This document shows positions 1 to 64,000 of a stretch of DNA of 64,000 nucleotides, piece after piece. Where the stretch lies: NCBI GenBank assembly GCA_021789915.1, contig JAJYIV010000002.1, positions 613 through 64,612 on the forward strand. The letters run 5' to 3'. Positions within the stretch are counted from its first letter, which is position 1; each line of letters opens with the position of its first letter. Below the pieces are notes generated by a model. That model was given only the letters and a program-made list of their open reading frames with translations. It did not search any database and was not told the origin of the DNA. Source of the DNA: a bacterium (GTDB lineage Bacteria; Patescibacteriota; Patescibacteriia; UBA9934; GWF2-40-263). The position numbers and the translations under genes are program-made.

Positions 1-1502
1 GCACGGACGCCGCGCGCACGCAGGTGAAGGATCCGGCGAACTGCCCGGCCGGCTCGGCGGCGCAGACGAAGTACGTCTGCACGAACGGTCAGACGGTCGA
101 CGACCCGTCCGCGTGCGAGCACGTCTGCCGCGGCGGGTACGCGCTCGACGAATCGACCGGCGCGTGCGTGAAAGTCTGCCCCGAAGGGCAGACGCTGGAT
201 TACGCTGGCGACTGCGAACCGCTGCCGCCGAACGACTGCCATGCGGACGCGGACTGCAGCGCCGGCGAGCGCTGCAACGTGAATGGCCACTGCGTCGTCC
301 CGTGCCATCGGGACGCGGATTGTCATGATCCGTCGCTCTGGTGCAACGCGCCGACGATCGTCGGCGACGACACGATGGGAAGCTGCCAGCCCGCCCCGTC
401 GGAAACGACGGGGACGGGGAAGCTCACCGTCACGACGGACGGAACGTCGCCGAAGTCGTCCATCGTGCTCGGCGGCAGCACGAGCGTTCCCGCCGCCGTG
501 TACGCTTTGGAAGCGACGAACAAGAACGCGACGATCCGCGGTCTGACGCTGTTCAACTGCGTCGGCATGCAGCCGGAACCGAAAGACGACTGCAGCGGCG
601 CAAACGAAAGCCACGAGGACGACGCGGCCGTCGAGGCCGTGTATCTGCACTACTTCGGAGCGGACGGGAATTCCGTAACCAAAACGGGGTTCCTGCAGTT
701 CGGCAAGGTGACGTTCGTCGGGCTCGACATGCCGGCGAACGTCGACGTGCACACGCTGCTGACGGTGACGGTGGACGCCGGCCTTGTTTCGTCCGTGAAC
801 GGCGTGCCGTCCGGCACGAAGTTCCAGCTGAACCTCGTCGCGACGGACTTCGATGCCGTCGCAACGGACGACGGGACGCCGATCCAGGCGACGTTCACGG
901 CCGCCGGCGACGCACAAGCGGTCGCCAGTCCGATGACGTTGCGCAAGACCAAGCCGACCGTGACGCTCGCCTCGGGTTCCCCGAGCGGCGCCGGAGTGCC
1001 CGGGTTCTCCGAGGTGCTTCGGTACAACGTGTCGGCGGCGTCGACCGGCTTCGTCGGCCTCGACATGATCACGTTCAAGCTCACGTCGACGGACATGGCT
1101 GGCAGCGGCTGGAACACGGACGCCCGGCTTGAGGGCAAGTTCCAGTTGTACGACATGGCGGATCCGTCGGCAGCAATCGGCGCGGCCGTGTGGCTGCACA
1201 ACTCCACCGGTGCGGTGGCGGGGCCGAATGACGTTGTGACCTACGTCACGTTCGTCTTCGACCCGGGCGAAGTACAAGTCTCCGCCGGCATGACGTCCAC
1301 CTTCTCGCTGAAGATGGACACGACGGGCGCGAACTCCGCGGACAACGACATCATCCGCATCGACATCCCGGCCCAGAGCGAGCTCGACCAGCTCGCGACG
1401 CCGCAGACATCGATCCGGTGGGAAGATGATATCGAAGCGCAAAGCCTCGACGGGACGCTCGTCAACAATCTTCCGATGACGGGCGGAACGATCGTCTTCT
1501 AA
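1..1502 (+). CDS. Secreted/surface protein, 5'-partial: Cys-rich N-terminal region followed by beta-rich repeats
   Basis: The frame is open from base 3, upstream of the GTG at 24. There are many CxxxC-type Cys pairs followed by T/S/V-rich repeats. GC3 is high. No homolog recognised. Confidence 0.55.
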   Translation, partial: TDAARTQVKDPANCPAGSAAQTKYVCTNGQTVDDPSACEHVCRGGYALDESTGACVKVCPEGQTLDYAGDCEPLPPNDCHADADCSAGERCNVNGHCVVPCHRDADCHDPSLWCNAPTIVGDDTMGSCQPAPSETTGTGKLTVTTDGTSPKSSIVLGGSTSVPAAVYALEATNKNATIRGLTLFNCVGMQPEPKDDCSGANESHEDDAAVEAVYLHYFGADGNSVTKTGFLQFGKVTFVGLDMPANVDVHTLLTVTVDAGLVSSVNGVPSGTKFQLNLVATDFDAVATDDGTPIQATFTAAGDAQAVASPMTLRKTKPTVTLASGSPSGAGVPGFSEVLRYNVSAASTGFVGLDMITFKLTSTDMAGSGWNTDARLEGKFQLYDMADPSAAIGAAVWLHNSTGAVAGPNDVVTYVTFVFDPGEVQVSAGMTSTFSLKMDTTGANSADNDIIRIDIPAQSELDQLATPQTSIRWEDDIEAQSLDGTLVNNLPMTGGTIVF

Positions 1503-1510
1503 GGCGCGAA

Positions 1511-1565
1511 CCCCTCCGCCTGCCAAAAAGGAAGCCAGCAGGCATCCTCCCCTTGGCAGGGGAGG
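1511..1565. repeat. GC-rich double-hairpin repeat, intergenic copy
   Basis: CCCCTCCGCCTGCC..GCCAGCAGGC..CCTCCCCTTGGCAGGGGAGG. It is the reverse complement of the copies at 15583 and 63803. Confidence 0.85.
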
Positions 1566-1586
1566 TTCTGCCGCGGACACTCTCTG

Positions 1587-1632
1587 CCGGCTCACGTGCG
1601 TGCAACGCGCGCGTGGGCCGGTTTTTCTTTTT
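1587..1632 (+). terminator. Rho-independent terminator
   Basis: 14-bp stem CCGGCTCACGTGCG/CGCGCGTGGGCCGG (2 G.U pairs) followed by TTTTTCTTTTT. Confidence 0.7.
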
Positions 1633-1696
1633 GCCCACGTCAGTCTTGCCAATCGCCCTTTTTCCGGCTACATTTCCGTCCGTTCCCGCCTTGCGT

Positions 1697-1767
1697 TCGG
1701 GGGTCGTCTAACGGCAGGACAGCAGCCTTTGAAGCTGTGAATCGTGGTTCGATTCCACGCCCCCGAA
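1697..1767 (+). tRNA. tRNA-Gln (anticodon TTG)
   Basis: Hand-folded cloverleaf: acceptor TCGGGGG/CCCCCGA (U1:A72), anticodon loop CTTTGAA, T-loop TTCGATT. CCA is not encoded. Confidence 0.85.
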
Positions 1768-1782
1768 CGTAGAGCAGGAACG

Positions 1783-1812
1783 CATCCGACCGGACAACCG
1801 GCCGGATGTTTT
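1783..1812 (+). terminator. Terminator after tRNA-Gln
   Basis: Stem CATCCG..CCGG/CCGG..CGGATG with loop ACAA, followed by TTTT. Confidence 0.6.
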
Positions 1813-2040
1813 CGTCGCCTGTTGATATCTCGCGCCGACGGGAAAAATGCGGCTTGTGGATAAGGTCGCCGACCGTCCGTTTTTCAAGCATTGACGGCAC
1901 GTTGAGAGGTTGCACGCGCGGCGGTATCCTAAAGAGTGTTCGATGCGATGACGCCCCGTCGTCCGATGGCCGCTGCCGCTCATGCGTGTTTCCCGCCGAG
2001 GAACGCCGCGGAGCGTTGGCTTGAAATCGCCCAGGGAGGC

Positions 2041-2078
2041 ACCGCGAAGGTTCCCCTTGTTCCTCTGGCGGTTTTTTT
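2041..2078 (+). promoter_or_regulatory. Hairpin plus T7 run in the nrdD leader (possible attenuator)
   Basis: ACCGC..GCGGT stem followed by TTTTTTT, 40 nt upstream of the nrdD ATG, at the end of a ~300-nt leader. Confidence 0.3.
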
Positions 2079-2117
2079 GCGCCGCCGATTCCCCTTTTTT
2101 CCGCGTTTATTCATCGT

Positions 2118-3944
2118 ATGTCCACCCAGACCCTCGTCCATCAAGACCCCGTCGTCTGCTCCATCGACCCGATCTCGACCATTGACGAGTATATCCACCA
2201 GGCCGACTGGCGGGTCAACGCGAACGCCAACCAGGGGTATTCGCTGGGCGGCATGATCCTGAACACCGTCGGCAAGGTGGTGGCGAATTACTGGCTTAAC
2301 AAGATTTACACCAAGGACATACGCGACGCGCATGTCCAGGGGGATTTTTACATCCACGATTTGGACGTGTTCGCCGGCTACTGCGCGGGGTGGAGCCTGC
2401 GCCAGCTGCTGGAGGAGGGCTTCAACGGCGTGCCGGGCAAGGTGGAATCGCTGCCGCCCAAGCACTTGGAGACGGCCGTGGCGCAGATGGTGAACTTCTT
2501 CGGCACGCTGCAGAACGAATGGGCGGGCGCCCAGGCGTTCTCCTCGTTCGACACGTACCTGGCGCCCTTCGTGAAGAAAGACCAGATGACCTACGAGGGC
2601 GTGAAGCAGTGCATCCAGCAATTCGTCTTCAACCTCAACGTCCCGTCGCGCTGGGGCACGCAGACGCCGTTCACCAACATCACGCTGGACTGGGTGTGCC
2701 CGGAGGACATGCGCGAGCGCCATCCGCTGGTCGGCGGCGAAGAGCAGCCGTTCACGTACGGCGATTGCCAAAAGGAGATGGACGCCATCAACAAGGCCTT
2801 CATCGAAGTCATGATCGCAGGCGACGCCAAGGGCCGCATCTTCACCTTCCCCATCCCGACCTACAACATCACGCGCGATTTCGACTGGGAAAACCCGAAT
2901 GTCCAGGGCCTGTTTGAAATGACGGCCAAATACGGCACGCCGTACTTCCAGAACTTCATCAATTCCCCGCTCAATCCGAGCGATGTGCGCAGCATGTGCT
3001 GCCGCCTGCAGCTCGACCTGCGCCAGCTGCGGCAGCGCGGCGGCGGCCTCTTCGGCTCGGCGGAGATGACGGGCTCCGTCGGCGTCGTCACCATCAACAT
3101 GGCGCGCCTGGGCCACGTTTCCAAGTCGAAAGAGGAGTTCTTCACGCGGCTGGACCGGCTGATGAAGCTGGCGAAAGAATCGCTGGAGCTCAAGCGCGAG
3201 ACGGTGGAGGACAATGTCCGACGCGGCCTGCTGCCGTTCACGCGCCGCTACCTGCCGTCGCTGCACAATCATTTTTCGACGATCGGCTTGAACGGCGTAA
3301 ACGAGGCGTGCCGGAATTTCTTCGGCGGCGACACGGACATCGCTTCGCCGGAAGGCAAGCAGTTCGCCGCGGACATCCTGGACTTCATGCGCAAGCGCTT
3401 GGCCGATTTCCAGGAAGAGACGGGGCACTTCTACAATCTCGAGGCCACGCCGGCGGAGGGCACGACGTACCGCTTCGCCAAGGAGGACCAGAAGCGCTTC
3501 CCCGACATCATCCAGGCCGGCACGACGGAGAATCCGTACTACACCAATTCGACGCACCTGCCCGTGACGCACACGGACAATCCGCTGGAAGCGCTGGACC
3601 ACCAGGACAGCCTGCAGACGATGTACACCGGCGGCACCGTGCTGCACCTGTTCCTCGGCGAACGCGTGCAGGATTGGAAGACGTGCCGCGCATTCGTGAA
3701 GAGCGTCGCCTACGGCTACCGCCTGCCGTATTTCACGATCACGCCGACGTTCAGCGTCTGTCCGTCGCACGGCTACCAATCCGGCGAACACCAGTGCTGC
3801 CCCACCTGCGGAGCCACCTGCGAAATCTGGTCGCGCATCGTCGGCTATTTCCGCCCTGTCGACCAGTGGAACCGCGGCAAGAAAGGCGAGTATGCCGAAC
3901 GCAAGGAATACGCGGTGCCGAACGCGTGCGAGACCTGCGTATGA
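2118..3944 (+). CDS. nrdD: Anaerobic ribonucleoside-triphosphate reductase (class III)
   Basis: 608 aa. C-terminal Zn-Cys cluster CPSHG..CCPTCG and glycyl-radical motif SRIVGYFRPV. nrdG follows directly. Confidence 0.95.
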   Translation: MSTQTLVHQDPVVCSIDPISTIDEYIHQADWRVNANANQGYSLGGMILNTVGKVVANYWLNKIYTKDIRDAHVQGDFYIHDLDVFAGYCAGWSLRQLLEEGFNGVPGKVESLPPKHLETAVAQMVNFFGTLQNEWAGAQAFSSFDTYLAPFVKKDQMTYEGVKQCIQQFVFNLNVPSRWGTQTPFTNITLDWVCPEDMRERHPLVGGEEQPFTYGDCQKEMDAINKAFIEVMIAGDAKGRIFTFPIPTYNITRDFDWENPNVQGLFEMTAKYGTPYFQNFINSPLNPSDVRSMCCRLQLDLRQLRQRGGGLFGSAEMTGSVGVVTINMARLGHVSKSKEEFFTRLDRLMKLAKESLELKRETVEDNVRRGLLPFTRRYLPSLHNHFSTIGLNGVNEACRNFFGGDTDIASPEGKQFAADILDFMRKRLADFQEETGHFYNLEATPAEGTTYRFAKEDQKRFPDIIQAGTTENPYYTNSTHLPVTHTDNPLEALDHQDSLQTMYTGGTVLHLFLGERVQDWKTCRAFVKSVAYGYRLPYFTITPTFSVCPSHGYQSGEHQCCPTCGATCEIWSRIVGYFRPVDQWNRGKKGEYAERKEYAVPNACETCV

Positions 3945-4627
3945 GGATCGCTGGGTTCCAGCCGCTGTCCCTGCTCGATTTCCCCGAACGCCCCTGCGCC
4001 GTCGTCTTCACGCAAGGGTGCCCCTTGCGCTGCCCGTTCTGCCATAATCCGGGGCTCATCCCGAACGGCCCGGGGAAGATGCGCGCGGACGAGGTCCTTT
4101 CCGAGCTGGAACGCCACGCGAACACCGTCGCCGCCGTCTGCGTCACCGGCGGCGAGCCGACCGTGCAGCCGGACCTTCCGGCCTTTTTGCGCCTGCTCAA
4201 GCTGCGCGGCTTCGCCGTGAAGCTTGACACCAACGGCGTGCACCCGCGCATGGTCGCCCGCCTGCTCTCCGACCGTCTGGTCGACTACGTCGCCATGGAT
4301 TTCAAACACCGGTGGAGCGCCTACGCGGGGCTTACGAAGGCCGCGGCGCCGGCCGTCGAACACATCCGCCGGACGTTTTCCCTGCTGCAGCAAAGCGGCG
4401 TTCCGCACGAGTTCCGCACGACCGTCGTCCCCGCCTTCCACACGGCGGAAGACCTTGAACGCATGGCCGTGGAGCTTGCGCCGGGAACGTCGTGGGCCTG
4501 GCAGCCGGTGCGCTACGGCATCACGTACGATCCGAACCTCCCGAAGGGGGAAATGCCGCCGCTGGAAGAGATCCGCAGCCGCATCCTGGCGGCGCATCCC
4601 GATCTCTCGATTACGATTCGCCGCTGA
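3941..4627 (+). CDS. nrdG: Anaerobic RNR activating protein (radical SAM)
   Basis: ATGA overlap with the nrdD stop. Radical-SAM motif CPLRCPFCHN near the N-terminus. Confidence 0.9.
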   Translation: MRIAGFQPLSLLDFPERPCAVVFTQGCPLRCPFCHNPGLIPNGPGKMRADEVLSELERHANTVAAVCVTGGEPTVQPDLPAFLRLLKLRGFAVKLDTNGVHPRMVARLLSDRLVDYVAMDFKHRWSAYAGLTKAAAPAVEHIRRTFSLLQQSGVPHEFRTTVVPAFHTAEDLERMAVELAPGTSWAWQPVRYGITYDPNLPKGEMPPLEEIRSRILAAHPDLSITIRR

Positions 4628-4658
4628 CAAAAACGGATCCGCGCGCGGATCCGTTTTT
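4628..4658. terminator. Bidirectional terminator between convergent nrdG and ftsX
   Basis: Perfect palindrome AAAAACGGATCCGCGCGCGGATCCGTTTTT. Confidence 0.85.
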
Positions 4659-4666
4659 GTTGCCTT

Positions 4667-5584
4667 TCACACCCGCAGGTACCGCCGCATGGCAAGCGAC
4701 GTCGCGATCAGGTTCAGGATGGCGAGCGCGGCGAATTGCCCGCCGAAGATGAGCAGCCAGTTCTGCTGGAAATACGCGACGAGCCCCGTCTGGTAGCCGG
4801 CGCCGAGGAACACGTCGAGCTTCGGCTCCATCACGGCCACGGTCGGCAGCACGATGGCGACGACCACGAGCGTCGCGAGCAGGCTGTAGAACACGGCCTC
4901 GGCCAGGAACGGCCCCTTGACGAAGCGATCGGTGGCGCCTACCAGCTTCATGATGCCGATTTCCTCGCGGTGGATGAAAATGCCCATGCGCACCGTGTTG
5001 AACACGATGAGGACGGCGATCGCGAGGAACAACGCGGCGATGCCGATGCCCAGCGCGCGCGCCCGGTCCGTCAGGAAGCGGATGCGGTCGATGAGCTGGG
5101 AATAATTGCCGAAGTCCTTCTCGCGGATCTGGTCCTGGAATTGCGGATCCTGCAGCGCCTGGAGGATCACCGGAAAATCGTCCGCCGCGCGCGCCTTGAC
5201 GATGAGCGACGGCCCGAACGGATTGCCGCCCACTTCCGCGAGCGATTTCATGATGGCGTCCTCGCCGGCGTGCCGCGCCTTGAACTGGGCCAGGGCCTGA
5301 TCCGCCGTGACCGTCTCCACGTCCCGCACCTGCGGCAGGTTGCGCAGCTGCCCGGCGGCGGCCGTCAACTGGTCCGTCGTCACCTCCGGCTTGAAGTATA
5401 CGGACACTTCGACGCGGTCCTCGACCGCCTGGATGGCTTTCTGCGCCACGTGGTTCAGGACGACGAGGATGTTCACTGACAGAAGCGTCAGGGCAAGCAT
5501 GCTGACGGTGACGACGGACAGCCAGAAATTGCGCCAAAAGTTCTGGAACGCGAATTTCAGCACGCGCAGGAGGGGCGCCGTCAT
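4667..5584 (-). CDS. ftsX: Cell division permease FtsX
   Basis: 305 aa. N-terminal FQNFWRNFWLS motif and 4 TM segments. Overlaps the ftsE stop. Confidence 0.85.
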   Translation of the reverse strand: MTAPLLRVLKFAFQNFWRNFWLSVVTVSMLALTLLSVNILVVLNHVAQKAIQAVEDRVEVSVYFKPEVTTDQLTAAAGQLRNLPQVRDVETVTADQALAQFKARHAGEDAIMKSLAEVGGNPFGPSLIVKARAADDFPVILQALQDPQFQDQIREKDFGNYSQLIDRIRFLTDRARALGIGIAALFLAIAVLIVFNTVRMGIFIHREEIGIMKLVGATDRFVKGPFLAEAVFYSLLATLVVVAIVLPTVAVMEPKLDVFLGAGYQTGLVAYFQQNWLLIFGGQFAALAILNLIATSLAMRRYLRV

Positions 5585-6261
5585 AGTCGGTATTTTCCCT
5601 CTTCGACGTCCGAGACGATCCGGCCGCCGTCGAGGGCGATCACGCGCTTTTTGAGGCCGTTCACGACTTCGCGATTATGCGTCACCAGCACGACCGTGGT
5701 GCCGAACTCGTTGATCTTGCGCAGCAGCTCCATGATTTCGCGCGTGTTGATGGTGTCCAGGTTGCCGGTGGGCTCGTCGGCCAGCAGGATTTTGGGGCGG
5801 TGGACGAGCGCGCGGGCGATCGCGATGCGCTGCTGTTCGCCGCCGGACAGCTGCCTGGGGAAACGGTCGGCCTTGTCCTGAAGGTTCACGATGCGCAGGA
5901 CCTGCGGGACGATGTCGCGCACGCGCTCCAGCGGCAATCCGGAGACTTCCAGCGCGAACGCGATGTTCTCCGCCACCGTTTTGCGCTGGAGGAGCTTGAA
6001 ATCCTGGAACACGACGCCGATCTGCCGGCGCAGGAGCGGAACGTCGCGCTCGCGGATGCGGGTGATGTCCCAGCCGCCGACCACCACCTGACCTTCCGTC
6101 GGATGCTCCTCCGCGAACATGAGCTTGGCGAGCGTCGTCTTGCCCGTGCCGCTTTGGCCCACGATGGAAACGAATTCCCCGGCCTTGATATGCAACGAGA
6201 CGTCGCGCACGGCCGCGACGTTCGGATGGTAGATTTTGGTGACGTTCTTGAAGCGGATCAT
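5581..6261 (-). CDS. ftsE: Cell division ATP-binding protein FtsE
   Basis: Start set at MIRFKNVTKIY. Walker A GQSGTGKTT and LSGGEQQR signature. The longer ORF to 6348 would overlap tRNA-Gly. Confidence 0.9.
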   Translation of the reverse strand: MIRFKNVTKIYHPNVAAVRDVSLHIKAGEFVSIVGQSGTGKTTLAKLMFAEEHPTEGQVVVGGWDITRIRERDVPLLRRQIGVVFQDFKLLQRKTVAENIAFALEVSGLPLERVRDIVPQVLRIVNLQDKADRFPRQLSGGEQQRIAIARALVHRPKILLADEPTGNLDTINTREIMELLRKINEFGTTVVLVTHNREVVNGLKKRVIALDGGRIVSDVEEGKYRL

Positions 6262-6311
6262 GCCGTCTTGCGATTGGTCGGAACGTCGGCTATTATAGCG
6301 CACGCCATCGC

Positions 6312-6385
6312 GCAGGTATAGTTTAGTGGCAAAACGACTGCTTCCCAAGCAGTAGTCGCGGGTCCGATTCCCGCTACCTGCTCCA
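6312..6385 (+). tRNA. tRNA-Gly (anticodon CCC)
   Basis: Acceptor GCAGGTA/TACCTGC, anticodon loop TTCCCAA, discriminator U73, CCA encoded. Confidence 0.85.
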
Positions 6386-6413
6386 AAAATCCCCGACTTG
6401 GTCGGGGATTTTT
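6386..6413 (+). terminator. Terminator after tRNA-Gly
   Basis: AAAAATCCCCGAC-TTG-GTCGGGGATTTTT. Confidence 0.8.
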
Positions 6414-6510
6414 GCTTGTAAACGGGATGGGGGGCGCAAAAAACGCCGCCTGTTCCAAGAGGGGAACGGGCGGCAGCGTCAGTCGGCGGAGGGCGGCGGC
6501 CGCAGAAACG

Positions 6511-7686
6511 CTATGGTTCGCCGCGCGGGCGCAACAGCCACAGGACGGCGGCGACAGCCGCGAGCAGCGCGCCGCAAACCGTCCATGTCAATCGGATCGT
6601 GTCCGGCCCGTCGAGAAAGCGGCGGTCGGCAAGCCACAAGACAAGCGGCACGACGGTGAAACCGGCTTTCGCGGCGAATGAATGAAGCGATCCGGCGGTG
6701 GCGCGGTAGGCGCTTTCCACGCGACGGTGGATGAAGCGGTCCGTAAGCGGTTGGAAGGATCCGCGCGGCAGCTCGTGCAGCGCGAGCAGCGCCAGGAAGC
6801 CGACGCGGCCGCCGGAGAGCGGCAAGGCCAGCATTGCCAGCCCTGCGACGCCCATCGATACCGCCGTCGCGGCCGCGTCGTGCATGCCGGCGTCGGCCAA
6901 CCGCGGCATCAACAGGCCGCCGATGGAAGAGGCGAGGCACATTCCCGCAAAGACCAGGCCCAGGCGCGCGCGGCCGAACAGCCGTTCGGCATACGGCGCC
7001 CAAAAATAATTGATCCCGGCCACGAGGCCAAACGCGAACAGGCAGGCGGCGATCCATCGCAGCGCGCGCTGCGCGCGCAGGGCGCCGATCGCGCGTGCGA
7101 ACGCCTCCGTGCATGGCAGGCGATGCGCCGGATCGCCACGTCCGCGCATGCGCGTGCGCACGAACGCGACGAGTACGGGCGCGCACAAGAGTTCGGGAAC
7201 CCAGATCGCCCGTAGATGCCATGCGCCCAGCCAGCCGCCAAACGCGCCACCGGCCATCATGGCCAGGCCGCGCGCCGCGGACGCGCGGCCAAGAACGCCG
7301 CCGATATTTTCTCCATGGCCTTCGGCATGCAGCGTATCTACGAGCCATGCCTGCAGCGCGCCCGACTCGAACGCGAGACCGGCGCCTAGGACGATCTCCG
7401 CCGTCAGCGCCGAACCGAGCCCGCGCGCCAGCAGGTACGCGAGCGCGCCGGCGAACCGGATGACAGCACCCACGGCTAGCGTTCGCGCGCGCCCGAAACG
7501 ATCCGCCGCGAGACTCGTCGGAACGTCCATGGCAATCACGGCCGCACTGAAGAAACCGTTGATGAGCGCCACCTGGCCCAAGGTCAGGCCGATGGATCGC
7601 AGGAACGGCACGTAGTCCGCCATGGACATGGCAATGCCGAACGTGCTCAAGAATGCGAACGTCACGTACGTGCGCGCAGCGCGCAT
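6511..7686 (-). CDS. MFS transporter
   Basis: 391 aa with ~12 hydrophobic segments. DRFGRAR loop motif between TM2 and TM3. Confidence 0.7.
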   Translation of the reverse strand: MRAARTYVTFAFLSTFGIAMSMADYVPFLRSIGLTLGQVALINGFFSAAVIAMDVPTSLAADRFGRARTLAVGAVIRFAGALAYLLARGLGSALTAEIVLGAGLAFESGALQAWLVDTLHAEGHGENIGGVLGRASAARGLAMMAGGAFGGWLGAWHLRAIWVPELLCAPVLVAFVRTRMRGRGDPAHRLPCTEAFARAIGALRAQRALRWIAACLFAFGLVAGINYFWAPYAERLFGRARLGLVFAGMCLASSIGGLLMPRLADAGMHDAAATAVSMGVAGLAMLALPLSGGRVGFLALLALHELPRGSFQPLTDRFIHRRVESAYRATAGSLHSFAAKAGFTVVPLVLWLADRRFLDGPDTIRLTWTVCGALLAAVAAVLWLLRPRGEP

Positions 7687-7883
7687 GGTTCCTCCTTGGA
7701 AGGATCAAAAACGGCCGGGGGGTTTCCCGGCCGTTCGGGTCCTGATGCGCGTCACGCGCCCATCAGACCCCTGCCGCCGGGAAACGAAAAACACATAGAC
7801 GGGCGTCAAGAAGAATGGTCAGATCTCTCAAACGGCCCTTGTCCGACCGGACGTTTCTTGATATGGTGCCCGCGCTCAAGACG

Positions 7884-7905
7884 GGTCAGTATATACATAC
7901 TGACC
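7884..7905. promoter_or_regulatory. 22-bp palindrome with an AT-rich core upstream of tRNA-Lys
   Basis: GGTCAGTATATACATACTGACC, 60 nt upstream of the tRNA. It may be an operator or part of a promoter. Confidence 0.25.
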
Positions 7906-7965
7906 TCTCGTCGTTCGGGCACGACTAATGCGTTTAGAACGCATTGGTCGCACCGCTCACTCCTT

Positions 7966-8040
7966 GGGTCAGTAGCTCAGTGGTAGAGCCAGGGCCTTTT
8001 AAGCCCGCGGTCGTGGGTTCGATCCCCACCTGACCCACCA
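7966..8040 (+). tRNA. tRNA-Lys (anticodon TTT)
   Basis: GGGTCAG..CTGACCC acceptor, D-arm GCTCAGTGGTAGAGC, anticodon loop CTTTTAA, T-loop TTCGATC, CCA encoded. Confidence 0.92.
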
Positions 8041-8041
8041 G

Positions 8042-8165
8042 AAAACCGCCTAAAGCAGCGATCTATCGGCTCAGGCCTCGCGTGCTCGCTCACCGTACAT
8101 ATCAGTACGGCTCGCTGCGCCCGCTTCGGCCTTCACCGATATCTCATCTGCTTTAGGCGGTTTTT
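8042..8165. repeat. ~124-nt imperfect long hairpin directly 3' of tRNA-Lys
   Basis: Outer arms AAAACCGCCTAAAGCAG / CTGCTTTAGGCGGTTTT are perfect. Inner arms are imperfect around GTACATATCAGTAC. Confidence 0.8.
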
Positions 8166-8402
8166 AAGATGGGATCGAACCGGAAGCCGGAGAATGGTCG
8201 AGTCTTGCAACGGTCTCAGTGCAGAAGCTTGACGGAATCCTCATTCCTGGTATCTTTCGTCCTTGCTCTTTTTATGTTTTCAACGTTTGATTGAGCCATG
8301 AGGCAAGCGTTTTTCCGATCTTTTCGAAGGCCGGCAAGCCGCTTGTCTCATGGAAATGAGTCAGCCGCACCGGGAGTCCCCCGACTGCGAAACAAAAGGA
8401 GA

Positions 8403-9296
8403 ATGACGATGCCGGCCACGCCGATCACGTCACCTCAGAAGCGCAAGATCGCAGCCCTCGTCTCCGAAGCGACCGAGAAGGTCATCGAGGAGATGGGACT
8501 CGACAAGGAAGGCGCACAGTGGGTCATAGAGATGAACGGCGACGAATTCGCCGCCGCCGTGCGCGAGAAGGTTCGCGAGCTGCTCACCCGTCTCTCCGTC
8601 TCCGACCAGTTCGCCGACGAGGAAGTCGCCTCGAACTACGGCTATCTCTCCGGCTACAAGCAGCCGAAAGGGATCACCGAGCAGACCAACCGCCTGCGTG
8701 AGCTGATCCGAGGCGTCGGGTTCGCGGACGAGAAGTTGGCGGAGCTCCCTCTGCCGAAGCTCGCGGAAGGCTTCTTCGCCATCCCGAAGTGGGAGACGGT
8801 CGCCCCGACCTACGGCGAGGCCGTCCAGAAGGTGCAGGATCTCCTGAGGGCCCAGCGCGGCGGCAAGTTCTACAGCTACCGCGAAGGCCAGCTCGGACCC
8901 CTGCACCTCCGGCAGAGCGCCCGCTCCGTCGCGTTCTGGAAGCGGCTCGCCGACGCGCAGAAGGGCTACGACATCCTCGTCGTTCCCGCTCAGTTCGGCA
9001 AGCGCGACGGGATCTCTCGTTCCGTCCGCCGCTCTCGTGTGGTCTTCACGGCGCAGGAGTTCGGTCTCGGGGCGTTCGCTTCCGGGATCATGCTCCTCAC
9101 CCACCCGGAGCGTCTGCAGCACTACGACGATCTCTGGATCGACTGTGCCGGAGACGAGTACGCTCCGGGGGCTGACGACCAATTCGTCAACGCGCCGTAC
9201 TTCTACTTCGACGTTGACGGGCTCGAGTTCGACGCGTTCGGTGTCGGCAGCTACTACGACTTCTGCGGGTCTGCGTCGGCCTTCTCCCCGGAGTAG
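8403..9296 (+). CDS. Hypothetical protein
   Basis: Start MTMPAT, chosen for the AAGGAG RBS at 8394-8399. Balanced composition. No family recognised. Confidence 0.6.
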   Translation: MTMPATPITSPQKRKIAALVSEATEKVIEEMGLDKEGAQWVIEMNGDEFAAAVREKVRELLTRLSVSDQFADEEVASNYGYLSGYKQPKGITEQTNRLRELIRGVGFADEKLAELPLPKLAEGFFAIPKWETVAPTYGEAVQKVQDLLRAQRGGKFYSYREGQLGPLHLRQSARSVAFWKRLADAQKGYDILVVPAQFGKRDGISRSVRRSRVVFTAQEFGLGAFASGIMLLTHPERLQHYDDLWIDCAGDEYAPGADDQFVNAPYFYFDVDGLEFDAFGVGSYYDFCGSASAFSPE

Positions 9297-9362
9297 AGTC
9301 CTCGTCCCTCAGTTCCTTTGTTACTCTTTCCGTTCTTTCCGTCTTGTCCCTTTTCGGGACAC

Positions 9363-9401
9363 TACCGGCGTTCGTTTCAACAAACGCCGGTATTTCTTTT
9401 T
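9363..9401 (+). terminator. Rho-independent terminator
   Basis: TACCGGCGTT..AACGCCGGTA stem followed by TTTCTTTTT. Confidence 0.75.
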
Positions 9402-9439
9402 CTTCGGCGGGGATCGGAGAGTGTTGTAAATCTCCTTTT

Positions 9440-9553
9440 CTCGTCATTGCGAGGAGCTGGTCCCAGTCGTGGCGACGAAGCAATCCTGCAGTTTCCTTCG
9501 AGAACGGAAGGATTGCTTCGCTCCGGCCTCCGGCTTTCGCTCGCAATGACGAG
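9440..9553. repeat. Nested palindromic element (GTCATTGCGAG type)
   Basis: Perfect 14-bp terminal inverted repeat CTCGTCATTGCGAG / CTCGCAATGACGAG, plus an inner inverted repeat CGAAGCAATCC / GGATTGCTTCG. Confidence 0.85.
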
Positions 9554-9659
9554 TTTTGCAACGGTCTCTGATCGAACGCTTGACGCGGCGCTTGACGCTC
9601 CCTTCCCTCCCGTTCAACGTCCTTTATAATGAAGGGATACTCAATCATCCTTTCATCCT

Positions 9660-9797
9660 ATGAACGATTTCGGGACGTGCGAAAACTGCGGTGCGGAAGA
9701 TCAGGAGCTTGACGAGAACGGCCTGTGTCCGGACTGCAGCGCGCAGGGACACACGGAGCGCGGCCCCGACATGGGCGACGAAGAAGAGAGCGCCTAG
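9660..9797 (+). CDS. Candidate 45-aa zinc-ribbon microprotein (below the ORF-track cutoff)
   Basis: MNDFGTCENCGAEDQELDENGLCPDCSAQGHTERGPDMGDEEESA. CxxC-14-CxxC pattern, high GC3, TATAAT at 9625-9630. No SD sequence. Confidence 0.4.
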   Translation: MNDFGTCENCGAEDQELDENGLCPDCSAQGHTERGPDMGDEEESA

Positions 9798-10885
9798 CGT
9801 CCGGCCAGGGCGCGCACGCGTTCCGCCAGGCGTTCCGCGGCGCCTCCCGGGAACAGCGCCCCGATCCGTTCGGACAGGCGGCGCTGTTTTTCTTTGTCTC
9901 CGACAAGCGCCGCGACCTGCGCGACGAGCGCGGTCCCGCCGCGCGCCTGCTCCACGGCCACCGCCGCCCCGCGGCGCAGGACGGCGCGCGCGTTTTCCTC
10001 CTGCGGCGAGCGCGGCAGCGGCACGAGCACGCACGGCTTGCGCAGCGCCGAGAGCTCCGCAAGCGTGCCCATGCCGGCGCGCGCGACCACGACGTCGGCA
10101 GCCGCCAAGGCGTCGGCCAAATCGCGGCCAAGGAGCAGCTCCACGGCGGCGTAGCCGGGCCCGGCCGCGCGCAGGCCCTCGGTGACTTTCCCGCGGCCCG
10201 TCACGTGGATGACGTCGGCGACGGCGCGCATGCGCTCCATCCCCGCCTCAAACGCCCGGTTGATCCACGCCGATCCGCCCCCGCCGCCCAGCACGAGCGC
10301 CACCGGACGCGCGCCGGAAAAGCCGTAGCGCGCGCGGGCGGCCGACGCATCGCCGCGCAGGATCGACGGCCGCACGGGCTGGCCGACGACGAGCGTTTTG
10401 TCCTTCGGGAACGCCGCGGCCGTCTCGGGCCACGCGACGGTGATGAGCGACGCGGCGCCCGCACACAGGCGGTTGGACAAGACCGGCCGCACGTCGGGCT
10501 GATGGATCCACGACGGAATCTTGAACCGGCGAGCCAGCAGGACGAACGGCACGCCGGTGAAGCCGCCGGCCGAGGCGACGACGTCCGGCCGTTCGCGGCG
10601 GAGCAGGCGCCACGCGGCGAACAGCGCCGCGGCGGCTTTGAACGGGAACACCAGCCACTCGGCGGACGCGTAGCGCGTCAGGCGCGCCACGGGCACGGCG
10701 TGGAACGGAATGCCCGCCTGCTCCACCAGCGCGCGCTCCGGCCCGCGCGCCGTTCCCGCCCACGCGAACGACGCGTCCGGATCGGACGCGCCATGCCTGT
10801 CGGCAGGCAGGCGCAACGCTTCGGCGACGGCGAGCAGCGGCGTGACGGGACCAAGCGTTCCTCCGCCGGCAAAGAGGATTTTCAT
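9794..10885 (-). CDS. murG: UDP-N-acetylglucosamine--N-acetylmuramyl-(pentapeptide) pyrophosphoryl-undecaprenol GlcNAc transferase
   Basis: Start MKILFAGGGTLGPV, the typical MurG N-terminus. dcw context. Confidence 0.9.
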   Translation of the reverse strand: MKILFAGGGTLGPVTPLLAVAEALRLPADRHGASDPDASFAWAGTARGPERALVEQAGIPFHAVPVARLTRYASAEWLVFPFKAAAALFAAWRLLRRERPDVVASAGGFTGVPFVLLARRFKIPSWIHQPDVRPVLSNRLCAGAASLITVAWPETAAAFPKDKTLVVGQPVRPSILRGDASAARARYGFSGARPVALVLGGGGGSAWINRAFEAGMERMRAVADVIHVTGRGKVTEGLRAAGPGYAAVELLLGRDLADALAAADVVVARAGMGTLAELSALRKPCVLVPLPRSPQEENARAVLRRGAAVAVEQARGGTALVAQVAALVGDKEKQRRLSERIGALFPGGAAERLAERVRALAGR

Positions 10886-10892
10886 AGCGGTA

Positions 10893-10917
10893 AGCCAACA
10901 GCCGTCAGCCGTCAGGG
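10893..10917. repeat. Heptamer array (GCCGTCA units)
   Basis: AGCCAACAGCCGTCAGCCGTCAGGG. Inverted relative to the array at 11322-11353. Confidence 0.85.
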
Positions 10918-11280
10918 ATTGGCCTTCGGCCTCGAAGAACACAAGACGTTCAACATACGCAAAACTTCATGCAAGAGACAGTCGGCTCGATCGTAATCGA
11001 GTGAACCGGTTCTCGGAAGCCGCCGAGCGATCGAGAGTTGCGTCTGAAGCTCGGCCGCCGAACCGTAAGCGATCGAGAGGAACCTGGCAAACTCATTGTC
11101 GTAGCCGCGCATCTTCCCTTCCGCGATATTCGATGGAATGGAAACCGCTGCTCGTCTCATTTGGCTTGTTAAACCGAATCGTTCGTCCGTCGGGAAAGAG
11201 TCGGTCAAGAGGTAAATCTCAAGGGAAAGATCCATGGCTTTTTGCCAGACAATGAGATCTTCGTATGGTCCTGTCGACAT
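10912..11280 (-). CDS. Four-helix-bundle protein (23S rRNA intervening-sequence protein family)
   Basis: YEDLIVWQKAMDL...IPSNIAEG...FLSIAYGSAAELQTQL is the family signature. The start could also be at 11292. Confidence 0.8.
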   Translation of the reverse strand: MSTGPYEDLIVWQKAMDLSLEIYLLTDSFPTDERFGLTSQMRRAAVSIPSNIAEGKMRGYDNEFARFLSIAYGSAAELQTQLSIARRLPRTGSLDYDRADCLLHEVLRMLNVLCSSRPKANP

Positions 11281-11321
11281 ATTGGTTCGCATGGTTGGCG
11301 TCAAATACGCGAGACGCTCGT

Positions 11322-11353
11322 GCCTGATGGCTGATGGCTGACGGCTGACGGCC
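11322..11353. repeat. Heptamer array (GCTGAYG units)
   Basis: GCCTGATGGCTGATGGCTGACGGCTGACGGCC. TGA recurs every 7 nt. Confidence 0.9.
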
Positions 11354-11360
11354 CGCCCCA

Positions 11361-12479
11361 TCACGCTATCTTCCGATGCTTCGAAATGTTCAGCACGACG
11401 CCGATCGCCGAGAGCAGCACCGCCAGCGACGTGCCGCCGTAGGAGACGAACGGCAGCGTAATGCCCGTCATCGGCATGATGGCGAGCATGGAACCGACGT
11501 TCACGAAGGCCTGCACGATGATCCACGCGGCGATGCCGACCACAACGTATTTCGAAAACGCGTCCGGCGCGCGCTTCGCCACCGTCAGCAGGCGCTGGAA
11601 CAGCAGGAGGAACAGGCCGATCAGGACCGCGCAGCCGATCAGGCCGAGCTCCTCGCCGATGACGGCGAAGATCGAGTCGCTGACGGCTTCCGGCAGGTAC
11701 TGGAATTTCTGGCGCGAATGGCCGTAGCCGAGCCCGAAGACGCCTCCGGAACCGATGGCCAAGAGCGCCTGGTTGACGTGATAGCCGATGCCCTGCGGAT
11801 CGAGCTGCGGGTTCAGGAACGTCATCAGGCGCGCGGCGCGGTACGGCGCGATCTTTATGAGCAGCGCCAGGCCGGAGGCGCCGGAAACCACCAGCCCCGC
11901 GATATACGGCAGCGGCGCGCCGGCGACGAAATACACCGCCAGGGCCTGCACGACGACGACGGACATCGTCCCGATGGCCGGTTGCGCGATCAGCAGGAGA
12001 AGGACGGCGCCGAGCGCGACGAGGAAGGGGACGAGGCCCGTGGAAAAACGGCGCATGCCGTCGGCGCCGCGGCGCTCGAGCCAGGCGGCGAGATAAAACA
12101 GAAAGGTCAGCTTGACGATTTCCGACGGCTGGAAGGAAAACCACGGACCGATGGAAATCCAGCTGTGCGCGCCGTTGATGTTGCCGGAGGAAATACCCGG
12201 GACGAAGACGAGCACGAGGAGTCCGAGCGAAGCCGCGAAGATCTTCATGGCGTGCCGGCGCCAGAACGTGTACGGCACGCGGCTGCACGCATACAGGCCG
12301 ATCAGCCCCGGCAGCAGGCCGAACACGAACTGGTGCTTGACGTAATAGGACGCGTCGCCGAACTGGTCGAGCCCCATGCCCGTGCCCGCCGACGCGAGCA
12401 TCAGCAATCCGAAAAGAAGGAGCGCCGCGACCAGGGCGAGCAGGACATAATCGACGCGATGAGGATCTTTCAGCGGCAT
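11361..12479 (-). CDS. ftsW: Peptidoglycan glycosyltransferase FtsW (SEDS family)
   Basis: Multi-TM SEDS-like sequence between mraY and murG. Start set at MPLKDPHRVDY because the upstream 19 codons are encoded by a heptamer array. Confidence 0.85.
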   Translation of the reverse strand: MPLKDPHRVDYVLLALVAALLLFGLLMLASAGTGMGLDQFGDASYYVKHQFVFGLLPGLIGLYACSRVPYTFWRRHAMKIFAASLGLLVLVFVPGISSGNINGAHSWISIGPWFSFQPSEIVKLTFLFYLAAWLERRGADGMRRFSTGLVPFLVALGAVLLLLIAQPAIGTMSVVVVQALAVYFVAGAPLPYIAGLVVSGASGLALLIKIAPYRAARLMTFLNPQLDPQGIGYHVNQALLAIGSGGVFGLGYGHSRQKFQYLPEAVSDSIFAVIGEELGLIGCAVLIGLFLLLFQRLLTVAKRAPDAFSKYVVVGIAAWIIVQAFVNVGSMLAIMPMTGITLPFVSYGGTSLAVLLSAIGVVLNISKHRKIA

Positions 12480-12510
12480 GAGAACGGAAAGATGCTGAAC
12501 AGGCTCTTGG

Positions 12511-12534
12511 GCGTTGGCTAATGGCGAACGGCTC
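12511..12534. repeat. Degenerate heptamer array
   Basis: GCGTTGGCTAATGGCGAACGGCTC, between the mraY stop and the ftsW start. Confidence 0.6.
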
Positions 12535-12543
12535 ATGACTTTT

Positions 12544-13602
12544 TCAAATCAGCGCGTCCAGCAGGGCAAGGGCGACGCCCAGCGCCGCGGCGACATACGC
12601 GACGACCCACAGGCGCATGACGATTTGCGGCTCCGGCCAGCCGCGCGCTTCCAAATGATGGTGGAACGGCGCGGACAGGAAGAGCTTGCGCTTGAACAGG
12701 CGCCGCCAGGCAAGCTGGAGCAGCACGGACAGCGATTCCAGCACGAACACGAATCCGATCACCGGCAACAGCAGGGCGGCGTTCGTCAGCATGGCGATGA
12801 CGCCCAGCGTGATGCCGAGCGACATGGATCCCGTATCGCCCATGAAGAAACGCGCCGGGTGGATGTTGAACCACAGGAAGGCGAGCAGGCCGCCGATGAC
12901 GGCGGCGCAGAAGACGGCCAAATCGTATTTGCCCTGCGCGAACGCGATCAAGGCGTAGGCGGCATAGGCGGGAAACAGGACGCCGCCGGCCAGGCCGTCC
13001 AGGCCGTCCGTCTCATTGACGGAGAAGGCCGTCGCGATGAGGACGGCCATGAAGACCGGCACGTACCACCAGCCGATGTCGAAGGTGCCGAAGAACGGCA
13101 CGTGCAGGATGCGCCAATCGAGCTTGACCGTGAACCACCAGGCGCCGACGGCGGCGATGGCCGCGTAAATGAGCAGGCGGTGGCGGGCGCGCAATCCGCC
13201 GCCATGCGCGCCGATGCGGCGGATGTTGAAATAATCGTCCACCAGGCCGACCAGCGCCGAGGCGACGAGGGCGCCGAGCGGCAGCAGCGTCTGCGCGCGC
13301 GTCAGGAAAGACAGCCGCGCGAACGCCGAATCCGGCAGCAGCCAGCCGAGCAGCGCGCACAGGAGGATCACGGCGAGCACCGTTCCCCACACGAGCAGCC
13401 CGCCCATGGTGGGCGTGCCCGCCTTCCTGGCATGCAGCCTGGCATAGACCGGCGTCTCTTCCGCCAGACGGATCGATTTGCCCATCTTGTGCGATTCCAG
13501 CCAATGCAGCAGCGCCGGCGCCCACAGGAACGCCAGCAGGAACGTAAGCGAGGCGATGACCAGAAGGCGGATCAGCTGGAAAGACGCGAGAGGGAGAGTC
13601 AT
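12544..13602 (-). CDS. mraY: Phospho-N-acetylmuramoyl-pentapeptide transferase
   Basis: 352 aa. Conserved MraY motifs NxxNxTDGLDGL and HHHxE (APFHHHLE). Confidence 0.95.
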   Translation of the reverse strand: MTLPLASFQLIRLLVIASLTFLLAFLWAPALLHWLESHKMGKSIRLAEETPVYARLHARKAGTPTMGGLLVWGTVLAVILLCALLGWLLPDSAFARLSFLTRAQTLLPLGALVASALVGLVDDYFNIRRIGAHGGGLRARHRLLIYAAIAAVGAWWFTVKLDWRILHVPFFGTFDIGWWYVPVFMAVLIATAFSVNETDGLDGLAGGVLFPAYAAYALIAFAQGKYDLAVFCAAVIGGLLAFLWFNIHPARFFMGDTGSMSLGITLGVIAMLTNAALLLPVIGFVFVLESLSVLLQLAWRRLFKRKLFLSAPFHHHLEARGWPEPQIVMRLWVVAYVAAALGVALALLDALI

Positions 13603-13609
13603 ACACGCT

Positions 13610-13722
13610 GAGACCCCTGAAAAACCGATGGGTGTTCGTTGTCCGCCGGAGGCGGATCCGGCTCTGCCGGAAATGGACTGCGGAACCCGCGAGACGAACA
13701 GGCGCGATTTTGCAGAGGTCTC
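13610..13722. ncRNA. Candidate structured RNA or MITE-like nested-hairpin element, copy X
   Basis: It fills the whole gap between two minus-strand genes. Closing stem GAGACCCCTG/CAGAGGTCTC. Homologous to 24253-24411 with compensatory changes. Confidence 0.35.
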
Positions 13723-14116
13723 ACAGGTTAAGCAGCACCATGAAGGTGGACGCGATGAGCAAGACGGTTTCGACGAACACGGTCAGGCCGAGAAAAAACA
13801 AGGCGATGAGGCGCTCGCGGCGGAAGGCCCAGGCGCCCACGGCGACATTCACCGCAAGGACGGCCAAGCCGAAGGCGGCCGGCGTGAAGAGCCGCCACCA
13901 CGGCCCGAACTGGTCCACGCCGAAATAAACCGTGCCGTGCAGCGGCACGTACATGCCCGGCGTCGCGCGCGGAAAGACTTTCCAAAACGGCAGGAAGGCC
14001 GTGAGCGCGACAAGCAGGAGAGAGACGGCGGTCAACCACCGGTAGGCGCGCGAACGGGCGAACAGATCGCGGAGAGAGGCGGCAGCGGCCCCCGACGCGT
14101 GACGGAGCGCGCGCAT
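13721..14116 (-). CDS. Hypothetical membrane protein
   Basis: 131 aa with 4 hydrophobic segments. Packed 1 nt after the nifU-like stop. Confidence 0.5.
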   Translation of the reverse strand: MRALRHASGAAAASLRDLFARSRAYRWLTAVSLLLVALTAFLPFWKVFPRATPGMYVPLHGTVYFGVDQFGPWWRLFTPAAFGLAVLAVNVAVGAWAFRRERLIALFFLGLTVFVETVLLIASTFMVLLNL

Positions 14117-14117
14117 A

Positions 14118-14402
14118 CTACTCGGCCGCAGGGATTTTTCGCCCGGCAGGGCCCGGGATGCCGACGTCTTCCGCCGTGGCCGACGCCGTCACTTCCTTCA
14201 CCCACGGCAACGCTTCCTGCAGCGCCATCTCAACGCCCATCCTGAGCGTGATCGCCGACATCGGGCAGCCGTGGCAAGCGCCCTGCAGGCGGACGCGCAC
14301 GACGCCCGTGGATTCGTCGAAATCGACCAGTTCGATGTCGCCGCCGTCCATGCGGAGCGCCGGCCGCACCCGTTTCAAGATTTCCTCGATTCGTTCGCGC
14401 AT
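14118..14402 (-). CDS. NifU-like Fe-S cluster assembly domain protein
   Basis: Start MRERIEEIL. Motifs RPALRMDGGDIELV and GACHGCPMS. Confidence 0.8.
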   Translation of the reverse strand: MRERIEEILKRVRPALRMDGGDIELVDFDESTGVVRVRLQGACHGCPMSAITLRMGVEMALQEALPWVKEVTASATAEDVGIPGPAGRKIPAAE

Positions 14403-14444
14403 AGGCGTGCAGAGTATAGCCCGAGGCGGGTCTTTGGCGCAATC

Positions 14445-14481
14445 AAAACGCCCCGTCTGCATGCAGGCGGGGCGCGTTTTT
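14445..14481 (-). terminator. Terminator after rpmA
   Basis: CGCCCCGTCTGC-AT-GCAGGCGGGGCG, flanked by A and T runs. Confidence 0.7.
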
Positions 14482-14482
14482 C

Positions 14483-14761
14483 TTACTTCGTTTCGACGCG
14501 GGCGAAGGTGCGCGTCTGCAGCTTGCCGGCGAAATTCGGCATGCGCTTCTTGGCGAACTTCACGATGCCGTCGACGGCCGCATACAGCGTGTCGTCGCCG
14601 CCTTGGCGCATGTTGGCGCCGGGATGGATCTTGGTGCCGCGCTGGCGCACCACGATCTGGCCGGCCTTGGTGACCTGTCCGTCGGCAATCTTCACGCCCA
14701 GGCGCTGACCATGGGAATCGCGGCCAAGGGTTGTGGAACCTGTCGCTTTTTTGTGAGCCAT
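14483..14761 (-). CDS. rpmA: 50S ribosomal protein L27
   Basis: [24 protein letters not shown]... is the canonical L27 sequence. Confidence 0.96.
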
Positions 14762-14769
14762 AAAGGAAA

Positions 14770-14800
14770 GCTTTTAGCCATTAGCCTTTAGCCATGAGCC
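14770..14800. repeat. Heptamer array (TTAGCCA units)
   Basis: GCTTTTAGCCATTAGCCTTTAGCCATGAGCC. TAG at offsets 6, 13 and 20 on plus; TAA at 11, 18 and 25 on minus. Confidence 0.9.
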
Positions 14801-14885
14801 GGAAAAACCGACAGACTGGCAAGCGAATGCGGGCAGTGTAGAGGAAGGACGGCCGGACGTCAAGGCACAACCTTAGAGCACAACC

Positions 14886-16211
14886 TTAGAGCCTGTTCAT
14901 CCGGCAGACGAAGCTCTTCAAATACGCCGCCTCGGGGAAATACACGGACAACGGATGATCCGGGCTCTGACGCACGACCTCGAGCACCTGCAGGTCGACG
15001 CCCGCCTGCACCGACGCGCGGCGCAGCAGGAAGACCAAGTCCTCCTCCGGCAGGAAATGCGAACAGCTGGACGTGATGAAGATGCCGCCGTCCTTCACGA
15101 GCTTGAGCGCGGCGCGGTTCAGGAAATGATAGGCCTTCTTCCCTTCCTCGGCGTCCTTCATCGACTTGATGAGCGCCGGCGGATCCATAACGACGACGTC
15201 GAAAGCGCCGGCAACCCCCTCAGACTCCCCCTTGGCAAGGGGGAGATGGTGCGGGTTGGCGAGCCACTGGAAGACGTCCGCTTTCTCCGTCGCGCAGACC
15301 TCGTCGGACAAGCCGGCCGCCGCCGCCTGCGCGCGCAGCGATGCCAGCGCTTCCTCGGATCCGTCGACGTTCAGGACGGATTTCGCCCCGCCGGCGAAAG
15401 CGGCGAAGGACGTGGCACCGGTGTATGAAAAGAGATTCAGAACCGTCTTCCCTTGCGCGAGCGCGGCGACCCGGTCGCGCAGGTCCTTCTGGTCGAGGAA
15501 GAATCCCGTCTTTTGTCCGTGAAGAGGATCGGCGACGCAACGCCGGCCGTGCTCGAGAAATTCGACTTGACCCAATGCGCGTCCTCCCCTTTCCAAGGGG
15601 AGGCTGCCTGCTGGCCGCTTTTCAGCAGGCGGAGGTGTTGCCGGCGTGTGAATTCTGACGACCGCCTCCAGGTTCTCCTCGCGCCGGCTCGGCATGTCGC
15701 TGCGCTCGACGATCGCGCGCGGCTTGAACGTCTCTTCCAGCGCGGCGACGACGTCGTCACGCAGCGCGTCGAGACCGGCGGTTGCGATCTGGCATACGAG
15801 CACGTCGCCGTAGCGGTCGACGACCAAGCCCGGAATCCCGTCGGACTCGCCGAACACGCAGCGGTAGCCGGTCGTGAACTTCTCCCCCTTTTCAAGGGGG
15901 AGACTCTGCTCCAGAGGGGGTCGAGGGCCGTATCCCATCAAAACCCGTTTCTGGTGCGCATCCGCGATCTTGGCCGCCAGCCAGGCGCGGTCGATGACGG
16001 CCTCTTTGAACGCAAACACGCGCACGGCGATGGACGAGCTGGCGGAGTACGTCCCCGTGCCGATGATGCGCCCCTGGCGGTCCGCGACGTGCACGAGGGC
16101 GCCATGCTCGGGTTTCTTCTGACCGTCGGCCAGCGCGCGCGAAAAAATCCACGGATGGCGGAAGCCGACATTGGCCTCCTTCCCTTCTTTGAGCTTCAGG
16201 ACGGGGTACAT
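14886..16211 (-). CDS. Class I SAM-dependent rRNA methyltransferase (RlmI/RlmK-like, PUA plus MTase)
   Basis: Start MYPVLKLKEGKE..FRHPWIF. VLNLFSYTG and VVMDPP motifs. The long 706-aa ORF prefix is R-rich shadow sequence. Confidence 0.75.
   Translation of the reverse strand: MYPVLKLKEGKEANVGFRHPWIFSRALADGQKKPEHGALVHVADRQGRIIGTGTYSASSSIAVRVFAFKEAVIDRAWLAAKIADAHQKRVLMGYGPRPPLEQSLPLEKGEKFTTGYRCVFGESDGIPGLVVDRYGDVLVCQIATAGLDALRDDVVAALEETFKPRAIVERSDMPSRREENLEAVVRIHTPATPPPAEKRPAGSLPLERGGRALGQVEFLEHGRRCVADPLHGQKTGFFLDQKDLRDRVAALAQGKTVLNLFSYTGATSFAAFAGGAKSVLNVDGSEEALASLRAQAAAAGLSDEVCATEKADVFQWLANPHHLPLAKGESEGVAGAFDVVVMDPPALIKSMKDAEEGKKAYHFLNRAALKLVKDGGIFITSSCSHFLPEEDLVFLLRRASVQAGVDLQVLEVVRQSPDHPLSVYFPEAAYLKSFVCRMNRL
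15225..15245. repeat. GC-rich hairpin repeat, in-frame within a CDS
   Basis: CTCCCCCTTGGCAAGGGGGAG, translated as PLAKGE. Confidence 0.85.
15583..15636. repeat. GC-rich double-hairpin repeat, in-frame within a CDS
   Basis: CCTCCCCTTTCCAAGGGGAGGCTGCCTGCTGGCCGCTTTTCAGCAGGCGGAGG. About 50/55 identical to 63803-63857. Confidence 0.9.
15881..15925. repeat. GC-rich hairpin repeat, in-frame within a CDS
   Basis: TCTCCCCCTTTTCAAGGGGGAGA.., translated as SLPLEKGEKF. Confidence 0.85.
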
Positions 16212-16333
16212 AGGAAATTCGTGAAGATAGATGCGCGAGAAGAAAGCGAGTATGACAGAACGCCGCCGTCTTGTCGAGGAGAAGGCCGCGCCAAGAAAAA
16301 GCCCTCGTCCAGCGCTGGACGAGGGAGAGTCTT

Positions 16334-18100
16334 TCAAGTGGCGTTCCCGATGTTGTGCCGGCAGTGATCCGGCAGCATCGGCTGCAGCTTCCTGCGGAAG
16401 GCGGACGGCACGCGCTGCCACAGCAGGCGCGCCGCTTCGGGCTCGGCGGCGAGTCCCCAGAAGAGATCCTTCCATCCGTCGAGGCCGACGCCCTTCACGA
16501 AATCGTCCGGCTGGTCGCGGGTAAGGAACGCGAGCAGCCACGCCAGGAAGCGGAAGTCCCCGCCCCACCGGACGCCGAATCCCGGACCGACGGCCTGTAC
16601 AAGTCGGTGCGGCGTCAGAGATCCGTCGAACGCGCCGGACGCGAACAGCGCGAGGATGCCGTCGCGCAGCGGTTGTTCGCCGGCTTCCCACGCGTGCATC
16701 CAGAACCCGAGATCGAGGCGCTTGTTGTCGGGCCGCAGAATTTCCGGACCGAGATGACGCACCGCCACGTTGAGGCACGCGTGCACATCCGACGGCGGCA
16801 GATCGCTCGCGATGACCGCCGCCCACGGATACTCGTCTCGCATGCGCCGCTTCACGTCCGACGGCCATCGTTCGGCCCCGCCGAGGTATTGGCGCAGCAG
16901 CTTGGGCGGCAGTCGCAGCAGCACGTTCGCGTCCGCCGTCGCGACGACCAGGTCGGCGATCGTGCGCGACGCGCCGACGCCGTGGACGAAGATCCAGGCC
17001 GACCACGTGCGCAGCACTTCCTCTTCGCCCACGTCGATGTCGTCGCTCGCGAGAAACCGCGCCTTCACGGCGTCCACGAACGCGAGGAACGACTCCCTGG
17101 CGAACGCGACGAACGCGTCTTCGTCGCGCGAATCGTCCAACGGAACCTTGTCAAAGATGCGCTCCGGTTCCATGCACACGGTCGACAGCCGCAGCCATCG
17201 GCGCAGCGCGTCGACGGCCGCCGGCAATCGGCGCGCCACGGCCTGCGGCTCGAAGAACGTCCGCTCGACCAGATCCTTGAGCGCCAGCGGCTCGACCTGG
17301 AAGTTCAAATCCATGAAGCGGTCGAGGGACGTGCCGAGCCCGCCCGACACCGGGAGGAACAACGCATCCGGAAGCGTGAGCGCCCGGACGAAGTAGCTGC
17401 GGACGAACAGGTCCAGCAAGCCGCCGTGCGGGCACGGCGCGTCGACAGCCGGACGCCGGAACAGCCGGCGGACGTACACGTTGATGATGTCGTCGCCGCT
17501 GAACCAGCCTCGGATCGGGAACTGCTCCGCCGCCCGGCGCAGCAGCCGTTCGTTCTCGTCGCACGAAGCGACAGCGGCCAGGTACGCGGCGCGATCGGAC
17601 GGCGCGGACGCGCCGCGCGCGAGCGAGGCCAGCGCCTGCTCGCGCCCGACGCTCAGAAGCCCGAAGGCCGAGCCGCTGAGTACGACGACGTTCCGCCGCG
17701 ACAGGGACGCGGCGCGCACGGCGAGCTCCGAAAGGAGCGCGGCGCCGACACCGTACATCTCGAACAGCGACGCGGCACGCAGCATCACGACCGCGGCGTC
17801 CGCGTCGCCCTCCGCCGCTTCTTCGAGGCCGAGCGACAGGCACGCGCCGACGCGTTCCATGGCGGCGCGCCGGCCGTCCGGCTGCAGGAGATCGAGCTTC
17901 CGCTCGGCCGCCGCCTGAACAAGGCAGGCCTGCACGGCGTCCGCATCCGCGTCGCGCGCGGCGAGCTCCGCGTCCTGCCGGGCCCGCGCGTACGCGGCGC
18001 GGAAGAACGCGGAGGCGGTGCCCGGCTCTCGGCATTCGGCGCTCGGCGCGCGGAACGACCGCGCGAGCGCGCCTCCCGCTTGAACAATCGCCGTGTTCAC
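16334..18100 (-). CDS. Hypothetical protein (588 aa)
   Basis: GTG start at 18100 forms a GTGA overlap with the upstream stop. Balanced W/F/Y/D-containing composition. No family recognised. Confidence 0.6.
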   Translation of the reverse strand: MNTAIVQAGGALARSFRAPSAECREPGTASAFFRAAYARARQDAELAARDADADAVQACLVQAAAERKLDLLQPDGRRAAMERVGACLSLGLEEAAEGDADAAVVMLRAASLFEMYGVGAALLSELAVRAASLSRRNVVVLSGSAFGLLSVGREQALASLARGASAPSDRAAYLAAVASCDENERLLRRAAEQFPIRGWFSGDDIINVYVRRLFRRPAVDAPCPHGGLLDLFVRSYFVRALTLPDALFLPVSGGLGTSLDRFMDLNFQVEPLALKDLVERTFFEPQAVARRLPAAVDALRRWLRLSTVCMEPERIFDKVPLDDSRDEDAFVAFARESFLAFVDAVKARFLASDDIDVGEEEVLRTWSAWIFVHGVGASRTIADLVVATADANVLLRLPPKLLRQYLGGAERWPSDVKRRMRDEYPWAAVIASDLPPSDVHACLNVAVRHLGPEILRPDNKRLDLGFWMHAWEAGEQPLRDGILALFASGAFDGSLTPHRLVQAVGPGFGVRWGGDFRFLAWLLAFLTRDQPDDFVKGVGLDGWKDLFWGLAAEPEAARLLWQRVPSAFRRKLQPMLPDHCRHNIGNAT

Positions 18101-18939
18101 GGCCGCTCCTTCTCCGCGACGACCGCCTGCGCACGCAGCCGCTCGATGAGCGACTTCGCACTGACGGCGCTCGTGCGCGTCTTCGCTTCCTCCTGCGTCC
18201 GGCGCAGCAGCGCGGCGGCGCCCTCGGTCACCTCGACCGTCGCCGGGTGCGCGTCGAGCCAGTCGAACCGCTCTTCGAGCACGTGCAACGCGAGCGTCTG
18301 CCGATCGCCGGTGTTCATCCAGTAGACCACGGCGGAAGCGGCATTGAACGCCGCGGCGGCGATCTGCGTCACCCGCTCTTCCGCGTCTTCCGCGTCCAGC
18401 AAGGCGAGCGCCCAGTACTCGGCAGGCATCGCCTCGAGCGCCGCGCGCTTCCACGCGGCGTCGTTGCCGCTGTCCAGGACGGCGACGAGACGCTCGTACG
18501 CCTCGCTCGCGCGCACCTGGCACGGAAAGTTGCGGACGCCCCACAGCGTCACGGACGTCCCGACTGGATTGAAGTGGAGCGGGACGAGCCGGTTCCCCAG
18601 CGTCTTCACGAGCCCGCGCGCCTTGAGCGCCGCGTACTCCGCCGCCGACAGCTCGAAGTACCCGCCGTCCGCCAGCTCGTCGCCAAACCGGCCGAAGACC
18701 GGATCGAACACGTGCGCATCGCGCCGCAACACCTCTGGCACCTGCCCGGTCGCAAGCGCGGCGATGACGGCGCTGCGCGCGCTGCGCGTCGGCAGCGTCA
18801 GGAGCGCGGCGGCGACCTGCACGGCCGGCAGCGACGCGACGGCCGCCAAGCCTTGCGGCGTGTCGAGCCGAACGATCGAAACCGGCACGCCCGCCGGACG
18901 CGCGAGAGCTTCCGTCTGGTTTTGAAGGGTCTCACCCAT
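18097..18939 (-). CDS. Hypothetical protein (280 aa)
   Basis: Start MGETLQNQ, with a GGAGGA RBS 6 nt upstream. No family recognised. Confidence 0.6.
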   Translation of the reverse strand: MGETLQNQTEALARPAGVPVSIVRLDTPQGLAAVASLPAVQVAAALLTLPTRSARSAVIAALATGQVPEVLRRDAHVFDPVFGRFGDELADGGYFELSAAEYAALKARGLVKTLGNRLVPLHFNPVGTSVTLWGVRNFPCQVRASEAYERLVAVLDSGNDAAWKRAALEAMPAEYWALALLDAEDAEERVTQIAAAAFNAASAVVYWMNTGDRQTLALHVLEERFDWLDAHPATVEVTEGAAALLRRTQEEAKTRTSAVSAKSLIERLRAQAVVAEKERP

Positions 18940-19007
18940 CTGTCTTCCTCCGAGGAAGCCTGGGCACCCGGGAATCGGATGCGCAGGCGGCCGAAGGAAG
19001 ACGGCGG

Positions 19008-19036
19008 ACCATAACAATAAAACCGCCGCGTGTCAA
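19008..19036 (-). promoter_or_regulatory. Sigma70-like promoter
   Basis: On the minus strand: TTGACA-17 nt-TATGGT, about 70 nt upstream of the 18939 start. Confidence 0.45.
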
Positions 19037-19051
19037 TCAAAAGCCGTCCGC

Positions 19052-19477
19052 TTACGACGCCAGCCCGAGCTTTGCCTCGACGACCTGCAAACGCCCCTCG
19101 AAGCGATCCATCCGCAAGGTCGGCGCGACCAGCTCCTGCTCGATCGTCAGCTGCAGCCGCGCCACCTGGTCGCTCACGGCAAGGACTTCCTGACGAACGT
19201 CTTGAAGATCCTCCTTTGTCGCGAAACGGTCGAAATCGTCTTTCGTGGCAAAGTTCTGCAGATCGTCTTTCGTGGCAAAGTTCTGCAGATCGTCTTTCGT
19301 GGCAAAGTTCTGCAGATCGTCTTTCGTGGCAAAACGGTCGAAATCGGCCTTCATTGCCACATTCTCCTTTACGAAACCGATGAATTCGTGCATTTCCGAC
19401 GTTAAACCTTCGACCTTCCGTTCAAGGCCATCGAACTTCTGCGCCAGCTGATTTGTCGTCAGGTGTTCCTCACTCAT
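19052..19477 (-). CDS. Coiled-coil protein with tandem FATKDDLQN repeats (DUF1640-like pattern)
   Basis: 141 aa. Five 9-aa repeats flanked by heptad-like helices. Confidence 0.7.
   Translation of the reverse strand: MSEEHLTTNQLAQKFDGLERKVEGLTSEMHEFIGFVKENVAMKADFDRFATKDDLQNFATKDDLQNFATKDDLQNFATKDDFDRFATKEDLQDVRQEVLAVSDQVARLQLTIEQELVAPTLRMDRFEGRLQVVEAKLGLAS
19208..19345. repeat. 27-bp tandem repeat (3 perfect and 2 degenerate units) inside a CDS
   Basis: ATCGTCTTTCGTGGCAAAGTTCTGCAG x3 at 19235-19315, with diverged flanking units. Confidence 0.9.
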
Positions 19478-19489
19478 ATATCGCTTCGA

Positions 19490-19518
19490 AGTATACGTCC
19501 TGAATTAAATCGCTTCAA
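19490..19518 (-). promoter_or_regulatory. Sigma70-like promoter giving a near-leaderless mRNA
   Basis: On the minus strand: TTGAAG-17 nt-TATACT. The -10 ends 12 nt before the ATG at 19477. Confidence 0.5.
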
Positions 19519-19521
19519 ACG

Positions 19522-19559
19522 AAAAGATCCCGCGTCTGTTTCAGACAGGGGATCTTTTG
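19522..19559 (-). terminator. Terminator after the methyltransferase gene
   Basis: AAAAGATCCCGCGTCTG..CAGACAGGGGATCTTTT. Confidence 0.65.
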
Positions 19560-19595
19560 TCTCTGTGTGCATTTAAGCGGAAAAAACGGGTTTCG

Positions 19596-20252
19596 TCAAT
19601 CGTCGTGTGTGGATATCTTCCGCTCCTTCAACAAGATAAGCGCCCGTCCAGACAACGGATTCTTAAGAATGCCTTCGATCTTCCACGCCGCCTCCTTGAA
19701 ATGAATGCCTTCCCCTTCCAATTGCTTCTTCCATCGAGTGAGCGGCACCGCATGCAGTCCGCCGTCTAAAGCGGCGGCAGGCGCATCGATTTCTTCCAGG
19801 TCCATCACGTGAATGGCGATGCCGCCTTCCCGTAACGCATTCCATGAATTCATCAGGACGTCCCACTGCTTTTCCGTCTCGATGAACTTCAAGAAGACGT
19901 GCGCGTACGTGATGTCGTACGGCCCGCCGGGGAAAGGTTTTGTCGCGTCATGTCGAATGACGCCAGGCGCCCCAGCAAGATGCTCGATAGCAATGTCCGA
20001 GGTCGTGAGATCGACGTCTCGACCCAACAATGACGAAAAGATGCGACGATGGTGATCGATGAAGCGCCTGTCCCCGCATCCGACGACGAAGATGCGAACG
20101 TGTTCATGCGCAGGATGACAAGGAACAACCGAAAAGATAGTTTTCAATTCCCGTTCCTTGATGTCTGCTCGGCGTTGAATTTCCGCATCGGACAGCGCCG
20201 CATACTTTTTGTGATAGTCGGAGAGGGCCATATGAATTTTTCTATTGCGCAT
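19596..20252 (-). CDS. Class I SAM-dependent methyltransferase
   Basis: VVGCGDRR motif I. Visibly more AT-rich than the neighbouring genes. Alternative start at 20231. Confidence 0.6.
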   Translation of the reverse strand: MRNRKIHMALSDYHKKYAALSDAEIQRRADIKERELKTIFSVVPCHPAHEHVRIFVVGCGDRRFIDHHRRIFSSLLGRDVDLTTSDIAIEHLAGAPGVIRHDATKPFPGGPYDITYAHVFLKFIETEKQWDVLMNSWNALREGGIAIHVMDLEEIDAPAAALDGGLHAVPLTRWKKQLEGEGIHFKEAAWKIEGILKNPLSGRALILLKERKISTHDD

Positions 20253-20253
20253 T

Positions 20254-21864
20254 CTATTTCGCGACCGCCTTCAGGAACGCCCTGAACAGCGGATGCGGCT
20301 TCAGGGGCGAAGACTGGAACTCGGGATGGAATTGCACGCCGACGAAAAACGGATGATCCTTCAGCTCGATGATCTCCACGAGCTGACCGTCCGGAGACGT
20401 GCCGGCGACCACCAGCCCCGCCTTCGTCAGCGTCTCGCGGTACGCGTTGTTGAACTCGTAGCGGTGGCGGTGGCGTTCGCGGATCGCCGCCGTCCCGTAG
20501 GCGTGGCGGCTCACCGTCCCGGGCTTCAGCGCGCAGTCCCAGCTGCCCAGGCGCATCGTCGCGCCGTATTCGCGGTTCAACAGCTTTTTTTCCTGATCAG
20601 GCATGATGTGGACGACGGCGTGCGGCGCCTGCGGATCGATTTCCGTCGTATGCGCGCCCTTCAGTTCGCACGCGTCGCGGGCGAATTCGACGGCGGCCAG
20701 CTGCATGCCGTAGCAGAGGCCGAAGTACGGAACTTTTTTCTCCCGCGCGTAACGGATCGCCGCGATCACGCCTTCGATGCCGCGCGAACCGAAGCCGCCC
20801 GGCACCAGGACGCCGTCATAGCCCGCAAGGATTTTCTCCGCTCCGTGCTTTTCGATGTCCGCCGCGTCGATCCACGTGATCGCCGGCTTGCGGCTGATGG
20901 CCCACGCGGCGTGCTTCACCGCTTCGATGACGGAGATGTACACGTCGGAAAGCATGAAATCGCCGACGGCGAAATACTTGCCGACGATGGCGATCTTCAC
21001 GTCCCTCTTTGCGCGCCGGATCGCGTCGACGACGTCGCGCCACGGCTTCAAATCGGCGCGCTTCGGCTTGAGGCCGAGCCGCGCGAGCAGCCGCTGCGCG
21101 AAGCGCTGGTCTTCCAGGATGAGCGGCACCTCGTAGATCGATCCGCAATCCGGGTTGCTGATGACGTCCTCCTTGGCGACGTTGCAGAACAGCGCGATGC
21201 GCTCCTTGCGGCGGCCGTCCATCGCCTGCGACGAGCGGCCGACGACGAAATCCGGCTCGATGCCCATGCCGTTCAGCATGCGGACGCTCTGCTGCACCGG
21301 CTTCGTCTTCATCTCGCCCAGCGCGCCGGGAATCGGCAGGTACGCGACATGCACGTGCGCGACGTTCTTCGGCTCGCGGCGGCCGAGCAGGCGCGCCGCC
21401 TCGAAGAAGATGCCGTTCTGGTACTCGCCGACGGTGCCGCCCAGCTCGACGACGCAGATGTCGGCGCCCTGCCCGCCCAGCTTGAAGCGGCGGATGATCT
21501 CGTCGGTGACGTGCGGAATCGCCTCGACATCTTCGCCTTCGTAGGCAAACGCGCGCTCGCGGCGCAGCACTTCCGCGTACACCTGGCCCGTCGTCGCGTA
21601 CTGCGCGCGATGCAGCGGCCGGCCGATGAAGCGCTCGTAGTTGCCCAGGTCCTGGTCGGTTTCCAACCCGTCTTCCGTGACGAACACTTCCCCGTGTTCC
21701 GAAGGGCGTATGGTGCCGGCGTCCTGGTTCAGGTACATGTCCACCTTCATCGGCGCGACGCGGTAGCCGCGCGCTTCCAAGAGCGCCGACAACGACGCGG
21801 CGGTGATGCCTTTGCCGAGGCCGGAGATGACGCCGCCGGAGACGAACACGTACTTGGTGGGCAT
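20254..21864 (-). CDS. pyrG: CTP synthase
   Basis: MPTKYVFVSGGVISGLGKGI.., with a GATase domain containing GLCYGMQ. Confidence 0.97.
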   Translation of the reverse strand: MPTKYVFVSGGVISGLGKGITAASLSALLEARGYRVAPMKVDMYLNQDAGTIRPSEHGEVFVTEDGLETDQDLGNYERFIGRPLHRAQYATTGQVYAEVLRRERAFAYEGEDVEAIPHVTDEIIRRFKLGGQGADICVVELGGTVGEYQNGIFFEAARLLGRREPKNVAHVHVAYLPIPGALGEMKTKPVQQSVRMLNGMGIEPDFVVGRSSQAMDGRRKERIALFCNVAKEDVISNPDCGSIYEVPLILEDQRFAQRLLARLGLKPKRADLKPWRDVVDAIRRAKRDVKIAIVGKYFAVGDFMLSDVYISVIEAVKHAAWAISRKPAITWIDAADIEKHGAEKILAGYDGVLVPGGFGSRGIEGVIAAIRYAREKKVPYFGLCYGMQLAAVEFARDACELKGAHTTEIDPQAPHAVVHIMPDQEKKLLNREYGATMRLGSWDCALKPGTVSRHAYGTAAIRERHRHRYEFNNAYRETLTKAGLVVAGTSPDGQLVEIIELKDHPFFVGVQFHPEFQSSPLKPHPLFRAFLKAVAK

Positions 21865-21872
21865 AGGGGGAA

Positions 21873-21914
21873 GCGGTTAGCCATTAGCTGTTAGCCGTTA
21901 GCTTCTAACTGTTG
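21873..21914. repeat. Heptamer array (TTAGCYN units)
   Basis: GCGGTTAGCCATTAGCTGTTAGCCGTTAGCTTCTAACTGTTG, directly upstream of the pyrG start. Confidence 0.9.
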
Positions 21915-21950
21915 ACGAGAAACGGAAACACCTGCGGCGAGCGCAGGTGG
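21915..21950 (-). terminator. Terminator-like hairpin after rplI
   Basis: CACCTGCG-GCGA-GCGCAGGTG, followed on the minus strand by a T-rich tract. Confidence 0.5.
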
Positions 21951-22397
21951 TCAAGGAGACGGTTCGACAATGAGGGTGAATGAGGCTTCCGCCGTCGGGG
22001 CGAGGCGTGCGACGATCTTCGAGGTACCGGCGTTCTTCACGGGCTTGAACCCGGCGAGCGCGTGCTCGGGAACGGCGAACCCGGCTTTCGCGAGCGCCTC
22101 CGCGACCGTGCGCGGCGTGACGGCAGCGTAGAGATGTCCGGTTTCGGTGGCGGATTCCTTGAGGACGAGGCGGAACCCGTTCAGCCGCCGCGCCGTCTGC
22201 TGCACGGTCCCCGTCGCCTGCTTTGCCCGGCGGGCTTCGGCGTCCTTCTTTTCCTTGAGTCGGCGCCGCGCGTCCGCCGATGCCGGCACGGCCGCGCCCG
22301 AGGGGAGCAGCTGGTTGCGCGCCTGGCCGTCGGAGACCGTCACCATGTCCCCGGCCCGACCCAATCCTTTGACGGCCTTCACGAGAATGACATCCAT
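21951..22397 (-). CDS. rplI: 50S ribosomal protein L9
   Basis: MDVILVKAVKGLGRAGDMVTVSDGQARN.. is an L9 N-terminal domain. Confidence 0.9.
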   Translation of the reverse strand: MDVILVKAVKGLGRAGDMVTVSDGQARNQLLPSGAAVPASADARRRLKEKKDAEARRAKQATGTVQQTARRLNGFRLVLKESATETGHLYAAVTPRTVAEALAKAGFAVPEHALAGFKPVKNAGTSKIVARLAPTAEASFTLIVEPSP

Positions 22398-22484
22398 AGC
22401 ACGGCGGCAGTATACGCCCGCGCGGCGTCAGCGGGAAATCGCGGGCGGTGGATAACGCGGACGGGGACAGTTCTATTTCCGTTT

Positions 22485-22652
22485 GACATCTGCGTGTTCG
22501 CCGGTCTTCCCGCCTTCTGTACATCCGAGAAGGACGGCATGGTCGTCACCCTCCCCTACCCGTTAGCGAACGGTCGGGAGAATTCTGTCAGCTTCCGACT
22601 CCGCGGGAAGACAACGGTCCTCGCCGCGCCGCACATCGTCTACGTCCACTGA
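22485..22652 (+). pseudogene. 3' fragment of a paralog of the 24824..25207 gene
   Basis: DICVFAGLPAFCTSEKDG..APHIVYVH aligns with KACVFGGLPAICETSKRG..APHIIYVP. No N-terminal part or start is present. Confidence 0.45.
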
Positions 22653-22706
22653 CGCACGCGCGTCCGCGCGGTTCGTGAGCCCGACGCTCACGGCCGCCGC
22701 GGGCGC
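22626..22706 (+). repeat. 81-bp direct repeat, copy A
   Basis: 78/81 identical to 25181-25261. Covers the last 8 codons, the stop and hairpins. Confidence 0.9.
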
Positions 22707-22749
22707 GATCTTTTTTGTAAACCAAACCCCGCCAGGTTTCTTTTTTGCC

Positions 22750-23205
22750 TCATGTCACTTCGTCGCGAACCGCCGCCAGCAAATCTTCCAACCGCGCGAA
22801 CAGCGGCAACCGGAACCGGTCGCAAACCATCTCGACGTTTCCCTTGCGCCAGAATCCGTCCGGGCAGCACACCAGGACGTGCTTGTCCTTCACCAAGCCG
22901 AGCTCGAGCAGGCTGATCGGACTCTTGGTCGCCGGATCGAAATAAAACGCGACGACGTCCGCCCGGTCGAGTCCGTCCATCTCCCACGTGACCTGCCGGT
23001 TGAACTCGGGGTTCGCCATGGATTGCTTCCAGGAGGCGTCCCATGCGGCACGCCGCGGATTCAGCACGGTCGCGTCGGTGTCCGCGAGCGCGGCGACCGC
23101 TTTCGCCTGCCAGGGTTCGGCGGCCCCCATCTCGATGCTGCCGGCGAGGAAGACGACGGGGGACGCGGCGTCGGCGAAGGAATCGGGCGGCTGGATGTGG
23201 CGCAT
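22750..23205 (-). CDS. Nucleoside 2-deoxyribosyltransferase-like protein
   Basis: 151 aa. VFLAGSIEMG..NPRR..VTWE..ADVV..SPISLLELGL..GFWRKGNV pattern, recalled from the Nuc_deoxyri_tr2-type family. Confidence 0.6.
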   Translation of the reverse strand: MRHIQPPDSFADAASPVVFLAGSIEMGAAEPWQAKAVAALADTDATVLNPRRAAWDASWKQSMANPEFNRQVTWEMDGLDRADVVAFYFDPATKSPISLLELGLVKDKHVLVCCPDGFWRKGNVEMVCDRFRLPLFARLEDLLAAVRDEVT

Positions 23206-23343
23206 AGGAAGGAGACGGCCGTCTTTGTACCACGGCGCCCCGATCGGCGCGAGCCGCGGATGGCAGGCGGCGATTGACAAGGTGCGAAAAAAGACCGAAG
23301 GTACCCGCGGTTCATCGCGGCCGCAAGCCGCACGGAGGGAACC

Positions 23344-24144
23344 ATGATTTCCGAGACGAAGATCGAGATCGTCACGCACGTAACGATAGAGGAACAGCCC
23401 GGCCGGAACGTCTGCGCGAACGACTATCGCAGCATTCTGCCACGACCCAACGACGACGGCATCCTGCTCGACCGGGAGACGGTCGAGCGCTTGTTCGCCG
23501 CGACGGATCTCGATGCGTTCCTCTCGTCCCTGCCGGGAATCTCGACGGATACGTGGCACCGTCACGCCGTCCTCGCGAACGTCATCAAGTTCTCGGAACC
23601 GACGGACGGAAACGCGTTCGGCATCGTCCTCGCCTGGACGACGAAGCGCCACCCCGCCTTCGGCGGCGATCCGACGAGCATGATGGATTACGCCATCGGC
23701 GTGCTCCCCGTGCCGACCGAAACGGCGGCGGTGGCCGCGAAGCTCTTCGCGCGCCGCTCGCTCCTGGCGGACTTGAAACTCGACGACCGCGGCCAGCGCG
23801 AACGGCAGGAGGAAATCCTGAAGGCCATCGGATGGGACGACGGAGCCGAGACCGCGCAGGCGCTGCGCGCGCTGCGCGAGGAGATGATGAGACGCTTGGA
23901 CGAGCTCACAAAAGCGCTCGAGGCGCGCGAGCGGGCGCGGGTGCAGGCCGTCCTCGGCTTGGCCGGCGTGTCGAGCGCTCAGCTCGACGCGCGCGTCGCG
24001 GACGTCGATGGTCAGCTCGACGCGGCGTTCAATGCGATGGCGACGGATCCGAAGCGGCTCGAACCTACGGCGCTCGCGAAGTGCGAGCTCGACATCTACG
24101 GCGCCGTTCCGCCCATCCTGCACGCAAGACTCACGGCCCAATAG
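23344..24144 (+). CDS. Hypothetical protein (266 aa)
   Basis: GGAGGGA RBS 5 nt upstream of the ATG. Balanced composition with a coiled-coil C-terminal half. Confidence 0.65.
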   Translation: MISETKIEIVTHVTIEEQPGRNVCANDYRSILPRPNDDGILLDRETVERLFAATDLDAFLSSLPGISTDTWHRHAVLANVIKFSEPTDGNAFGIVLAWTTKRHPAFGGDPTSMMDYAIGVLPVPTETAAVAAKLFARRSLLADLKLDDRGQRERQEEILKAIGWDDGAETAQALRALREEMMRRLDELTKALEARERARVQAVLGLAGVSSAQLDARVADVDGQLDAAFNAMATDPKRLEPTALAKCELDIYGAVPPILHARLTAQ

Positions 24145-24153
24145 CCGTTCTCG

Positions 24154-24180
24154 ACGCCTCTCCGCGAGGCGTTTTTCTTT
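24154..24180 (+). terminator. Rho-independent terminator
   Basis: ACGCCTC-TCCGC-GAGGCGT followed by TTTTCTTTT. Confidence 0.7.
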
Positions 24181-24252
24181 TCGGGTTCGAAAAAGCTCCA
24201 ACGGGATCGCCACCGCGGCGGGTATCGCTTTCTTTGGAGCTAAAGAAAGATT

Positions 24253-24411
24253 GAGACCTCTGAAAAACTGATGGATTTTCGTTGTCAGCCAAAGGCTGAT
24301 CAGCCTCTGGCTGAAATGGGCTGCCGAGCCCCGCGAACCCTACTGAAACGTAGGGAGAGCGGGGTCGGCGGGCGCCCATGAAACGAAAAGACGCCGTTTT
24401 GCAGAGGTCTC
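24253..24411. ncRNA. Candidate structured RNA or MITE-like nested-hairpin element, copy Y
   Basis: Perfect closing stem GAGACCTCTG/CAGAGGTCTC. Same hairpin order as copy X, with an extra ~45-nt insertion. Confidence 0.35.
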
Positions 24412-24420
24412 GATTCTTTG

Positions 24421-24452
24421 CAAACCAAACCCCGCCTGGCCTGCAGGCGGGG
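24421..24452 (-). terminator. Terminator of the tRNA-like RNA
   Basis: On the minus strand: CCCCGCCTGCAGGCCAGGCGGGG followed by TTTGGTTTG. Confidence 0.65.
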
Positions 24453-24469
24453 CGGTTGGTCCCGGGTCG

Positions 24470-24545
24470 TGGTGGACCTGATGGGAGTCGAACCCACATC
24501 TTATGGTGCTAACTCAGGCGAGGTTACCGTTTCCTCCACAGGCCC
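24470..24545 (-). ncRNA. tRNA-like RNA (tRNA-Ala-like, degenerate anticodon stem)
   Basis: GGGCCTG-TG-GAGG-AAACGGTAA-CCTC..GTGGG-TTCGACT-CCCAT-CAGGTCC-ACCA. G3:U70 is present. The anticodon arm CCTGA/GTTAGCA/CCATA does not pair. Confidence 0.5.
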
Positions 24546-24654
24546 CTATCCCTTCCCCGGGTCATTGGATAACGAAAAATCCCTCAGGCCCTTTCGGACC
24601 ATGGGGGATTCTTCTAGCACCAGGAGCAAGCCGTATGCTCACCTGAGTGACTCA

Positions 24655-24683
24655 AGTAAAACAGATATTTCCGTATTTGTCAA
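24655..24683 (-). promoter_or_regulatory. Sigma70-like promoter of the tRNA-like RNA
   Basis: On the minus strand: TTGACA-17 nt-TTTACT, about 105 nt upstream of the tRNA-like 5' end. Confidence 0.5.
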
Positions 24684-24823
24684 TCGTCGCGTGTGGACAA
24701 AATGGCGGGCGGAGGTTGACAAATGACTGGGAAGGGGCCATGTTTATGCGTCCCACGCTCGGCGTTCGGGACGAACAAGCCACCTTCCGGCCCTGCGGGG
24801 GCCTCACACAGAAGGAGAAAGCC

Positions 24824-25207
24824 GTGATCCACAGAATCGTGATTGGAACAGTCGTCGCCGTCGGTGTTCTCTACCTCGCAAAGCCCATCGTCGGGTACTT
24901 CCACGAACAGGACGTGAAGGTACGCGCCGAGACCGACGTCGTGTGCGCGCACGTGACCCCGGCCAACTGGGGCGGCGAGGACAGCGCAACCTGCCGTAAG
25001 CTCGTGGCCAAGTTCATCAACATCGACCTCAAGCCGAAGGCCTGCGTCTTCGGCGGACTCCCGGCCATTTGCGAGACGTCGAAGAGGGGCACCGATGTCG
25101 CCGTGTTCCTCAAACGAAAAGACGGGCCGCTCCAGTACAGCCTGCTGCCCATCATGACCAAGGAACAGCTGGCGAACTCGGCGCCGCACATCATCTACGT
25201 CCCCTGA
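24824..25207 (+). CDS. Small membrane-anchored or secreted protein (127 aa)
   Basis: GTG start 7 nt after AAGGAG. N-terminal TM segment IVIGTVVAVGVLYL. Four Cys residues. Confidence 0.6.
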   Translation: MIHRIVIGTVVAVGVLYLAKPIVGYFHEQDVKVRAETDVVCAHVTPANWGGEDSATCRKLVAKFINIDLKPKACVFGGLPAICETSKRGTDVAVFLKRKDGPLQYSLLPIMTKEQLANSAPHIIYVP

Positions 25208-25261
25208 CGCACGCGCGTCCGCGCGGTTCGTGAGCCCAACGCTCACGGCCGCCGCGGGCGC
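25181..25261 (+). repeat. 81-bp direct repeat, copy B
   Basis: 78/81 identical to 22626-22706. Confidence 0.9.
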
Positions 25262-25604
25262 TTCTTTATTTTGAATCGAGAGATCCCTTCGGCGCCATGC
25301 TCCGTCCGCCGTATCATTCAGTCCCGCGGCACCATTGCCCCGCGGACGGAACGGGCCCGGCACAAGCGAGCCGTTCAGAGCCGCATCGGCCCGGCTCGCG
25401 ATGACGGAGACCGTCCGGCCAAGCGGGGCCTGGTGCCAAGATCTTTCTTTCTCCGGTTTCTTGGGATCGGCCAAGAAACCGGACCGCCGGAGGCTTCCGG
25501 CTTAAGAGGGTCTCGTGATCCCTCGCCCCGCCTGCATGCAGGCGGGGTCGGGACGACACAAGAAGGATGGCGCGCGTCGCCGGAGGCCTCCGGCGAAAAA
25601 AGAT

Positions 25605-26861
25605 TTATTCATACCGCAGCGCCTCGACGGGATCCAGGCGCGCGGCGTTGCGCGCGGGCAGGACGCCGAACACGATGCCGATGGCGGCGGAGACGCCGAC
25701 GCCGAGCAGGATGGCGGAAGGCGGGACGGCGAAGGTCCATGCCAACTGGTTGGCGCGCGCCACGGCGGCCACGATCCACCCGAGCAGGGCGCCCCAGGCG
25801 ATGCCCAAAGAGCCGCCGAGCACGGTCAGCAGCACGGCTTCCAGCAGGAACTCGCGCAGGATGGCGCCGCGCGTGGCACCGACGGCCTTCTTGAGGCCGA
25901 TCTCCGCCGTCCGTTCCGTCACGACGACGTACATGATGTTCATGATGCCCACCCCGCCCACCAGCAGCGAGATGGCGGCGATCGCGATCAGCAGGGCCGT
26001 GATGCCACTGAAGATCACGTTGAACGTATCAAGCGCCTGCGTCTGCGTCTGCACCTCGAAATCGTCCTTCGCCGGATCCGTGATCCGGTGATTGCGCTCC
26101 AGCGTGCTCCGGATTTCCGCCGCCGTCGCGTCGCCGAGCGACGTGTCGCGCATCTGCACGATGCCGACCGAGAGATAGTCGATGCCGAGCATCTTCTTCT
26201 GCGCCGTGGCGAGCGGGATGTAGGCGGAGCTGTCCGCCGTTCCGCCGAACGCCAGCCCGCCCTGCGGGGCGTACACGCCGATCACCTGGAAATTCAGCGT
26301 GCCCAGACGCACCAGCCGGCCGACCGGCTCGTTCTGGCCGAAGAGATCCTTGGCCAGGTCGCTGCCGAGGATGATGACCTGCGCCGCGCCCGCATCCTCC
26401 GCGGGCGTGTAGAAACGCCCTTCCTGCAGCGTGTGCTGGTCGATGCGGAAGCGCTCGGCCCCGGCGCCGTAGTAGATGACGCTTTTCTGATGGTTGCCCT
26501 CGCTGGCCTCCGCCTGGCCCGTCACCATGCCGTAGGCGTCCACGACATTCGGCAAACGGCGGATATCGTCCAAATCGCGCGTCTTGAACGTGTTGATGAC
26601 GATGCCCGTCACGCCGCCGCCCACGCCGGCCGAGAACTTCTGCGCGCGGCTCTTCGTCGTCGGCGGCACGCGCGTGCTGACGAACAGCGTGTTGCTGCCC
26701 AGGGCGTTCACCTGCGACGTGACGAGGCTGCGGAAGCCCGCGCCCGCGGACAGCACCAAGATCACCGTCGAAATGCCGATGACGATGCCGAGGGTCGTCA
26801 AGACCGTCCGGACGGGATTGGACGCGAGGCCGCGGAGGGATTGGCGAAAGGCGGGGAACAT
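25605..26861 (-). CDS. ABC transporter permease (MacB/FtsX-like)
   Basis: 418 aa. N-terminal TM segment, a large extracytoplasmic domain and a C-terminal FtsX-type 3-TM bundle. Confidence 0.85.
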   Translation of the reverse strand: MFPAFRQSLRGLASNPVRTVLTTLGIVIGISTVILVLSAGAGFRSLVTSQVNALGSNTLFVSTRVPPTTKSRAQKFSAGVGGGVTGIVINTFKTRDLDDIRRLPNVVDAYGMVTGQAEASEGNHQKSVIYYGAGAERFRIDQHTLQEGRFYTPAEDAGAAQVIILGSDLAKDLFGQNEPVGRLVRLGTLNFQVIGVYAPQGGLAFGGTADSSAYIPLATAQKKMLGIDYLSVGIVQMRDTSLGDATAAEIRSTLERNHRITDPAKDDFEVQTQTQALDTFNVIFSGITALLIAIAAISLLVGGVGIMNIMYVVVTERTAEIGLKKAVGATRGAILREFLLEAVLLTVLGGSLGIAWGALLGWIVAAVARANQLAWTFAVPPSAILLGVGVSAAIGIVFGVLPARNAARLDPVEALRYE

Positions 26862-26865
26862 AGAT

Positions 26866-26896
26866 GGCTGTAGGCTTTTAGCTTTTAGCTGTTAGC
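26866..26896. repeat. Heptamer array, left arm of an imperfect inverted pair
   Basis: GGCTGTAGGCTTTTAGCTTTTAGCTGTTAGC. Confidence 0.85.
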
Positions 26897-26913
26897 CGAA
26901 ATAGTTCCCATCC

Positions 26914-26945
26914 GGCCAGTAGCCAATGGCTAATGGCCAAAAGCC
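26914..26945. repeat. Heptamer array, right arm of an imperfect inverted pair
   Basis: GGCCAGTAGCCAATGGCTAATGGCCAAAAGCC. Confidence 0.85.
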
Positions 26946-26949
26946 TCGA

Positions 26950-28212
26950 TCATTCATATCTCAGCGCCTCGATCGGATCCAGCCGCGCGGCCTTGAGCGC
27001 CGGATACAATCCGAAGCCGACGCCGGTCAGGACGGAGATGACCAGCGCCAGGACGACGGAAAACGGCGAGACGACATACGCCCACTCATAGCCCAGCGCG
27101 TGCATGACGAGAGCGGCTGCGAGCGCGATCGCGGCCCCGAGCGCGACGCCGACGAGCCCGCCTGCGCCCGTGAGCGCCGCGGCCTCCAGCAGGAATTGCC
27201 GTGCGATGGCGCCGTTGGTGGCGCCGACGGCCTTGCGCAGCCCGATCTCGCGCGTGCGCTCGGCCACCGTCACCAGCATGATGTTCAGGATGCCGACGCC
27301 GCCGACCACCAGCGAGATGGCCGCCATCGCGGCAAGGAACAGGCTGAGAGCCGACGTGATGGATGACAGGATGTTCATGATGTCGGCCTGGCTGCGCACC
27401 GTGAAATCCTCCTGGTCCTGCGTCCGCACGTGATGGCGTTCGTCCATCACCCGCGTGACGTCCGCGATGGCCTGCGGCACGTGCGCGGCGGCGTCGACCT
27501 TCAGGTCGATGAGCTGCAGATGGCGGATGCCGAGCAGCTGCTGCTGGCCGATCGGCAGCGGGAGGAAGACCTGGTCGTCCATGTTCACCACGGCGATGTT
27601 GCCGCGCGGATTGATCACGCCGACGACGCGCAGCGGCACGCCGCCGGCTTGCGCCTGCGCCGCGTTGCGCACCTTGATGACCTGCCCCACCGGATCCACG
27701 CCGCGGCTGCCGAACAATTCGTCGGCCACGGTGGAGCCGAGCACGGCGACGTTGGCGCCTGCGTCCGCCTGGGCGACGCTGAAATACGTCCCTTCGCGCA
27801 TGGTGAACGTCAGCACGTCCGGATGATAGCCGTCCGTGCCGAAAAAGTTGGTGTCGATGCTCTGATTGCCCCACGTCACCGTGGCCGTCCCGAGCACCAT
27901 CGCATCCGCCGCCTTGATGTGAGGCACGCGGCGCAAGGCGTCCGCGTCCGCGTTCGTCAGCGTCGTGACGACGATGCCGAAGAGCTGGACGGGCGGGCCC
28001 TTCTCGTTGCTCTTGCCCGGCTGCACGCTGAGCAAGTCGCTCCCAAGCTTGGTCACCTGCCCCAGGATGAGAGACTGCGCGCCGGCGCCCAATGCCAAAA
28101 TCACGATGACGCCGGAGACGCCGATCACGATGCCGAGCATGGTCAGCAAGGACCGCCCCTTGCGCGCCAACAGGGTGCGGGAGACGAGGCCGAACGTGTC
28201 GCGGACGTTCAT
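26950..28212 (-). CDS. ABC transporter permease (MacB/FtsX-like), second copy
   Basis: 420 aa with the same architecture as 25605..26861. Confidence 0.85.
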   Translation of the reverse strand: MNVRDTFGLVSRTLLARKGRSLLTMLGIVIGVSGVIVILALGAGAQSLILGQVTKLGSDLLSVQPGKSNEKGPPVQLFGIVVTTLTNADADALRRVPHIKAADAMVLGTATVTWGNQSIDTNFFGTDGYHPDVLTFTMREGTYFSVAQADAGANVAVLGSTVADELFGSRGVDPVGQVIKVRNAAQAQAGGVPLRVVGVINPRGNIAVVNMDDQVFLPLPIGQQQLLGIRHLQLIDLKVDAAAHVPQAIADVTRVMDERHHVRTQDQEDFTVRSQADIMNILSSITSALSLFLAAMAAISLVVGGVGILNIMLVTVAERTREIGLRKAVGATNGAIARQFLLEAAALTGAGGLVGVALGAAIALAAALVMHALGYEWAYVVSPFSVVLALVISVLTGVGFGLYPALKAARLDPIEALRYE

Positions 28213-28225
28213 AGACAGGAGTCAA

Positions 28226-28939
28226 CTATTTTCCCAACTCCCCTCGGTCCCCTGCCCGCGTGCGCTTTTTCACGACGACGTCCGAAACGACGAGGCCGTC
28301 CTTGAGGCGGATGATGCGCTTGGCGTGGTTGGCGGTGTCCGTCTCGTGCGTCACCAGGATGATCGTGCGTCCCTGGTCGTTCAGCGTCTGCAGGATGTCC
28401 ATCACGACGTTGCCGGATTTGGAGTCCAGATTGCCCGTCGGCTCGTCGGCGAAGATCACGGCCGGATCGCCCACGAGCGCGCGGGCGATCGCCACGCGCT
28501 GCTTCTCGCCGCCGGAGAGCTGGTTGGAGAGATGGCCCAGCCGATGCGTCAGCCCGACCGCCTCCAGCGCCCGGCGCGCCAGCGCGTCTTGGTTCCTCTT
28601 CGTCCCGTACAGCAGCGGCAGGCGCACGTTGTCGAGCACGGTCGTGCGCGGCAGCAGGTTGAACGCCTGGAACACGAAACCGACCCGCTCGTTGCGCAAG
28701 CGGGCCAGCTCGGCGTCCGTGAACGTGCGCGTGTCGCGGCCTTCGAAGAAATACGCGCCCGCCGTCGGGCGGTCCAGGAACCCGAGGATGTGCATCAGCG
28801 TGGATTTTCCAGAACCGGACGGTCCCATGACGGCGAGAAATTCGCCCGGCTCCACGGTGAAGCTGACGCCGTGGAGCACGGGCGTCACGACGTCCCCGTT
28901 GACGTAGTCCTTGCGCAGGTTTTCGACGCGGATGAGCAT
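28226..28939 (-). CDS. ABC transporter ATP-binding protein (MacB/LolD type)
   Basis: Walker A GPSGSGKST, LSGGEKQR signature, Walker B IIFADEPTGNLD. Confidence 0.93.
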   Translation of the reverse strand: MLIRVENLRKDYVNGDVVTPVLHGVSFTVEPGEFLAVMGPSGSGKSTLMHILGFLDRPTAGAYFFEGRDTRTFTDAELARLRNERVGFVFQAFNLLPRTTVLDNVRLPLLYGTKRNQDALARRALEAVGLTHRLGHLSNQLSGGEKQRVAIARALVGDPAVIFADEPTGNLDSKSGNVVMDILQTLNDQGRTIILVTHETDTANHAKRIIRLKDGLVVSDVVVKKRTRAGDRGELGK

Positions 28940-28947
28940 GGGGGGAG

Positions 28948-30501
28948 TCAGTCAATCGCCACCACGACCGTCTGCCCTTCCGACAGGCCGCGGACAATCT
29001 CGTCCAGACCGTCGTCGGCCATCAAGCCGACCGTCACCGGCACCTCGTGGTAGGCGCCGCGCGCGGCATCGTCCACGACGCGCACGACCTGGGAGCCGTT
29101 GCGGTCGATCACCGCCGCCGACGGCACGGCCAGAACCTGCGAACGCTCGGCCGTGAGCACCGTCAGGTTGGCGGTCATGCCCGGCTTGATGTCCGGCGCA
29201 CCCTCGATGGACGCCTTCACCTTGTAGTCCACCACGCCCGCGATCACGGTCGAAGCGGGATTGATGGACGTGACGACGCCGGAGAAGTGCCGGTCCGGGC
29301 CGAGCGCGTCGAACGTGTCGTCGACGCTCTGGCCGACCGCAAGCGACGCGATGTCGGCCTCGCTGACCTGCGCTTCGGCGTACAGGTCGCCCACGTCCTG
29401 CAGCACCATCGCCTCCTGCAGCGCCGTCGCCTGCTCGCCCGCCTTCACGCTGACCGACGTGATCGTGCCGTCCGCCGGCGAGGCCAGCACCGTGTTGTCG
29501 AGCGCGGATTGCGCCGTCTCCACCTGGCCCTGGGCCGACAGCACGGCGGCGGCGGCCGCGGCGAGATCCGCCTGCGTCGGCGCCGCCTGCGCCTGCGCGA
29601 GCGACGCCTGCGCCTGCGCGCGCGACGCCTGGGCGGCGTTCACGCTCGCCTGCGCCGCGGCGACCTGCGTGTCGCGCGTCTTCTGCGCCGCGTCATACGC
29701 GTTCCTGTTCGTCACGTACGAGGCGTCCGTCGTGTTCGGCACGGCGATGGTCCAGGTATCGTTCGAGGAAGGCGACGACGTGCTGAATTTGATGAACAGC
29801 CCGTGCGTGCCGAGCGCCACCGGCTGCGTGCTGACGAATCCGTTGGCCGTCTCGAGGCCGGTCGCGTTGAATTGGATGCCGTTGCCGGTCTGGTACAGGA
29901 CGACGTCGTACGTCCCCTGCGCGGTACCGGCGTACGTGCCGCTCACGGTGATGGCCGCGCCGTCCGCATTGGCCGTGCCCGGCACGGCGGTGAACGTCGT
30001 GTTCATCAGCGCGGCTTGCGCGTTGGCGACGGCCGTGTCCTGCTGCGCCTGGACGGCCGCCAGATTGTCCTGCGCGTTTTGCAGCGTCACGTTGGCCGCA
30101 TCGACGGCTTTCTGCGCCACGGCGATCTGCTCGCTCGTACTGCCTTGCCGCACCTTCTCTTCGTTCGCCTGGGCCTGGGCGAGCGCGCCTTGCGCCGTGG
30201 TCAGCGCCGCGTGCGCGGACGCCTGGTCGATCACGGCGAGCGTCTGTCCCTTTTTCACGCGGTCGCCTTCGGCCACGTCGACCTCCCGCACCAGGCCGCT
30301 CGTCTGAAACGCCAGCGACAAATCAACCGTGCTCGTCACCTGTCCGGTGGCGAGAACCGTCGCGCGCAAATCCTGCCGCGTCACGGCGGCCGTCTGCAGC
30401 TTCGGCGCCTTTCCGCGGCGCGCCCAAGCGGCGATGCCGCCGCCGGCGACAAGGACGACGAGCATCCAAAACCACCAACGCTTGAGGAAGGAGAACTTCA
30501 T
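28948..30501 (-). CDS. HlyD/MacA-family periplasmic adaptor with a long Ala/Gln coiled coil and an inserted beta-rich segment
   Basis: N-terminal TM segment, biotinyl-lipoyl-like VREVDVAEGDRVKKGQTLAVID, and C-terminal barrel motifs. The start could be at 30516. Confidence 0.75.
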   Translation of the reverse strand: MKFSFLKRWWFWMLVVLVAGGGIAAWARRGKAPKLQTAAVTRQDLRATVLATGQVTSTVDLSLAFQTSGLVREVDVAEGDRVKKGQTLAVIDQASAHAALTTAQGALAQAQANEEKVRQGSTSEQIAVAQKAVDAANVTLQNAQDNLAAVQAQQDTAVANAQAALMNTTFTAVPGTANADGAAITVSGTYAGTAQGTYDVVLYQTGNGIQFNATGLETANGFVSTQPVALGTHGLFIKFSTSSPSSNDTWTIAVPNTTDASYVTNRNAYDAAQKTRDTQVAAAQASVNAAQASRAQAQASLAQAQAAPTQADLAAAAAAVLSAQGQVETAQSALDNTVLASPADGTITSVSVKAGEQATALQEAMVLQDVGDLYAEAQVSEADIASLAVGQSVDDTFDALGPDRHFSGVVTSINPASTVIAGVVDYKVKASIEGAPDIKPGMTANLTVLTAERSQVLAVPSAAVIDRNGSQVVRVVDDAARGAYHEVPVTVGLMADDGLDEIVRGLSEGQTVVVAID

Positions 30502-30596
30502 AATGAATGCGCCCATTCTAGGCCGGCGGGCGGCCAAAAACAAGACGCCGGATCGCTCCGGCGCCTTGGGAATCCGTTCTTCTTCGTCCTGCGCGC

Positions 30597-33353
30597 TCAC
30601 GGCCTGACATTGCGGCTTTCCAACGCCTGCGAAAGCGTACGGATGTTCCGTTCGTTCATGTCCACCAGGTTTTGCCAGTCGGCCTTCAGGGTGAATGGAG
30701 CGGATGCCAGGGATCGTTGCGCTTGAGCCAATTGCTGATGGGCCGTCTCCAATGCCTGTTGGAGATGCGGCACCGTCCATGCGGAGATGTCTTCGCCGGT
30801 GCGCTGAGTGATGTCGGTAACCCCCATGGCCTGTTCCGCACCGCTTGACGTCTGCGTCTCGACGACCTTGTCGCCTGACACGCGTGACACAGCCGTTGGG
30901 CGTTCGAAGAATGAAGAGCTGGCGGCATGTCCAGCTGCTGTGTGCGCGGCCGCGGTTTCGGCGACAGGATGCGCGGCGGCAACCGTCTCCGCGGCGGTCT
31001 GCGCGCGCGCCGCGACCGCGGCGGCCGCCTGTTCGTGGAACGGCGCGACGGCGGGAATGCGCGCCAGCCTGTCCTGCCATCCTTGCGGAAGCAGACGGCC
31101 GAACGGCCCATGTTGCAGCGCGAGGACTTGCTGCGTCAAGGCATCGACCAACGGTTCCCTTTGACCAGGCGCGGCGGCAGTGGCCTGCTCCAGCGTTTCG
31201 CGGACCTCCATGAGCTGTTTTCCGAAGGCGGCCTGATCCGCGGCGGACAGATGCTCGAACGCGTTCTTCCCCAGCATCGCCTCGCCCGCGGCATGCTCGT
31301 GCGCGGCGACCTGCGCCAGCACTTCCGCGTGGTGCTGCGCGAGCTGCGCGGCTTCCGCAGCCTGGTCAATGGCCGCGTGCGGCACGGGCGCCGCCGTCTC
31401 TACGGCTGCATGCGTGGCCGTTGCTGTTTTCGCCGCCGTCTCCACGGCTGCCTGCGCGTGCGTTCCGACGGCCGCCGCCGCTTCGGCCGCGTGGCCTTGG
31501 AGTTCCGCCAGGGTCTTCCCCGGCGCCAGGAATCCTTCCTTGACCGCTTCGGCGACGCTCATGCGGACGCCCTTGGCCGATTCCAGCACCAGCTTGCCGC
31601 CGACTTCGCCGACTTGGAAATTGCCGATCGCCTTGCTCGTGAGAAACAGGTCCGGCACGCCGCCTTTGCCCCACGCGCCGGCCGCTTCGACGACGTCGTG
31701 CGCGTGCTGCGCCGCGTCGATGTCCGTCGGATGCAGGCGCTCGATGATGCCGCTCAAGCTGTCGCCCTTGTGCACCATGACGAAGCCCTGGGCGCCCGCC
31801 TCGACATGCGCGCCCGCCGCGGCCGCGCCGGCCTCCGCGGCATGATGCGCCGGCGCACCGGCCGCCGCACCCGCCTCGCGGGTGTGACCCAGCAGACGAT
31901 GAAGCGTGTCGCCCAAAACGCCGCCGCCGACGAAGAGGCCCATCATGGTGCCGAAGAGCTTGGCGCGGCGTTCGTTGACGTTGTTCTTTTCACGCAAATC
32001 CGCCATCTGCCCGTCGGTTCTGTTCATCGCCTCGGTCATCTGTCTTTCGGTGCCCTGGAATGTTTTTTCCGCGAGCGCTTGTTCGAGTTTCCTGTACTGG
32101 GCGCGGAAATGTTCCTGGGTTGCATCGACTTTGCCTTCAAGGCCTTCTTTTGGTTCCCCAAGACTTACACCGTCGAAAACCGCGCGCTCGTTCATCCGCG
32201 TGAGCCGCGTCATGATGTCCTCGGCGCTCATCTTTGAGATATCCGCATCGGTAAACTTCTCGGCGTCGCGATTTTCGCCCGCTCTGCGGACGGCGTCCAT
32301 GCTGCCGTAGCCCATGCCGAGCCCGGAAGCGGCGCGGTTCATGGCCATGATGCCTCCCGTTACCGCAAGTCCGGCGCCGCTCACGGCAGCAGCGCCCATG
32401 AGTCCGTAGGTAATTGCCGTGCGCGCGTTCAAGGCCTTCTCACTGATTTTCGTGATGCCGTATCGAAGCGCTTGCGCGTACATGAGCGGATTGAACCAGC
32501 TCTTTTCCCTGATATCCGCCCGCACGTTCCGCATGCTCTCCTCGTACAGTTCCTTCTGTCTCTTTCCAAACAAATTCGAAATATTGAACGCACCGAGCTT
32601 GCGATAGCCCTCGTAGAATTTGCGGCCGAATCCTTTGTCCTTGCTCAATTTCCCGGCACGGACATCCGCGAGTTCGCGCAGTTCTTCGGTAAACTTTTTG
32701 GCATCGGCGCCAATCGCTTCCGAGCGCATGCCGAGATATTCCTGGCGCGCCGCCTCGAGCTCCGCTTGCGCCTGAACGTATCCCTTTTTCGTCTCTGAGA
32801 AAATGCCTCGGCGCACGCCGCCGGTTACGCCGCCGTATGTCTTTTCCATCTGGGCAAGCAACGTCGCATAGCGGTCGCGAGCGTTGGAAAGACTTTCACG
32901 CGACGGCTTGGGGGGTTCTCCCTCAATGACGTCCACATATCCAGGCGGATGCGGATCGCGCCCACCTCCAGGGGTCGTCTCTCCACCTCCGCCTTGCGGC
33001 TCGACAATGGTTGGCGGCTCTGTCTCTCCGCCTCCGCCTGGCGGCGTAGGTTCATCTTGTTTCAACGCCGACTTTTCCCGCGCCGTGGCAATCTCATCAT
33101 CGATTTTGGCAAGCGCAATTTCATAGCTCAGCACGTCCTTGAACAGTTCCGTGTGTCCGTAGATCTCCTGTCGCCGCTTGTTCAATGCATCCATTTTCGC
33201 CTTGATGGCGTCTGTCGAATCCTTCGGCCTTTCCGCTTCGTCCGCCTTAAGATCCGGCGCTTCCACGCCGTTCAACTCCCGCGGATCCCCGAATTTCCTT
33301 CCGGGCTCCAAATCCGGGGCCATCCCCATGTTCGGTCCCTCGTACCCTGCCAT
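30597..33353 (-). CDS. Large hypothetical protein (918 aa): coiled coil, two hydrophobic segments, a LysM-like motif and a His/Ala-rich C-terminal half
   Basis: Long ORF with coding-like composition. GGGGET repeats. VMVHKGDSLSGIIERL resembles LysM. Confidence 0.6.
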   Translation of the reverse strand: MAGYEGPNMGMAPDLEPGRKFGDPRELNGVEAPDLKADEAERPKDSTDAIKAKMDALNKRRQEIYGHTELFKDVLSYEIALAKIDDEIATAREKSALKQDEPTPPGGGGETEPPTIVEPQGGGGETTPGGGRDPHPPGYVDVIEGEPPKPSRESLSNARDRYATLLAQMEKTYGGVTGGVRRGIFSETKKGYVQAQAELEAARQEYLGMRSEAIGADAKKFTEELRELADVRAGKLSKDKGFGRKFYEGYRKLGAFNISNLFGKRQKELYEESMRNVRADIREKSWFNPLMYAQALRYGITKISEKALNARTAITYGLMGAAAVSGAGLAVTGGIMAMNRAASGLGMGYGSMDAVRRAGENRDAEKFTDADISKMSAEDIMTRLTRMNERAVFDGVSLGEPKEGLEGKVDATQEHFRAQYRKLEQALAEKTFQGTERQMTEAMNRTDGQMADLREKNNVNERRAKLFGTMMGLFVGGGVLGDTLHRLLGHTREAGAAAGAPAHHAAEAGAAAAGAHVEAGAQGFVMVHKGDSLSGIIERLHPTDIDAAQHAHDVVEAAGAWGKGGVPDLFLTSKAIGNFQVGEVGGKLVLESAKGVRMSVAEAVKEGFLAPGKTLAELQGHAAEAAAAVGTHAQAAVETAAKTATATHAAVETAAPVPHAAIDQAAEAAQLAQHHAEVLAQVAAHEHAAGEAMLGKNAFEHLSAADQAAFGKQLMEVRETLEQATAAAPGQREPLVDALTQQVLALQHGPFGRLLPQGWQDRLARIPAVAPFHEQAAAAVAARAQTAAETVAAAHPVAETAAAHTAAGHAASSSFFERPTAVSRVSGDKVVETQTSSGAEQAMGVTDITQRTGEDISAWTVPHLQQALETAHQQLAQAQRSLASAPFTLKADWQNLVDMNERNIRTLSQALESRNVRP

Positions 33354-33385
33354 AGGACAAGAACATTAAAAAGTAAGGTCTGCTC

Positions 33386-33721
33386 TCAGACGGCCGGATG
33401 ATGTTCGGCGTTTTCCACCAGTTCGGCCTTGACCTTTTCGGTTTCTTCGGACAGGAGTCTTGGCATGTCGAACCTTTCGCTTAAAAATGCCATGAGCTTA
33501 TCCGAATCATCCGACAGATCCTCGGCTTTTTTGGCGTCCGCCCCATCGAGCTGGGTCATGACGTCCAGCATCACCCGCTTAAGGACGAGATCGGCCATCT
33601 GATCCAAAAGAGCGACTTTCTTCTCATCTGGCAAGGCCTCAATTCCGAGCAAAGCAATGATGTTTTGGTTTTCCGTGCTCGTTTGTTCGGTCATAAAATG
33701 AGAGAGTGAATAAGTTTCCAT
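33386..33721 (-). CDS. Small acidic hypothetical protein
   Basis: LLGIEALPDEKKVALLDQMADLVLKRVMLDV pattern. The start is at 33721 or 33694. Confidence 0.5.
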   Translation of the reverse strand: METYSLSHFMTEQTSTENQNIIALLGIEALPDEKKVALLDQMADLVLKRVMLDVMTQLDGADAKKAEDLSDDSDKLMAFLSERFDMPRLLSEETEKVKAELVENAEHHPAV

Positions 33722-33833
33722 TAAGATTAAACTGGCACATTGTCGGGAAACGTTAAGAATGCCCGTATGGTAAAACAGCCGCGCGGACTTCGCAATGGAA
33801 AAGACGCAAACGGCGGCGCACGGCGGTCTTCCG

Positions 33834-34736
33834 TCACGCCTTGGTCGCGTGCCCGCCGAATTGGCCGCGCAGCGCGGAGAGCAGCCGGCCGGCATAGCTC
33901 GGCGCGGCGGCGGAATCCTTGCGGAATTGCAGGGCGTCCGCAATGACGGGCACGGGCACGCCAAGATGCCTTGCCGCCTCGACCGTCCATGCGCCTTCGC
34001 CCGTGTGCGCGACGGAGCCCGTGACGCCTTCCATGTCCGGTCCGTAGGTTTCAAAAGCGGACTTCATCCAGCCAACGAGGCGCGACTCGACGACGCTGCG
34101 GTGCTGGTACACGTCGGCGACGCGGGCCAAGTCGAGCTGGAACGGCGCGGCTTTCATGACGGCGAAGCCTTCGGCGATGGCCTGCATCATGCCGTACTCG
34201 ATGCCGTTGTGGACCATCTTCACGAAATGCCCGGCGCCGGCCCCGCCGAAGAATCGATAGCCGTCCGGCACGGCCGCGTCCTTGAACAACGGTTCGAGTT
34301 CCGCGAACGCCGCGCGGTCGCCGCCGATCATGAGACAGGCGCCGGCGCGCGCGCCGCCGGGGCCGCCCGACGTGCCGCAATCCAGAAAGCGTATGCCTTC
34401 GGCCGCAAGCGCCGCGGCATGGCCCGCGTCATCGGCGTAATGCGTGTTGCCGCCGTCGACCACCGTGTCGCCGGGCGCGAGCAGCTCCGCCAGTTCCGCG
34501 ACCGCCTCGTCCGTCGGGGCGCCCGCGGGCAGCATGAGCCAGACGGTGCGCGGCGCTCCCAGAGCGGCGACGAGATCCTGCGGCGTACGCGCGGGGACGA
34601 GCCCTTCCGCCGCCATGCCTTCGGCGACCGTGAACGTGCGGTTCCATCCGATAACGCGCCAGCCCCGTTCCATCCAATGCCGCGCGAGGTTCGCTCCCAT
34701 CTTTCCGAGGCCGATGATGCCAAGTTCTTTGCGCAT
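33834..34736 (-). CDS. gnd: 6-phosphogluconate dehydrogenase (decarboxylating, short form)
   Basis: Start MRKELGIIGLGKMGANLA, a Rossmann fold. HFVKMVHNGIEYGMMQ motif. Confidence 0.85.
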   Translation of the reverse strand: MRKELGIIGLGKMGANLARHWMERGWRVIGWNRTFTVAEGMAAEGLVPARTPQDLVAALGAPRTVWLMLPAGAPTDEAVAELAELLAPGDTVVDGGNTHYADDAGHAAALAAEGIRFLDCGTSGGPGGARAGACLMIGGDRAAFAELEPLFKDAAVPDGYRFFGGAGAGHFVKMVHNGIEYGMMQAIAEGFAVMKAAPFQLDLARVADVYQHRSVVESRLVGWMKSAFETYGPDMEGVTGSVAHTGEGAWTVEAARHLGVPVPVIADALQFRKDSAAAPSYAGRLLSALRGQFGGHATKA

Positions 34737-34779
34737 AGGTTCTGACAGGACCTGTCGGTCCAAGAGGTTTACGTCTCTC

Positions 34780-36015
34780 TCACACCGGTTCCGTTCCGGG
34801 CGCATACGTCCCCAGCGGCGTTTCGTTATTCCTCCACGCGCGCTCGATCGGATCCGTCCATGCCCACAATGCGTCGATTTCCTCCACGCTCAGGAACGGC
34901 GTCTGGTCGCCCGCGAAGGCGGCGAGGAACAGGGATTCGTACTCAACGACGTATTGCGCCCGCGCCTGCCTGGAATAGTCGAAGTCGAAGGTCTTGGACG
35001 AGCCGTCCTTGAAGGTGACGACGACGTCCTTTCTGGTCTCCGGCATGCGCTTGCCGGCTTCCAGGATGATCTCGACGCCCTGCCAGCGGCGCGGCGACAG
35101 CCAGGTCTTCGCGCGGAAATACGTTTCCGTGTCCGAGGCCGGGTCGACGCCGACGATGGCGCGGTAGCCTTCGTACTGCGCGCGGAACGTCTCGGCCGGC
35201 TGCGGCGGGACGAGGCCGCGCAGCAGTTCCACGCGCCGCGCGCGGACGGGGGCCGCGTCGAAGGACGCGGGCTTTTCCATCGTCGCGTACGCCAGCATTT
35301 CCAGCAGATGGTTCTGGCCGACGTCGCGCAGCGCGCCGAGGCGGTCGTAGAAGGCGCCGCGCTTCTCCACGCCGAGCGTCTCCCACAGGCGCACGCGGAT
35401 GCGCGCGACGCGCTCCGCATTCCAGCGCGGCTCGCCAGGGCCGTCCGCGAAACGGAAGCCGGCGAGCGCGCGCAGGGCGTCCTTGGCCAGATAGTGGTCG
35501 ACGCGGTAAATCTGCTCCTCCGCGAAGCAGCCGGCGAGCGCGGCGTCGAGGGCGCGGGCGCTCTCGCCGTCCCAGCCGATCGGCTTCTCCAGCATGACGC
35601 GCGTCCATGCGCCCGGCCGCCGCCCGATGCACAAGCGGGAGAACTGGGACAGGATCGGCGGCACGGACGCCGTCGGGACGGACAGGTACAGCAGCGCGTT
35701 CTGCCCCTGGATGTCCCGCCGCAGGCGGTCATATCCCTCCGGCGCTTCAAAATGCCCGCGGACATACGCGCACCGCCCCAGGAACGCATCGACGCTTTCC
35801 GCATCCGCCCGGGGCGCATGGCCGCGGAGGATGCCGCGCACGTGGACGCGGAAATCCTCGTCCGACCAGTCGCGGCGGGCGAAACCGATCAGCCGGAAAT
35901 CCGCCGGCAGGCGATGTTCCGCGTGGAGCTGGAACAAGGCGGGGGCGATTTTTCTGGCCATGAGGTCGCCGGTGGCGCCGAATACGACGAAAGCGGTGGG
36001 CAAAGAGGCAGACAT
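34780..36015 (-). CDS. zwf: Glucose-6-phosphate 1-dehydrogenase
   Basis: FVVFGATGDLMARK, EKPIG and RVDHYLAK (RIDHYLGK-type) motifs. Confidence 0.9.
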   Translation of the reverse strand: MSASLPTAFVVFGATGDLMARKIAPALFQLHAEHRLPADFRLIGFARRDWSDEDFRVHVRGILRGHAPRADAESVDAFLGRCAYVRGHFEAPEGYDRLRRDIQGQNALLYLSVPTASVPPILSQFSRLCIGRRPGAWTRVMLEKPIGWDGESARALDAALAGCFAEEQIYRVDHYLAKDALRALAGFRFADGPGEPRWNAERVARIRVRLWETLGVEKRGAFYDRLGALRDVGQNHLLEMLAYATMEKPASFDAAPVRARRVELLRGLVPPQPAETFRAQYEGYRAIVGVDPASDTETYFRAKTWLSPRRWQGVEIILEAGKRMPETRKDVVVTFKDGSSKTFDFDYSRQARAQYVVEYESLFLAAFAGDQTPFLSVEEIDALWAWTDPIERAWRNNETPLGTYAPGTEPV

Positions 36016-36598
36016 AGGCGAGAAGATGATGGGAACATCGAACCGAAACGGCATGAACGCCGGATGAAGCGGCGGAACCATTCTACCTTGCGATACGGCG
36101 GCGTCGAGGGATGAAAAACGCCCGGAAAAACCAGGCGAGACGTCCGTCGAGATACGGCGCGGCCAAGATCAGACCGGCGAGCGCATCCGCCTGGACACAG
36201 ATGAACAAAGCGTCCGGCAGGCCGGCGACGCCTCGCAAGCAGCCGCGGACGTATCGTGCAGGACGTCCACCGGCTTTTCCGGAGCGTTCGTCGATCCTCC
36301 TTGCTCCGCACGATGACGAAGCGCCCCGACCCTATGCCGTGCGCCGGGAAAAGAAAAAGCGCCGGGAACCCTTGCGGGAACCCGACGCAAGAAGCGTCGC
36401 GGCGTGAAGCGCCTAGAACTTCGGACCGCGCGGCGGGACGCCCTCCTCGCCGAAGGCGTCGCGGCGCGAACGGCCAACGGACGGCCTCGGCGGCGCGCCG
36501 GTTCCGACGAGCGCCGCCCACGGGATGGTCGCGCCGACCTGGCGCACGCCGATGACGGCAGGAAGGCCCGCTTCTTCTTCGTCGCCGAGGAAGGCCAC

Positions 36599-37354
36599 AT
36601 GGTGTGGTTCGACCTCAACCCGAATGCCGATGGTCCCCACGAGGTGGCCGCGCTTGTCTCGGCCCGGGGCGTCAACGCTCTCACGGGCCAGCGCCTGACC
36701 CCGCCGCCGCGATTGGAGCAGTACGCGCACCAGTGTCCCGTGCACGCCGTGCCGTTCACGCGCGTGGGGACGGAAACGAAGTTCTGCCCGACCTGCAACT
36801 TCGGCTGGGCGCCCCAGAACTACTTCTCGACCACGTCGGTCGGCCGCGGCCTCTTCTGGCGCGACGGCTTTCGCGGCCCCGACGGGAACACGCGCGAATT
36901 CGTCTTCACCGCGGAGCGGAATCGCGGCGTCGCGCGCGCCGTGATCGGCGACGACGCCGTGGACGCGTTCGGCGTCGCGCTGTTTCGCTCCGCGAAGTCC
37001 AAGGCGCCGCCCGTCGCATACCGCACGCCGTACGCGTTCAAGGGTTCGCCCTTTTCATTCGGAGGCGAATTCGGCGGCGTCCGACTCGAATCGTCCGCCA
37101 GTCACCGTCGGCACCTCGGGATTGCCGAACGGAACGAAGCGCTCGAGGTAGCCGCCGGCGCCGTCGTCGATCAGGGTGTCAGGCCGGACGAACACCGGCT
37201 CGACTTTTGGAGGGAAGCGCCCGACGCCTGCCTCATCCTGTACTACGTCGGACCGCATGCCTTCCGCGACATCGCCGGTTTCGACGGCACGGAAAATCCC
37301 GCCGACGAAGGCTGGCTCGGCAAAGCCGGCGTGCCGGTGGGCAACGACGCGTAG
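36599..37354 (+). CDS. Hypothetical protein (251 aa) with a CPxH..CPTC motif
   Basis: Start MVWFDLNP, with a GAGGAAGG RBS. W/F/Y-rich composition. Confidence 0.6.
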   Translation: MVWFDLNPNADGPHEVAALVSARGVNALTGQRLTPPPRLEQYAHQCPVHAVPFTRVGTETKFCPTCNFGWAPQNYFSTTSVGRGLFWRDGFRGPDGNTREFVFTAERNRGVARAVIGDDAVDAFGVALFRSAKSKAPPVAYRTPYAFKGSPFSFGGEFGGVRLESSASHRRHLGIAERNEALEVAAGAVVDQGVRPDEHRLDFWREAPDACLILYYVGPHAFRDIAGFDGTENPADEGWLGKAGVPVGNDA

Positions 37355-37371
37355 AGCCTGTTCTCCCTTCC

Positions 37372-37398
37372 GCCCGTGCCATGTGCACGGGCTTTTTT
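37372..37398 (+). terminator. Rho-independent terminator
   Basis: GCCCGTGC-CATGT-GCACGGGC followed by TTTTTT. Confidence 0.8.
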
Positions 37399-37703
37399 AG
37401 AGCCTGTCCAGCATCTTTCTTCCAGGGACATTCGGATGACGTTTTGTGCGAAACATGTGATGGCTGACGAAGCGTAGCCAACGCTACGGTGAGGAGGCCA
37501 GCGCATGTTGCAGCCAAAACGGCGCCAAATGGAGCCGGGAGAGGAGATGTTGAACAGGCTCTTACGGACGCGCAAGACCGAAGGCTTGCCCTATGCGCGC
37601 CGATGCGCCGGCCCGCGAAGCTGCCATGGGCCGTACGGGATCGACCCGCCGCCCTTCTCTTCTCTTCCGCCGCCTCTTCCGGACCGGCGGTTTTCAGATA
37701 ACG

Positions 37704-37735
37704 AAAGGCACCCTCTCGCACGAGAGGGTGCCTTT
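37704..37735. terminator. Bidirectional terminator
   Basis: AAAGGCACCCTCTCG-CA-CGAGAGGGTGCCTTT. Confidence 0.8.
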
Positions 37736-37741
37736 GACAGG

Positions 37742-38857
37742 CTAGGATCGTGGCGCGGCCGCGGCTTTCACGGCGGCGTCGCGCGTCGAGCGCGCGGAGG
37801 CGAGGGCGGCTTGCTCATCGCCGTATGCCTTGGCCAAGGCCTGGCGATACGACGCCTGCGCCGACCTCACGGCGGCGAGATAGGCCTGGAGGGCGGCCTT
37901 CCGGGAAGCGGCGTCCTTCGCGGATGCGCGCGCGGCGGCCAGGGCCGTGCGGGCGGATGCGAAGGCCTGCTGTCGGGCCGAAAGAGCGGAGGCGTCGGCG
38001 CTGCGACGAGCGCTCACGGCCGCGGCGACCGCCTTTTCGAAGGCGCCGTGCGCCGCCTGAAGCGCGGCTTTGCGAGCTTGGACGGCGGCGGCAGCGGCCG
38101 TCTTTGCGGAAGCCACGGCCGCCTGCAGCGCCTGCTTCGCGGAAGCGACGGCGGCGTCATAGGCGTCCTGCGCGGCCTTCAGCGCGGCGCCGCGGGCCGT
38201 ACGGGCGGAGGCGAGCGCGGCCTGCTCGTCGCTTTGGGCTTTGGCGACGGCCTGTTGGAAAGCCGTCTGCGCCGCCTTCACCGCGGCGAGATAGGCCTGG
38301 CGCGCCGTCGTTTGAGCGGACGCGTCCGTTCCGGCGCAGGCGCTCTGCCAGGCGGCGAGCGCGGCGTCCACGGCATCTCGGCGGGCCTTCAAAGCCGCAT
38401 CCACGGCATCTCGGCGGGCGCTGACCGCGGCGTCCTGCGCCGCGCGGAACGCGTCGACGGCCGTCTTCACGGCTGCCTCGCGCGTCTGCGCCGCCGACTG
38501 GACGGCCGCCTGAAAGGCGGACACGGCCTCTCCGACGGAGGCCGGCGCCTTCGACGTCTCCCGTTTCTGCCACGCCGCCGTCAGGCGTTGCGCCAGCTTC
38601 GCGGGCGCATCCGCCGAACGCGCGTCCGCGGCTTCACGCGCCGACGCGATCCTCGCGTCGATGTCCGCGCGCCGCGACGCGAGCTTGGCGTCGGCGTCCG
38701 CGCGGGCGGCGTCAAGCGCATGTTCGCGATTCATCAGAGCCGACGGACAGGCGGCCGGAACCCTGGATGGCGCGCGCCCGGGCGGGGCCGCAAAGGCGGG
38801 AACGGCGAGCGACAGCACGGACGAAACCGTCACGATGGAAGCAAGGAGCTTCTTCAT
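37742..38857 (-). CDS. Secreted alanine-rich repetitive coiled-coil protein
   Basis: Signal peptide MKKLLASIVTVSSVLSLAVPAFA. Long internal repeats (..AYLAAV(K/R)(A/S)AQ..DEQAALASAR..). Confidence 0.7.
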   Translation of the reverse strand: MKKLLASIVTVSSVLSLAVPAFAAPPGRAPSRVPAACPSALMNREHALDAARADADAKLASRRADIDARIASAREAADARSADAPAKLAQRLTAAWQKRETSKAPASVGEAVSAFQAAVQSAAQTREAAVKTAVDAFRAAQDAAVSARRDAVDAALKARRDAVDAALAAWQSACAGTDASAQTTARQAYLAAVKAAQTAFQQAVAKAQSDEQAALASARTARGAALKAAQDAYDAAVASAKQALQAAVASAKTAAAAAVQARKAALQAAHGAFEKAVAAAVSARRSADASALSARQQAFASARTALAAARASAKDAASRKAALQAYLAAVRSAQASYRQALAKAYGDEQAALASARSTRDAAVKAAAAPRS

Positions 38858-38932
38858 AGAAAGATGGAAACGGCCCGAAACGGGCGTATGCCATATGATA
38901 CCCGTCCCGCCGCCAAAACGTTACTGAGACCT

Positions 38933-39523
38933 CTACCGTCGGTTCCGATCTTTCGGAACGGAGGAACTTTTCAACAGCGTGGCGTCGGGCCGAGGCCCGC
39001 GATCCGGCTTCTCAAGACGGCGCCGGATGCGCACTTCGAGATCGGCCGTCGCCGGGTCGTCCCGGTCAAGCTTCGCGGAAACCGTGCGCAATCGCGTCTT
39101 GAGGGATTTGATCTCGGCTTCCGTCATGCGCGTCGATTTATGTTCGATCCGTTCCACGACGGCCTCCGATTCGCGCTTCCGTATCGTCTTCAAATAGAAT
39201 TCCGCCTTGGCATTCGGCGTGCGCTGCAGACGCTCCTCGACGGTTTCGATCTGGCGTTTGACCGGATACAGGATGGAATCGGGCCCGACCGTCGGACTGG
39301 CATAGGCGTATGCGCCCGTGGCAAAGCTCGCGCAGACGGCCAGCGAGGAAAACGAGGATATGGCCAGGCGGAAGCCGCGCGTGCGGTACCAGACGGACGA
39401 CGGCACGCGCCGCGCCTGCAGGGTCGCCGAAAGACGCCCCCACAGACGGCGGCGGAACGGGCGGGACGGGACGGCGCGGCGGCGGGCGAGCCGGAGGCGC
39501 GCGCGGAACAGCCAGGAGTTCAT
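38933..39523 (-). CDS. Putative anti-sigma factor or membrane protein (DUF5667-like)
   Basis: ATGA overlap with the sigma gene stop. One TM segment. PDSILYPVKRQIE motif. Confidence 0.5.
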   Translation of the reverse strand: MNSWLFRARLRLARRRAVPSRPFRRRLWGRLSATLQARRVPSSVWYRTRGFRLAISSFSSLAVCASFATGAYAYASPTVGPDSILYPVKRQIETVEERLQRTPNAKAEFYLKTIRKRESEAVVERIEHKSTRMTEAEIKSLKTRLRTVSAKLDRDDPATADLEVRIRRRLEKPDRGPRPDATLLKSSSVPKDRNRR

Positions 39524-40035
39524 ACGGAAGACCGAAGGCGCTTCAAGGCGCGGTGGACGGCGACTTTGACGGCCGTCTCCGTCATGCCGACGGCGGCGGC
39601 GACGTCCTTGTATCCATACCCGTCCAGATAGTGCATCGTTACAAGTTCGCGGTCTTTCGCGGGCAGGAGGCCCAGCAGCCAGGCGAGTTCGCGGACGGCC
39701 ACGTCGCGGGACTGGTGCAGCAGGCTGCGGGCCAGCAAAAGCCGGTCGGCCTCCAGGATCGCCTCTTCCCCGTCCGTCTTTTCCTCAACCAGGGACAAGG
39801 TCTCCTTGCGCGCGCGCCAAAAATTGATGAGATGGTTGCGCGCGATCGTCATGATCCAGGCGCTGCGGCTGATGGACGGATCATAGGCGTCGAAATGATC
39901 CAGGGCCTTCAAGAAAACGTCGGAGGTCAAATCCTCGGCTATGGCCCGGTCCTGCCCGCAGCGGAAAAACAGGAACCGATACACGCGGTCCATGTGGCGG
40001 CGATAAAACGCTTCGAACTCGCGGGCGTCGCGCAT
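39520..40035 (-). CDS. ECF-type RNA polymerase sigma factor
   Basis: Region 2 (YRFLFFRCG..AEDLTSDVFLKA) and region 4 HTH (YKDVAAAVGMTETAVKVAVHRA). Confidence 0.85.
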   Translation of the reverse strand: MRDAREFEAFYRRHMDRVYRFLFFRCGQDRAIAEDLTSDVFLKALDHFDAYDPSISRSAWIMTIARNHLINFWRARKETLSLVEEKTDGEEAILEADRLLLARSLLHQSRDVAVRELAWLLGLLPAKDRELVTMHYLDGYGYKDVAAAVGMTETAVKVAVHRALKRLRSSV

Positions 40036-40080
40036 GCCGACGCATGGTCGAGGAAACATCCGGATCCGTCAAGGACGGAC

Positions 40081-40106
40081 CAAAACCCCGCCGTCTCCGG
40101 CGGGGT
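40081..40106 (-). terminator. Terminator after rpmB
   Basis: CCCCGCCG-TCTC-CGGCGGGG, with a T-run on the minus strand. Confidence 0.75.
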
Positions 40107-40114
40107 CGGCGGCC

Positions 40115-40348
40115 TCAAGCCTTGGCCATCTTTGCCAGGTCGTATGTCTTTCCCTCCGCGTCCCACTTTTTGAGCGTGCGCAATCCGCGGGACGTAATGA
40201 ACACGCGGACCATCCGGCCGGTGGCCGGATTGCGCAATCTCCGCTGCTGCAAATTCGGATACAAGCGGCGCTTTGTGTGGCGGTTGCTATGGCTCACGTT
40301 GAAGCCCGTGGTGACTTTCTTGCCGGTGACGACGCAGGATTTGGTCAT
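40115..40348 (-). CDS. rpmB: 50S ribosomal protein L28
   Basis: MTKSCVVTGKKVTTGFNVSHSNRHTKRR is the canonical L28 sequence. Only the last 77 codons of the 617-aa ORF are L28. Confidence 0.93.
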   Translation of the reverse strand: MTKSCVVTGKKVTTGFNVSHSNRHTKRRLYPNLQQRRLRNPATGRMVRVFITSRGLRTLKKWDAEGKTYDLAKMAKA

Positions 40349-40470
40349 AAACGTGGAACGTAGAGCGTAGAACGGCGGGACGGGGAACGGGGATGTTCGC
40401 GAATGAGATGGCGGAAGGATAACAAGAAGGAAAAAACTTGGCAAGGGGAGCAGAGATGTGAGACAGGCTC

Positions 40471-41595
40471 TCAGGAGACGAGGGGACGCGCGATCGCGGC
40501 GGCGAGCGCTTCCATCCCCTGCCCCGTCGCCGCGGACACCGGCGCCACGGCCGCGAAGGCCCCCGCGTCGAACGCCGGGCCAAGGCGTCGCCGCCAATCG
40601 GCGCCGGCGGCGTCGATCTTGTTCACCGCGAGCACGCGCGGCGTTTCCGCGGCGCCCAAGCGCTTCAGGATCTCGTCCACCACGCGCAGATGGTCCGCCG
40701 CATGCGCGTCGGCGGCATCCACGACCTGCACGAGCACGTCGGCGTCCGCCGCCTCCGAGAGCGTCGATGCGAACGCGTTCAAGAGCTCGGGCGGCAGATT
40801 TTGGATGAAGCCGATCGTGTCGGAGACGAGCACCTGGCGCGGCGGCTCGTTCTCTTTCCTTGCGACGTACAGCGAGCCAACGCGCGTGTCGAGCGTGGCG
40901 AAGAGCTCGTCGGCCGCATACTCGCGCCGGCGCGTGAGCCGGTTCAGCAGCGACGTCTTGCCGGCGTTCGTGTAGCCGACGAGCGCCGCCGTGGGCAGGC
41001 CCTGCCGCCGACGCCGTTCCTGGCGCGCGCGACGCATCGTCTGATACCGCGCGAGCTTCTCCCCGACCGCTTCGGCGCGCTCGCGCAGGTGCCGGCGCAT
41101 GATCTCCGTGTTCGTCTCGCCCTTGCCGCGCGTACCGGTGCCGCCGCCCTGGCGCGACAATTCCAGGCCCATGCCGTAGATGCGCGGGCCCATGTGCCGG
41201 ATGCCGGCCAACTCGATCTCCAGCCGCGCCTCCGTCGTGCGCGCGTGCTTGGCGAAGATCTTCAAGATGAGATCGAGGCGGTCCCACACCTGGAGGCCGG
41301 CCGGGCGCAGCGCTTCCGAGAGAAGATAGACTTGCCGCGGCTTGAGCCGGTCGTTGATGACCACGAGCGCCGCCCCGAGCCGCTTCCCTTCCTCGGCCAG
41401 CTGCTCGATCTTTCCCGTACCGAGGAATGTCGCCGGATGCGGCGCCGCGCGGCGCTGATGCGTCTTCACGACGACGATGCCGCCGTACGTGCGCACGAGT
41501 TCTTCCAATTCCTGCAGCCGATCCAAACTCTCCGCCTTCGTGAGCCGCGGCGGGATCAGATCGACGAGAATGGTTTTGAGGAGACGGTCGGCCAT
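40471..41595 (-). CDS. hflX: GTPase HflX
   Basis: HflX N-domain followed by G1 GYTNAGKTSL and G3 DTIGF. Confidence 0.9.
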   Translation of the reverse strand: MADRLLKTILVDLIPPRLTKAESLDRLQELEELVRTYGGIVVVKTHQRRAAPHPATFLGTGKIEQLAEEGKRLGAALVVINDRLKPRQVYLLSEALRPAGLQVWDRLDLILKIFAKHARTTEARLEIELAGIRHMGPRIYGMGLELSRQGGGTGTRGKGETNTEIMRRHLRERAEAVGEKLARYQTMRRARQERRRRQGLPTAALVGYTNAGKTSLLNRLTRRREYAADELFATLDTRVGSLYVARKENEPPRQVLVSDTIGFIQNLPPELLNAFASTLSEAADADVLVQVVDAADAHAADHLRVVDEILKRLGAAETPRVLAVNKIDAAGADWRRRLGPAFDAGAFAAVAPVSAATGQGMEALAAAIARPLVS

Positions 41596-41634
41596 GCGGA
41601 GACAGCGTTTCAAAAAGATTGACGGGCGTCAAAC

Positions 41635-41668
41635 GAAAAAAGCCCGGCGGTTCGCTCAACCGCCGGGG
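41635..41668 (-). terminator. Rho-independent terminator
   Basis: CCCGGCGG..CCGCCGGG, with TTTTTT on the minus strand. Confidence 0.7.
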
Positions 41669-41694
41669 CGTGGACGTCGTCGCGGCGGTTTGCG

Positions 41695-42027
41695 TCATCT
41701 GCCGAACGCTCGACGCCGTTCCCGTGCCTGCGCGTTCAAAAGCGCCGTCAGCTCTTCGGCCATCGTACGATCGTCCTCGGCCACGACGGGGACTGACGCC
41801 GACGGCAGGTCCGGATGCCCCAAGTAATCGAGGAAGTGGGTTACGCCTCCGTCTCGCCGACGGACGACGGTTTCCCGCGGGACGAAAAACGTCTGCTTCG
41901 TCTTGCCCGTGCTTCGCCTCCTTTCTAGACGCGGATACGTGCCTGCACAAAGGTACCCGACGCAGCATGTTCCGACAAACTCGCGTCCGCGCCCATCAAA
42001 AATCCCCGCGCGAGCAGTGCCAAACAA
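41695..42027 (-). CDS. Possible small hypothetical protein (start uncertain)
   Basis: GC3 is ~75% in the C-terminal 65 codons and the ORF is followed by a terminator. Only a TTG start is available. Confidence 0.3.
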   Translation of the reverse strand: MFGTARAGIFDGRGREFVGTCCVGYLCAGTYPRLERRRSTGKTKQTFFVPRETVVRRRDGGVTHFLDYLGHPDLPSASVPVVAEDDRTMAEELTALLNAQARERRRAFGR

Positions 42028-42029
42028 AA

Positions 42030-42072
42030 AACGCTCCGTCCTTGTCCGGTGAGAGACGAGAACGGAGCCGTC
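42030..42072 (-). terminator. Rho-independent terminator
   Basis: On the minus strand: CGGCTCCGT..ACGGAGCG followed by TTTTTT. Confidence 0.65.
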
Positions 42073-42074
42073 GT

Positions 42075-42731
42075 TTAATCAGCCATGAAGACGCGGACTG
42101 TCTCGGCCAGAGACCGGCAGTCGTCCATGTCGGCGAGCCCGTACAACCGATGCCCAGTCCGCAAAACAATCAGGCAGTGGGCGTACACGTTCCCGCGCGG
42201 GCCTTGGAAACCGGGAGCGAAGTAATCACAGCTCCGATCGACCGGTTCGAGTCCCCTCGGGAACATCTCGCTCTCGAACAGCGCCCGCAGGACGTTGGAA
42301 GGCAGGCAGCGCGGCGAGCGCAGCGCCTTCACGAAGACGTCCAAGTCGAACCGACGGAGTCCCTTCGCATCGTCGAAGGGGTTGCGGGGCCAATACGCCT
42401 TGCCGTCGATGCTCACGCCAGTTTTGCCTGGCCCGATGGATTGAACGGCGACCCAGTGCGGCTCTTTCACTGGCTCATCCGGCGGATGCGGCGAACCGAC
42501 GACGGTTTCGTCGAACCACTGCGGACAATTCAGATCGACTTCCACCGTCTCCGCATCCGCGAGCCGCCACCTGGGAAAGAACTCGCGCTGAAGCGCGGCG
42601 AGCGCGCGTTCCACGCCATTCCTCCGGCGGATCTCACGGCCAAGCGCGGCCGTGAAACGGAAGTCGTGCACGAGCTGCACAACCGTTTCGAGCCCTTCGC
42701 CGAAGGGCCTGTCGAGCAGGCGTGCCGTCAT
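42075..42731 (-). CDS. Hypothetical protein (218 aa)
   Basis: Start MTARLLDRPF, with an AAGGAAGAGAGG RBS. No family recognised. Confidence 0.55.
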   Translation of the reverse strand: MTARLLDRPFGEGLETVVQLVHDFRFTAALGREIRRRNGVERALAALQREFFPRWRLADAETVEVDLNCPQWFDETVVGSPHPPDEPVKEPHWVAVQSIGPGKTGVSIDGKAYWPRNPFDDAKGLRRFDLDVFVKALRSPRCLPSNVLRALFESEMFPRGLEPVDRSCDYFAPGFQGPRGNVYAHCLIVLRTGHRLYGLADMDDCRSLAETVRVFMAD

Positions 42732-42871
42732 GGCGTACCTCTCTTCCTTTGCGCATGCCGTCGGCGTACCACGGACGAGACGCATTCCCGTCGAGGTGGC
42801 GTACCCGTTTGTTGAATACGGCACCAACGTCGTATCACGACCGTGAACCTGCGTCAAGAATCGCGTCCATC

Positions 42872-42899
42872 AAAAATCCCCGCATGCGCGGGGATTTTT
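42872..42899. terminator. Bidirectional terminator
   Basis: AAAAATCCCCGC-ATGC-GCGGGGATTTTT. Confidence 0.85.
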
Positions 42900-42909
42900 C
42901 TGTCGACGT

Positions 42910-43191
42910 TTACAGCAGCGCGTCCTTGGCGGCCTTCGCGACGCGGAACTTCACCACCGTCTTGGCCGGGATCTGGATCGTGGCGCCCGTGGCCGGGTTG
43001 CGGCCCTGGCGCGCGGCGCGATGGACCTTCACCAGCTTGCCAATGCCAGGCAGGGCGAACTCGCCGGAAGACTTCACTTCCTTGTACGCCAGGTTGACGA
43101 GCTTCTCCATGAACATCGCCACGTCTTTTTTCGACATGCCGGACGCGTCCGCGAGAGCGCTCATCACCTGACTCTTCGTCATCTTGGCCAT
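42910..43191 (-). CDS. hup: DNA-binding protein HU
   Basis: MAKMTKSQVMSALA..FALPGIGKL..RNPATGATIQIPA is the HU/IHF signature. Confidence 0.93.
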   Translation of the reverse strand: MAKMTKSQVMSALADASGMSKKDVAMFMEKLVNLAYKEVKSSGEFALPGIGKLVKVHRAARQGRNPATGATIQIPAKTVVKFRVAKAAKDALL

Positions 43192-43262
43192 AAAGGCTGT
43201 GGATAAGATTAATTTTACGCAAATAGTATAGCAAGGCCTCTGAAAACGGGCCAGAAACGCCG

Positions 43263-43844
43263 TCAAGAGGATCTCGAGGGAACGGCCTTCCGATGCCCGA
43301 AGACGTATTCCATGCCCTTGCGCAGGATCGGGATCATGTCCGAATAACTGGAGGCCTGCAGAACCCGCTTGGCATTGACCCATCGCGCTTCGTACGCATG
43401 CTGGGTCGGATCCGGATGCAAGGCCGCCTGTTCCGGAGCCTCGAACAGATAATAATGAATGTCCTTGTGGACAAGGGCGCCGTGCTTCTCGAAGCGATCC
43501 CTGAACCAGATGTCAATCTTGCCCAGGTATTCCAGCAGGCGTATCTGCTCGAGGCCGAGCTCTTCCAAGGTCTCGCGCGCCGCGGCCTCCTCCAGCGTCT
43601 CCCCGTTTTCCACGCGGCCCTTCGGGAAGGCCCACTTGCCGTAGGAGTCGAGCATCACGGCGAAAAACACGCCGCGGGAAGTGCGCTTGAAGACGACGCC
43701 GCCTGCCGACACTTCCTGCACCGCCCGCTCGCCCGCCTGCCGGCCGCCGGACGGGCGGCCGGACAAGGAACGATCAACGCTTCCCGGCAAGGGCGGCCTG
43801 GATGATCGCAACGGCTTTTTCCTTTTGTACATCCCGCTTGTCAT
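43263..43844 (-). CDS. NUDIX hydrolase
   Basis: Nudix box GKWAFPKGRVENGETLEEAARETLEELG. The start may instead be the GTG at 43721, which avoids a 70-nt overlap. Confidence 0.8.
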   Translation of the reverse strand: MTSGMYKRKKPLRSSRPPLPGSVDRSLSGRPSGGRQAGERAVQEVSAGGVVFKRTSRGVFFAVMLDSYGKWAFPKGRVENGETLEEAAARETLEELGLEQIRLLEYLGKIDIWFRDRFEKHGALVHKDIHYYLFEAPEQAALHPDPTQHAYEARWVNAKRVLQASSYSDMIPILRKGMEYVFGHRKAVPSRSS

Positions 43845-45042
43845 GAATGTCCTTGTCCGTGAGGGCGACGACGACGTCCGGCGTGATGCCCGTGCCGTTG
43901 ATGCTGCGGTCTTTCGGCGTGTGCCACGCGGCGATGGTGACTTTCACCGCCGAGCCGTCGGAAAGGTCGATGAGATCCTGCACGGAGCCCTTGCCGAAGG
44001 TCTGCGTGCCCACCAGGGTCGCGAAGCCGTCATCCTGCAGGGCGCCGGCGACGATTTCGGACGCGGATGCGGATCCGCCGTCCACCAGGACGACGGTCGG
44101 CAACCCTGCCAGGCGCGCCGGCCCGTGGCCGTCGTATGTCTGGTCGTCGTTCGGCCCCTTCTCGCGCACGACGGTCCGGTCGCCCACCCAAGCGGACGCC
44201 ACGTCGATGGCGTCCGTGAGCAAGCCACCCGGATTGCCGCGCACGTCGAGGATGACGCCCTTCGCTCCCTGGGCCAGGGCGTCGGTCACCGCTTTGGAAA
44301 ACAGCGATGGCGTATCCGGCCCGAAGATGGAAATGGTGATGGTGGCGATCCCGTGATCCACGTTCGACGTCACGCTGTCCACCGTGATCGTGGCGCGGGT
44401 GATCGCGACGTCCTTCGGCGCCTCCTTGCCATGGCGCACCGTCAGGGTCACCTGCGTCCCGGCCTGGCCGCGGATCTTGCTCACCGCCTCGTCGACGGAC
44501 ATGCCCTGCGTGGACGCCTTGTCGATGGCCAGGATGGCGTCCCCGGCCGCCAGGCCGGCGCGCATCGCCGGCGTGTCCGGCAGCGGGGCGATGATCTGCA
44601 GCTGGCCGTTCTTGACGCCGATCTCGGCGCCGATGCCGTCGAAGGCGCCGTCCAGATCGTCCGTGAACTGCTTCGCTTCGTCCGGCGTCATGAACAGCGT
44701 GTAGGGGTCGCCGGCGCCTGCCACCAGCCCCTTGACGGCGCTGTCGTACAGGTTCTTGTCATCGAGCGGTTTGTAGAACCGCTGTTTCAGGATGCCCCAC
44801 ACCTCCCAAAACTGGTTGAAATCGACGTCTTTGCCGAGATGCAGGGAGGCCGGAGCCGATGCGCCCTGATTCGCGACGTCCGACGGGCGGGCGGAGGCGG
44901 GGGGCGCTTCCCCGCGGCCGACGACCATGCCGCTTGCGAATGAAAGCCCGACGGCAAAAAGGACGATCAGGGCGAGGAGCGCGCGCGGGAACGGCGGGCG
45001 CGGGCGTGGAAGGAAGGCGGAGTCGGGCATGGGCCACAGCAT
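43774..45042 (-). CDS. Carboxyl-terminal processing protease (S41)
   Basis: N-terminal TM segment, PDZ domain (GIGAEIG..AGLAAGDAILAID), and GNPGGLL with a catalytic Ser region. Confidence 0.9.
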   Translation of the reverse strand: MLWPMPDSAFLPRPRPPFPRALLALIVLFAVGLSFASGMVVGRGEAPPASARPSDVANQGASAPASLHLGKDVDFNQFWEVWGILKQRFYKPLDDKNLYDSAVKGLVAGAGDPYTLFMTPDEAKQFTDDLDGAFDGIGAEIGVKNGQLQIIAPLPDTPAMRAGLAAGDAILAIDKASTQGMSVDEAVSKIRGQAGTQVTLTVRHGKEAPKDVAITRATITVDSVTSNVDHGIATITISIFGPDTPSLFSKAVTDALAQGAKGVILDVRGNPGGLLTDAIDVASAWVGDRTVVREKGPNDDQTYDGHGPARLAGLPTVVLVDGGSASASEIVAGALQDDGFATLVGTQTFGKGSVQDLIDLSDGSAVKVTIAAWHTPKDRSINGTGITPDVVVALTDKDIHDKRDVQKEKAVAIIQAALAGKR

Positions 45043-45108
45043 ACCGGAACGGACGCGCTTCCGTCAAAAACTTCTCTTCTTCCCGCCGGCGCGTTACACT
45101 GCCTCGGT

Positions 45109-46440
45109 ATGTCCACGGGGATGCGCCGCGGCCTGGCTTGGGCGTTTGTCATCCTGTTCCTCATCAGCGCCCCGGTTGTCGTCCTGTACACGGCCGGGTA
45201 CCGGCTCAACCTCCCGTCCGGCCGCCTCGTGCAGACCGGCATCCTTTCCATCAGCAGCGTCCCGTCCGGCGCGCGGGTGCTGGTGGACGGCGTTTTGTCC
45301 GGCACGACGTCGGCGCTCGTCAAGAATCTGCTGCCGGGATCCCACCGCGTCGAGCTGCGCAAGGACGGCTATCTGCCGTGGAGCAAGACGCTGCCGATCG
45401 AAAGCCAGCGGACGACGTTCGTGCAGAACGCCGTCCTGAACGCGGACAAGCCGGCCGTGCTGCAACGCGCGGCTTCGGCCGGCGCGGGCGCGTTCGCCCG
45501 CGCGACGGGAAACGCCGCGTACGTGCGGCAGGGCAAGGTCTGGAATGAGATCTGGTCCTATCAGCCGCAGGACGGCGGCGACCGTTTGGTCGCGCGGCGG
45601 CCGTCTTCCGACGGCATGCCGGCGCTCGCCTGGTCGCCGGACGGCACCACGCTGGCGATTTCAACGGGTTCCGGCCCGTCGCGTTCCGTCTCGCTGGTCA
45701 ACGTGGACGACGGACGGCGCTTCGACCTTCCCGCCAAATCGGGAACGCCCGCCGGCTGGGATGCGGGCACGGGCGCGGCGTATCTTCTTTCGGCGAAGGA
45801 CGGGATCTCGAGCGCGGACGTGGACGGCGACGTGGTTTCCATCGCGCCGTCGCCCGCCCTGGCGCTCGAAACGTCCGCGGACGGCTCCTATGCCATCGTG
45901 GCGGCGGAAGGCGAGCGCCTTGCCGTCGTCCATCGGCAGGCGAACGGCGTTTCGCTGGTCGGCTATGTCCCGATGGGGAATTACCGGTTCGCGCCGGCGC
46001 CGGACGGCTGGCTTGCGCTGGACGACGCCGACCGCCAATCGCTCATCGTCCTGGACGGAAACGGATCGGGGGCCGCCGTGCTGACGGCGAATGCGTCGCA
46101 ATGGCAGTGGGAGCCGAAGGGACGCCGCCTGCTGTACACCGACGGACATGAGTTGCACCTGTTCGATCCGCTCGGCGGCGGAGACGAGACCTTGACCCGC
46201 GTCTCGGATCCCATCACCGGCATCGCCTGGCGCGTCGGGCTTGACGCCGCCTTGTACGCGCAAGGGGCGCAGCTCGTTTCGATCGAGTTCGACCGGCGCG
46301 ACGGGCGCGAAACGGCGACGCTGGCGCAAGGCAACGGCTTCCAAAGCCTGTGGACGGACCCGTCGGGAAAGACGGCATTCACGTTCGGAAGCTTGGACGG
46401 CGGAAAGACGAGCGGGCTGATCAGCCGGGGGCTGGAGTGA
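45109..46440 (+). CDS. PEGA-domain protein with a beta-propeller-like C-terminal region
   Basis: TM segment followed by a PEGA-like motif (SVPSGARVLVDG..GSHRVELRKDGYLPW). Confidence 0.65.
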   Translation: MSTGMRRGLAWAFVILFLISAPVVVLYTAGYRLNLPSGRLVQTGILSISSVPSGARVLVDGVLSGTTSALVKNLLPGSHRVELRKDGYLPWSKTLPIESQRTTFVQNAVLNADKPAVLQRAASAGAGAFARATGNAAYVRQGKVWNEIWSYQPQDGGDRLVARRPSSDGMPALAWSPDGTTLAISTGSGPSRSVSLVNVDDGRRFDLPAKSGTPAGWDAGTGAAYLLSAKDGISSADVDGDVVSIAPSPALALETSADGSYAIVAAEGERLAVVHRQANGVSLVGYVPMGNYRFAPAPDGWLALDDADRQSLIVLDGNGSGAAVLTANASQWQWEPKGRRLLYTDGHELHLFDPLGGGDETLTRVSDPITGIAWRVGLDAALYAQGAQLVSIEFDRRDGRETATLAQGNGFQSLWTDPSGKTAFTFGSLDGGKTSGLISRGLE

Positions 46441-46590
46441 TGGAGTCAGAAGTCAGAAGTCAGAAGTCAGGGCGGAGGAGTAGCCAGGAGCATGTAGTTC
46501 GTAGTCAGGGCGAGACACGCGGGCTAAAGCCTAACACCTGCCGAATGCCGAATGCCGCCGGCTGAAACCTAGAACCTGAAACCTAAAGCC
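46441..46590. repeat. Mosaic of 7-nt-periodic repeats
   Basis: AAGTCAG x4, CTAAAGC/CTAACAC, CCGAATG x2, then TGAAACC-TAGAACC-TGAAACC-TAAAGCC. Confidence 0.85.
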
Positions 46591-46601
46591 CAACGCCTCA
46601 C

Positions 46602-46643
46602 AAAAAATCGCCCCGCCTCCTCGTCGTGAGGAAGCGGGGCTTT
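46602..46643. terminator. Terminator hairpin between convergent genes
   Basis: GCCCCGCCTCCTC..GAGGAAGCGGGGC, flanked by A6 and TTT. Confidence 0.6.
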
Positions 46644-46659
46644 GCGTTGGAGCGCCGGT

Positions 46660-47520
46660 CTAGACGAGCGGCGGGAACACGTCGGGCTGCCGCGCGACGG
46701 CGCGCGTGTAGCGGTGCAGAGCCGCGAGCGTGAAGCCGTCGTAGAACGCGCCGCGCTCCTCGAGTTCGTCCGCCTGCGCCTGCGTGAAGTACTGCACACG
46801 CAGGATGGCCTCGTTGGGGTCGGTCATGTCCGGCGGCAGCGTGCGGGACGGATCGACGACGGCCGCCATCAAGTCCACGAGGTGGACCGACTGGCCGGTG
46901 TTGTCGCAGACCTGGCCGAGCGAACCGACGACGCGCACGGCCGTCCCCATCTCCTCCTGCGCCTCGCGGACGGCCGCGTCCGTACCGGCCTCGCCCGCCT
47001 TGGCGTAGCCGCGCGGGATTTCCCAGACCTCGCGGCCGAGCACGTCGCCGACGAACAGGCCGTCGAACGCCCGTCGAAACGCGCCGGCGGCGTACGCTCC
47101 GTTCTGCGAATCCGCAGCGAACGCCTTGGCGAAGGAGGAAAACCCTCCGGCCATCGCGAAATCGGCCAGCTCGCGCTTGAAACGCGCCCAAGCCGCGCGC
47201 ACGTCTTCCTCGCGCTCGGGCTTGATCTGGTAGCGCACGCGCTTCTGCAGGCCGAGCAGGCCGCCCGCTCGCACGTCGGCCTGGTCGATGAGTTTGACGA
47301 CGAGGGTCGCGCCGCCGCCGGCCTCGAGCCGCATGAGGTGCCTGTACTTGTGGCGCTCCACGCCGTCGGCACCGACGTCCACGAAGTCCAAACCGAGATA
47401 CCCCACCGGCACGGCGGGCTTCAGCAGGAGCAGAGCGGAGTCCACCCCCTCAGGACACAGCACCCACTCAGGCTTGTCGAAGAACGCATTGCCGCGAACT
47501 GCCTTGATTGCTTCCGTCAT
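46660..47520 (-). CDS. NUDIX-domain protein with an N-terminal extension
   Basis: Start MTEAIKAV, with a GGGAGGA RBS. Nudix-like box GYAKAGEAGTDAAVREAQEEMG. Confidence 0.6.
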   Translation of the reverse strand: MTEAIKAVRGNAFFDKPEWVLCPEGVDSALLLLKPAVPVGYLGLDFVDVGADGVERHKYRHLMRLEAGGGATLVVKLIDQADVRAGGLLGLQKRVRYQIKPEREEDVRAAWARFKRELADFAMAGGFSSFAKAFAADSQNGAYAAGAFRRAFDGLFVGDVLGREVWEIPRGYAKAGEAGTDAAVREAQEEMGTAVRVVGSLGQVCDNTGQSVHLVDLMAAVVDPSRTLPPDMTDPNEAILRVQYFTQAQADELEERGAFYDGFTLAALHRYTRAVARQPDVFPPLV

Positions 47521-47655
47521 CGTTCCTCCCGTTCCATCCGGACCCCATGTCAGGACTCGGCCTGCCACTCAGGGCAAAACCGAGGCGGTACTTTAGCAAG
47601 CACGCCGAATCCGTCAATGGACAGGATGCGAGAGCATTGTTAGCATGGCCGGGCT

Positions 47656-48579
47656 ATGCGCATCATCCTTCTCGGCGCCGACGGGCGGCTCGGCACGGCG
47701 CTGCGGCGCGTGCTGCCGCAGTATGCGTGGATCGCGCCGACACGCGAGGCGCTCGACGTCCTCGACCGCGCGGCGGTCGACGCGTATCTTGCGGCGCATC
47801 CCGCGGACGTGCTCGTGAACGCGATCGCGGACAACCGCGTGGACGATGCGGAGACGGATCCGGCGCCGGCGCAGCGGCTCAACGCCGACCTTCCCGGCCT
47901 GCTCGCGGAAGCCGCGGCCGCGCACGACATGCCGTTCGTCCACTTCTCGACGGACTACGAGTTCGACGGGACGAAGCGCGACGGCTATGTCGAGAGTGAC
48001 GAACCGCATCCGCTCAGCGTCTACGGCCGCACGAAAGCGGAAGGGACGAAACGCGCGCTCGGAAAAAATCCGCGCGCGTACGTCGTCCGCCTCTCGCGTC
48101 TCTACGGCGAGCCTGGGACGTTCCCGGGCGCGAAGCGCAGCTTCGTGGAAATCATCCTGGACCAGGCCTCGCGCGAAGCGCGCTTCGAGGTGAACGACGC
48201 GGAAGTTTCCGCGCCGACGTGGGTGGATGACGTCGCGCGGCATTTGGACCAGTACATCCTGCAGCCCTCGTCCCTTCTACCCACTACCCACGACCCAAGA
48301 CCCCTTTCCCCCGGCCTCTACCACATGGCCAATCAAGGCGGCGCCACATGGTACGAGTGGGCCAAGGCGATCATCGAGCTGAAGGGGTTGCCCAACGAGA
48401 TCGTGCCGCGCGCGCCGACGGCGCGGCCGGCCAAGCGTCCGGCGTTTTCCGCGCTGCGCTCGACGAAGATTCCGCCCATGCGTCCGTGGCGCGAAGCGCT
48501 TGAGGAGTATCTTTGTTGTCATCCCGAGGGAGCACAGCGACCGAGGGATCCGCTAGATTCTTCGCTTTGCTCAGAATGA
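47656..48579 (+). CDS. rfbD: dTDP-4-dehydrorhamnose reductase
   Basis: MRIILLGADGRLG.., STDYEFDG and YGRTKAEG motifs. The last ~20 codons and the stop are supplied by a palindromic repeat. Confidence 0.85.
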   Translation: MRIILLGADGRLGTALRRVLPQYAWIAPTREALDVLDRAAVDAYLAAHPADVLVNAIADNRVDDAETDPAPAQRLNADLPGLLAEAAAAHDMPFVHFSTDYEFDGTKRDGYVESDEPHPLSVYGRTKAEGTKRALGKNPRAYVVRLSRLYGEPGTFPGAKRSFVEIILDQASREARFEVNDAEVSAPTWVDDVARHLDQYILQPSSLLPTTHDPRPLSPGLYHMANQGGATWYEWAKAIIELKGLPNEIVPRAPTARPAKRPAFSALRSTKIPPMRPWREALEEYLCCHPEGAQRPRDPLDSSLCSE

Positions 48580-48580
48580 C
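48518..48580. repeat. Palindromic element (GTCATCCCGAG..CTCAGAATGAC type)
   Basis: Terminal inverted repeat GTCATCCCGAGG / GCTCAGAATGAC. Contains the rfbD stop codon. Confidence 0.8.
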
Positions 48581-48588
48581 AAAGGATT

Positions 48589-49152
48589 ATGCCCATTCTT
48601 CCTCCCATCGAACTCGGCATCGCCGGCTGCCGGCTGGAACCCCAGCCGCTGTTCGGCGACGCGACCGGCGGCGTGCAGCACATTCTTTCCGGCGGCGAGA
48701 AAAACCCGCAATGGTTCGGCGGACCGATTCTCGACGTCTACGCCTGCTTCAGCACGCCCGGTACGTCGCGCGGCGGGCATTATCATCCCGTCCTAAACGA
48801 GCTGTTTGAAACGGTGTCCGGCACGTCGTTGTGGATCGTTTCCGATTTCCGAGACGATTCCCCGACCAAGGGGAAGACCGCCGCGTGCATCATAGGATGG
48901 AAGAAGCCGGCGGACGCGCACGGGCTTCCCTGCCACACGTTCGAAGGCGAAGGATCGCTCGCGCGCCTGCGCATCCCCGCCGGCGTGTATCACGCCGTCT
49001 TCGCGCTCGGCACCGGGCCTTCCTTGTCCGTGGCGCTCGGCACCACCGGCTTTGACGCGAACGATTACCGCTACCCCGCTCCCGAGGACGTCCCCGGCAT
49101 GAAAGAAATCCTGGACCGTTTCGGCCTGAAGATGCCGGCGAAGAAAACATAA
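48589..49152 (+). CDS. Cupin-fold sugar epimerase/isomerase (RmlC/FdtA-like)
   Basis: AAAGGA RBS. RGGHYHP..ELF..SG cupin motif. Adjacent to rfbD. Confidence 0.55.
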   Translation: MPILPPIELGIAGCRLEPQPLFGDATGGVQHILSGGEKNPQWFGGPILDVYACFSTPGTSRGGHYHPVLNELFETVSGTSLWIVSDFRDDSPTKGKTAACIIGWKKPADAHGLPCHTFEGEGSLARLRIPAGVYHAVFALGTGPSLSVALGTTGFDANDYRYPAPEDVPGMKEILDRFGLKMPAKKT

Positions 49153-49181
49153 AAACCGCGTCTCTGACGATTGAGACGCGG
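49151..49181 (-). terminator. Terminator for the minus-strand gene 49199..50092
   Basis: CCGCGTCTC..GAGACGCGG, with TTTTT on the minus strand. Confidence 0.65.
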
Positions 49182-49198
49182 GGAGGTTCATCGACGAG

Positions 49199-50092
49199 TC
49201 AGCCGGCGATTTTTTCGTCCGCGGACCGAACCTCGAGACGCTGCACCTCGAACAGTTCCGCTGTACGGGGACAGCGCTTCCACAGATCACTGATCAATGC
49301 GCACACATCCTCACCCTCACGGAAGAGGAGGTACGGCGGAGCGCCGTAGCGCCAGCGGCAGGCGATGATACCCGTCGTATGCCCGTGAACCGGCTGATGA
49401 CGCCGCCAACTCGTGTAACAGTAACTGTCCCAGTGTGCCTTCCGTCCATCATGCTCCGAGAGCTGTTCGACCGTCTTCTCCGGATCGCCGTCGTCGGCGC
49501 CCTGTTCCGGCAGATCGACGGCTTCGACATGCAGTTCCTCCGACGTCGGGTGCTCCACGGGCGGCGGGACGTTCAGGCTGCACACCGCGAACAGCTTGGC
49601 CGTGCGGGGGCAAAGCCTCCACAGCTTTTCGTACACTTCGTCGGGACTTTCGCCGAAAAGGAGAAACGGCGGGGCCCCGTAACGCCACCGACAGGCGAAC
49701 CATCCTTCCGCGTGTCCGTTGATCGGCCGTTGATCTCGCCACGACGCGTACTCCCTGCTGAGGTAAAGCACGCGCGTGCCGTCCTCCAAGAGCTGCTCGG
49801 TCGTCCTCTGCGGATCGCCCCTGTCGCCGCCCATGTCTGGAAGATCGACGGCTTCGACATCCATGGCATGAGCATCGTTCACGTTCACCGGCAGGCTTAC
49901 CTCGTCGCACTCGAGCCTTTCGCCCGTTCTGTGCGCCGTAAGGAAGACGCGCCAGCGCAGAACATCGACGGCGCTGTCGAGGTTTCCTTCCCTTCGCCAC
50001 ACCTCCATCATGGCCGTAACGAGGCTCTTGGTGAACCTCTTCTCGAAGAAGAGCGCCCAGAAAATCCTGACCTTCCAAAAGAACGCTCGCAT
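49199..50092 (-). CDS. Hypothetical protein with an internal ~100-aa tandem duplication
   Basis: Two copies of VEAVDLP..GDP..EQL..SWR..GH..ACRWRYGAPP.LLF..LW..CPRTA.LF. Confidence 0.6.
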   Translation of the reverse strand: MRAFFWKVRIFWALFFEKRFTKSLVTAMMEVWRREGNLDSAVDVLRWRVFLTAHRTGERLECDEVSLPVNVNDAHAMDVEAVDLPDMGGDRGDPQRTTEQLLEDGTRVLYLSREYASWRDQRPINGHAEGWFACRWRYGAPPFLLFGESPDEVYEKLWRLCPRTAKLFAVCSLNVPPPVEHPTSEELHVEAVDLPEQGADDGDPEKTVEQLSEHDGRKAHWDSYCYTSWRRHQPVHGHTTGIIACRWRYGAPPYLLFREGEDVCALISDLWKRCPRTAELFEVQRLEVRSADEKIAG

Positions 50093-50235
50093 GACGGCCT
50101 CCAGACCGCCGGATGGCGGTCGAATCCTTCGGCTGTCGGACGACGCGCCGACCGCCTGGCCATACCGTAGAAAAAGGCGGCGGCCCTGTCAATCCGCGTC
50201 GCTTCGGTGTCGCTTCGGCCTGCCGCTGCCGGTGT

Positions 50236-51348
50236 TCACCACCTTACGATCGCCAGCACCAGCGCCTTGAAGGCCGCCAGCAGCGGATCGACCAGCGCGC
50301 GCTTCCAGGCGGGCGACACTTGCGCGGATTCCACCGTCGACGCCATCAGGCGCAGGAGATCGCGGTCAGGCACGGTGCGGATCTGCGCGGCCAGCGCCCG
50401 ACGCTCGGCGATCCACGCCCACGTACTCGGCTTCCAAAAGAACGCCCACGCCCGCAGTTTCTTGCCCGCCCAGCCGGAACGCAGCGCGAAGAGAAACGTC
50501 ACGGCGTCCGCCGCGAGCATCGGCAGCAGCAGCACGGCGAGCGTCTTCGCCTTGAGATTGGACAGCGCGCACACCCAGCGGTTGCGCTCCATCCAATAGA
50601 ACTTCTTCATGCTGCGGTTGAACTCGTAGTGATGGGACACGACCGACCGGTCCGCATAGCCGATGCCGAGCCCCGCAAGCCGCGCGCGCCACGAGAGGTC
50701 CGTGTCCTCGTGGTACATGTAGTAGCGCGCGTCGAAAATCCCGCCGATCTTTTCGAGCGCGGACATCCGCACCAGCACCGCGGCGCCGGACGCGTAGAAT
50801 ACGGGCGCCTGCCTGCCGGCAGGCAGGTCTTTGATCTTCGCCGCCGCCTCGGGCGTCAGGTTTTCGCCAAGCGCATAGCCGTAGCCCAGGATCTGCAGCG
50901 CGTTGCCGATCGAGTTGAGCTTCTCCGGATCCTGCAGCAGCATGAGACGCGACTGGATGACGGCGTCCTGGGGATGCATTTCCGCGTACGCGACAGCCTC
51001 GCGCAGAAACCCAGGATCCACCGCCGTATCCTGGTTGAGCAGATAGACGTACTCGGCGCCCCAGGCACGCGCGTGCTCCACGCCGACGACGTTCGCGCCG
51101 GCGTAGCCGAGGTCGCGCACGTTCGGATGCAGCTCCATCTCCGGCAACGTCTTCCCTGCTTTGGGCAGCCAGTCGCTCGTGAGGAATGGGATGGACGCCC
51201 CGTGCGGCGACGGATTCTCCACGTCGATGATGCGCCAACATTCCTTTGGGTAATCGACATGCTCGAGCGACGCCAAACATCGCCCGATTTCCTCCGGCGA
51301 GCTCGGCGTGTAGTACGAAAGGTAGATGACGGCGACCTTGGGAGGCAT
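50236..51348 (-). CDS. Glycosyltransferase family 2
   Basis: Start MPPKVAVIYLSYY. DxD-type YLLNQDT and YMYHEDTDLSWR motifs. Confidence 0.85.
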   Translation of the reverse strand: MPPKVAVIYLSYYTPSSPEEIGRCLASLEHVDYPKECWRIIDVENPSPHGASIPFLTSDWLPKAGKTLPEMELHPNVRDLGYAGANVVGVEHARAWGAEYVYLLNQDTAVDPGFLREAVAYAEMHPQDAVIQSRLMLLQDPEKLNSIGNALQILGYGYALGENLTPEAAAKIKDLPAGRQAPVFYASGAAVLVRMSALEKIGGIFDARYYMYHEDTDLSWRARLAGLGIGYADRSVVSHHYEFNRSMKKFYWMERNRWVCALSNLKAKTLAVLLLPMLAADAVTFLFALRSGWAGKKLRAWAFFWKPSTWAWIAERRALAAQIRTVPDRDLLRLMASTVESAQVSPAWKRALVDPLLAAFKALVLAIVRW

Positions 51349-51349
51349 A

Positions 51350-53398
51350 TCACCGCACGCGCGTCCGGAACAGCTCGTCCGGCCACTTGGCGAAATACTT
51401 GAGGAAGCTGATCGAGTGCGCGCGGGCCATCCGGTTGACGAGCAGCGTGCGCAGCAGGCTGCCCTGGCGCACCGATCCCTTGCCGTAGGCATGCTGCAGC
51501 GCCGCATCGGCCACATAGTACACCGGCCGGTGCATCGCCCACGAGCGGCGGCACAGATCCACGTCCTCGAAGTACATCCAGAAGCGCTCGTCGAAGCCGC
51601 CCAGCGCGCGCCAGTGCTCCATCGGCAGGAACAGCGCGGAGCCCTGCGCCCAATCCACCATGCGCGTTTCGCCTGGCGGCGTGTCGCGCATCAGGAAACG
51701 ATGGAGGTAGCGGCGGCCGAAGGCCGTGCCGCCGAGCGTCGTGCGCTGGACGAGCGGCAGCGGCCACGACGGGAAGCGGCGCACGGTTTCCTGCGCCTGT
51801 CCGTCGGGATAGACGATCTTGGGCGCGGCGATGCCGGCGCGCGGATGCGCGCGCATGAACGCGACGAGCTTGGCGAAGAGCCGATCGTCGACGAGTTCCG
51901 TATCCGGGTTCAGCACGAAGAGGAACTCGGCGTCGAGCTCGGCGGCGCCGCGGTTCACGGAGCTGCCGTAGCCGGCGTCCCAGTTGCGCTGGACGACCAC
52001 GCCGTCGGGAATCGCGTCCCACAGCACGGCCGCGGCATCGTACGCCGTCGACGCGTTGTCCACGACGACGACGCCGACGCGCAGGCCGGACGCCTTGCGC
52101 GCGCGATCGAGCGAACGCAGACACGCGGCGCTCAAATCGTCGTGCGAGACGATGACGACGGCGATGTCGAGGTAAGTAGCTGGCGGCTGGGGGCTGGCGG
52201 CTGGGGGAGAAAACGGGAGCGGGGCCTGCGCGCGCGCCGCGTCCGCGGGCGACGGCACGGCGCGAACCGCGCCGAACCGCGCGGCGTACGCGCGCCGCTT
52301 CGTGATCAGCTCATGCCGATGCTCCCACGTTTCCCGCCACGCCTCGGTGCACACGCGCGGCCGCATGACGAGCCAATATGCCGCCTTCGCCGCCTCATAC
52401 GGAAGCACGGCCCATGCGCGCGCCGGCGCCGAACGGAACTCCCCCTGGCTCCCTCTTGAAAAGAGGGGGAAGTGCATCGCCAGCGTCCAAAGATGGTTGC
52501 GGTACGAGTGGAACACCGGCCGCCAGGTTTGCGCGGTGCGGCCGATTCCCCCCCTGCCTGCCTCGCATACCCCCCGCCTGCCAAAATGCGGCCAGCAGGC
52601 AGCCCCCCTTGGCAGGGGGGCAATCCTGGCCGTGCCGAAGCTGCGGCGATGGTACGCGACGGCGTCGGACACGACGCCGGAGGCGAAGCCCGCGCGGCGC
52701 AATCTCCACGCAAGCTCGACGTCTTCCTTGTACGAGACGAACGACGGGTCAAACAAATTCCCGTCCAACGACGCCGCCTCTACCGCCGCACGGCGATACA
52801 TCGGCAGGCAGCCCGACACCCCGAACGCCTCGTGCACGCCCTCATGCAGCTGCGCCGTCGAAACACGCTCCCCTGCTCCGATGTCGCGCACGGCGCCCGT
52901 TGCCGACATCGCCAAGCCGAAACTGTCGATCACGTCCGTGCGCCCGCCGGACCCCTCTGCCCAGCTGAGCTGGGCCGTCCCCCCTTGGCAGGGGGGGACG
53001 ACACACGCCGCCCGATCGAAATCCCATCGATACACGCGCCCGGCGACGGACCCGAGCCGCGCGTCCGCGTCCAGCGCGGCGACGAGCCGCTCGAGATACG
53101 CCGGTTCCAGGATCGCATCGTCGTTGTGCAGCATCACGTACGCCGCCTGATGCTTGGAGAACAGCAGGTTATGCGCGCCGGCAAAGTCGACGTTGCGCGG
53201 CCCGACGTCCACGTACACGGCGCGGTCGCCGAGTTCCCGCGCGAACGCGCGCACCGCCTCGGCCTGCACGGGATCCGACGCATTGTCCGTCACGTACAGC
53301 GTCCAATCGCGGAACGTCTGCGCGCGCAGGGACGCCAAAATATGCGGCAGGTACCGCGCGCCGTCGTAGCAGGAAAGTTGGATGGCGAGTTTGGACAT
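51350..53398 (-). CDS. Fused double GT2 glycosyltransferase (682 aa)
   Basis: Two GT2 modules (LSCYDGARYL..HNDDA and VIVSHDD..LNPDT..YFEDVDLC). Carries two repeat inserts. Confidence 0.8.
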   Translation of the reverse strand: MSKLAIQLSCYDGARYLPHILASLRAQTFRDWTLYVTDNASDPVQAEAVRAFARELGDRAVYVDVGPRNVDFAGAHNLLFSKHQAAYVMLHNDDAILEPAYLERLVAALDADARLGSVAGRVYRWDFDRAACVVPPCQGGTAQLSWAEGSGGRTDVIDSFGLAMSATGAVRDIGAGERVSTAQLHEGVHEAFGVSGCLPMYRRAAVEAASLDGNLFDPSFVSYKEDVELAWRLRRAGFASGVVSDAVAYHRRSFGTARIAPLPRGAACWPHFGRRGVCEAGRGGIGRTAQTWRPVFHSYRNHLWTLAMHFPLFSRGSQGEFRSAPARAWAVLPYEAAKAAYWLVMRPRVCTEAWRETWEHRHELITKRRAYAARFGAVRAVPSPADAARAQAPLPFSPPAASPQPPATYLDIAVVIVSHDDLSAACLRSLDRARKASGLRVGVVVVDNASTAYDAAAVLWDAIPDGVVVQRNWDAGYGSSVNRGAAELDAEFLFVLNPDTELVDDRLFAKLVAFMRAHPRAGIAAPKIVYPDGQAQETVRRFPSWPLPLVQRTTLGGTAFGRRYLHRFLMRDTPPGETRMVDWAQGSALFLPMEHWRALGGFDERFWMYFEDVDLCRRSWAMHRPVYYVADAALQHAYGKGSVRQGSLLRTLLVNRMARAHSISFLKYFAKWPDELFRTRVR
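52548..52621. repeat. GC-rich double-hairpin repeat (G6 subfamily), in-frame within a CDS
   Basis: ..CCCCCCGCCTGCCAAAATGCGGCCAGCAGGCAGCCCCCCTTGGCAGGGGGG. Reverse complement of the 60812 copy. Confidence 0.9.
52959..52999. repeat. GC-rich hairpins, in-frame within a CDS
   Basis: GCCCAGCTGAGCTGGGC plus GTCCCCCCTTGGCAGGGGGGGAC, translated as PPCQGGTAQLSWA. Confidence 0.85.
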
Positions 53399-53411
53399 AG
53401 ATCGCTGGCAA

Positions 53412-53530
53412 CCCCTCCGCCTGCCGATGGTCGGCCAGCAGGCAGCCTCCCCTTGGGGGGGCGCGTTTTTCCGCGTCCCCTCTTTTCCAAGAGCCTGTCC
53501 TGAGCGAGCGGAGCGAGTCGAAGGAAGGGG
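53412..53530. repeat. Composite repeat filling an intergenic gap
   Basis: Double-hairpin copy (53412-53461) plus a CCTGTCCTGAGCGAGCGGAGCGAGTCGAAGGAAGGGG module. Confidence 0.85.
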
Positions 53531-53551
53531 TCAAGGGGTGGTTGCCGCATT

Positions 53552-54418
53552 TTACGCTCTCGCCTTTCCCTTCAGGCCGAGCTCGTCCACGACGCAGGCG
53601 CCCAAGATCATCGGCCATCGCAGCGCGGCGAAGACGGCCGCCTGCCACCACGGATGCCACTTCGCAAAGTAGTGGACCATGCTGGCGGTGAAGATCGCCT
53701 GGGTTTCCGCGCGCGGCATCTTGGACGTGCCGCGGCCGACCAAGTCGTGGCAGGACACGTCCGCCAGATAACGGACGCGCAGCCCCGCTTCCTTCGCGCG
53801 CCGGCAATAGTCCACTTCCTCGAACCAAATGAAGTAGCCTTGGTCGAGATAGCCGACGCGGTTCAGCATCTCGCGCCGGAAGGCGAAGAACGAGCCGCGC
53901 ACCGCGTCGACGTCCTGCGATTTCGCGTAGTCGAAATCCGCCGGGATGTAGCGATCCAGCGCGTGCGGAAACAGATGCGGGATCTTGAGCAGCGTGACGA
54001 GCTGGTCGGCGAAGCCGGGAAAACGGCGGACCGACTTCAGCGGCTTGCCTTCCGCGTCGTTGAGCCGCACGCCGAGCACGCCGATGTCGCGCGCGGCCGT
54101 CAGCGTCTCGTACGCCGCATCCACGGCGCCGTCGCCCACGATCATGTCGGGGTTCAGCAGGATGACGACCTCGCCTTGAGCCAACCGCAACGCCTGGTTG
54201 TTCGCGTGCGAAAATCCGCTCCCCCAATCGTTTTGGACGTACTTTACCTGCGGAAATTCCTCGCGCACCATCTTCCCCGTCCCGTCGGCGGACGCGTTGT
54301 CCACCACGAAAACCTCAAAGGAATGCCGCGGCGGGTGCGCAAACAACCGGGCCAGGTTTTCGCGCAAATGCTCCCGGACGTTCCAGCTCACGATGACGAT
54401 CGAAATGTCCTTGACCAC
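53552..54418 (-). CDS. Glycosyltransferase family 2
   Basis: ISIVIVSWNVREHL, VVDNASADGT and LLNPDMIV motifs. Confidence 0.87.
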   Translation of the reverse strand: MVKDISIVIVSWNVREHLRENLARLFAHPPRHSFEVFVVDNASADGTGKMVREEFPQVKYVQNDWGSGFSHANNQALRLAQGEVVILLNPDMIVGDGAVDAAYETLTAARDIGVLGVRLNDAEGKPLKSVRRFPGFADQLVTLLKIPHLFPHALDRYIPADFDYAKSQDVDAVRGSFFAFRREMLNRVGYLDQGYFIWFEEVDYCRRAKEAGLRVRYLADVSCHDLVGRGTSKMPRAETQAIFTASMVHYFAKWHPWWQAAVFAALRWPMILGACVVDELGLKGKARA

Positions 54419-54463
54419 AAAGGTGTTTGGCGTCTAGGATAAGCCTGTTATCGTCCGAATCCT

Positions 54464-55273
54464 ATGGAAACAGCCGCCGTCCGTCAACCCGTGCCCGTCG
54501 TCATTTTCTGCGGCGGCAAAGGCTCGCGCCTGAAGGAAGAAACCGATTTCCGCCCGAAGCCGATGGTCACGATCGGCGGCCGGCCCGTCCTCTGGCACAT
54601 CATGAAGGGCTTCGCCCGCCACGGGCACAACCGGTTCATCCTGGCGCTCGGGTACAAGGGCCAGATGATCAAGGAATATTTCCTGAACCACCGGCTGCTG
54701 GCGTCGGATTTTCACCTGGAAACCGGCAACGGCTTCGTGACGCTGCCGCACGGGTCGGCGCGGGATGATTTCCAGATCACCTTCGCCGACACCGGCGAGG
54801 AGACGCTGACCGGCGAGCGCCTGCTCAAGGTGATGAAATACATCCCGGGCGACCGCTTCATGGCGACGTACGGCGACGGCGTGACGGACTTGGACATCAA
54901 TGTCCTGCTCGCGCACCACGAGGCGCAGCGCACGACATACGGCACCGTCGGCATCGTCACGGGCGTGCATCCGCGCTCCAAGTACGGCCTGGTGCAGACG
55001 GACGAGCGCGGCGTCATCCGCGAGTTCCGCCAATATCCGGTGATGAAGGAATACACCAACGGCGGCTTCATGGTGTTCGAGAAGGCGGGCATCCTGCCGT
55101 ACCTCAAGGAGGGCGAGATGGTCGAGGACGCGCTGATGCGCATGGCGGCGGACGGCAAGCTCGCCCTGTACAACCATGACGGCTATTGGCACTGCATGGA
55201 CACGTACCAGGACATGAAGGAGCTCAACGCGCAGTGGGAAAGCGGGCCGAAGTGGAAAACGTGGACGGAGTAA
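54464..55273 (+). CDS. rfbF: Glucose-1-phosphate cytidylyltransferase
   Basis: VVIFCGGKGSRLKEET..PKPMV.IGGRP.LWHIMK is the RfbF signature. Confidence 0.9.
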   Translation: METAAVRQPVPVVIFCGGKGSRLKEETDFRPKPMVTIGGRPVLWHIMKGFARHGHNRFILALGYKGQMIKEYFLNHRLLASDFHLETGNGFVTLPHGSARDDFQITFADTGEETLTGERLLKVMKYIPGDRFMATYGDGVTDLDINVLLAHHEAQRTTYGTVGIVTGVHPRSKYGLVQTDERGVIREFRQYPVMKEYTNGGFMVFEKAGILPYLKEGEMVEDALMRMAADGKLALYNHDGYWHCMDTYQDMKELNAQWESGPKWKTWTE

Positions 55274-55319
55274 AACAACACCGCCTCTCTTCCGTGTCAC
55301 AGGGAGAGGCGGTGTTTTG
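55274..55319. terminator. Bidirectional terminator
   Basis: AACACCGCCTCTC..GAGAGGCGGTGTT, flanked by A and T runs. Confidence 0.8.
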
Positions 55320-55757
55320 TCATTCCAGCGGCCAGGTTTCCAGCGGCAGGTTCACGCTTTCGTCCGGCTCCCAGGCGACGGTCGCCCCGTTGCAGACGAT
55401 CGCGGCGCCTTCGCCGGCGCAGCGCCACGCATAGGCCACGCCCGGCGGGATCGTCAGCAGGAAGGACTTCCCTTCCGCCGGCGCCAGCTCGTACGTCTCC
55501 GCCGCGCCCCTGGCCGGCGAACCGTCGCGCTCGTCGCGGATCCAGAAGCGCATCGCGCCGGAGACGACCGCCATGTTGGACGTGGAACGGGCGTGCCGTT
55601 TCCATCCTTTCGTCACGCCCGGGTTCACGGTCGAAAAATACACCTCGCCGAAGCGCGTGAACGGCGCGCGCCCCTCGCGCAGGAAATGCATCACGCTTCC
55701 CCGCTCGTCGCGGACGATCTTGAGGGGCGTCAGCAGGACGCCGGGAATGGAGGACAT
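55320..55757 (-). CDS. Sugar-nucleotide 3,5-epimerase-like cupin (RmlC family)
   Basis: 145 aa. DERGSVMHFLRE..GEVYFSTVNPG..KGWKRH pattern. Confidence 0.7.
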   Translation of the reverse strand: MSSIPGVLLTPLKIVRDERGSVMHFLREGRAPFTRFGEVYFSTVNPGVTKGWKRHARSTSNMAVVSGAMRFWIRDERDGSPARGAAETYELAPAEGKSFLLTIPPGVAYAWRCAGEGAAIVCNGATVAWEPDESVNLPLETWPLE

Positions 55758-55761
55758 AGAA

Positions 55762-55788
55762 GTTCGCCGTTAGCCGTTAGCCGTTAGG
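55762..55788. repeat. Heptamer array (GCCGTTA units)
   Basis: GTTCGCCGTTAGCCGTTAGCCGTTAGG. Confidence 0.9.
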
Positions 55789-55810
55789 AAAAAGGACGCG
55801 CAGCCCCCCA

Positions 55811-55835
55811 AAGCCAAAGGCTAATGGCTAATGGC
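55811..55835. repeat. Heptamer array (GGCTAAT units), inverted partner
   Basis: AAGCCAAAGGCTAATGGCTAATGGC. Confidence 0.9.
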
Positions 55836-55840
55836 TTTTT

Positions 55841-56884
55841 CTACGACATCAGCGCGTCCGGGCTCGCGACCGCCGCGTGGTCCTGCGCGCGGAAATAATT
55901 CTTGTACCACTCGACCGTCTCGGCCAATCCTTCCTCCAGCGTATACGACGGCTTCCAACCGAGCAGCCGGCCGGCCTTCTCGCTGGAGAGCGTCTGGTCG
56001 TGGATTTCCGCCTTGGCCTGGTTCAGGATGACGGGCTGCAAGTCCGAACGGCCGACGGCGCGCAGGACGGCGCCGACGATCTCCGTCACCTTCATCCCGT
56101 TGCCCGTGGACAAATTGAACGCCTGGCCGGCGATTTCCGGACGATCCATGTTCTCGGCGATCGTGAGATAGCCGAGCGCCGCGTCGCGCATGAAGAAATA
56201 GTCGCGCACGAAGGTGCCGTCGGAACGAATGACCGGCGCCTCGCCGGCGAGCGCGTGCTTGATCGTCTCGGGCACCACGCGGCTGAAATTCAGGTCGCCA
56301 GGGCCGTAAAGATTGCCGCAGCGCGTGACGCACACGGGCAGCTTGTAAGTTTTGACGTACGCCTGCGCCAACAGATCGGCGCAGGACTTGGAGACGTCGT
56401 ACGGATGCCGCCCCTGCAGCGGCGCGTCCTCCGTGTACGGCAGCACCGGCTGGTCGCCGTAGGCCTTGTCGGAGGAAGCGACGAGCACGCGCTTCACCGT
56501 CGGCGCCAGGCGCGCGGCTTCCAGTACGTGGGCCGTGCCCAGGATGTTCGTGCGCAGCGTCGGCAGCGGCGCGCGGTTGGCGATCGGGGCGATGGCCTGC
56601 GCGCCCACGTGGAAGACCGTCTCGATCTCGTAGTCCGCGAGCGTGCGCAGGACGAGATCGAAATCCTCGAAGTCGCCGCGCACGACGGCGACCTCGCCGT
56701 GCGCGCCCGTCTCGAACAGGCGGCTGGTCGGGACGTGGTCGCGCTGCAGCACGACGACGGCGGCGCCGCACTCGACGAGGAACTCCGTGATGGTGGAGCC
56801 CAGCAGCCCGAAGGCGCCGGTCACGAACGCGCGCCGGCCGTTCCAGAACGCCATCCGCTCCTTGGTTTTGAACGCGGGTTTCAT
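55841..56884 (-). CDS. rfbG: CDP-glucose 4,6-dehydratase-like NAD-dependent dehydratase
   Basis: FW.GRRAFVTGAFGLLGS Rossmann fold and YDVSK catalytic motif. rfbF is nearby. The start could be at 56890 or 56932. Confidence 0.8.
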   Translation of the reverse strand: MKPAFKTKERMAFWNGRRAFVTGAFGLLGSTITEFLVECGAAVVVLQRDHVPTSRLFETGAHGEVAVVRGDFEDFDLVLRTLADYEIETVFHVGAQAIAPIANRAPLPTLRTNILGTAHVLEAARLAPTVKRVLVASSDKAYGDQPVLPYTEDAPLQGRHPYDVSKSCADLLAQAYVKTYKLPVCVTRCGNLYGPGDLNFSRVVPETIKHALAGEAPVIRSDGTFVRDYFFMRDAALGYLTIAENMDRPEIAGQAFNLSTGNGMKVTEIVGAVLRAVGRSDLQPVILNQAKAEIHDQTLSSEKAGRLLGWKPSYTLEEGLAETVEWYKNYFRAQDHAAVASPDALMS

Positions 56885-56971
56885 GGGCATAGGAAGAAAG
56901 GAGAGTCCAACCTTAAACCAGCGGGCCGGCATCCGTCAAAAAAACGCCGCCCATCCAGAGGGAACGAGCGG

Positions 56972-57382
56972 CTAGGGATCGAAGAGCACCAGGCGCACGG
57001 CAAACTCCCACCGCTTCGGCGCTGGATCCGCGCCGGATTCCGGCGGCGGCGCGGGCGGCGTGGCATCGGCGAGCTTGAGGCGGCCGTACAGGACGGCGGC
57101 GGCGAGCCGCACGGCCGCGTCGCCGACGAGCCAGGCGAGATGGAACTCCTGGTGCGCGTCGAACGTCACGCCGGGCGGAAAGACGAAGTCGGTGTTTTCC
57201 CTCAGCACGTGGTCGAGCGCCACGTCATTGCCGCCCCCGTCCACGCGTTTCTGGACCTGCGCGTCCAGCCGCGCAAGAAAGGAGCTGAGAACGGCGAAGC
57301 GATGCCGCGCGTTTTCGATGCGTTCCTTGGCCGTGCTCCCGTACGGCGTCCCCGGGACGGGCGTGCCTTTCGTCGCGATCAT
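56972..57382 (-). CDS. Hypothetical protein (136 aa), paralog A
   Basis: GGAGGAAG RBS. Starts MIAT and ends VRLVLFDP. Paralogous to 57474..57857. Confidence 0.6.
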   Translation of the reverse strand: MIATKGTPVPGTPYGSTAKERIENARHRFAVLSSFLARLDAQVQKRVDGGGNDVALDHVLRENTDFVFPPGVTFDAHQEFHLAWLVGDAAVRLAAAVLYGRLKLADATPPAPPPESGADPAPKRWEFAVRLVLFDP

Positions 57383-57473
57383 GTCTTCCTCCTTCCGGAT
57401 CGTCTGGAAACCGGCGGACGGCATCGTGCCGCAGACGTAAAAAGACGTCAAGAAAAAACCGCCCGAAGGACGG

Positions 57474-57857
57474 TCAAGGCTCCTGGTAGAAGACGATGCG
57501 GACGGTGAAACAGCGTCCGATCGGCGTCGCTCCTTCGTCGACGAACTCCACGGCCCCGAAGAGCTGCGCCGCCGCGAGCCGAATGCGGGCAGCGGCGTCG
57601 AAGATCCACGACGGGTCGAACGCATCCTCGTCGTCGATCAGCGTCCCGTCCGGGAATCGGAAATCGACGGTCTCGATGAGGCGGAACACGTCGGCATGCG
57701 CGCGGCCTTCCTGTTGGGCGCTCTCGACGGCCCGACCAAACGTCTGGGCCGCATGGAGAGCCGTCAAGCGGCGGCGGCGCGCCTCGGCTTTGCGCTCGTC
57801 GAGCGTGGCGTCGCGCGGCAGGTCTCTCCCTCCCGGCAGAACGTGCGTGGCGATCAT
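57474..57857 (-). CDS. Hypothetical protein (127 aa), paralog B
   Basis: GAGGGA RBS. Starts MIAT and ends VRIVFYQEP. Confidence 0.6.
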   Translation of the reverse strand: MIATHVLPGGRDLPRDATLDERKAEARRRRLTALHAAQTFGRAVESAQQEGRAHADVFRLIETVDFRFPDGTLIDDEDAFDPSWIFDAAARIRLAAAQLFGAVEFVDEGATPIGRCFTVRIVFYQEP

Positions 57858-57943
57858 GGCGTCCCTCGTTTGCCGACAGCCGGCCGTCATGGCGGGCTGA
57901 TCGGAACACCCTAGAGAAAAATCCGGCCGCCGTCAATCGGCGT

Positions 57944-58354
57944 TCACGCGAGCGCGGCGCGGATCTTCGCGGCGACGTCGGATAAATGATGATCCCCTTC
58001 CGGCCCGTGCCACATCTTGTATCCGTCGGCGGCGAAACGCGGCATGAAATGGAAATGCGTGTGGAAGACGAGCTGCCCCGCCGCGCGGCCGTTGTTGGCC
58101 GTGAAGTTGAACGCATCGGCGCCGACGGCCTTCAGAATGGCCGGCGAGAGCGTCTGCGCCGCGCGCATCACCGCCGCCACGTCCTCCGGCGGCGTCACGG
58201 CGAAGGAATCGCTGTGGCGTTTCGGGATGATCAGCGTGTGGCCGGGATTGATCGGATGAATGTCGAGAAAGGCCAGCGTGCCGTCATCCTCGTATACGAT
58301 TTCGGCTGGAATTTCCCTGGCGATGATTTTGCAGAAGAGACAATCAGAGGGCAT
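57944..58354 (-). CDS. HIT-family (histidine triad) protein
   Basis: CLFCKII N-terminal motif and HIT motif HTHFHFMPR. Confidence 0.9.
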   Translation of the reverse strand: MPSDCLFCKIIAREIPAEIVYEDDGTLAFLDIHPINPGHTLIIPKRHSDSFAVTPPEDVAAVMRAAQTLSPAILKAVGADAFNFTANNGRAAGQLVFHTHFHFMPRFAADGYKMWHGPEGDHHLSDVAAKIRAALA

Positions 58355-58370
58355 AGGTTTCCTATATCGC

Positions 58371-58419
58371 GTGATCCTTCGACTTCGCTCGCCTTCGGCT
58401 CGCTGCGCTCAGGATGACA
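58371..58419. repeat. Palindromic element (GTCATCCTGAGCG type, reverse orientation)
   Basis: GTGATCCTTCGACTTCGCTCGCCTTCGGCTCGCTGCGCTCAGGATGAC. Supplies the stop of the 58409..58624 ORF. Confidence 0.8.
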
Positions 58420-58624
58420 CAGGGACGGGCTCTTCGTGAAGAGCCCCCCACCACGAGGCAAAGACGATCGCGGCGAGCAAAAACCAATGCACGGAAAAAT
58501 AATCCGAGACGAAGCCGGCGCGGATCGCGTCGCAGGCCCAGAAGACCGCGTATGAAACGATCGACGCGTAAAACCCGGTGCGGGCGACGGCTTGCTGGGC
58601 AGGGCTATCAAGGTGCAAGGTCAT
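58409..58624 (-). CDS. Small membrane protein (71 aa)
   Basis: ATGA overlap with the upstream stop. Two hydrophobic segments. Confidence 0.5.
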   Translation of the reverse strand: MTLHLDSPAQQAVARTGFYASIVSYAVFWACDAIRAGFVSDYFSVHWFLLAAIVFASWWGALHEEPVPVSS

Positions 58625-59460
58625 ACGTGCAGGAGCGTTTTCAGCGTGTCGGCAAGATTCGGCCGCGTCATCGTCACGTCCATGCGGTGGATGACGAAGG
58701 AAATTGGGGGCAGGGGGGGATTCGCCACGCCGGGCACCGACAGGACGATCTTCCATGCGCCGTTCTGCCGCAGGGCCGTCTTCGGGTTCACGGTGAACGT
58801 CGCAACCGTCCAGCCGTCCACCGTCCGCGGCGTCGCGTAGCGCGCGATCACGAAATCGATTCCCGCCGCGTCCAGATCCAAGCTCGGCAGCAGGCGCGAC
58901 GCGCCGGCGGGCAGCAAGCCGTCGTAGCGGTACTGCGCCATGCGGCTCCCCGCCGGCGGATGCGCGAGGAAATCCGCGATCGACGCGTACGTCGGCGTGC
59001 GCTGCAGCAGCACGAGGCCGTCCGCATCCAGCCGATGCCACGGCGAATCGTCGATCAGGGTGTTTTCCAGCGGTTGCAAATCATACTGCTCGTCCGGTCC
59101 TGGCTTCGTCAATGCGCCCGCCTCGACGATCGGCACGCCGGCATCCTTGAACCACACGTTGACCGTGACCGCGTCGAAGCGGCGCAGCGGATGCACGAAC
59201 GTGTATACCGGATCGCCGACGACGGCCTGCGCCGCAAGATTTCCCCCCTGCCAAGGGGGGAACGCCCGGCCCGGCTGGGCAAGGGGGGTCGGTGCCTGAA
59301 CGCGCTGGTCCGGCCGCAGCGGATCGACGAAGGCGCTGCGTTCTCCCGGCTCCCAGGAGACGCGGAACGTTCCCGTCGGCACGAGGAATTGCCAGCCCAA
59401 CCAGCCGAAGATCGCGATCGGCACGGCGATGATCAGGATTTGGAACGGACGTGGGGACAT
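58621..59460 (-). CDS. Hypothetical membrane-anchored protein (279 aa)
   Basis: N-terminal TM segment ILIIAVPIAIFGWLGW. Carries a repeat insert, FPPWQGGN. Confidence 0.6.
   Translation of the reverse strand: MSPRPFQILIIAVPIAIFGWLGWQFLVPTGTFRVSWEPGERSAFVDPLRPDQRVQAPTPLAQPGRAFPPWQGGNLAAQAVVGDPVYTFVHPLRRFDAVTVNVWFKDAGVPIVEAGALTKPGPDEQYDLQPLENTLIDDSPWHRLDADGLVLLQRTPTYASIADFLAHPPAGSRMAQYRYDGLLPAGASRLLPSLDLDAAGIDFVIARYATPRTVDGWTVATFTVNPKTALRQNGAWKIVLSVPGVANPPLPPISFVIHRMDVTMTRPNLADTLKTLLHV
59241..59262. repeat. GC-rich hairpin repeat, in-frame within a CDS
   Basis: TTCCCCCCTGCCAAGGGGGGAA. Confidence 0.85.
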
Positions 59461-59465
59461 GGGAA

Positions 59466-59495
59466 GCGTTTAGCCATTAGCCGTTAGCCTTTAGC
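59466..59495. repeat. Heptamer array (TTAGCCN units)
   Basis: GCGTTTAGCCATTAGCCGTTAGCCTTTAGC. Confidence 0.9.
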
Positions 59496-59506
59496 ATGTG
59501 TCTCTC

Positions 59507-59530
59507 GCCTGACGGCTGACGGCTAATGGC
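59507..59530. repeat. Heptamer array (GGCTGAC/GGCTAAT), inverted partner
   Basis: GCCTGACGGCTGACGGCTAATGGC. Contains the stop codon of the 59523..61409 ORF. Confidence 0.9.
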
Positions 59531-61409
59531 TTGCAATGACATACAGCGTCTCGATCCCGAACGTCTGCACCGGCACGAACGTAAGGCCGTCGGCCTTCAG
59601 TTTGTCCGTGTTGAGATAGTTCAGATCTTGCGCCGGCAGCGTGATGCCGAAGTAGTACGTCGGCGCGTGCGCGACGAGCGCGGGCAGCAGCGCATAGGTC
59701 CGCGGATCGCGCAGCGGATAGCGCACGGCGCGATCCGGAAAGAAGATTTTGTCGTCGCGGTCAACGACGATGACGGCGTCCGCCGGCGTCAGGCGCATCA
59801 CGGCGTCATGCACGGCGCGCTCTTGCGCCAACACCTGCGCCTCAGCGAACAAGCCGTCCTCCGGGGTCAGGAACGCCGTGCGGAACCCGAGCGCCGCCCA
59901 GGCGACCCAGCCGACGACGAGCACGACGGAGCCGAGGCGCTTCGCACGCGCGGCAAGCTCGTCGAGCGCCACGGCCGCGAGCGGCACCCAGGCGACGAAG
60001 ATCGGCAGCCAGTACCGCACGTGCGAATTGCCGACGGTGATCTGCGTCGGATCCGGATTGTCCGTGAACGTCCAGCTGCCGTACATCAGCACGAGCCAGA
60101 CCGTCACGACGAGGGCGACGAGGAGATAGGGCCAAAAGCAGCTGGCAGCTGGCAGCTGGCAGCTGGGGGAAGAACCGCGACGGCGCTTCGACAAGACGCG
60201 GACGGCCAACAAGATGATGCCGAGCGCCGCCAGGACGAACTCCCACCAGAACATCCTCAAGCCATAGGCGACGAACTGCCGCCAGGCCAGGCGCGGATGG
60301 ATGCCGAAGGGAAAGACGAAGGAGAGCGCTCGCTCCATGGCGCGCCGCCACGCGGGCATGGAGGCTCCGGGGGCGAGCGCTGCCGCAGACGTGGATGATT
60401 CCCCCCCTGCCAAGCCTGTCCTGAGCGAAGTCGAAGGAGGGGGGCTGCCGGCTGACTCCATGACGGCCGGCGGGGGGGTATGCGCCACGGCTATGGCCGG
60501 CACGGAGACGAGATCGCCGCCGGACGCGTCCGCCGCCGCCTGGTAGCCCGTCGTCCACGGCGAACCGTACAGACGCTGGTTCAAAAACGGCATGGGCGAG
60601 AGGACGACGAGGAACCCAAGCACGCCGGCGGCGACGAAGCGGCGATCCAGCTGCCGCCATTGCCAGGCGAAGGCGGCCGCCGCGGGAACGACCAACCACA
60701 CGGCTTCCGACGCGCGGATGAAGAGCGCGAGCCCCAGCAGCGCGCCCGCGGCGAAACCGTCGAGCGCATGGTGCCAGCGCCCCGCGGATGCACGGGAAGC
60801 GCCCGCGAGGATTGCCCCCCTGCCAAGGGGGGCTGCCTGCTGGCCGTCATGCGGCAGGCGGGGGGTATGCGAGGTGGACGTGGTGGAAGCGTTTTGAAAC
60901 GGCCGCGCGAGGAAAAACCAGAAGGCGAAGCCCACGCATGCGAGGAACGGCACATTGGGCATGAGCGAGCGGGCCGTGTAGAACCACCACGCCGGCTGCA
61001 GCGCGAGCAGCGCGCCCGCGATCCATCCCGCGCGCCGGCCGAACAGGCGCCCGAAGACGGCCGCCCACGCGAGCACGCCGAGCGCGGAGAGCAGGATCGG
61101 CACGTACGGGATCGCCCGGGCGCCGAACGCCTTCGCCGCGACGCCGAGCGCGAGCGGCAAGCCGAGGAAGCTCGCGGGAACGAGCGCGCCGCGCGTCGCA
61201 AGCACGCTGCGCGGATGCAGCGCGTCGCCGAGCGCGGCGGCGAGCGGCTCGGGCGCGGACAGCGTCGACGTCGCCGCGTACGCCCCGGCGAAGAACGACA
61301 CGGCCGTTTCGTCCGGCGACACGAAGATGGCTCCCGACGCGCGCAGCGCGAGGGAACCGAGGACGAGCAGCAGGCAGGAAGAGGCGAGCAGCCAGCGGAC
61401 GGGGTTCAT
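59523..61409 (-). CDS. Polytopic membrane protein, probable ArnT/PMT-like glycosyltransferase
   Basis: 628 aa with more than 10 TM segments and a soluble C-terminal domain. Sits in a glycosylation cluster. Two repeat inserts. Confidence 0.5.
   Translation of the reverse strand: MNPVRWLLASSCLLLVLGSLALRASGAIFVSPDETAVSFFAGAYAATSTLSAPEPLAAALGDALHPRSVLATRGALVPASFLGLPLALGVAAKAFGARAIPYVPILLSALGVLAWAAVFGRLFGRRAGWIAGALLALQPAWWFYTARSLMPNVPFLACVGFAFWFFLARPFQNASTTSTSHTPRLPHDGQQAAPLGRGAILAGASRASAGRWHHALDGFAAGALLGLALFIRASEAVWLVVPAAAAFAWQWRQLDRRFVAAGVLGFLVVLSPMPFLNQRLYGSPWTTGYQAAADASGGDLVSVPAIAVAHTPPPAVMESAGSPPPSTSLRTGLAGGESSTSAAALAPGASMPAWRRAMERALSFVFPFGIHPRLAWRQFVAYGLRMFWWEFVLAALGIILLAVRVLSKRRRGSSPSCQLPAASCFWPYLLVALVVTVWLVLMYGSWTFTDNPDPTQITVGNSHVRYWLPIFVAWVPLAAVALDELAARAKRLGSVVLVVGWVAWAALGFRTAFLTPEDGLFAEAQVLAQERAVHDAVMRLTPADAVIVVDRDDKIFFPDRAVRYPLRDPRTYALLPALVAHAPTYYFGITLPAQDLNYLNTDKLKADGLTFVPVQTFGIETLYVIASH
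60399..60485. repeat. Composite GC-rich repeat, in-frame within a CDS
   Basis: TTCCCCCCCTGCCAAG plus CCTGTCCTGAGCGAAGTCGAAGGAGGGGGG plus CTGCCGGC..GCCGGCGGGGGGGTATGCG. Confidence 0.85.
60812..60874. repeat. GC-rich double-hairpin repeat (G6 subfamily), in-frame within a CDS
   Basis: TTGCCCCCCTGCCAAGGGGGGCTGCCTGCTGGCCGTCATGCGGCAGGCGGGGGGTATGCGAGG. Confidence 0.9.
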
Positions 61410-61430
61410 ACCATCACTCCACCACTTTTC

Positions 61431-62012
61431 TCACAACCCATACGTGAACAAGCTGATCACGGCCAGCATGAGGGCGATCACGAGGATGGCGACGGACCAG
61501 GCGAACAGCATGGCGTTGCCCGCCCACACGGACACCAGCAGCAAACTGACGCCGAGCGCCTGCGCGAACATCTTGGCCTTGCCGAAGACGTTCGCGCGCA
61601 TGTGGCGGCCGTGCCGTTTGCCCCAATAGCCGCCCAGCGCGATCAGCACGTCCACGCCGAGGATGGACAGCGCGAAGCGCATGCCGACATAACGGGCCAC
61701 GATGAGCAGGATGACGGAGCCGATGAGAAGCTTGTCGGCGACGGGATCGTAAAACGACCCCCAGTCCGTGATCTGGCGGCGGACGCGCGCGAGGGAACCG
61801 TCCAGCGCATCCGTCAATGCCGCAAAGACGAAGAGCGGCACGCCCCAAGCCCATCGTCCGGCGACAAGCAGCGCCAGGACGATCGGCGTCAGCGCGAAAC
61901 GCAGCCCCGTGACCATGTTCGGCGTCACCGAGTCCGGAATGAACGGCAAGATCGTGCGCGCCAGCACCCGGTCGTGCGGATACAGGGCGCGCGGGTCTCG
62001 TTGCAATGGCAT
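61431..62012 (-). CDS. CDP-alcohol phosphatidyltransferase family protein
   Basis: Start MPLQRDP. Motif DALDGSLAR-x8-G-x3-DPVADK. Confidence 0.85.
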   Translation of the reverse strand: MPLQRDPRALYPHDRVLARTILPFIPDSVTPNMVTGLRFALTPIVLALLVAGRWAWGVPLFVFAALTDALDGSLARVRRQITDWGSFYDPVADKLLIGSVILLIVARYVGMRFALSILGVDVLIALGGYWGKRHGRHMRANVFGKAKMFAQALGVSLLLVSVWAGNAMLFAWSVAILVIALMLAVISLFTYGL

Positions 62013-62040
62013 ACGACGGACGTGATACACTCTTTGCGCT

Positions 62041-64000
62041 ATGCCTCGCGGACGGTTTGTCGTTAAATCTACCACCATTTGGACGATTTTTCCATTCGTT
62101 TTTGCCGTGAACGCGCTTTGGGTGAAAAACGCGGCCCTGGGCCTCGTACTGCTTGCGGCGTTTTTGGCGCTGCTCGGCTCGGCCGTCGGGCGCGCGGCGG
62201 CGCCCGAGGAGGGACGCGCGGTGCGCTGGTGGCTGGGCGTCTGGCAGCTGCTGTCCGCCCTCATCATTGTCGCCGCAGCGATGTATTATGCCATGCCGTT
62301 TTCGCCGGCGGCGGCCGATGTGCTCGTCATCCTCGCCCTCGCCGCTGCCTGGACGATCCGCGGGCGCGCGAAGACGCCGCCGCCTCGCCGGGCGGACGCT
62401 CCGGCGCAGCGCGGATGGCCTTTGGCCGCCGGGCTCGCCGCGCTCGCGGGTTTCGCCTCCACGCTGTTCCTGCTGCGCGCCTCCGCGACCGTCCGCGCGG
62501 TCGCGTCGCCGTGGGACGTCGTGTCCCCGTGGACATTCGTCGCGTTCGGCGCGGGTGTCTTGGCGCTGTCCGCTCTCTGGTTCCAGGGCCGCGGACGCGC
62601 GTCCGTTCCTCCGCCGGGATCGCCCCCCTGCCAAGGGGGGCTGCCTGCTGGCCTTGCCCCCCTGCCAAGGCCTGTCCTGAGCGAAGTCGAAGGAGGGGCT
62701 GCCCGCTGTCCGCACGGCGCCGGGCGGGGGGTTCCGTCGGCAGGCGTGGGGTTCATCGTCCCGCTCACGATTCTGGCGCTGTTCGTCTTTCTCAGCGTGA
62801 ACCTCGCCGTCTTCCCGCTGGGCGCCGGCTTCGACGCCTTCATCCATCGCGCGACGGAAGCGCACATCGCCGCGACCGGCAGCATCACGCCCAAGCCGCT
62901 TTACTACGCCGGCCAGTACGCGCTCGTCGTCCTCCTGCACCACGCCTTCGCGCTGCCCGTGGACGCCGTCGATCTCTGGCTGCTGCCGCTGCTCGCCGCG
63001 TTCCTGCTCCCGTCGGCGTGGACGGATGCGGCCGACCGTCTTCTTCCCGAGCGCCGCTGGGCGCCGTTCACGCTCGCGCTCCTGTTCCTGCTGCCGCTCG
63101 GCGCGTTCGCCACGACGACGCCGCAAGGTCTGGCGGATCTTTGGATTCTGCTGCTCGTGCTGGCAAGCGTGCCGCTGCTGGCGGCGTCTCCGCTTGACGG
63201 CCCGGCGCGGCGGCGGCGCCTGTGGCTGCTCGCGCTCTCCGCGCTGGCGACCGCGGCCATTCATCCGCTCGCCGGACTGCCCGCGCTTGCCTTCGTCGCG
63301 TATCTTGCCGCCGCGCGCACGCGATGGTTGCGCCGCGCGATCATCGCCGTCGGCGCGCTGCTGCTGCCCGTCAGCTTCCTCGTGGAGAACCGCGGCCTGG
63401 GCGGACGCGGGCTGGATCTTGCCGGGCTCTGGACGAAGCTCGCCGCGCTGTTCCCCGCCCCGCCCGCGCTGGGCGCGCCGTACCATCCGGCGCTGGATTT
63501 CGCCGCGGCGCTCGGCTGGGCGGCGGGATGGATCGTCCTGCTGCTGGCCATCCTCGGCTGGCGGCGCGCGCCGAACCGCCTGCGCTGGGCGGCGGCGGCG
63601 ATGGCGGGCCTGTTGCTGGCGGATTACGTGTTACTCGGCACCATCGTGGATTTTTCGTACCTGATCGACTATGAACGCGCGAGCTATGCCGCGCGCCTGC
63701 TGCCGCTCGCGCTGTTCTTTCTCGCGCCGCTCGCCATGGTCGGGTTGGGACGGATCCGGCAGCGGCTGGATGGATTCCCCCGCGCACGGGAGTCTGCCTC
63801 GTCCTCCCCTTTCCAAGGGGAGGCTGCCTGCTGGCCGCTTTCTGGCAGGCGGAGGGGTTGCCGGCGCAGCGAACAGGAAGGAAGGAAAGCGCCGCGCGCG
63901 GTGCGCTGGTTCGCCGTCGCGCTCGCCGCGGGAGCCGTGCTCGGCGCGTGGTATGCCGCCTATCCGCGCGACGACGCCTATCTCAAAGGCCACGGCTACA
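62041..64000 (+). CDS. Large polytopic membrane protein, 3'-partial (absent from the ORF track)
   Basis: I read all 653 codons from the ATG at 62041 to the window end and found no stop. There is an in-frame TGA at 62023. Many L/A/W-rich TM segments. Confidence 0.7.
   Translation, partial: MPRGRFVVKSTTIWTIFPFVFAVNALWVKNAALGLVLLAAFLALLGSAVGRAAAPEEGRAVRWWLGVWQLLSALIIVAAAMYYAMPFSPAAADVLVILALAAAWTIRGRAKTPPPRRADAPAQRGWPLAAGLAALAGFASTLFLLRASATVRAVASPWDVVSPWTFVAFGAGVLALSALWFQGRGRASVPPPGSPPCQGGLPAGLAPLPRPVLSEVEGGAARCPHGAGRGVPSAGVGFIVPLTILALFVFLSVNLAVFPLGAGFDAFIHRATEAHIAATGSITPKPLYYAGQYALVVLLHHAFALPVDAVDLWLLPLLAAFLLPSAWTDAADRLLPERRWAPFTLALLFLLPLGAFATTTPQGLADLWILLLVLASVPLLAASPLDGPARRRRLWLLALSALATAAIHPLAGLPALAFVAYLAAARTRWLRRAIIAVGALLLPVSFLVENRGLGGRGLDLAGLWTKLAALFPAPPALGAPYHPALDFAAALGWAAGWIVLLLAILGWRRAPNRLRWAAAAMAGLLLADYVLLGTIVDFSYLIDYERASYAARLLPLALFFLAPLAMVGLGRIRQRLDGFPRARESASSSPFQGEAACWPLSGRRRGCRRSEQEGRKAPRAVRWFAVALAAGAVLGAWYAAYPRDDAYLKGHGY
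62621..62740. repeat. Composite GC-rich repeat, in-frame within a CDS
   Basis: CCCCCCTGCCAAGGGGGGCTGCCTGCTGGCC plus CCCCCCTGCCAAGG plus CCTGTCCTGAGCGAAGTCGAAGGAGGGG.., translated as PPCQGGLPAGLAPLPRPVLSEVEGG. Confidence 0.9.
63803..63857. repeat. GC-rich double-hairpin repeat, in-frame within a CDS
   Basis: CCTCCCCTTTCCAAGGGGAGGCTGCCTGCTGGCCGCTTTCTGGCAGGCGGAGGGG, translated as SSPFQGEAACWPLSGRRRG. Confidence 0.9.

Follow-up and report, generated by a model that had tools for sequence, protein, structure and literature searches.

How can adjacent genes of an envelope and glycosylation cluster carry copies of one DNA repeat, each translated differently, and remain intact? The locus lies in the last 5.4 kb of a 64,000-nt stretch of a Candidatus Uhrbacteria genome (the window), where an earlier note had placed five such copies in three membrane-protein genes. 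All five were located, all in the + orientation, and every peptide quoted for them is present in the ORF translations. The three host ORFs, 58621..59460(-), 59523..61409(-) and 62041..>64000(+), are intact and show a coding-type GC3 of 0.83-0.87; the last encodes a 790-aa membrane protein on the full contig. The cluster comprises RmlD, several GT2 enzymes, an NTP-transferase, a dehydratase, an ArnT-like GT-C and a CDP-alcohol phosphatidyltransferase.

The repeat is an element of about 58-70 nt (the units measured span 45-91 nt) in which hairpin 1, made of a C-run, a loop of 4-7 nt and a G-run, is followed by hairpin 2 (CTGCCTGCTGG...CGGCAGGCGG, or a version altered by compensating changes) and a G-rich tail. 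The hairpin-1 core, CCCCCCTGCCAAGGGGGG, occurs 10 times in the window with at most three mismatches, as opposed to 0.11 times in shuffled sequence. At least four subfamilies can be distinguished, along with short forms that lack hairpin 2, and the pairwise identity among copies is 75-95%. All full copies fold into the two hairpins, with stem energies of -14 to -21 kcal/mol per hairpin in the intragenic copies. The stems of both are preserved across subfamilies through compensatory changes: hairpin 1 pairs as CCCCCC/GGGGGG, CCTCCCC/GGGGAGG or CTCCCCC/GGGGGAG, and one hairpin-2 pair, T:A in some copies, is G:C in another. Stop codons are nearly absent, the copies being open in 5-6 of the six frames versus 4.2 for composition-matched random sequence, and the element core of ~66 nt equals a whole number of codons. 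Terminal symmetry is confined to a C-run/G-run of 6-7 bp, pairable in an alternative fold, and in the B subfamily the two runs are not exact complements (CCTCCCC vs GGAGGGG). The copies aligned with their flanks show no duplicated or shared flanking sequence, and the element ends are not fixed to the base. In an alignment of 11 copies neither end carries a conserved GT[AG]G, and two different hairpins are present instead.

Table. Repeat elements of the window, with their setting, their translation and the corresponding site in related proteins (aa, amino acids).
Form	Position	Strand	Setting	Read as	Related proteins
Full B-like copy	1503..1566	-	Intergenic, directly after stop codon 1500-1502		
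Short form (hairpin 1 and G-rich tail, without hairpin 2)	15207..15251	-	In RlmI	LPLAKGESEGV	10-aa gap in 3c0k
Full B copy	15577..15646	+	Antisense in RlmI-like methyltransferase gene 14886..16211(-)	PATPPPAEKRPAGSLPLERGGR	Gaps totalling ~20 aa in E. coli YccW/RlmI 3c0k
Short form	15876..15925	+	In RlmI	SLPLEKGEK	Gap of ~15 aa in 3c0k
Full A copy	52561..52630	-	Sense in double-GT2 gene 51350..53398(-)	IAPLPRGAACWPHFGRRGVCE	
D copy	52940..53004	-	In double-GT2 gene 51350..53398(-)	VVPPCQGGTAQLSWAEGSG	Located where the SpsA (1h7l) alignment ends
Full B copy	53403..53472	-	Intergenic, few nt upstream of ATG at 53398		
Relative of the 25-nt nested insert	58366..58408	-	Free-standing, core GAGCGAAGTCGAAGG; intergenic, small ORF / HIT gene		
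D copy (nhmmer E = 8e-11)	59234..59299	+	Antisense in ORF 58621..59460(-)	APTPLAQPGRAFPPWQGGNL	12-aa gap in 11/11 homologues; 6-aa gap in syntenic relative
Composite C copy	60394..60486	+	Antisense in ArnT-like GT-C gene 59523..61409(-)	AHTPPPAVMESAGSPPPSTSLRTGLAGGESS	~40-aa gap in 17/17 homologues
Full A copy	60805..60874	+	Antisense in GT-C gene 59523..61409(-)	SHTPRLPHDGQQAAPLGRGAIL	Insert missing in all homologues
Nest of three elements (nhmmer partial matches)	62615..62759	+	Sense in 790-aa gene 62041..(+)		~47-50-aa gap in 12/12 homologues and in syntenic relative
Full B copy	63797..63866	+	Sense in 790-aa gene 62041..(+)	SSSPFQGEAACWPLSGRRRGCR	38-aa gap in 12/12 homologues

The copies of the cluster are not all built alike. 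The one near 59241 is a copy of the repeat, as the earlier note had it, but of a divergent subfamily whose nearest example is at 52940-53004; both of its hairpins fold. The composite C copy carries a 25-nt insert (60415-60439) within the loop of hairpin 1. The sequence near 62621, taken before for one copy, does contain the repeat but is really three nested elements: the hairpin-2 loop of an outer A copy (62615-62653 plus 62737-62759) is occupied by an inner composite copy (62654-62736), whose hairpin-1 loop is in turn occupied by a 25-nt insert (62671-62695). In the predicted fold the split arms of the outer hairpin 2 pair around the inner copy. This composite form is seen three times, at 60394, 62654 and L082:19752.

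The intragenic copies are absent in homologues at every site compared, and none is present in the syntenic relative L001; judged from these alignments, each copy is a lineage-specific insertion. The intragenic copies sit in loops or linkers of their host proteins. The topology mapping that the earlier note had called for places the inserts between hydrophobic segments, the D copy of the cluster just past the single N-terminal TM segment of its host and the B copy past the last hydrophobic segment of the 790-aa protein. The AlphaFold model of the ArnT-like GT-C has a mean pLDDT of 79.9, with values under 50 in two stretches only: residues 177-205, the site of the A copy, and 294-347, that of the C copy. 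All 17 intragenic copies found preserve the downstream frame and have no stop codon in the host frame, and we infer from frame conservation only that they are translated into disordered loops rich in Pro, Gly, Ala and Arg. The host genes read the element in four frame/orientation combinations, in keeping with the claim that a single DNA element is translated in several frames and both orientations with no ORF broken.

The sequence covered amounts to ~96 kb of a genome assumed to measure ~1 Mb and holds 20 elements, on at least two contigs and in both orientations: 13 at 12 sites in the window, two more in L082, in the 10 kb that follow the window, and five in a second contig, L083. Searches with nhmmer give 11 matches at E < 0.01 within the window, two more in those 10 kb, and two full copies plus short hairpins on the second contig. 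Our census agrees with the earlier count of 12 sites in the window, ten of them coding and in five genes, but the list itself required the addition of the short copy at 15876-15925. Over the ~96 kb the repeats are not mostly intergenic, with 17 of 20 in coding sequence, distributed over eight genes, and two or three between genes. The suggested enrichment in coding sequence nevertheless fails, because a share of 17/20 matches the coding density of 84%; in the window, 10 of 12 coding sites compare with a density of 0.84 (P = 0.70). The confinement of these ten sites to five genes is, on the other hand, a significant crowding (P = 3e-4). Specificity for envelope genes does not hold either: the region is an envelope and glycosylation cluster, as described, but copies are also carried by the cytoplasmic enzymes RlmI, an rRNA methyltransferase (three copies), and QueA, on another contig (four copies, with gaps in the solved structure 1vky).

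Most copies have their nearest relative in another gene or contig, at 91-95% identity. Both resemblances reported earlier are borne out, the B copy at 63800-63866 matching 15580-15646 at 94% over 67 nt (about 93-94% for the full copies) and the A copy at 60805-60874 matching the reverse complement of 52561-52630 at about 91-95% (91% over 70 nt). Such similarity is consistent with dispersal, in part fairly recent as had been proposed, rather than local duplication, and together with the nesting it suggests that the copies are mobile. No copies were found outside this Candidatus Uhrbacteria genome.

The family consists of short GC-rich palindromic repeats behaving as selfish, non-autonomous DNA, and we consider it probable that it is the analogue, as a selfish palindromic repeat, of the Rickettsia palindromic elements, and represents a new family from a new phylum. 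Stems conserved through compensatory changes could also belong to functional cis-elements selected in place, such as signals for RNA stability or processing, attenuators or terminators within operons, or sites bound by a DNA- or RNA-binding protein. The copy directly after a stop codon (1503-1566) would suit such a role, as would the one at 53403-53472, which lies shortly before a start codon; the L082 gene call begins at the identical ATG (53398). Other hairpin repeats also occur in intergenic regions of this genome. However, ~85% of the copies are intragenic, in both orientations to the gene and at no consistent position, and the orthologous sites are empty in all relatives. No T-run lies 3' of the hairpins, an Rfam search with the element gives no match even at E <= 1, and stem conservation is equally expected if mobility needs hairpins. 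We give selection in place little credence. That the inserts are never translated, because they are excised from the mRNA or because the ribosome bypasses them as it does the GC-rich byp elements of Magnusiomyces mitochondria or gene 60 of phage T4, might be supposed from the presence of such strong hairpins inside coding sequence; it is very unlikely given that 17/17 intragenic copies are in frame and stop-free in the host frame, which would be needless under excision or bypass, while only about one-third of unconstrained insertions would keep the frame.

A protein-level origin, in which a peptide motif or linker was recruited in surface or glycosylation proteins, would account for the many envelope or glycosylation hosts and for the Pro/Gly-rich, linker-like peptides. 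It is largely refuted by frame usage, since the four frame/orientation combinations yield unrelated peptides; moreover, some copies are intergenic, conservation tracks base-pairing and not codons, and RlmI and QueA are cytoplasmic, which leaves it with hardly any probability. Just as little probability attaches to assembly artefacts due to mis-joined short reads. The source is indeed a short-read metagenome assembly (k141 contig name), and repeats are known to cause mis-assembly. The copies, however, differ from one another, and each sits in frame between stretches of conserved protein sequence. In addition, an NCBI contig of 57.7 kb, the product of a different assembly, overlaps the window, which comes from the 65.4-kb source contig, without a single difference over 11,960 nt.

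For a selfish palindromic repeat, we propose that selection would have removed the insertions that shifted the frame, added stop codons or struck structured segments, and that the near-absence of stop codons in six frames would ease survival within genes. Spread probably needs recognition of the hairpins in single-stranded DNA, comparable to that by the HUH/Y1 transposases of REPs and IS200/IS605, because compensatory changes maintain the stems, neither terminal repeats nor target duplications can be clearly made out, and some elements have inserted into another copy's hairpin loop. This is the weakest step of the proposal. A Pfam scan of ~45 of the ~54 window genes shows no transposase, RAYT or other mobilising enzyme, and none appears in the precomputed Pfam annotations of L082 and L083. 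That a few genes hold two to four independent copies each is most likely due to a tolerance of their proteins for extra loops, and existing copies may attract new ones; the crowding in few genes exceeds random insertion combined with loop tolerance and is explained only in part. The near stop-free frames, the ~66-nt core and the landing in its own loops lead to a bolder reading, which we hold to be doubtful, in which the element is adapted to life within genes and moved by an undescribed mechanism that targets hairpin loops. If true, it would make the repeat a major ongoing source of disordered loops in a Patescibacteria lineage, with proteins affected that include the conserved enzymes QueA and RlmI as well as surface glycosylation proteins, and the Rickettsia phenomenon would extend to a second, unrelated reduced-genome group, pointing to a general rule.

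In-frame palindromic repeats within genes are best known in Rickettsia, and a 2024 review treats them as unusual (PMC10969869). The literature searched contains no description of such elements in Patescibacteria. The Uhrbacterium case suggests that they recur where the genome is small and densely coding and selection is weak; in a genome of this kind an insertion will nearly always hit a gene. In practice, the inserts inflate protein lengths, create spurious "novel" loops and can cause errors in structure prediction and in annotation by homology.

Several known systems bear comparison. A REP is a single imperfect palindrome of 20-40 nt with a conserved 5' GT[AG]G head and is almost entirely extragenic; REP/BIME and REPIN elements are mobilised by RAYT (Y1/HUH) transposases, and the RAYT gene is typically flanked by REPs. 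Like these, the Uhrbacteria repeats are short, GC-rich, multicopy imperfect palindromes without visible target duplications, which conserve stem structure over sequence and tend to cluster and to receive further insertions. Unlike them, they are for the most part intragenic (10/12 window sites, 17/20 overall), lack the GT[AG]G head and consist of two different hairpins, not of one REP or an inverted doublet, and no RAYT gene was found in the ~96 kb of Uhrbacteria sequence. MITEs with occasional in-frame intragenic copies, namely ERIC, Correia, QMITE1 of Coxiella and the Anabaena MITEs, are likewise small non-autonomous repeats with strong secondary structure, ORF overlap and in-frame fusions (PMC10969869, PMC5896051). 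The definition of a MITE, however, calls for terminal inverted repeats with target-site duplications, and the usual length is 100-400 bp, whereas the Uhrbacteria element is shorter than 100 nt, with no more terminal symmetry than its 6-7-bp C-run/G-run and no visible duplications. The byp elements and mobile GC clusters of yeast mitochondria are short GC-rich hairpins that insert into the coding sequence of a compact genome, as the present elements do. The frame of byp is free, the ribosome skipping it; every Uhrbacteria copy keeps the frame, so that read-through translation is the simpler explanation here.

With the Rickettsia palindromic elements (RPEs; Ogata et al. 2000, 2002), as portrayed in PMC10969869, the likeness extends to palindromic repeats scattered over a small, reduced genome, to many in-frame copies in unrelated protein-coding genes and to added peptides that lie at loops or the surface and are compatible with the fold; nor is an associated transposase known, in Uhrbacteria for the ~96 kb covered. 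RPEs measure roughly 100-150 bp, compared with 45-91 nt here, and each RPE family encodes one conserved peptide, in contrast to the at least four reading frames used in Uhrbacteria. The host here, with ~65% GC, belongs to a different phylum, the Patescibacteria, and no relationship in sequence to the RPE families is known. The Uhrbacteria element further differs in its two tandem hairpins with a G tail, and its copies nest in each other's hairpin loops and reach up to four per gene.

The five copies that the earlier note had placed at 59241, 60399, 60812, 62621 and 63803 are all found there, the quoted peptides occur in the translations of the open reading frames (ORFs), and no host ORF is broken by an element copy. 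The long-range likenesses it had claimed also hold, the copy at 63800 matching that at 15580 at 94% over 67 nt and the copy at 60805 matching the reverse complement of that at 52561 at 91% over 70 nt. The copy at 62621 is present but is not a single one, since three nested elements occupy the site. The hairpin-1 core CCCCCCTGCCAAGGGGGG occurs 10 times in the window with at most three mismatches, against 0.11 expected, and a profile built from eight copies was used to scan the window.

Element copies and heptamer repeats. Window elements are profile matches. Readings: s1, sense, PPCQGG; s2, sense, PLPRGAACWP, PFQGEAACWP or LPLAKGE; a1, antisense, TPPPA..RPAGS.PLERGG (PPWQGG in form D; also both copies on L082, a contig overlapping the window, and one copy in QueA); a2, antisense, TPRLP..GQQAAPLGRGA (also one copy in QueA).
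Feature	Position	Strand	Form	Reading	Setting
Element	1503-1566	-	B		intergenic
Element	15207-15251	-	short	s2	in RlmI
Element	15577-15646	+	B	a1	in RlmI
Element	15876-15925	+	short	a1	in RlmI
Element	52561-52630	-	A	s2	
Element	52940-53004	-	D	s1	
Element	53403-53472	-	B		intergenic
Element	59234-59299	+	D	a1	
Element	60394-60486	+	C	a1	
Element	60805-60874	+	A	a2	
Two elements	62615-62759	+	A (outer, 62615), C (62654)	s1 (62615), s2 (62654)	
Element	63797-63866	+	B	s2	
Element	L082:19752		C	a1	
Heptamer repeat	10883-10935				intergenic
Heptamer repeat	11318-11352				intergenic
Heptamer repeat	14759-14800				intergenic
Heptamer repeat	21862-21903				intergenic
Heptamer repeat	26856-26896				intergenic
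Heptamer repeat	55755-55836				intergenic
Heptamer repeat	59455-59530				intergenic
Heptamer array	52179-52207				inside gene
Heptamer array	60138-60166				inside gene
P0003 insert	alignment A1 columns about 455-485				

Three parts make up a full unit. Hairpin 1 pairs a C-run of 6-7 nt with a matching G-run across a loop such as TGCCAA or TTTCCAA. Hairpin 2 has the arms CTGCCTGCTGG and CGGCAGGCGG around a loop of ~7 nt. The third part is a G-rich tail that ends in TATGCG or TTGCCGGCG. Both hairpins fold in all full copies, at -14 to -21 kcal/mol each. Form C is an A-like unit with the 25-nt insert CCTGTCCTGAGCGAAGTCGAAGGAG in the loop of hairpin 1, and the short forms lack hairpin 2. Because MAFFT aligned two hairpin-1 subfamilies out of register, the stems were checked copy by copy. 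Hairpin 1 shows paired changes across subfamilies (CCCCCC/GGGGGG, CCTCCCC/GGGGAGG and CTCCCCC/GGGGGAG), one stem position of hairpin 2, T:A in most copies, is G:C in the copy at 60394, and the D subfamily has a distinct, self-complementary stem (GCCCAGCT/AGCTGGGC); the stems are maintained by paired changes between subfamilies.

At the nested site, the outer A unit covers 62615-62653, where it breaks off in the left arm of hairpin 2, and continues from 62737 with its right arm TCGGCAGGCG, then its tail. The gap between its halves is filled by a complete C unit (62654-62736) that in turn contains the 25-mer at 62671-62695, and in the predicted fold the split outer arms pair around this inner unit. 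The identical position of the 25-mer within hairpin 1 in three C copies from three genes argues that the composite arose once and kept spreading. The element is a dispersed repeat with structure-conserving substitutions and nested insertions. The 25-nt insert (60415-60439 and 62671-62695) is read as LSEVEG or STSLRTGL. It has an exact match between two genes of an unrelated 69%-GC IMG/VR viral contig (L107:1237-1261), a close variant on a low-GC Uhrbacteria contig (L074:16979-16995) and a free-standing relative at 58366-58408 of the window; it is probably a mini-palindrome in its own right, with a wide distribution.

Homologues of the host proteins lack the repeat-derived segments. Both segments of the ArnT-like GT-C protein (628 aa) are absent in 17 of 17 aligned homologues, which are 523-595 aa long save one with a C-terminal extension; both segments of the 790-aa protein (about 47-50 aa and 38 aa) are absent in 12 of 12, and all 11 homologues of the 279-aa protein show a 12-aa gap at the insert. 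The closest syntenic relative, L001, which has the same gene order at 62-67% protein identity, carries neither an element copy nor comparable inserts. The three copies in RlmI match gaps in E. coli YccW/RlmI (structure 3c0k), and the QueA inserts match gaps in T. maritima QueA (structure 1vky). Judged from these alignments, the element copies are insertions that relatives do not have. An AlphaFold model of the GT-C protein, obtained from an 18-sequence alignment (mean pLDDT 79.9, pTM 0.82), falls below a pLDDT of 50 only at residues 177-205 and 294-347; the element copies are residues 179-202 and 308-339. Mapping onto predicted topology, as the earlier note had proposed, places the inserts between hydrophobic segments and never within one in all three membrane proteins, where 54% to 71% of insert residues are Pro, Gly, Ala, Ser or Arg. 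The element copies sit at loop locations.

Four combinations of frame and orientation are in use, and no use of the other two of the six frames was seen among the sampled copies. Individual copies are open in 5-6 of six frames, compared with 4.2 for composition-matched random sequence, so that survival within genes is easy. We infer that the copies are translated, because excision from the mRNA or ribosomal bypass would need no constraint on frame or stops.

The count of ten coding sites among 12, in five genes, is confirmed (five of the 54 window genes), but a coding preference is not supported: at a coding fraction of 0.84 by the ORF map, 10 of 12 is the random expectation (P = 0.70), and the element is therefore without preference for genes. 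This absence of depletion from genes is what sets it apart from ordinary REPs. The copies are, on the other hand, crowded, the 10 coding sites falling in 5 genes against 9.0 expected (P = 3e-4), with a copy-free stretch of 36.7 kb in the window (P = 3.5e-4). The widely conserved genes recognised in the window, namely those for MurG, FtsW, MraY, CTP synthase, NrdD and ribosomal proteins, are free of copies. The extra 10 kb of L082 holds copies in a GT4 gene and a peptidase S8 gene; on L083, a second contig of the same genome (21 kb), two full and two short copies are all in QueA, accompanied by one short intergenic hairpin. In all, about 96 kb yield 20 elements, of which 17 are intragenic, across 8 genes. 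Copies sharing a gene are mostly of different subfamilies, and the nearest relative of most copies lies in another gene or contig, which argues for crowding by repeated independent arrivals rather than by local duplication.

The window has a GC content of ~65% and is densely coding. Almost all homologues of its proteins belong to Candidatus Uhrbacteria or other Patescibacteria. The three ORFs that carry the five copies of the earlier note have a coding-type GC3 (0.83-0.87) and many homologues. The 790-aa protein, which starts at 62041, has records of 100% identity on two contigs, of 57.7 kb (GCA_027328745.1) and 65.4 kb; ERZ27233565, met in the QueA look-up, is an ENA assembly of the same genome. 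L082, the 57.7-kb NCBI contig, agrees with the window over 11,960 nt without a mismatch and runs on for 10.4 kb beyond it. The glycosylation and envelope cluster spans the stretch from 47 to 74 kb, with genes for RmlD, several GT2 proteins, an NTP-transferase, a dehydratase, the ArnT-like GT-C, a CDP-alcohol phosphatidyltransferase, GT4s and a subtilisin-like peptidase. GC skew tracks gene strand in the window and is uninformative on replication direction for element orientation.

Several other repeats occur in this genome. Tandem heptamers (GCCGTTA, GCCGTCA, TTAGCCA, CTGACGG) form long intergenic hairpins, often right at gene starts or ends, and intragenic arrays are found in the double-GT2 gene, as (GCTGGCG)n, and in the GT-C gene, as (GCAGCTG)x4. 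The GT-C loop at residues 415-424 holds such an array in the window and a heptamer-repeat hairpin in L001 (L001:3215-3296), while in P0003, a more distant Uhrbacteria GT-C homologue, the same loop holds a 30-aa insert (…LLRRMPSRNDEGEGHGDVGDAGTR…), which we take to resemble translations of another common bacterial repeat. Two 81-nt direct repeats (22626-22706 and 25181-25261), 96% identical and 2.5 kb apart, bracket two ORFs without a Pfam match and a low-scoring tRNA-Ala (24470-24545) with the unusual anticodon AGC, and may bound a small integrated element or a local duplication. The small ORF 19052..19477 contains a perfect 27-nt tandem repeat (19235-19333; 3.7 copies, 100% matches) encoding a 9-aa repeat. 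The 22-nt perfect palindrome CCCCGCCTGCATGCAGGCGGGG, identical at 25526-25547 and at L083:15744-15765, may be another small repeat family.

No element copy was found outside this genome, either by exact pattern in collections or by profile in relatives: the 24-nt core has no match in genome, metagenome and viral contig collections, and the nhmmer profile has no significant hit across 81 related Uhrbacteria loci, 1.39 Mb in total. A hairpin-2-only pattern has 23 metagenome matches, which we treat as chance in GC-rich DNA because none has hairpin 1 or the tail. Used as a peptide query, the six-frame translations of the element led to just two proteins, this genome's RlmI and QueA, the latter pointing to L083; this search is non-exhaustive, since the 790-aa protein is in the database and was not recovered. 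Rfam returns only tRNAs at the gathering threshold and nothing at E <= 1 for 58-64 kb, and our literature search turned up no account of such elements in Patescibacteria. In L001, another palindrome, 81 nt long (L001:434-514; 28-nt arms, 79% complementary), lies within the orthologue of the 790-aa protein and adds 30 aa in frame at a site where the window protein has no insert, which indicates that in-frame palindrome insertion also takes place in a related lineage, with an unrelated repeat. The phenomenon is also present in relatives, where other repeats are involved, as in the palindrome of L001 and its heptamer hairpin in the GT-C loop.

Mobility would depend on recognition of the hairpins, a role that a Y1/HUH-type enzyme working on single-stranded DNA may fill, and selection would retain only insertions that are in frame, stop-free and in loops. 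Pfam scans of ~45 window genes detect no transposase, integrase or Y1/HUH enzyme, no Y1/HUH-type enzyme was found in the about 96 kb of sequence read, and alignment of copies with their flanks reveals no target duplications or terminal repeats beyond the C-run/G-run. The mechanism of spread is therefore the weakest part of our account. L083 also encodes a 298-aa reverse transcriptase (L083:5964-6860; RVT_1, E = 1.6e-9), followed by a 560-nt non-coding stretch with a short C-run/G-run hairpin copy (L083:5456-5500). It could be a diversity-generating retroelement or a retron, and nothing was found that links it to the repeat family.

In a comparison with MITEs, the only terminal symmetry seen in the present element is the C-run/G-run, and no target duplications are seen in flank alignments. 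The element lacks two defining features of REP/RAYT systems, extragenic location and a GT[AG]G head, and the third, a cognate RAYT gene, was not found in the about 96 kb read. No Rfam family matches. Rickettsia palindromic elements, as presented in PMC10969869 (citing Ogata 2000 and 2002), are a functional match, although the present element falls outside their size criterion and belongs to a different phylum. We regard it as a new family within a known kind of element.
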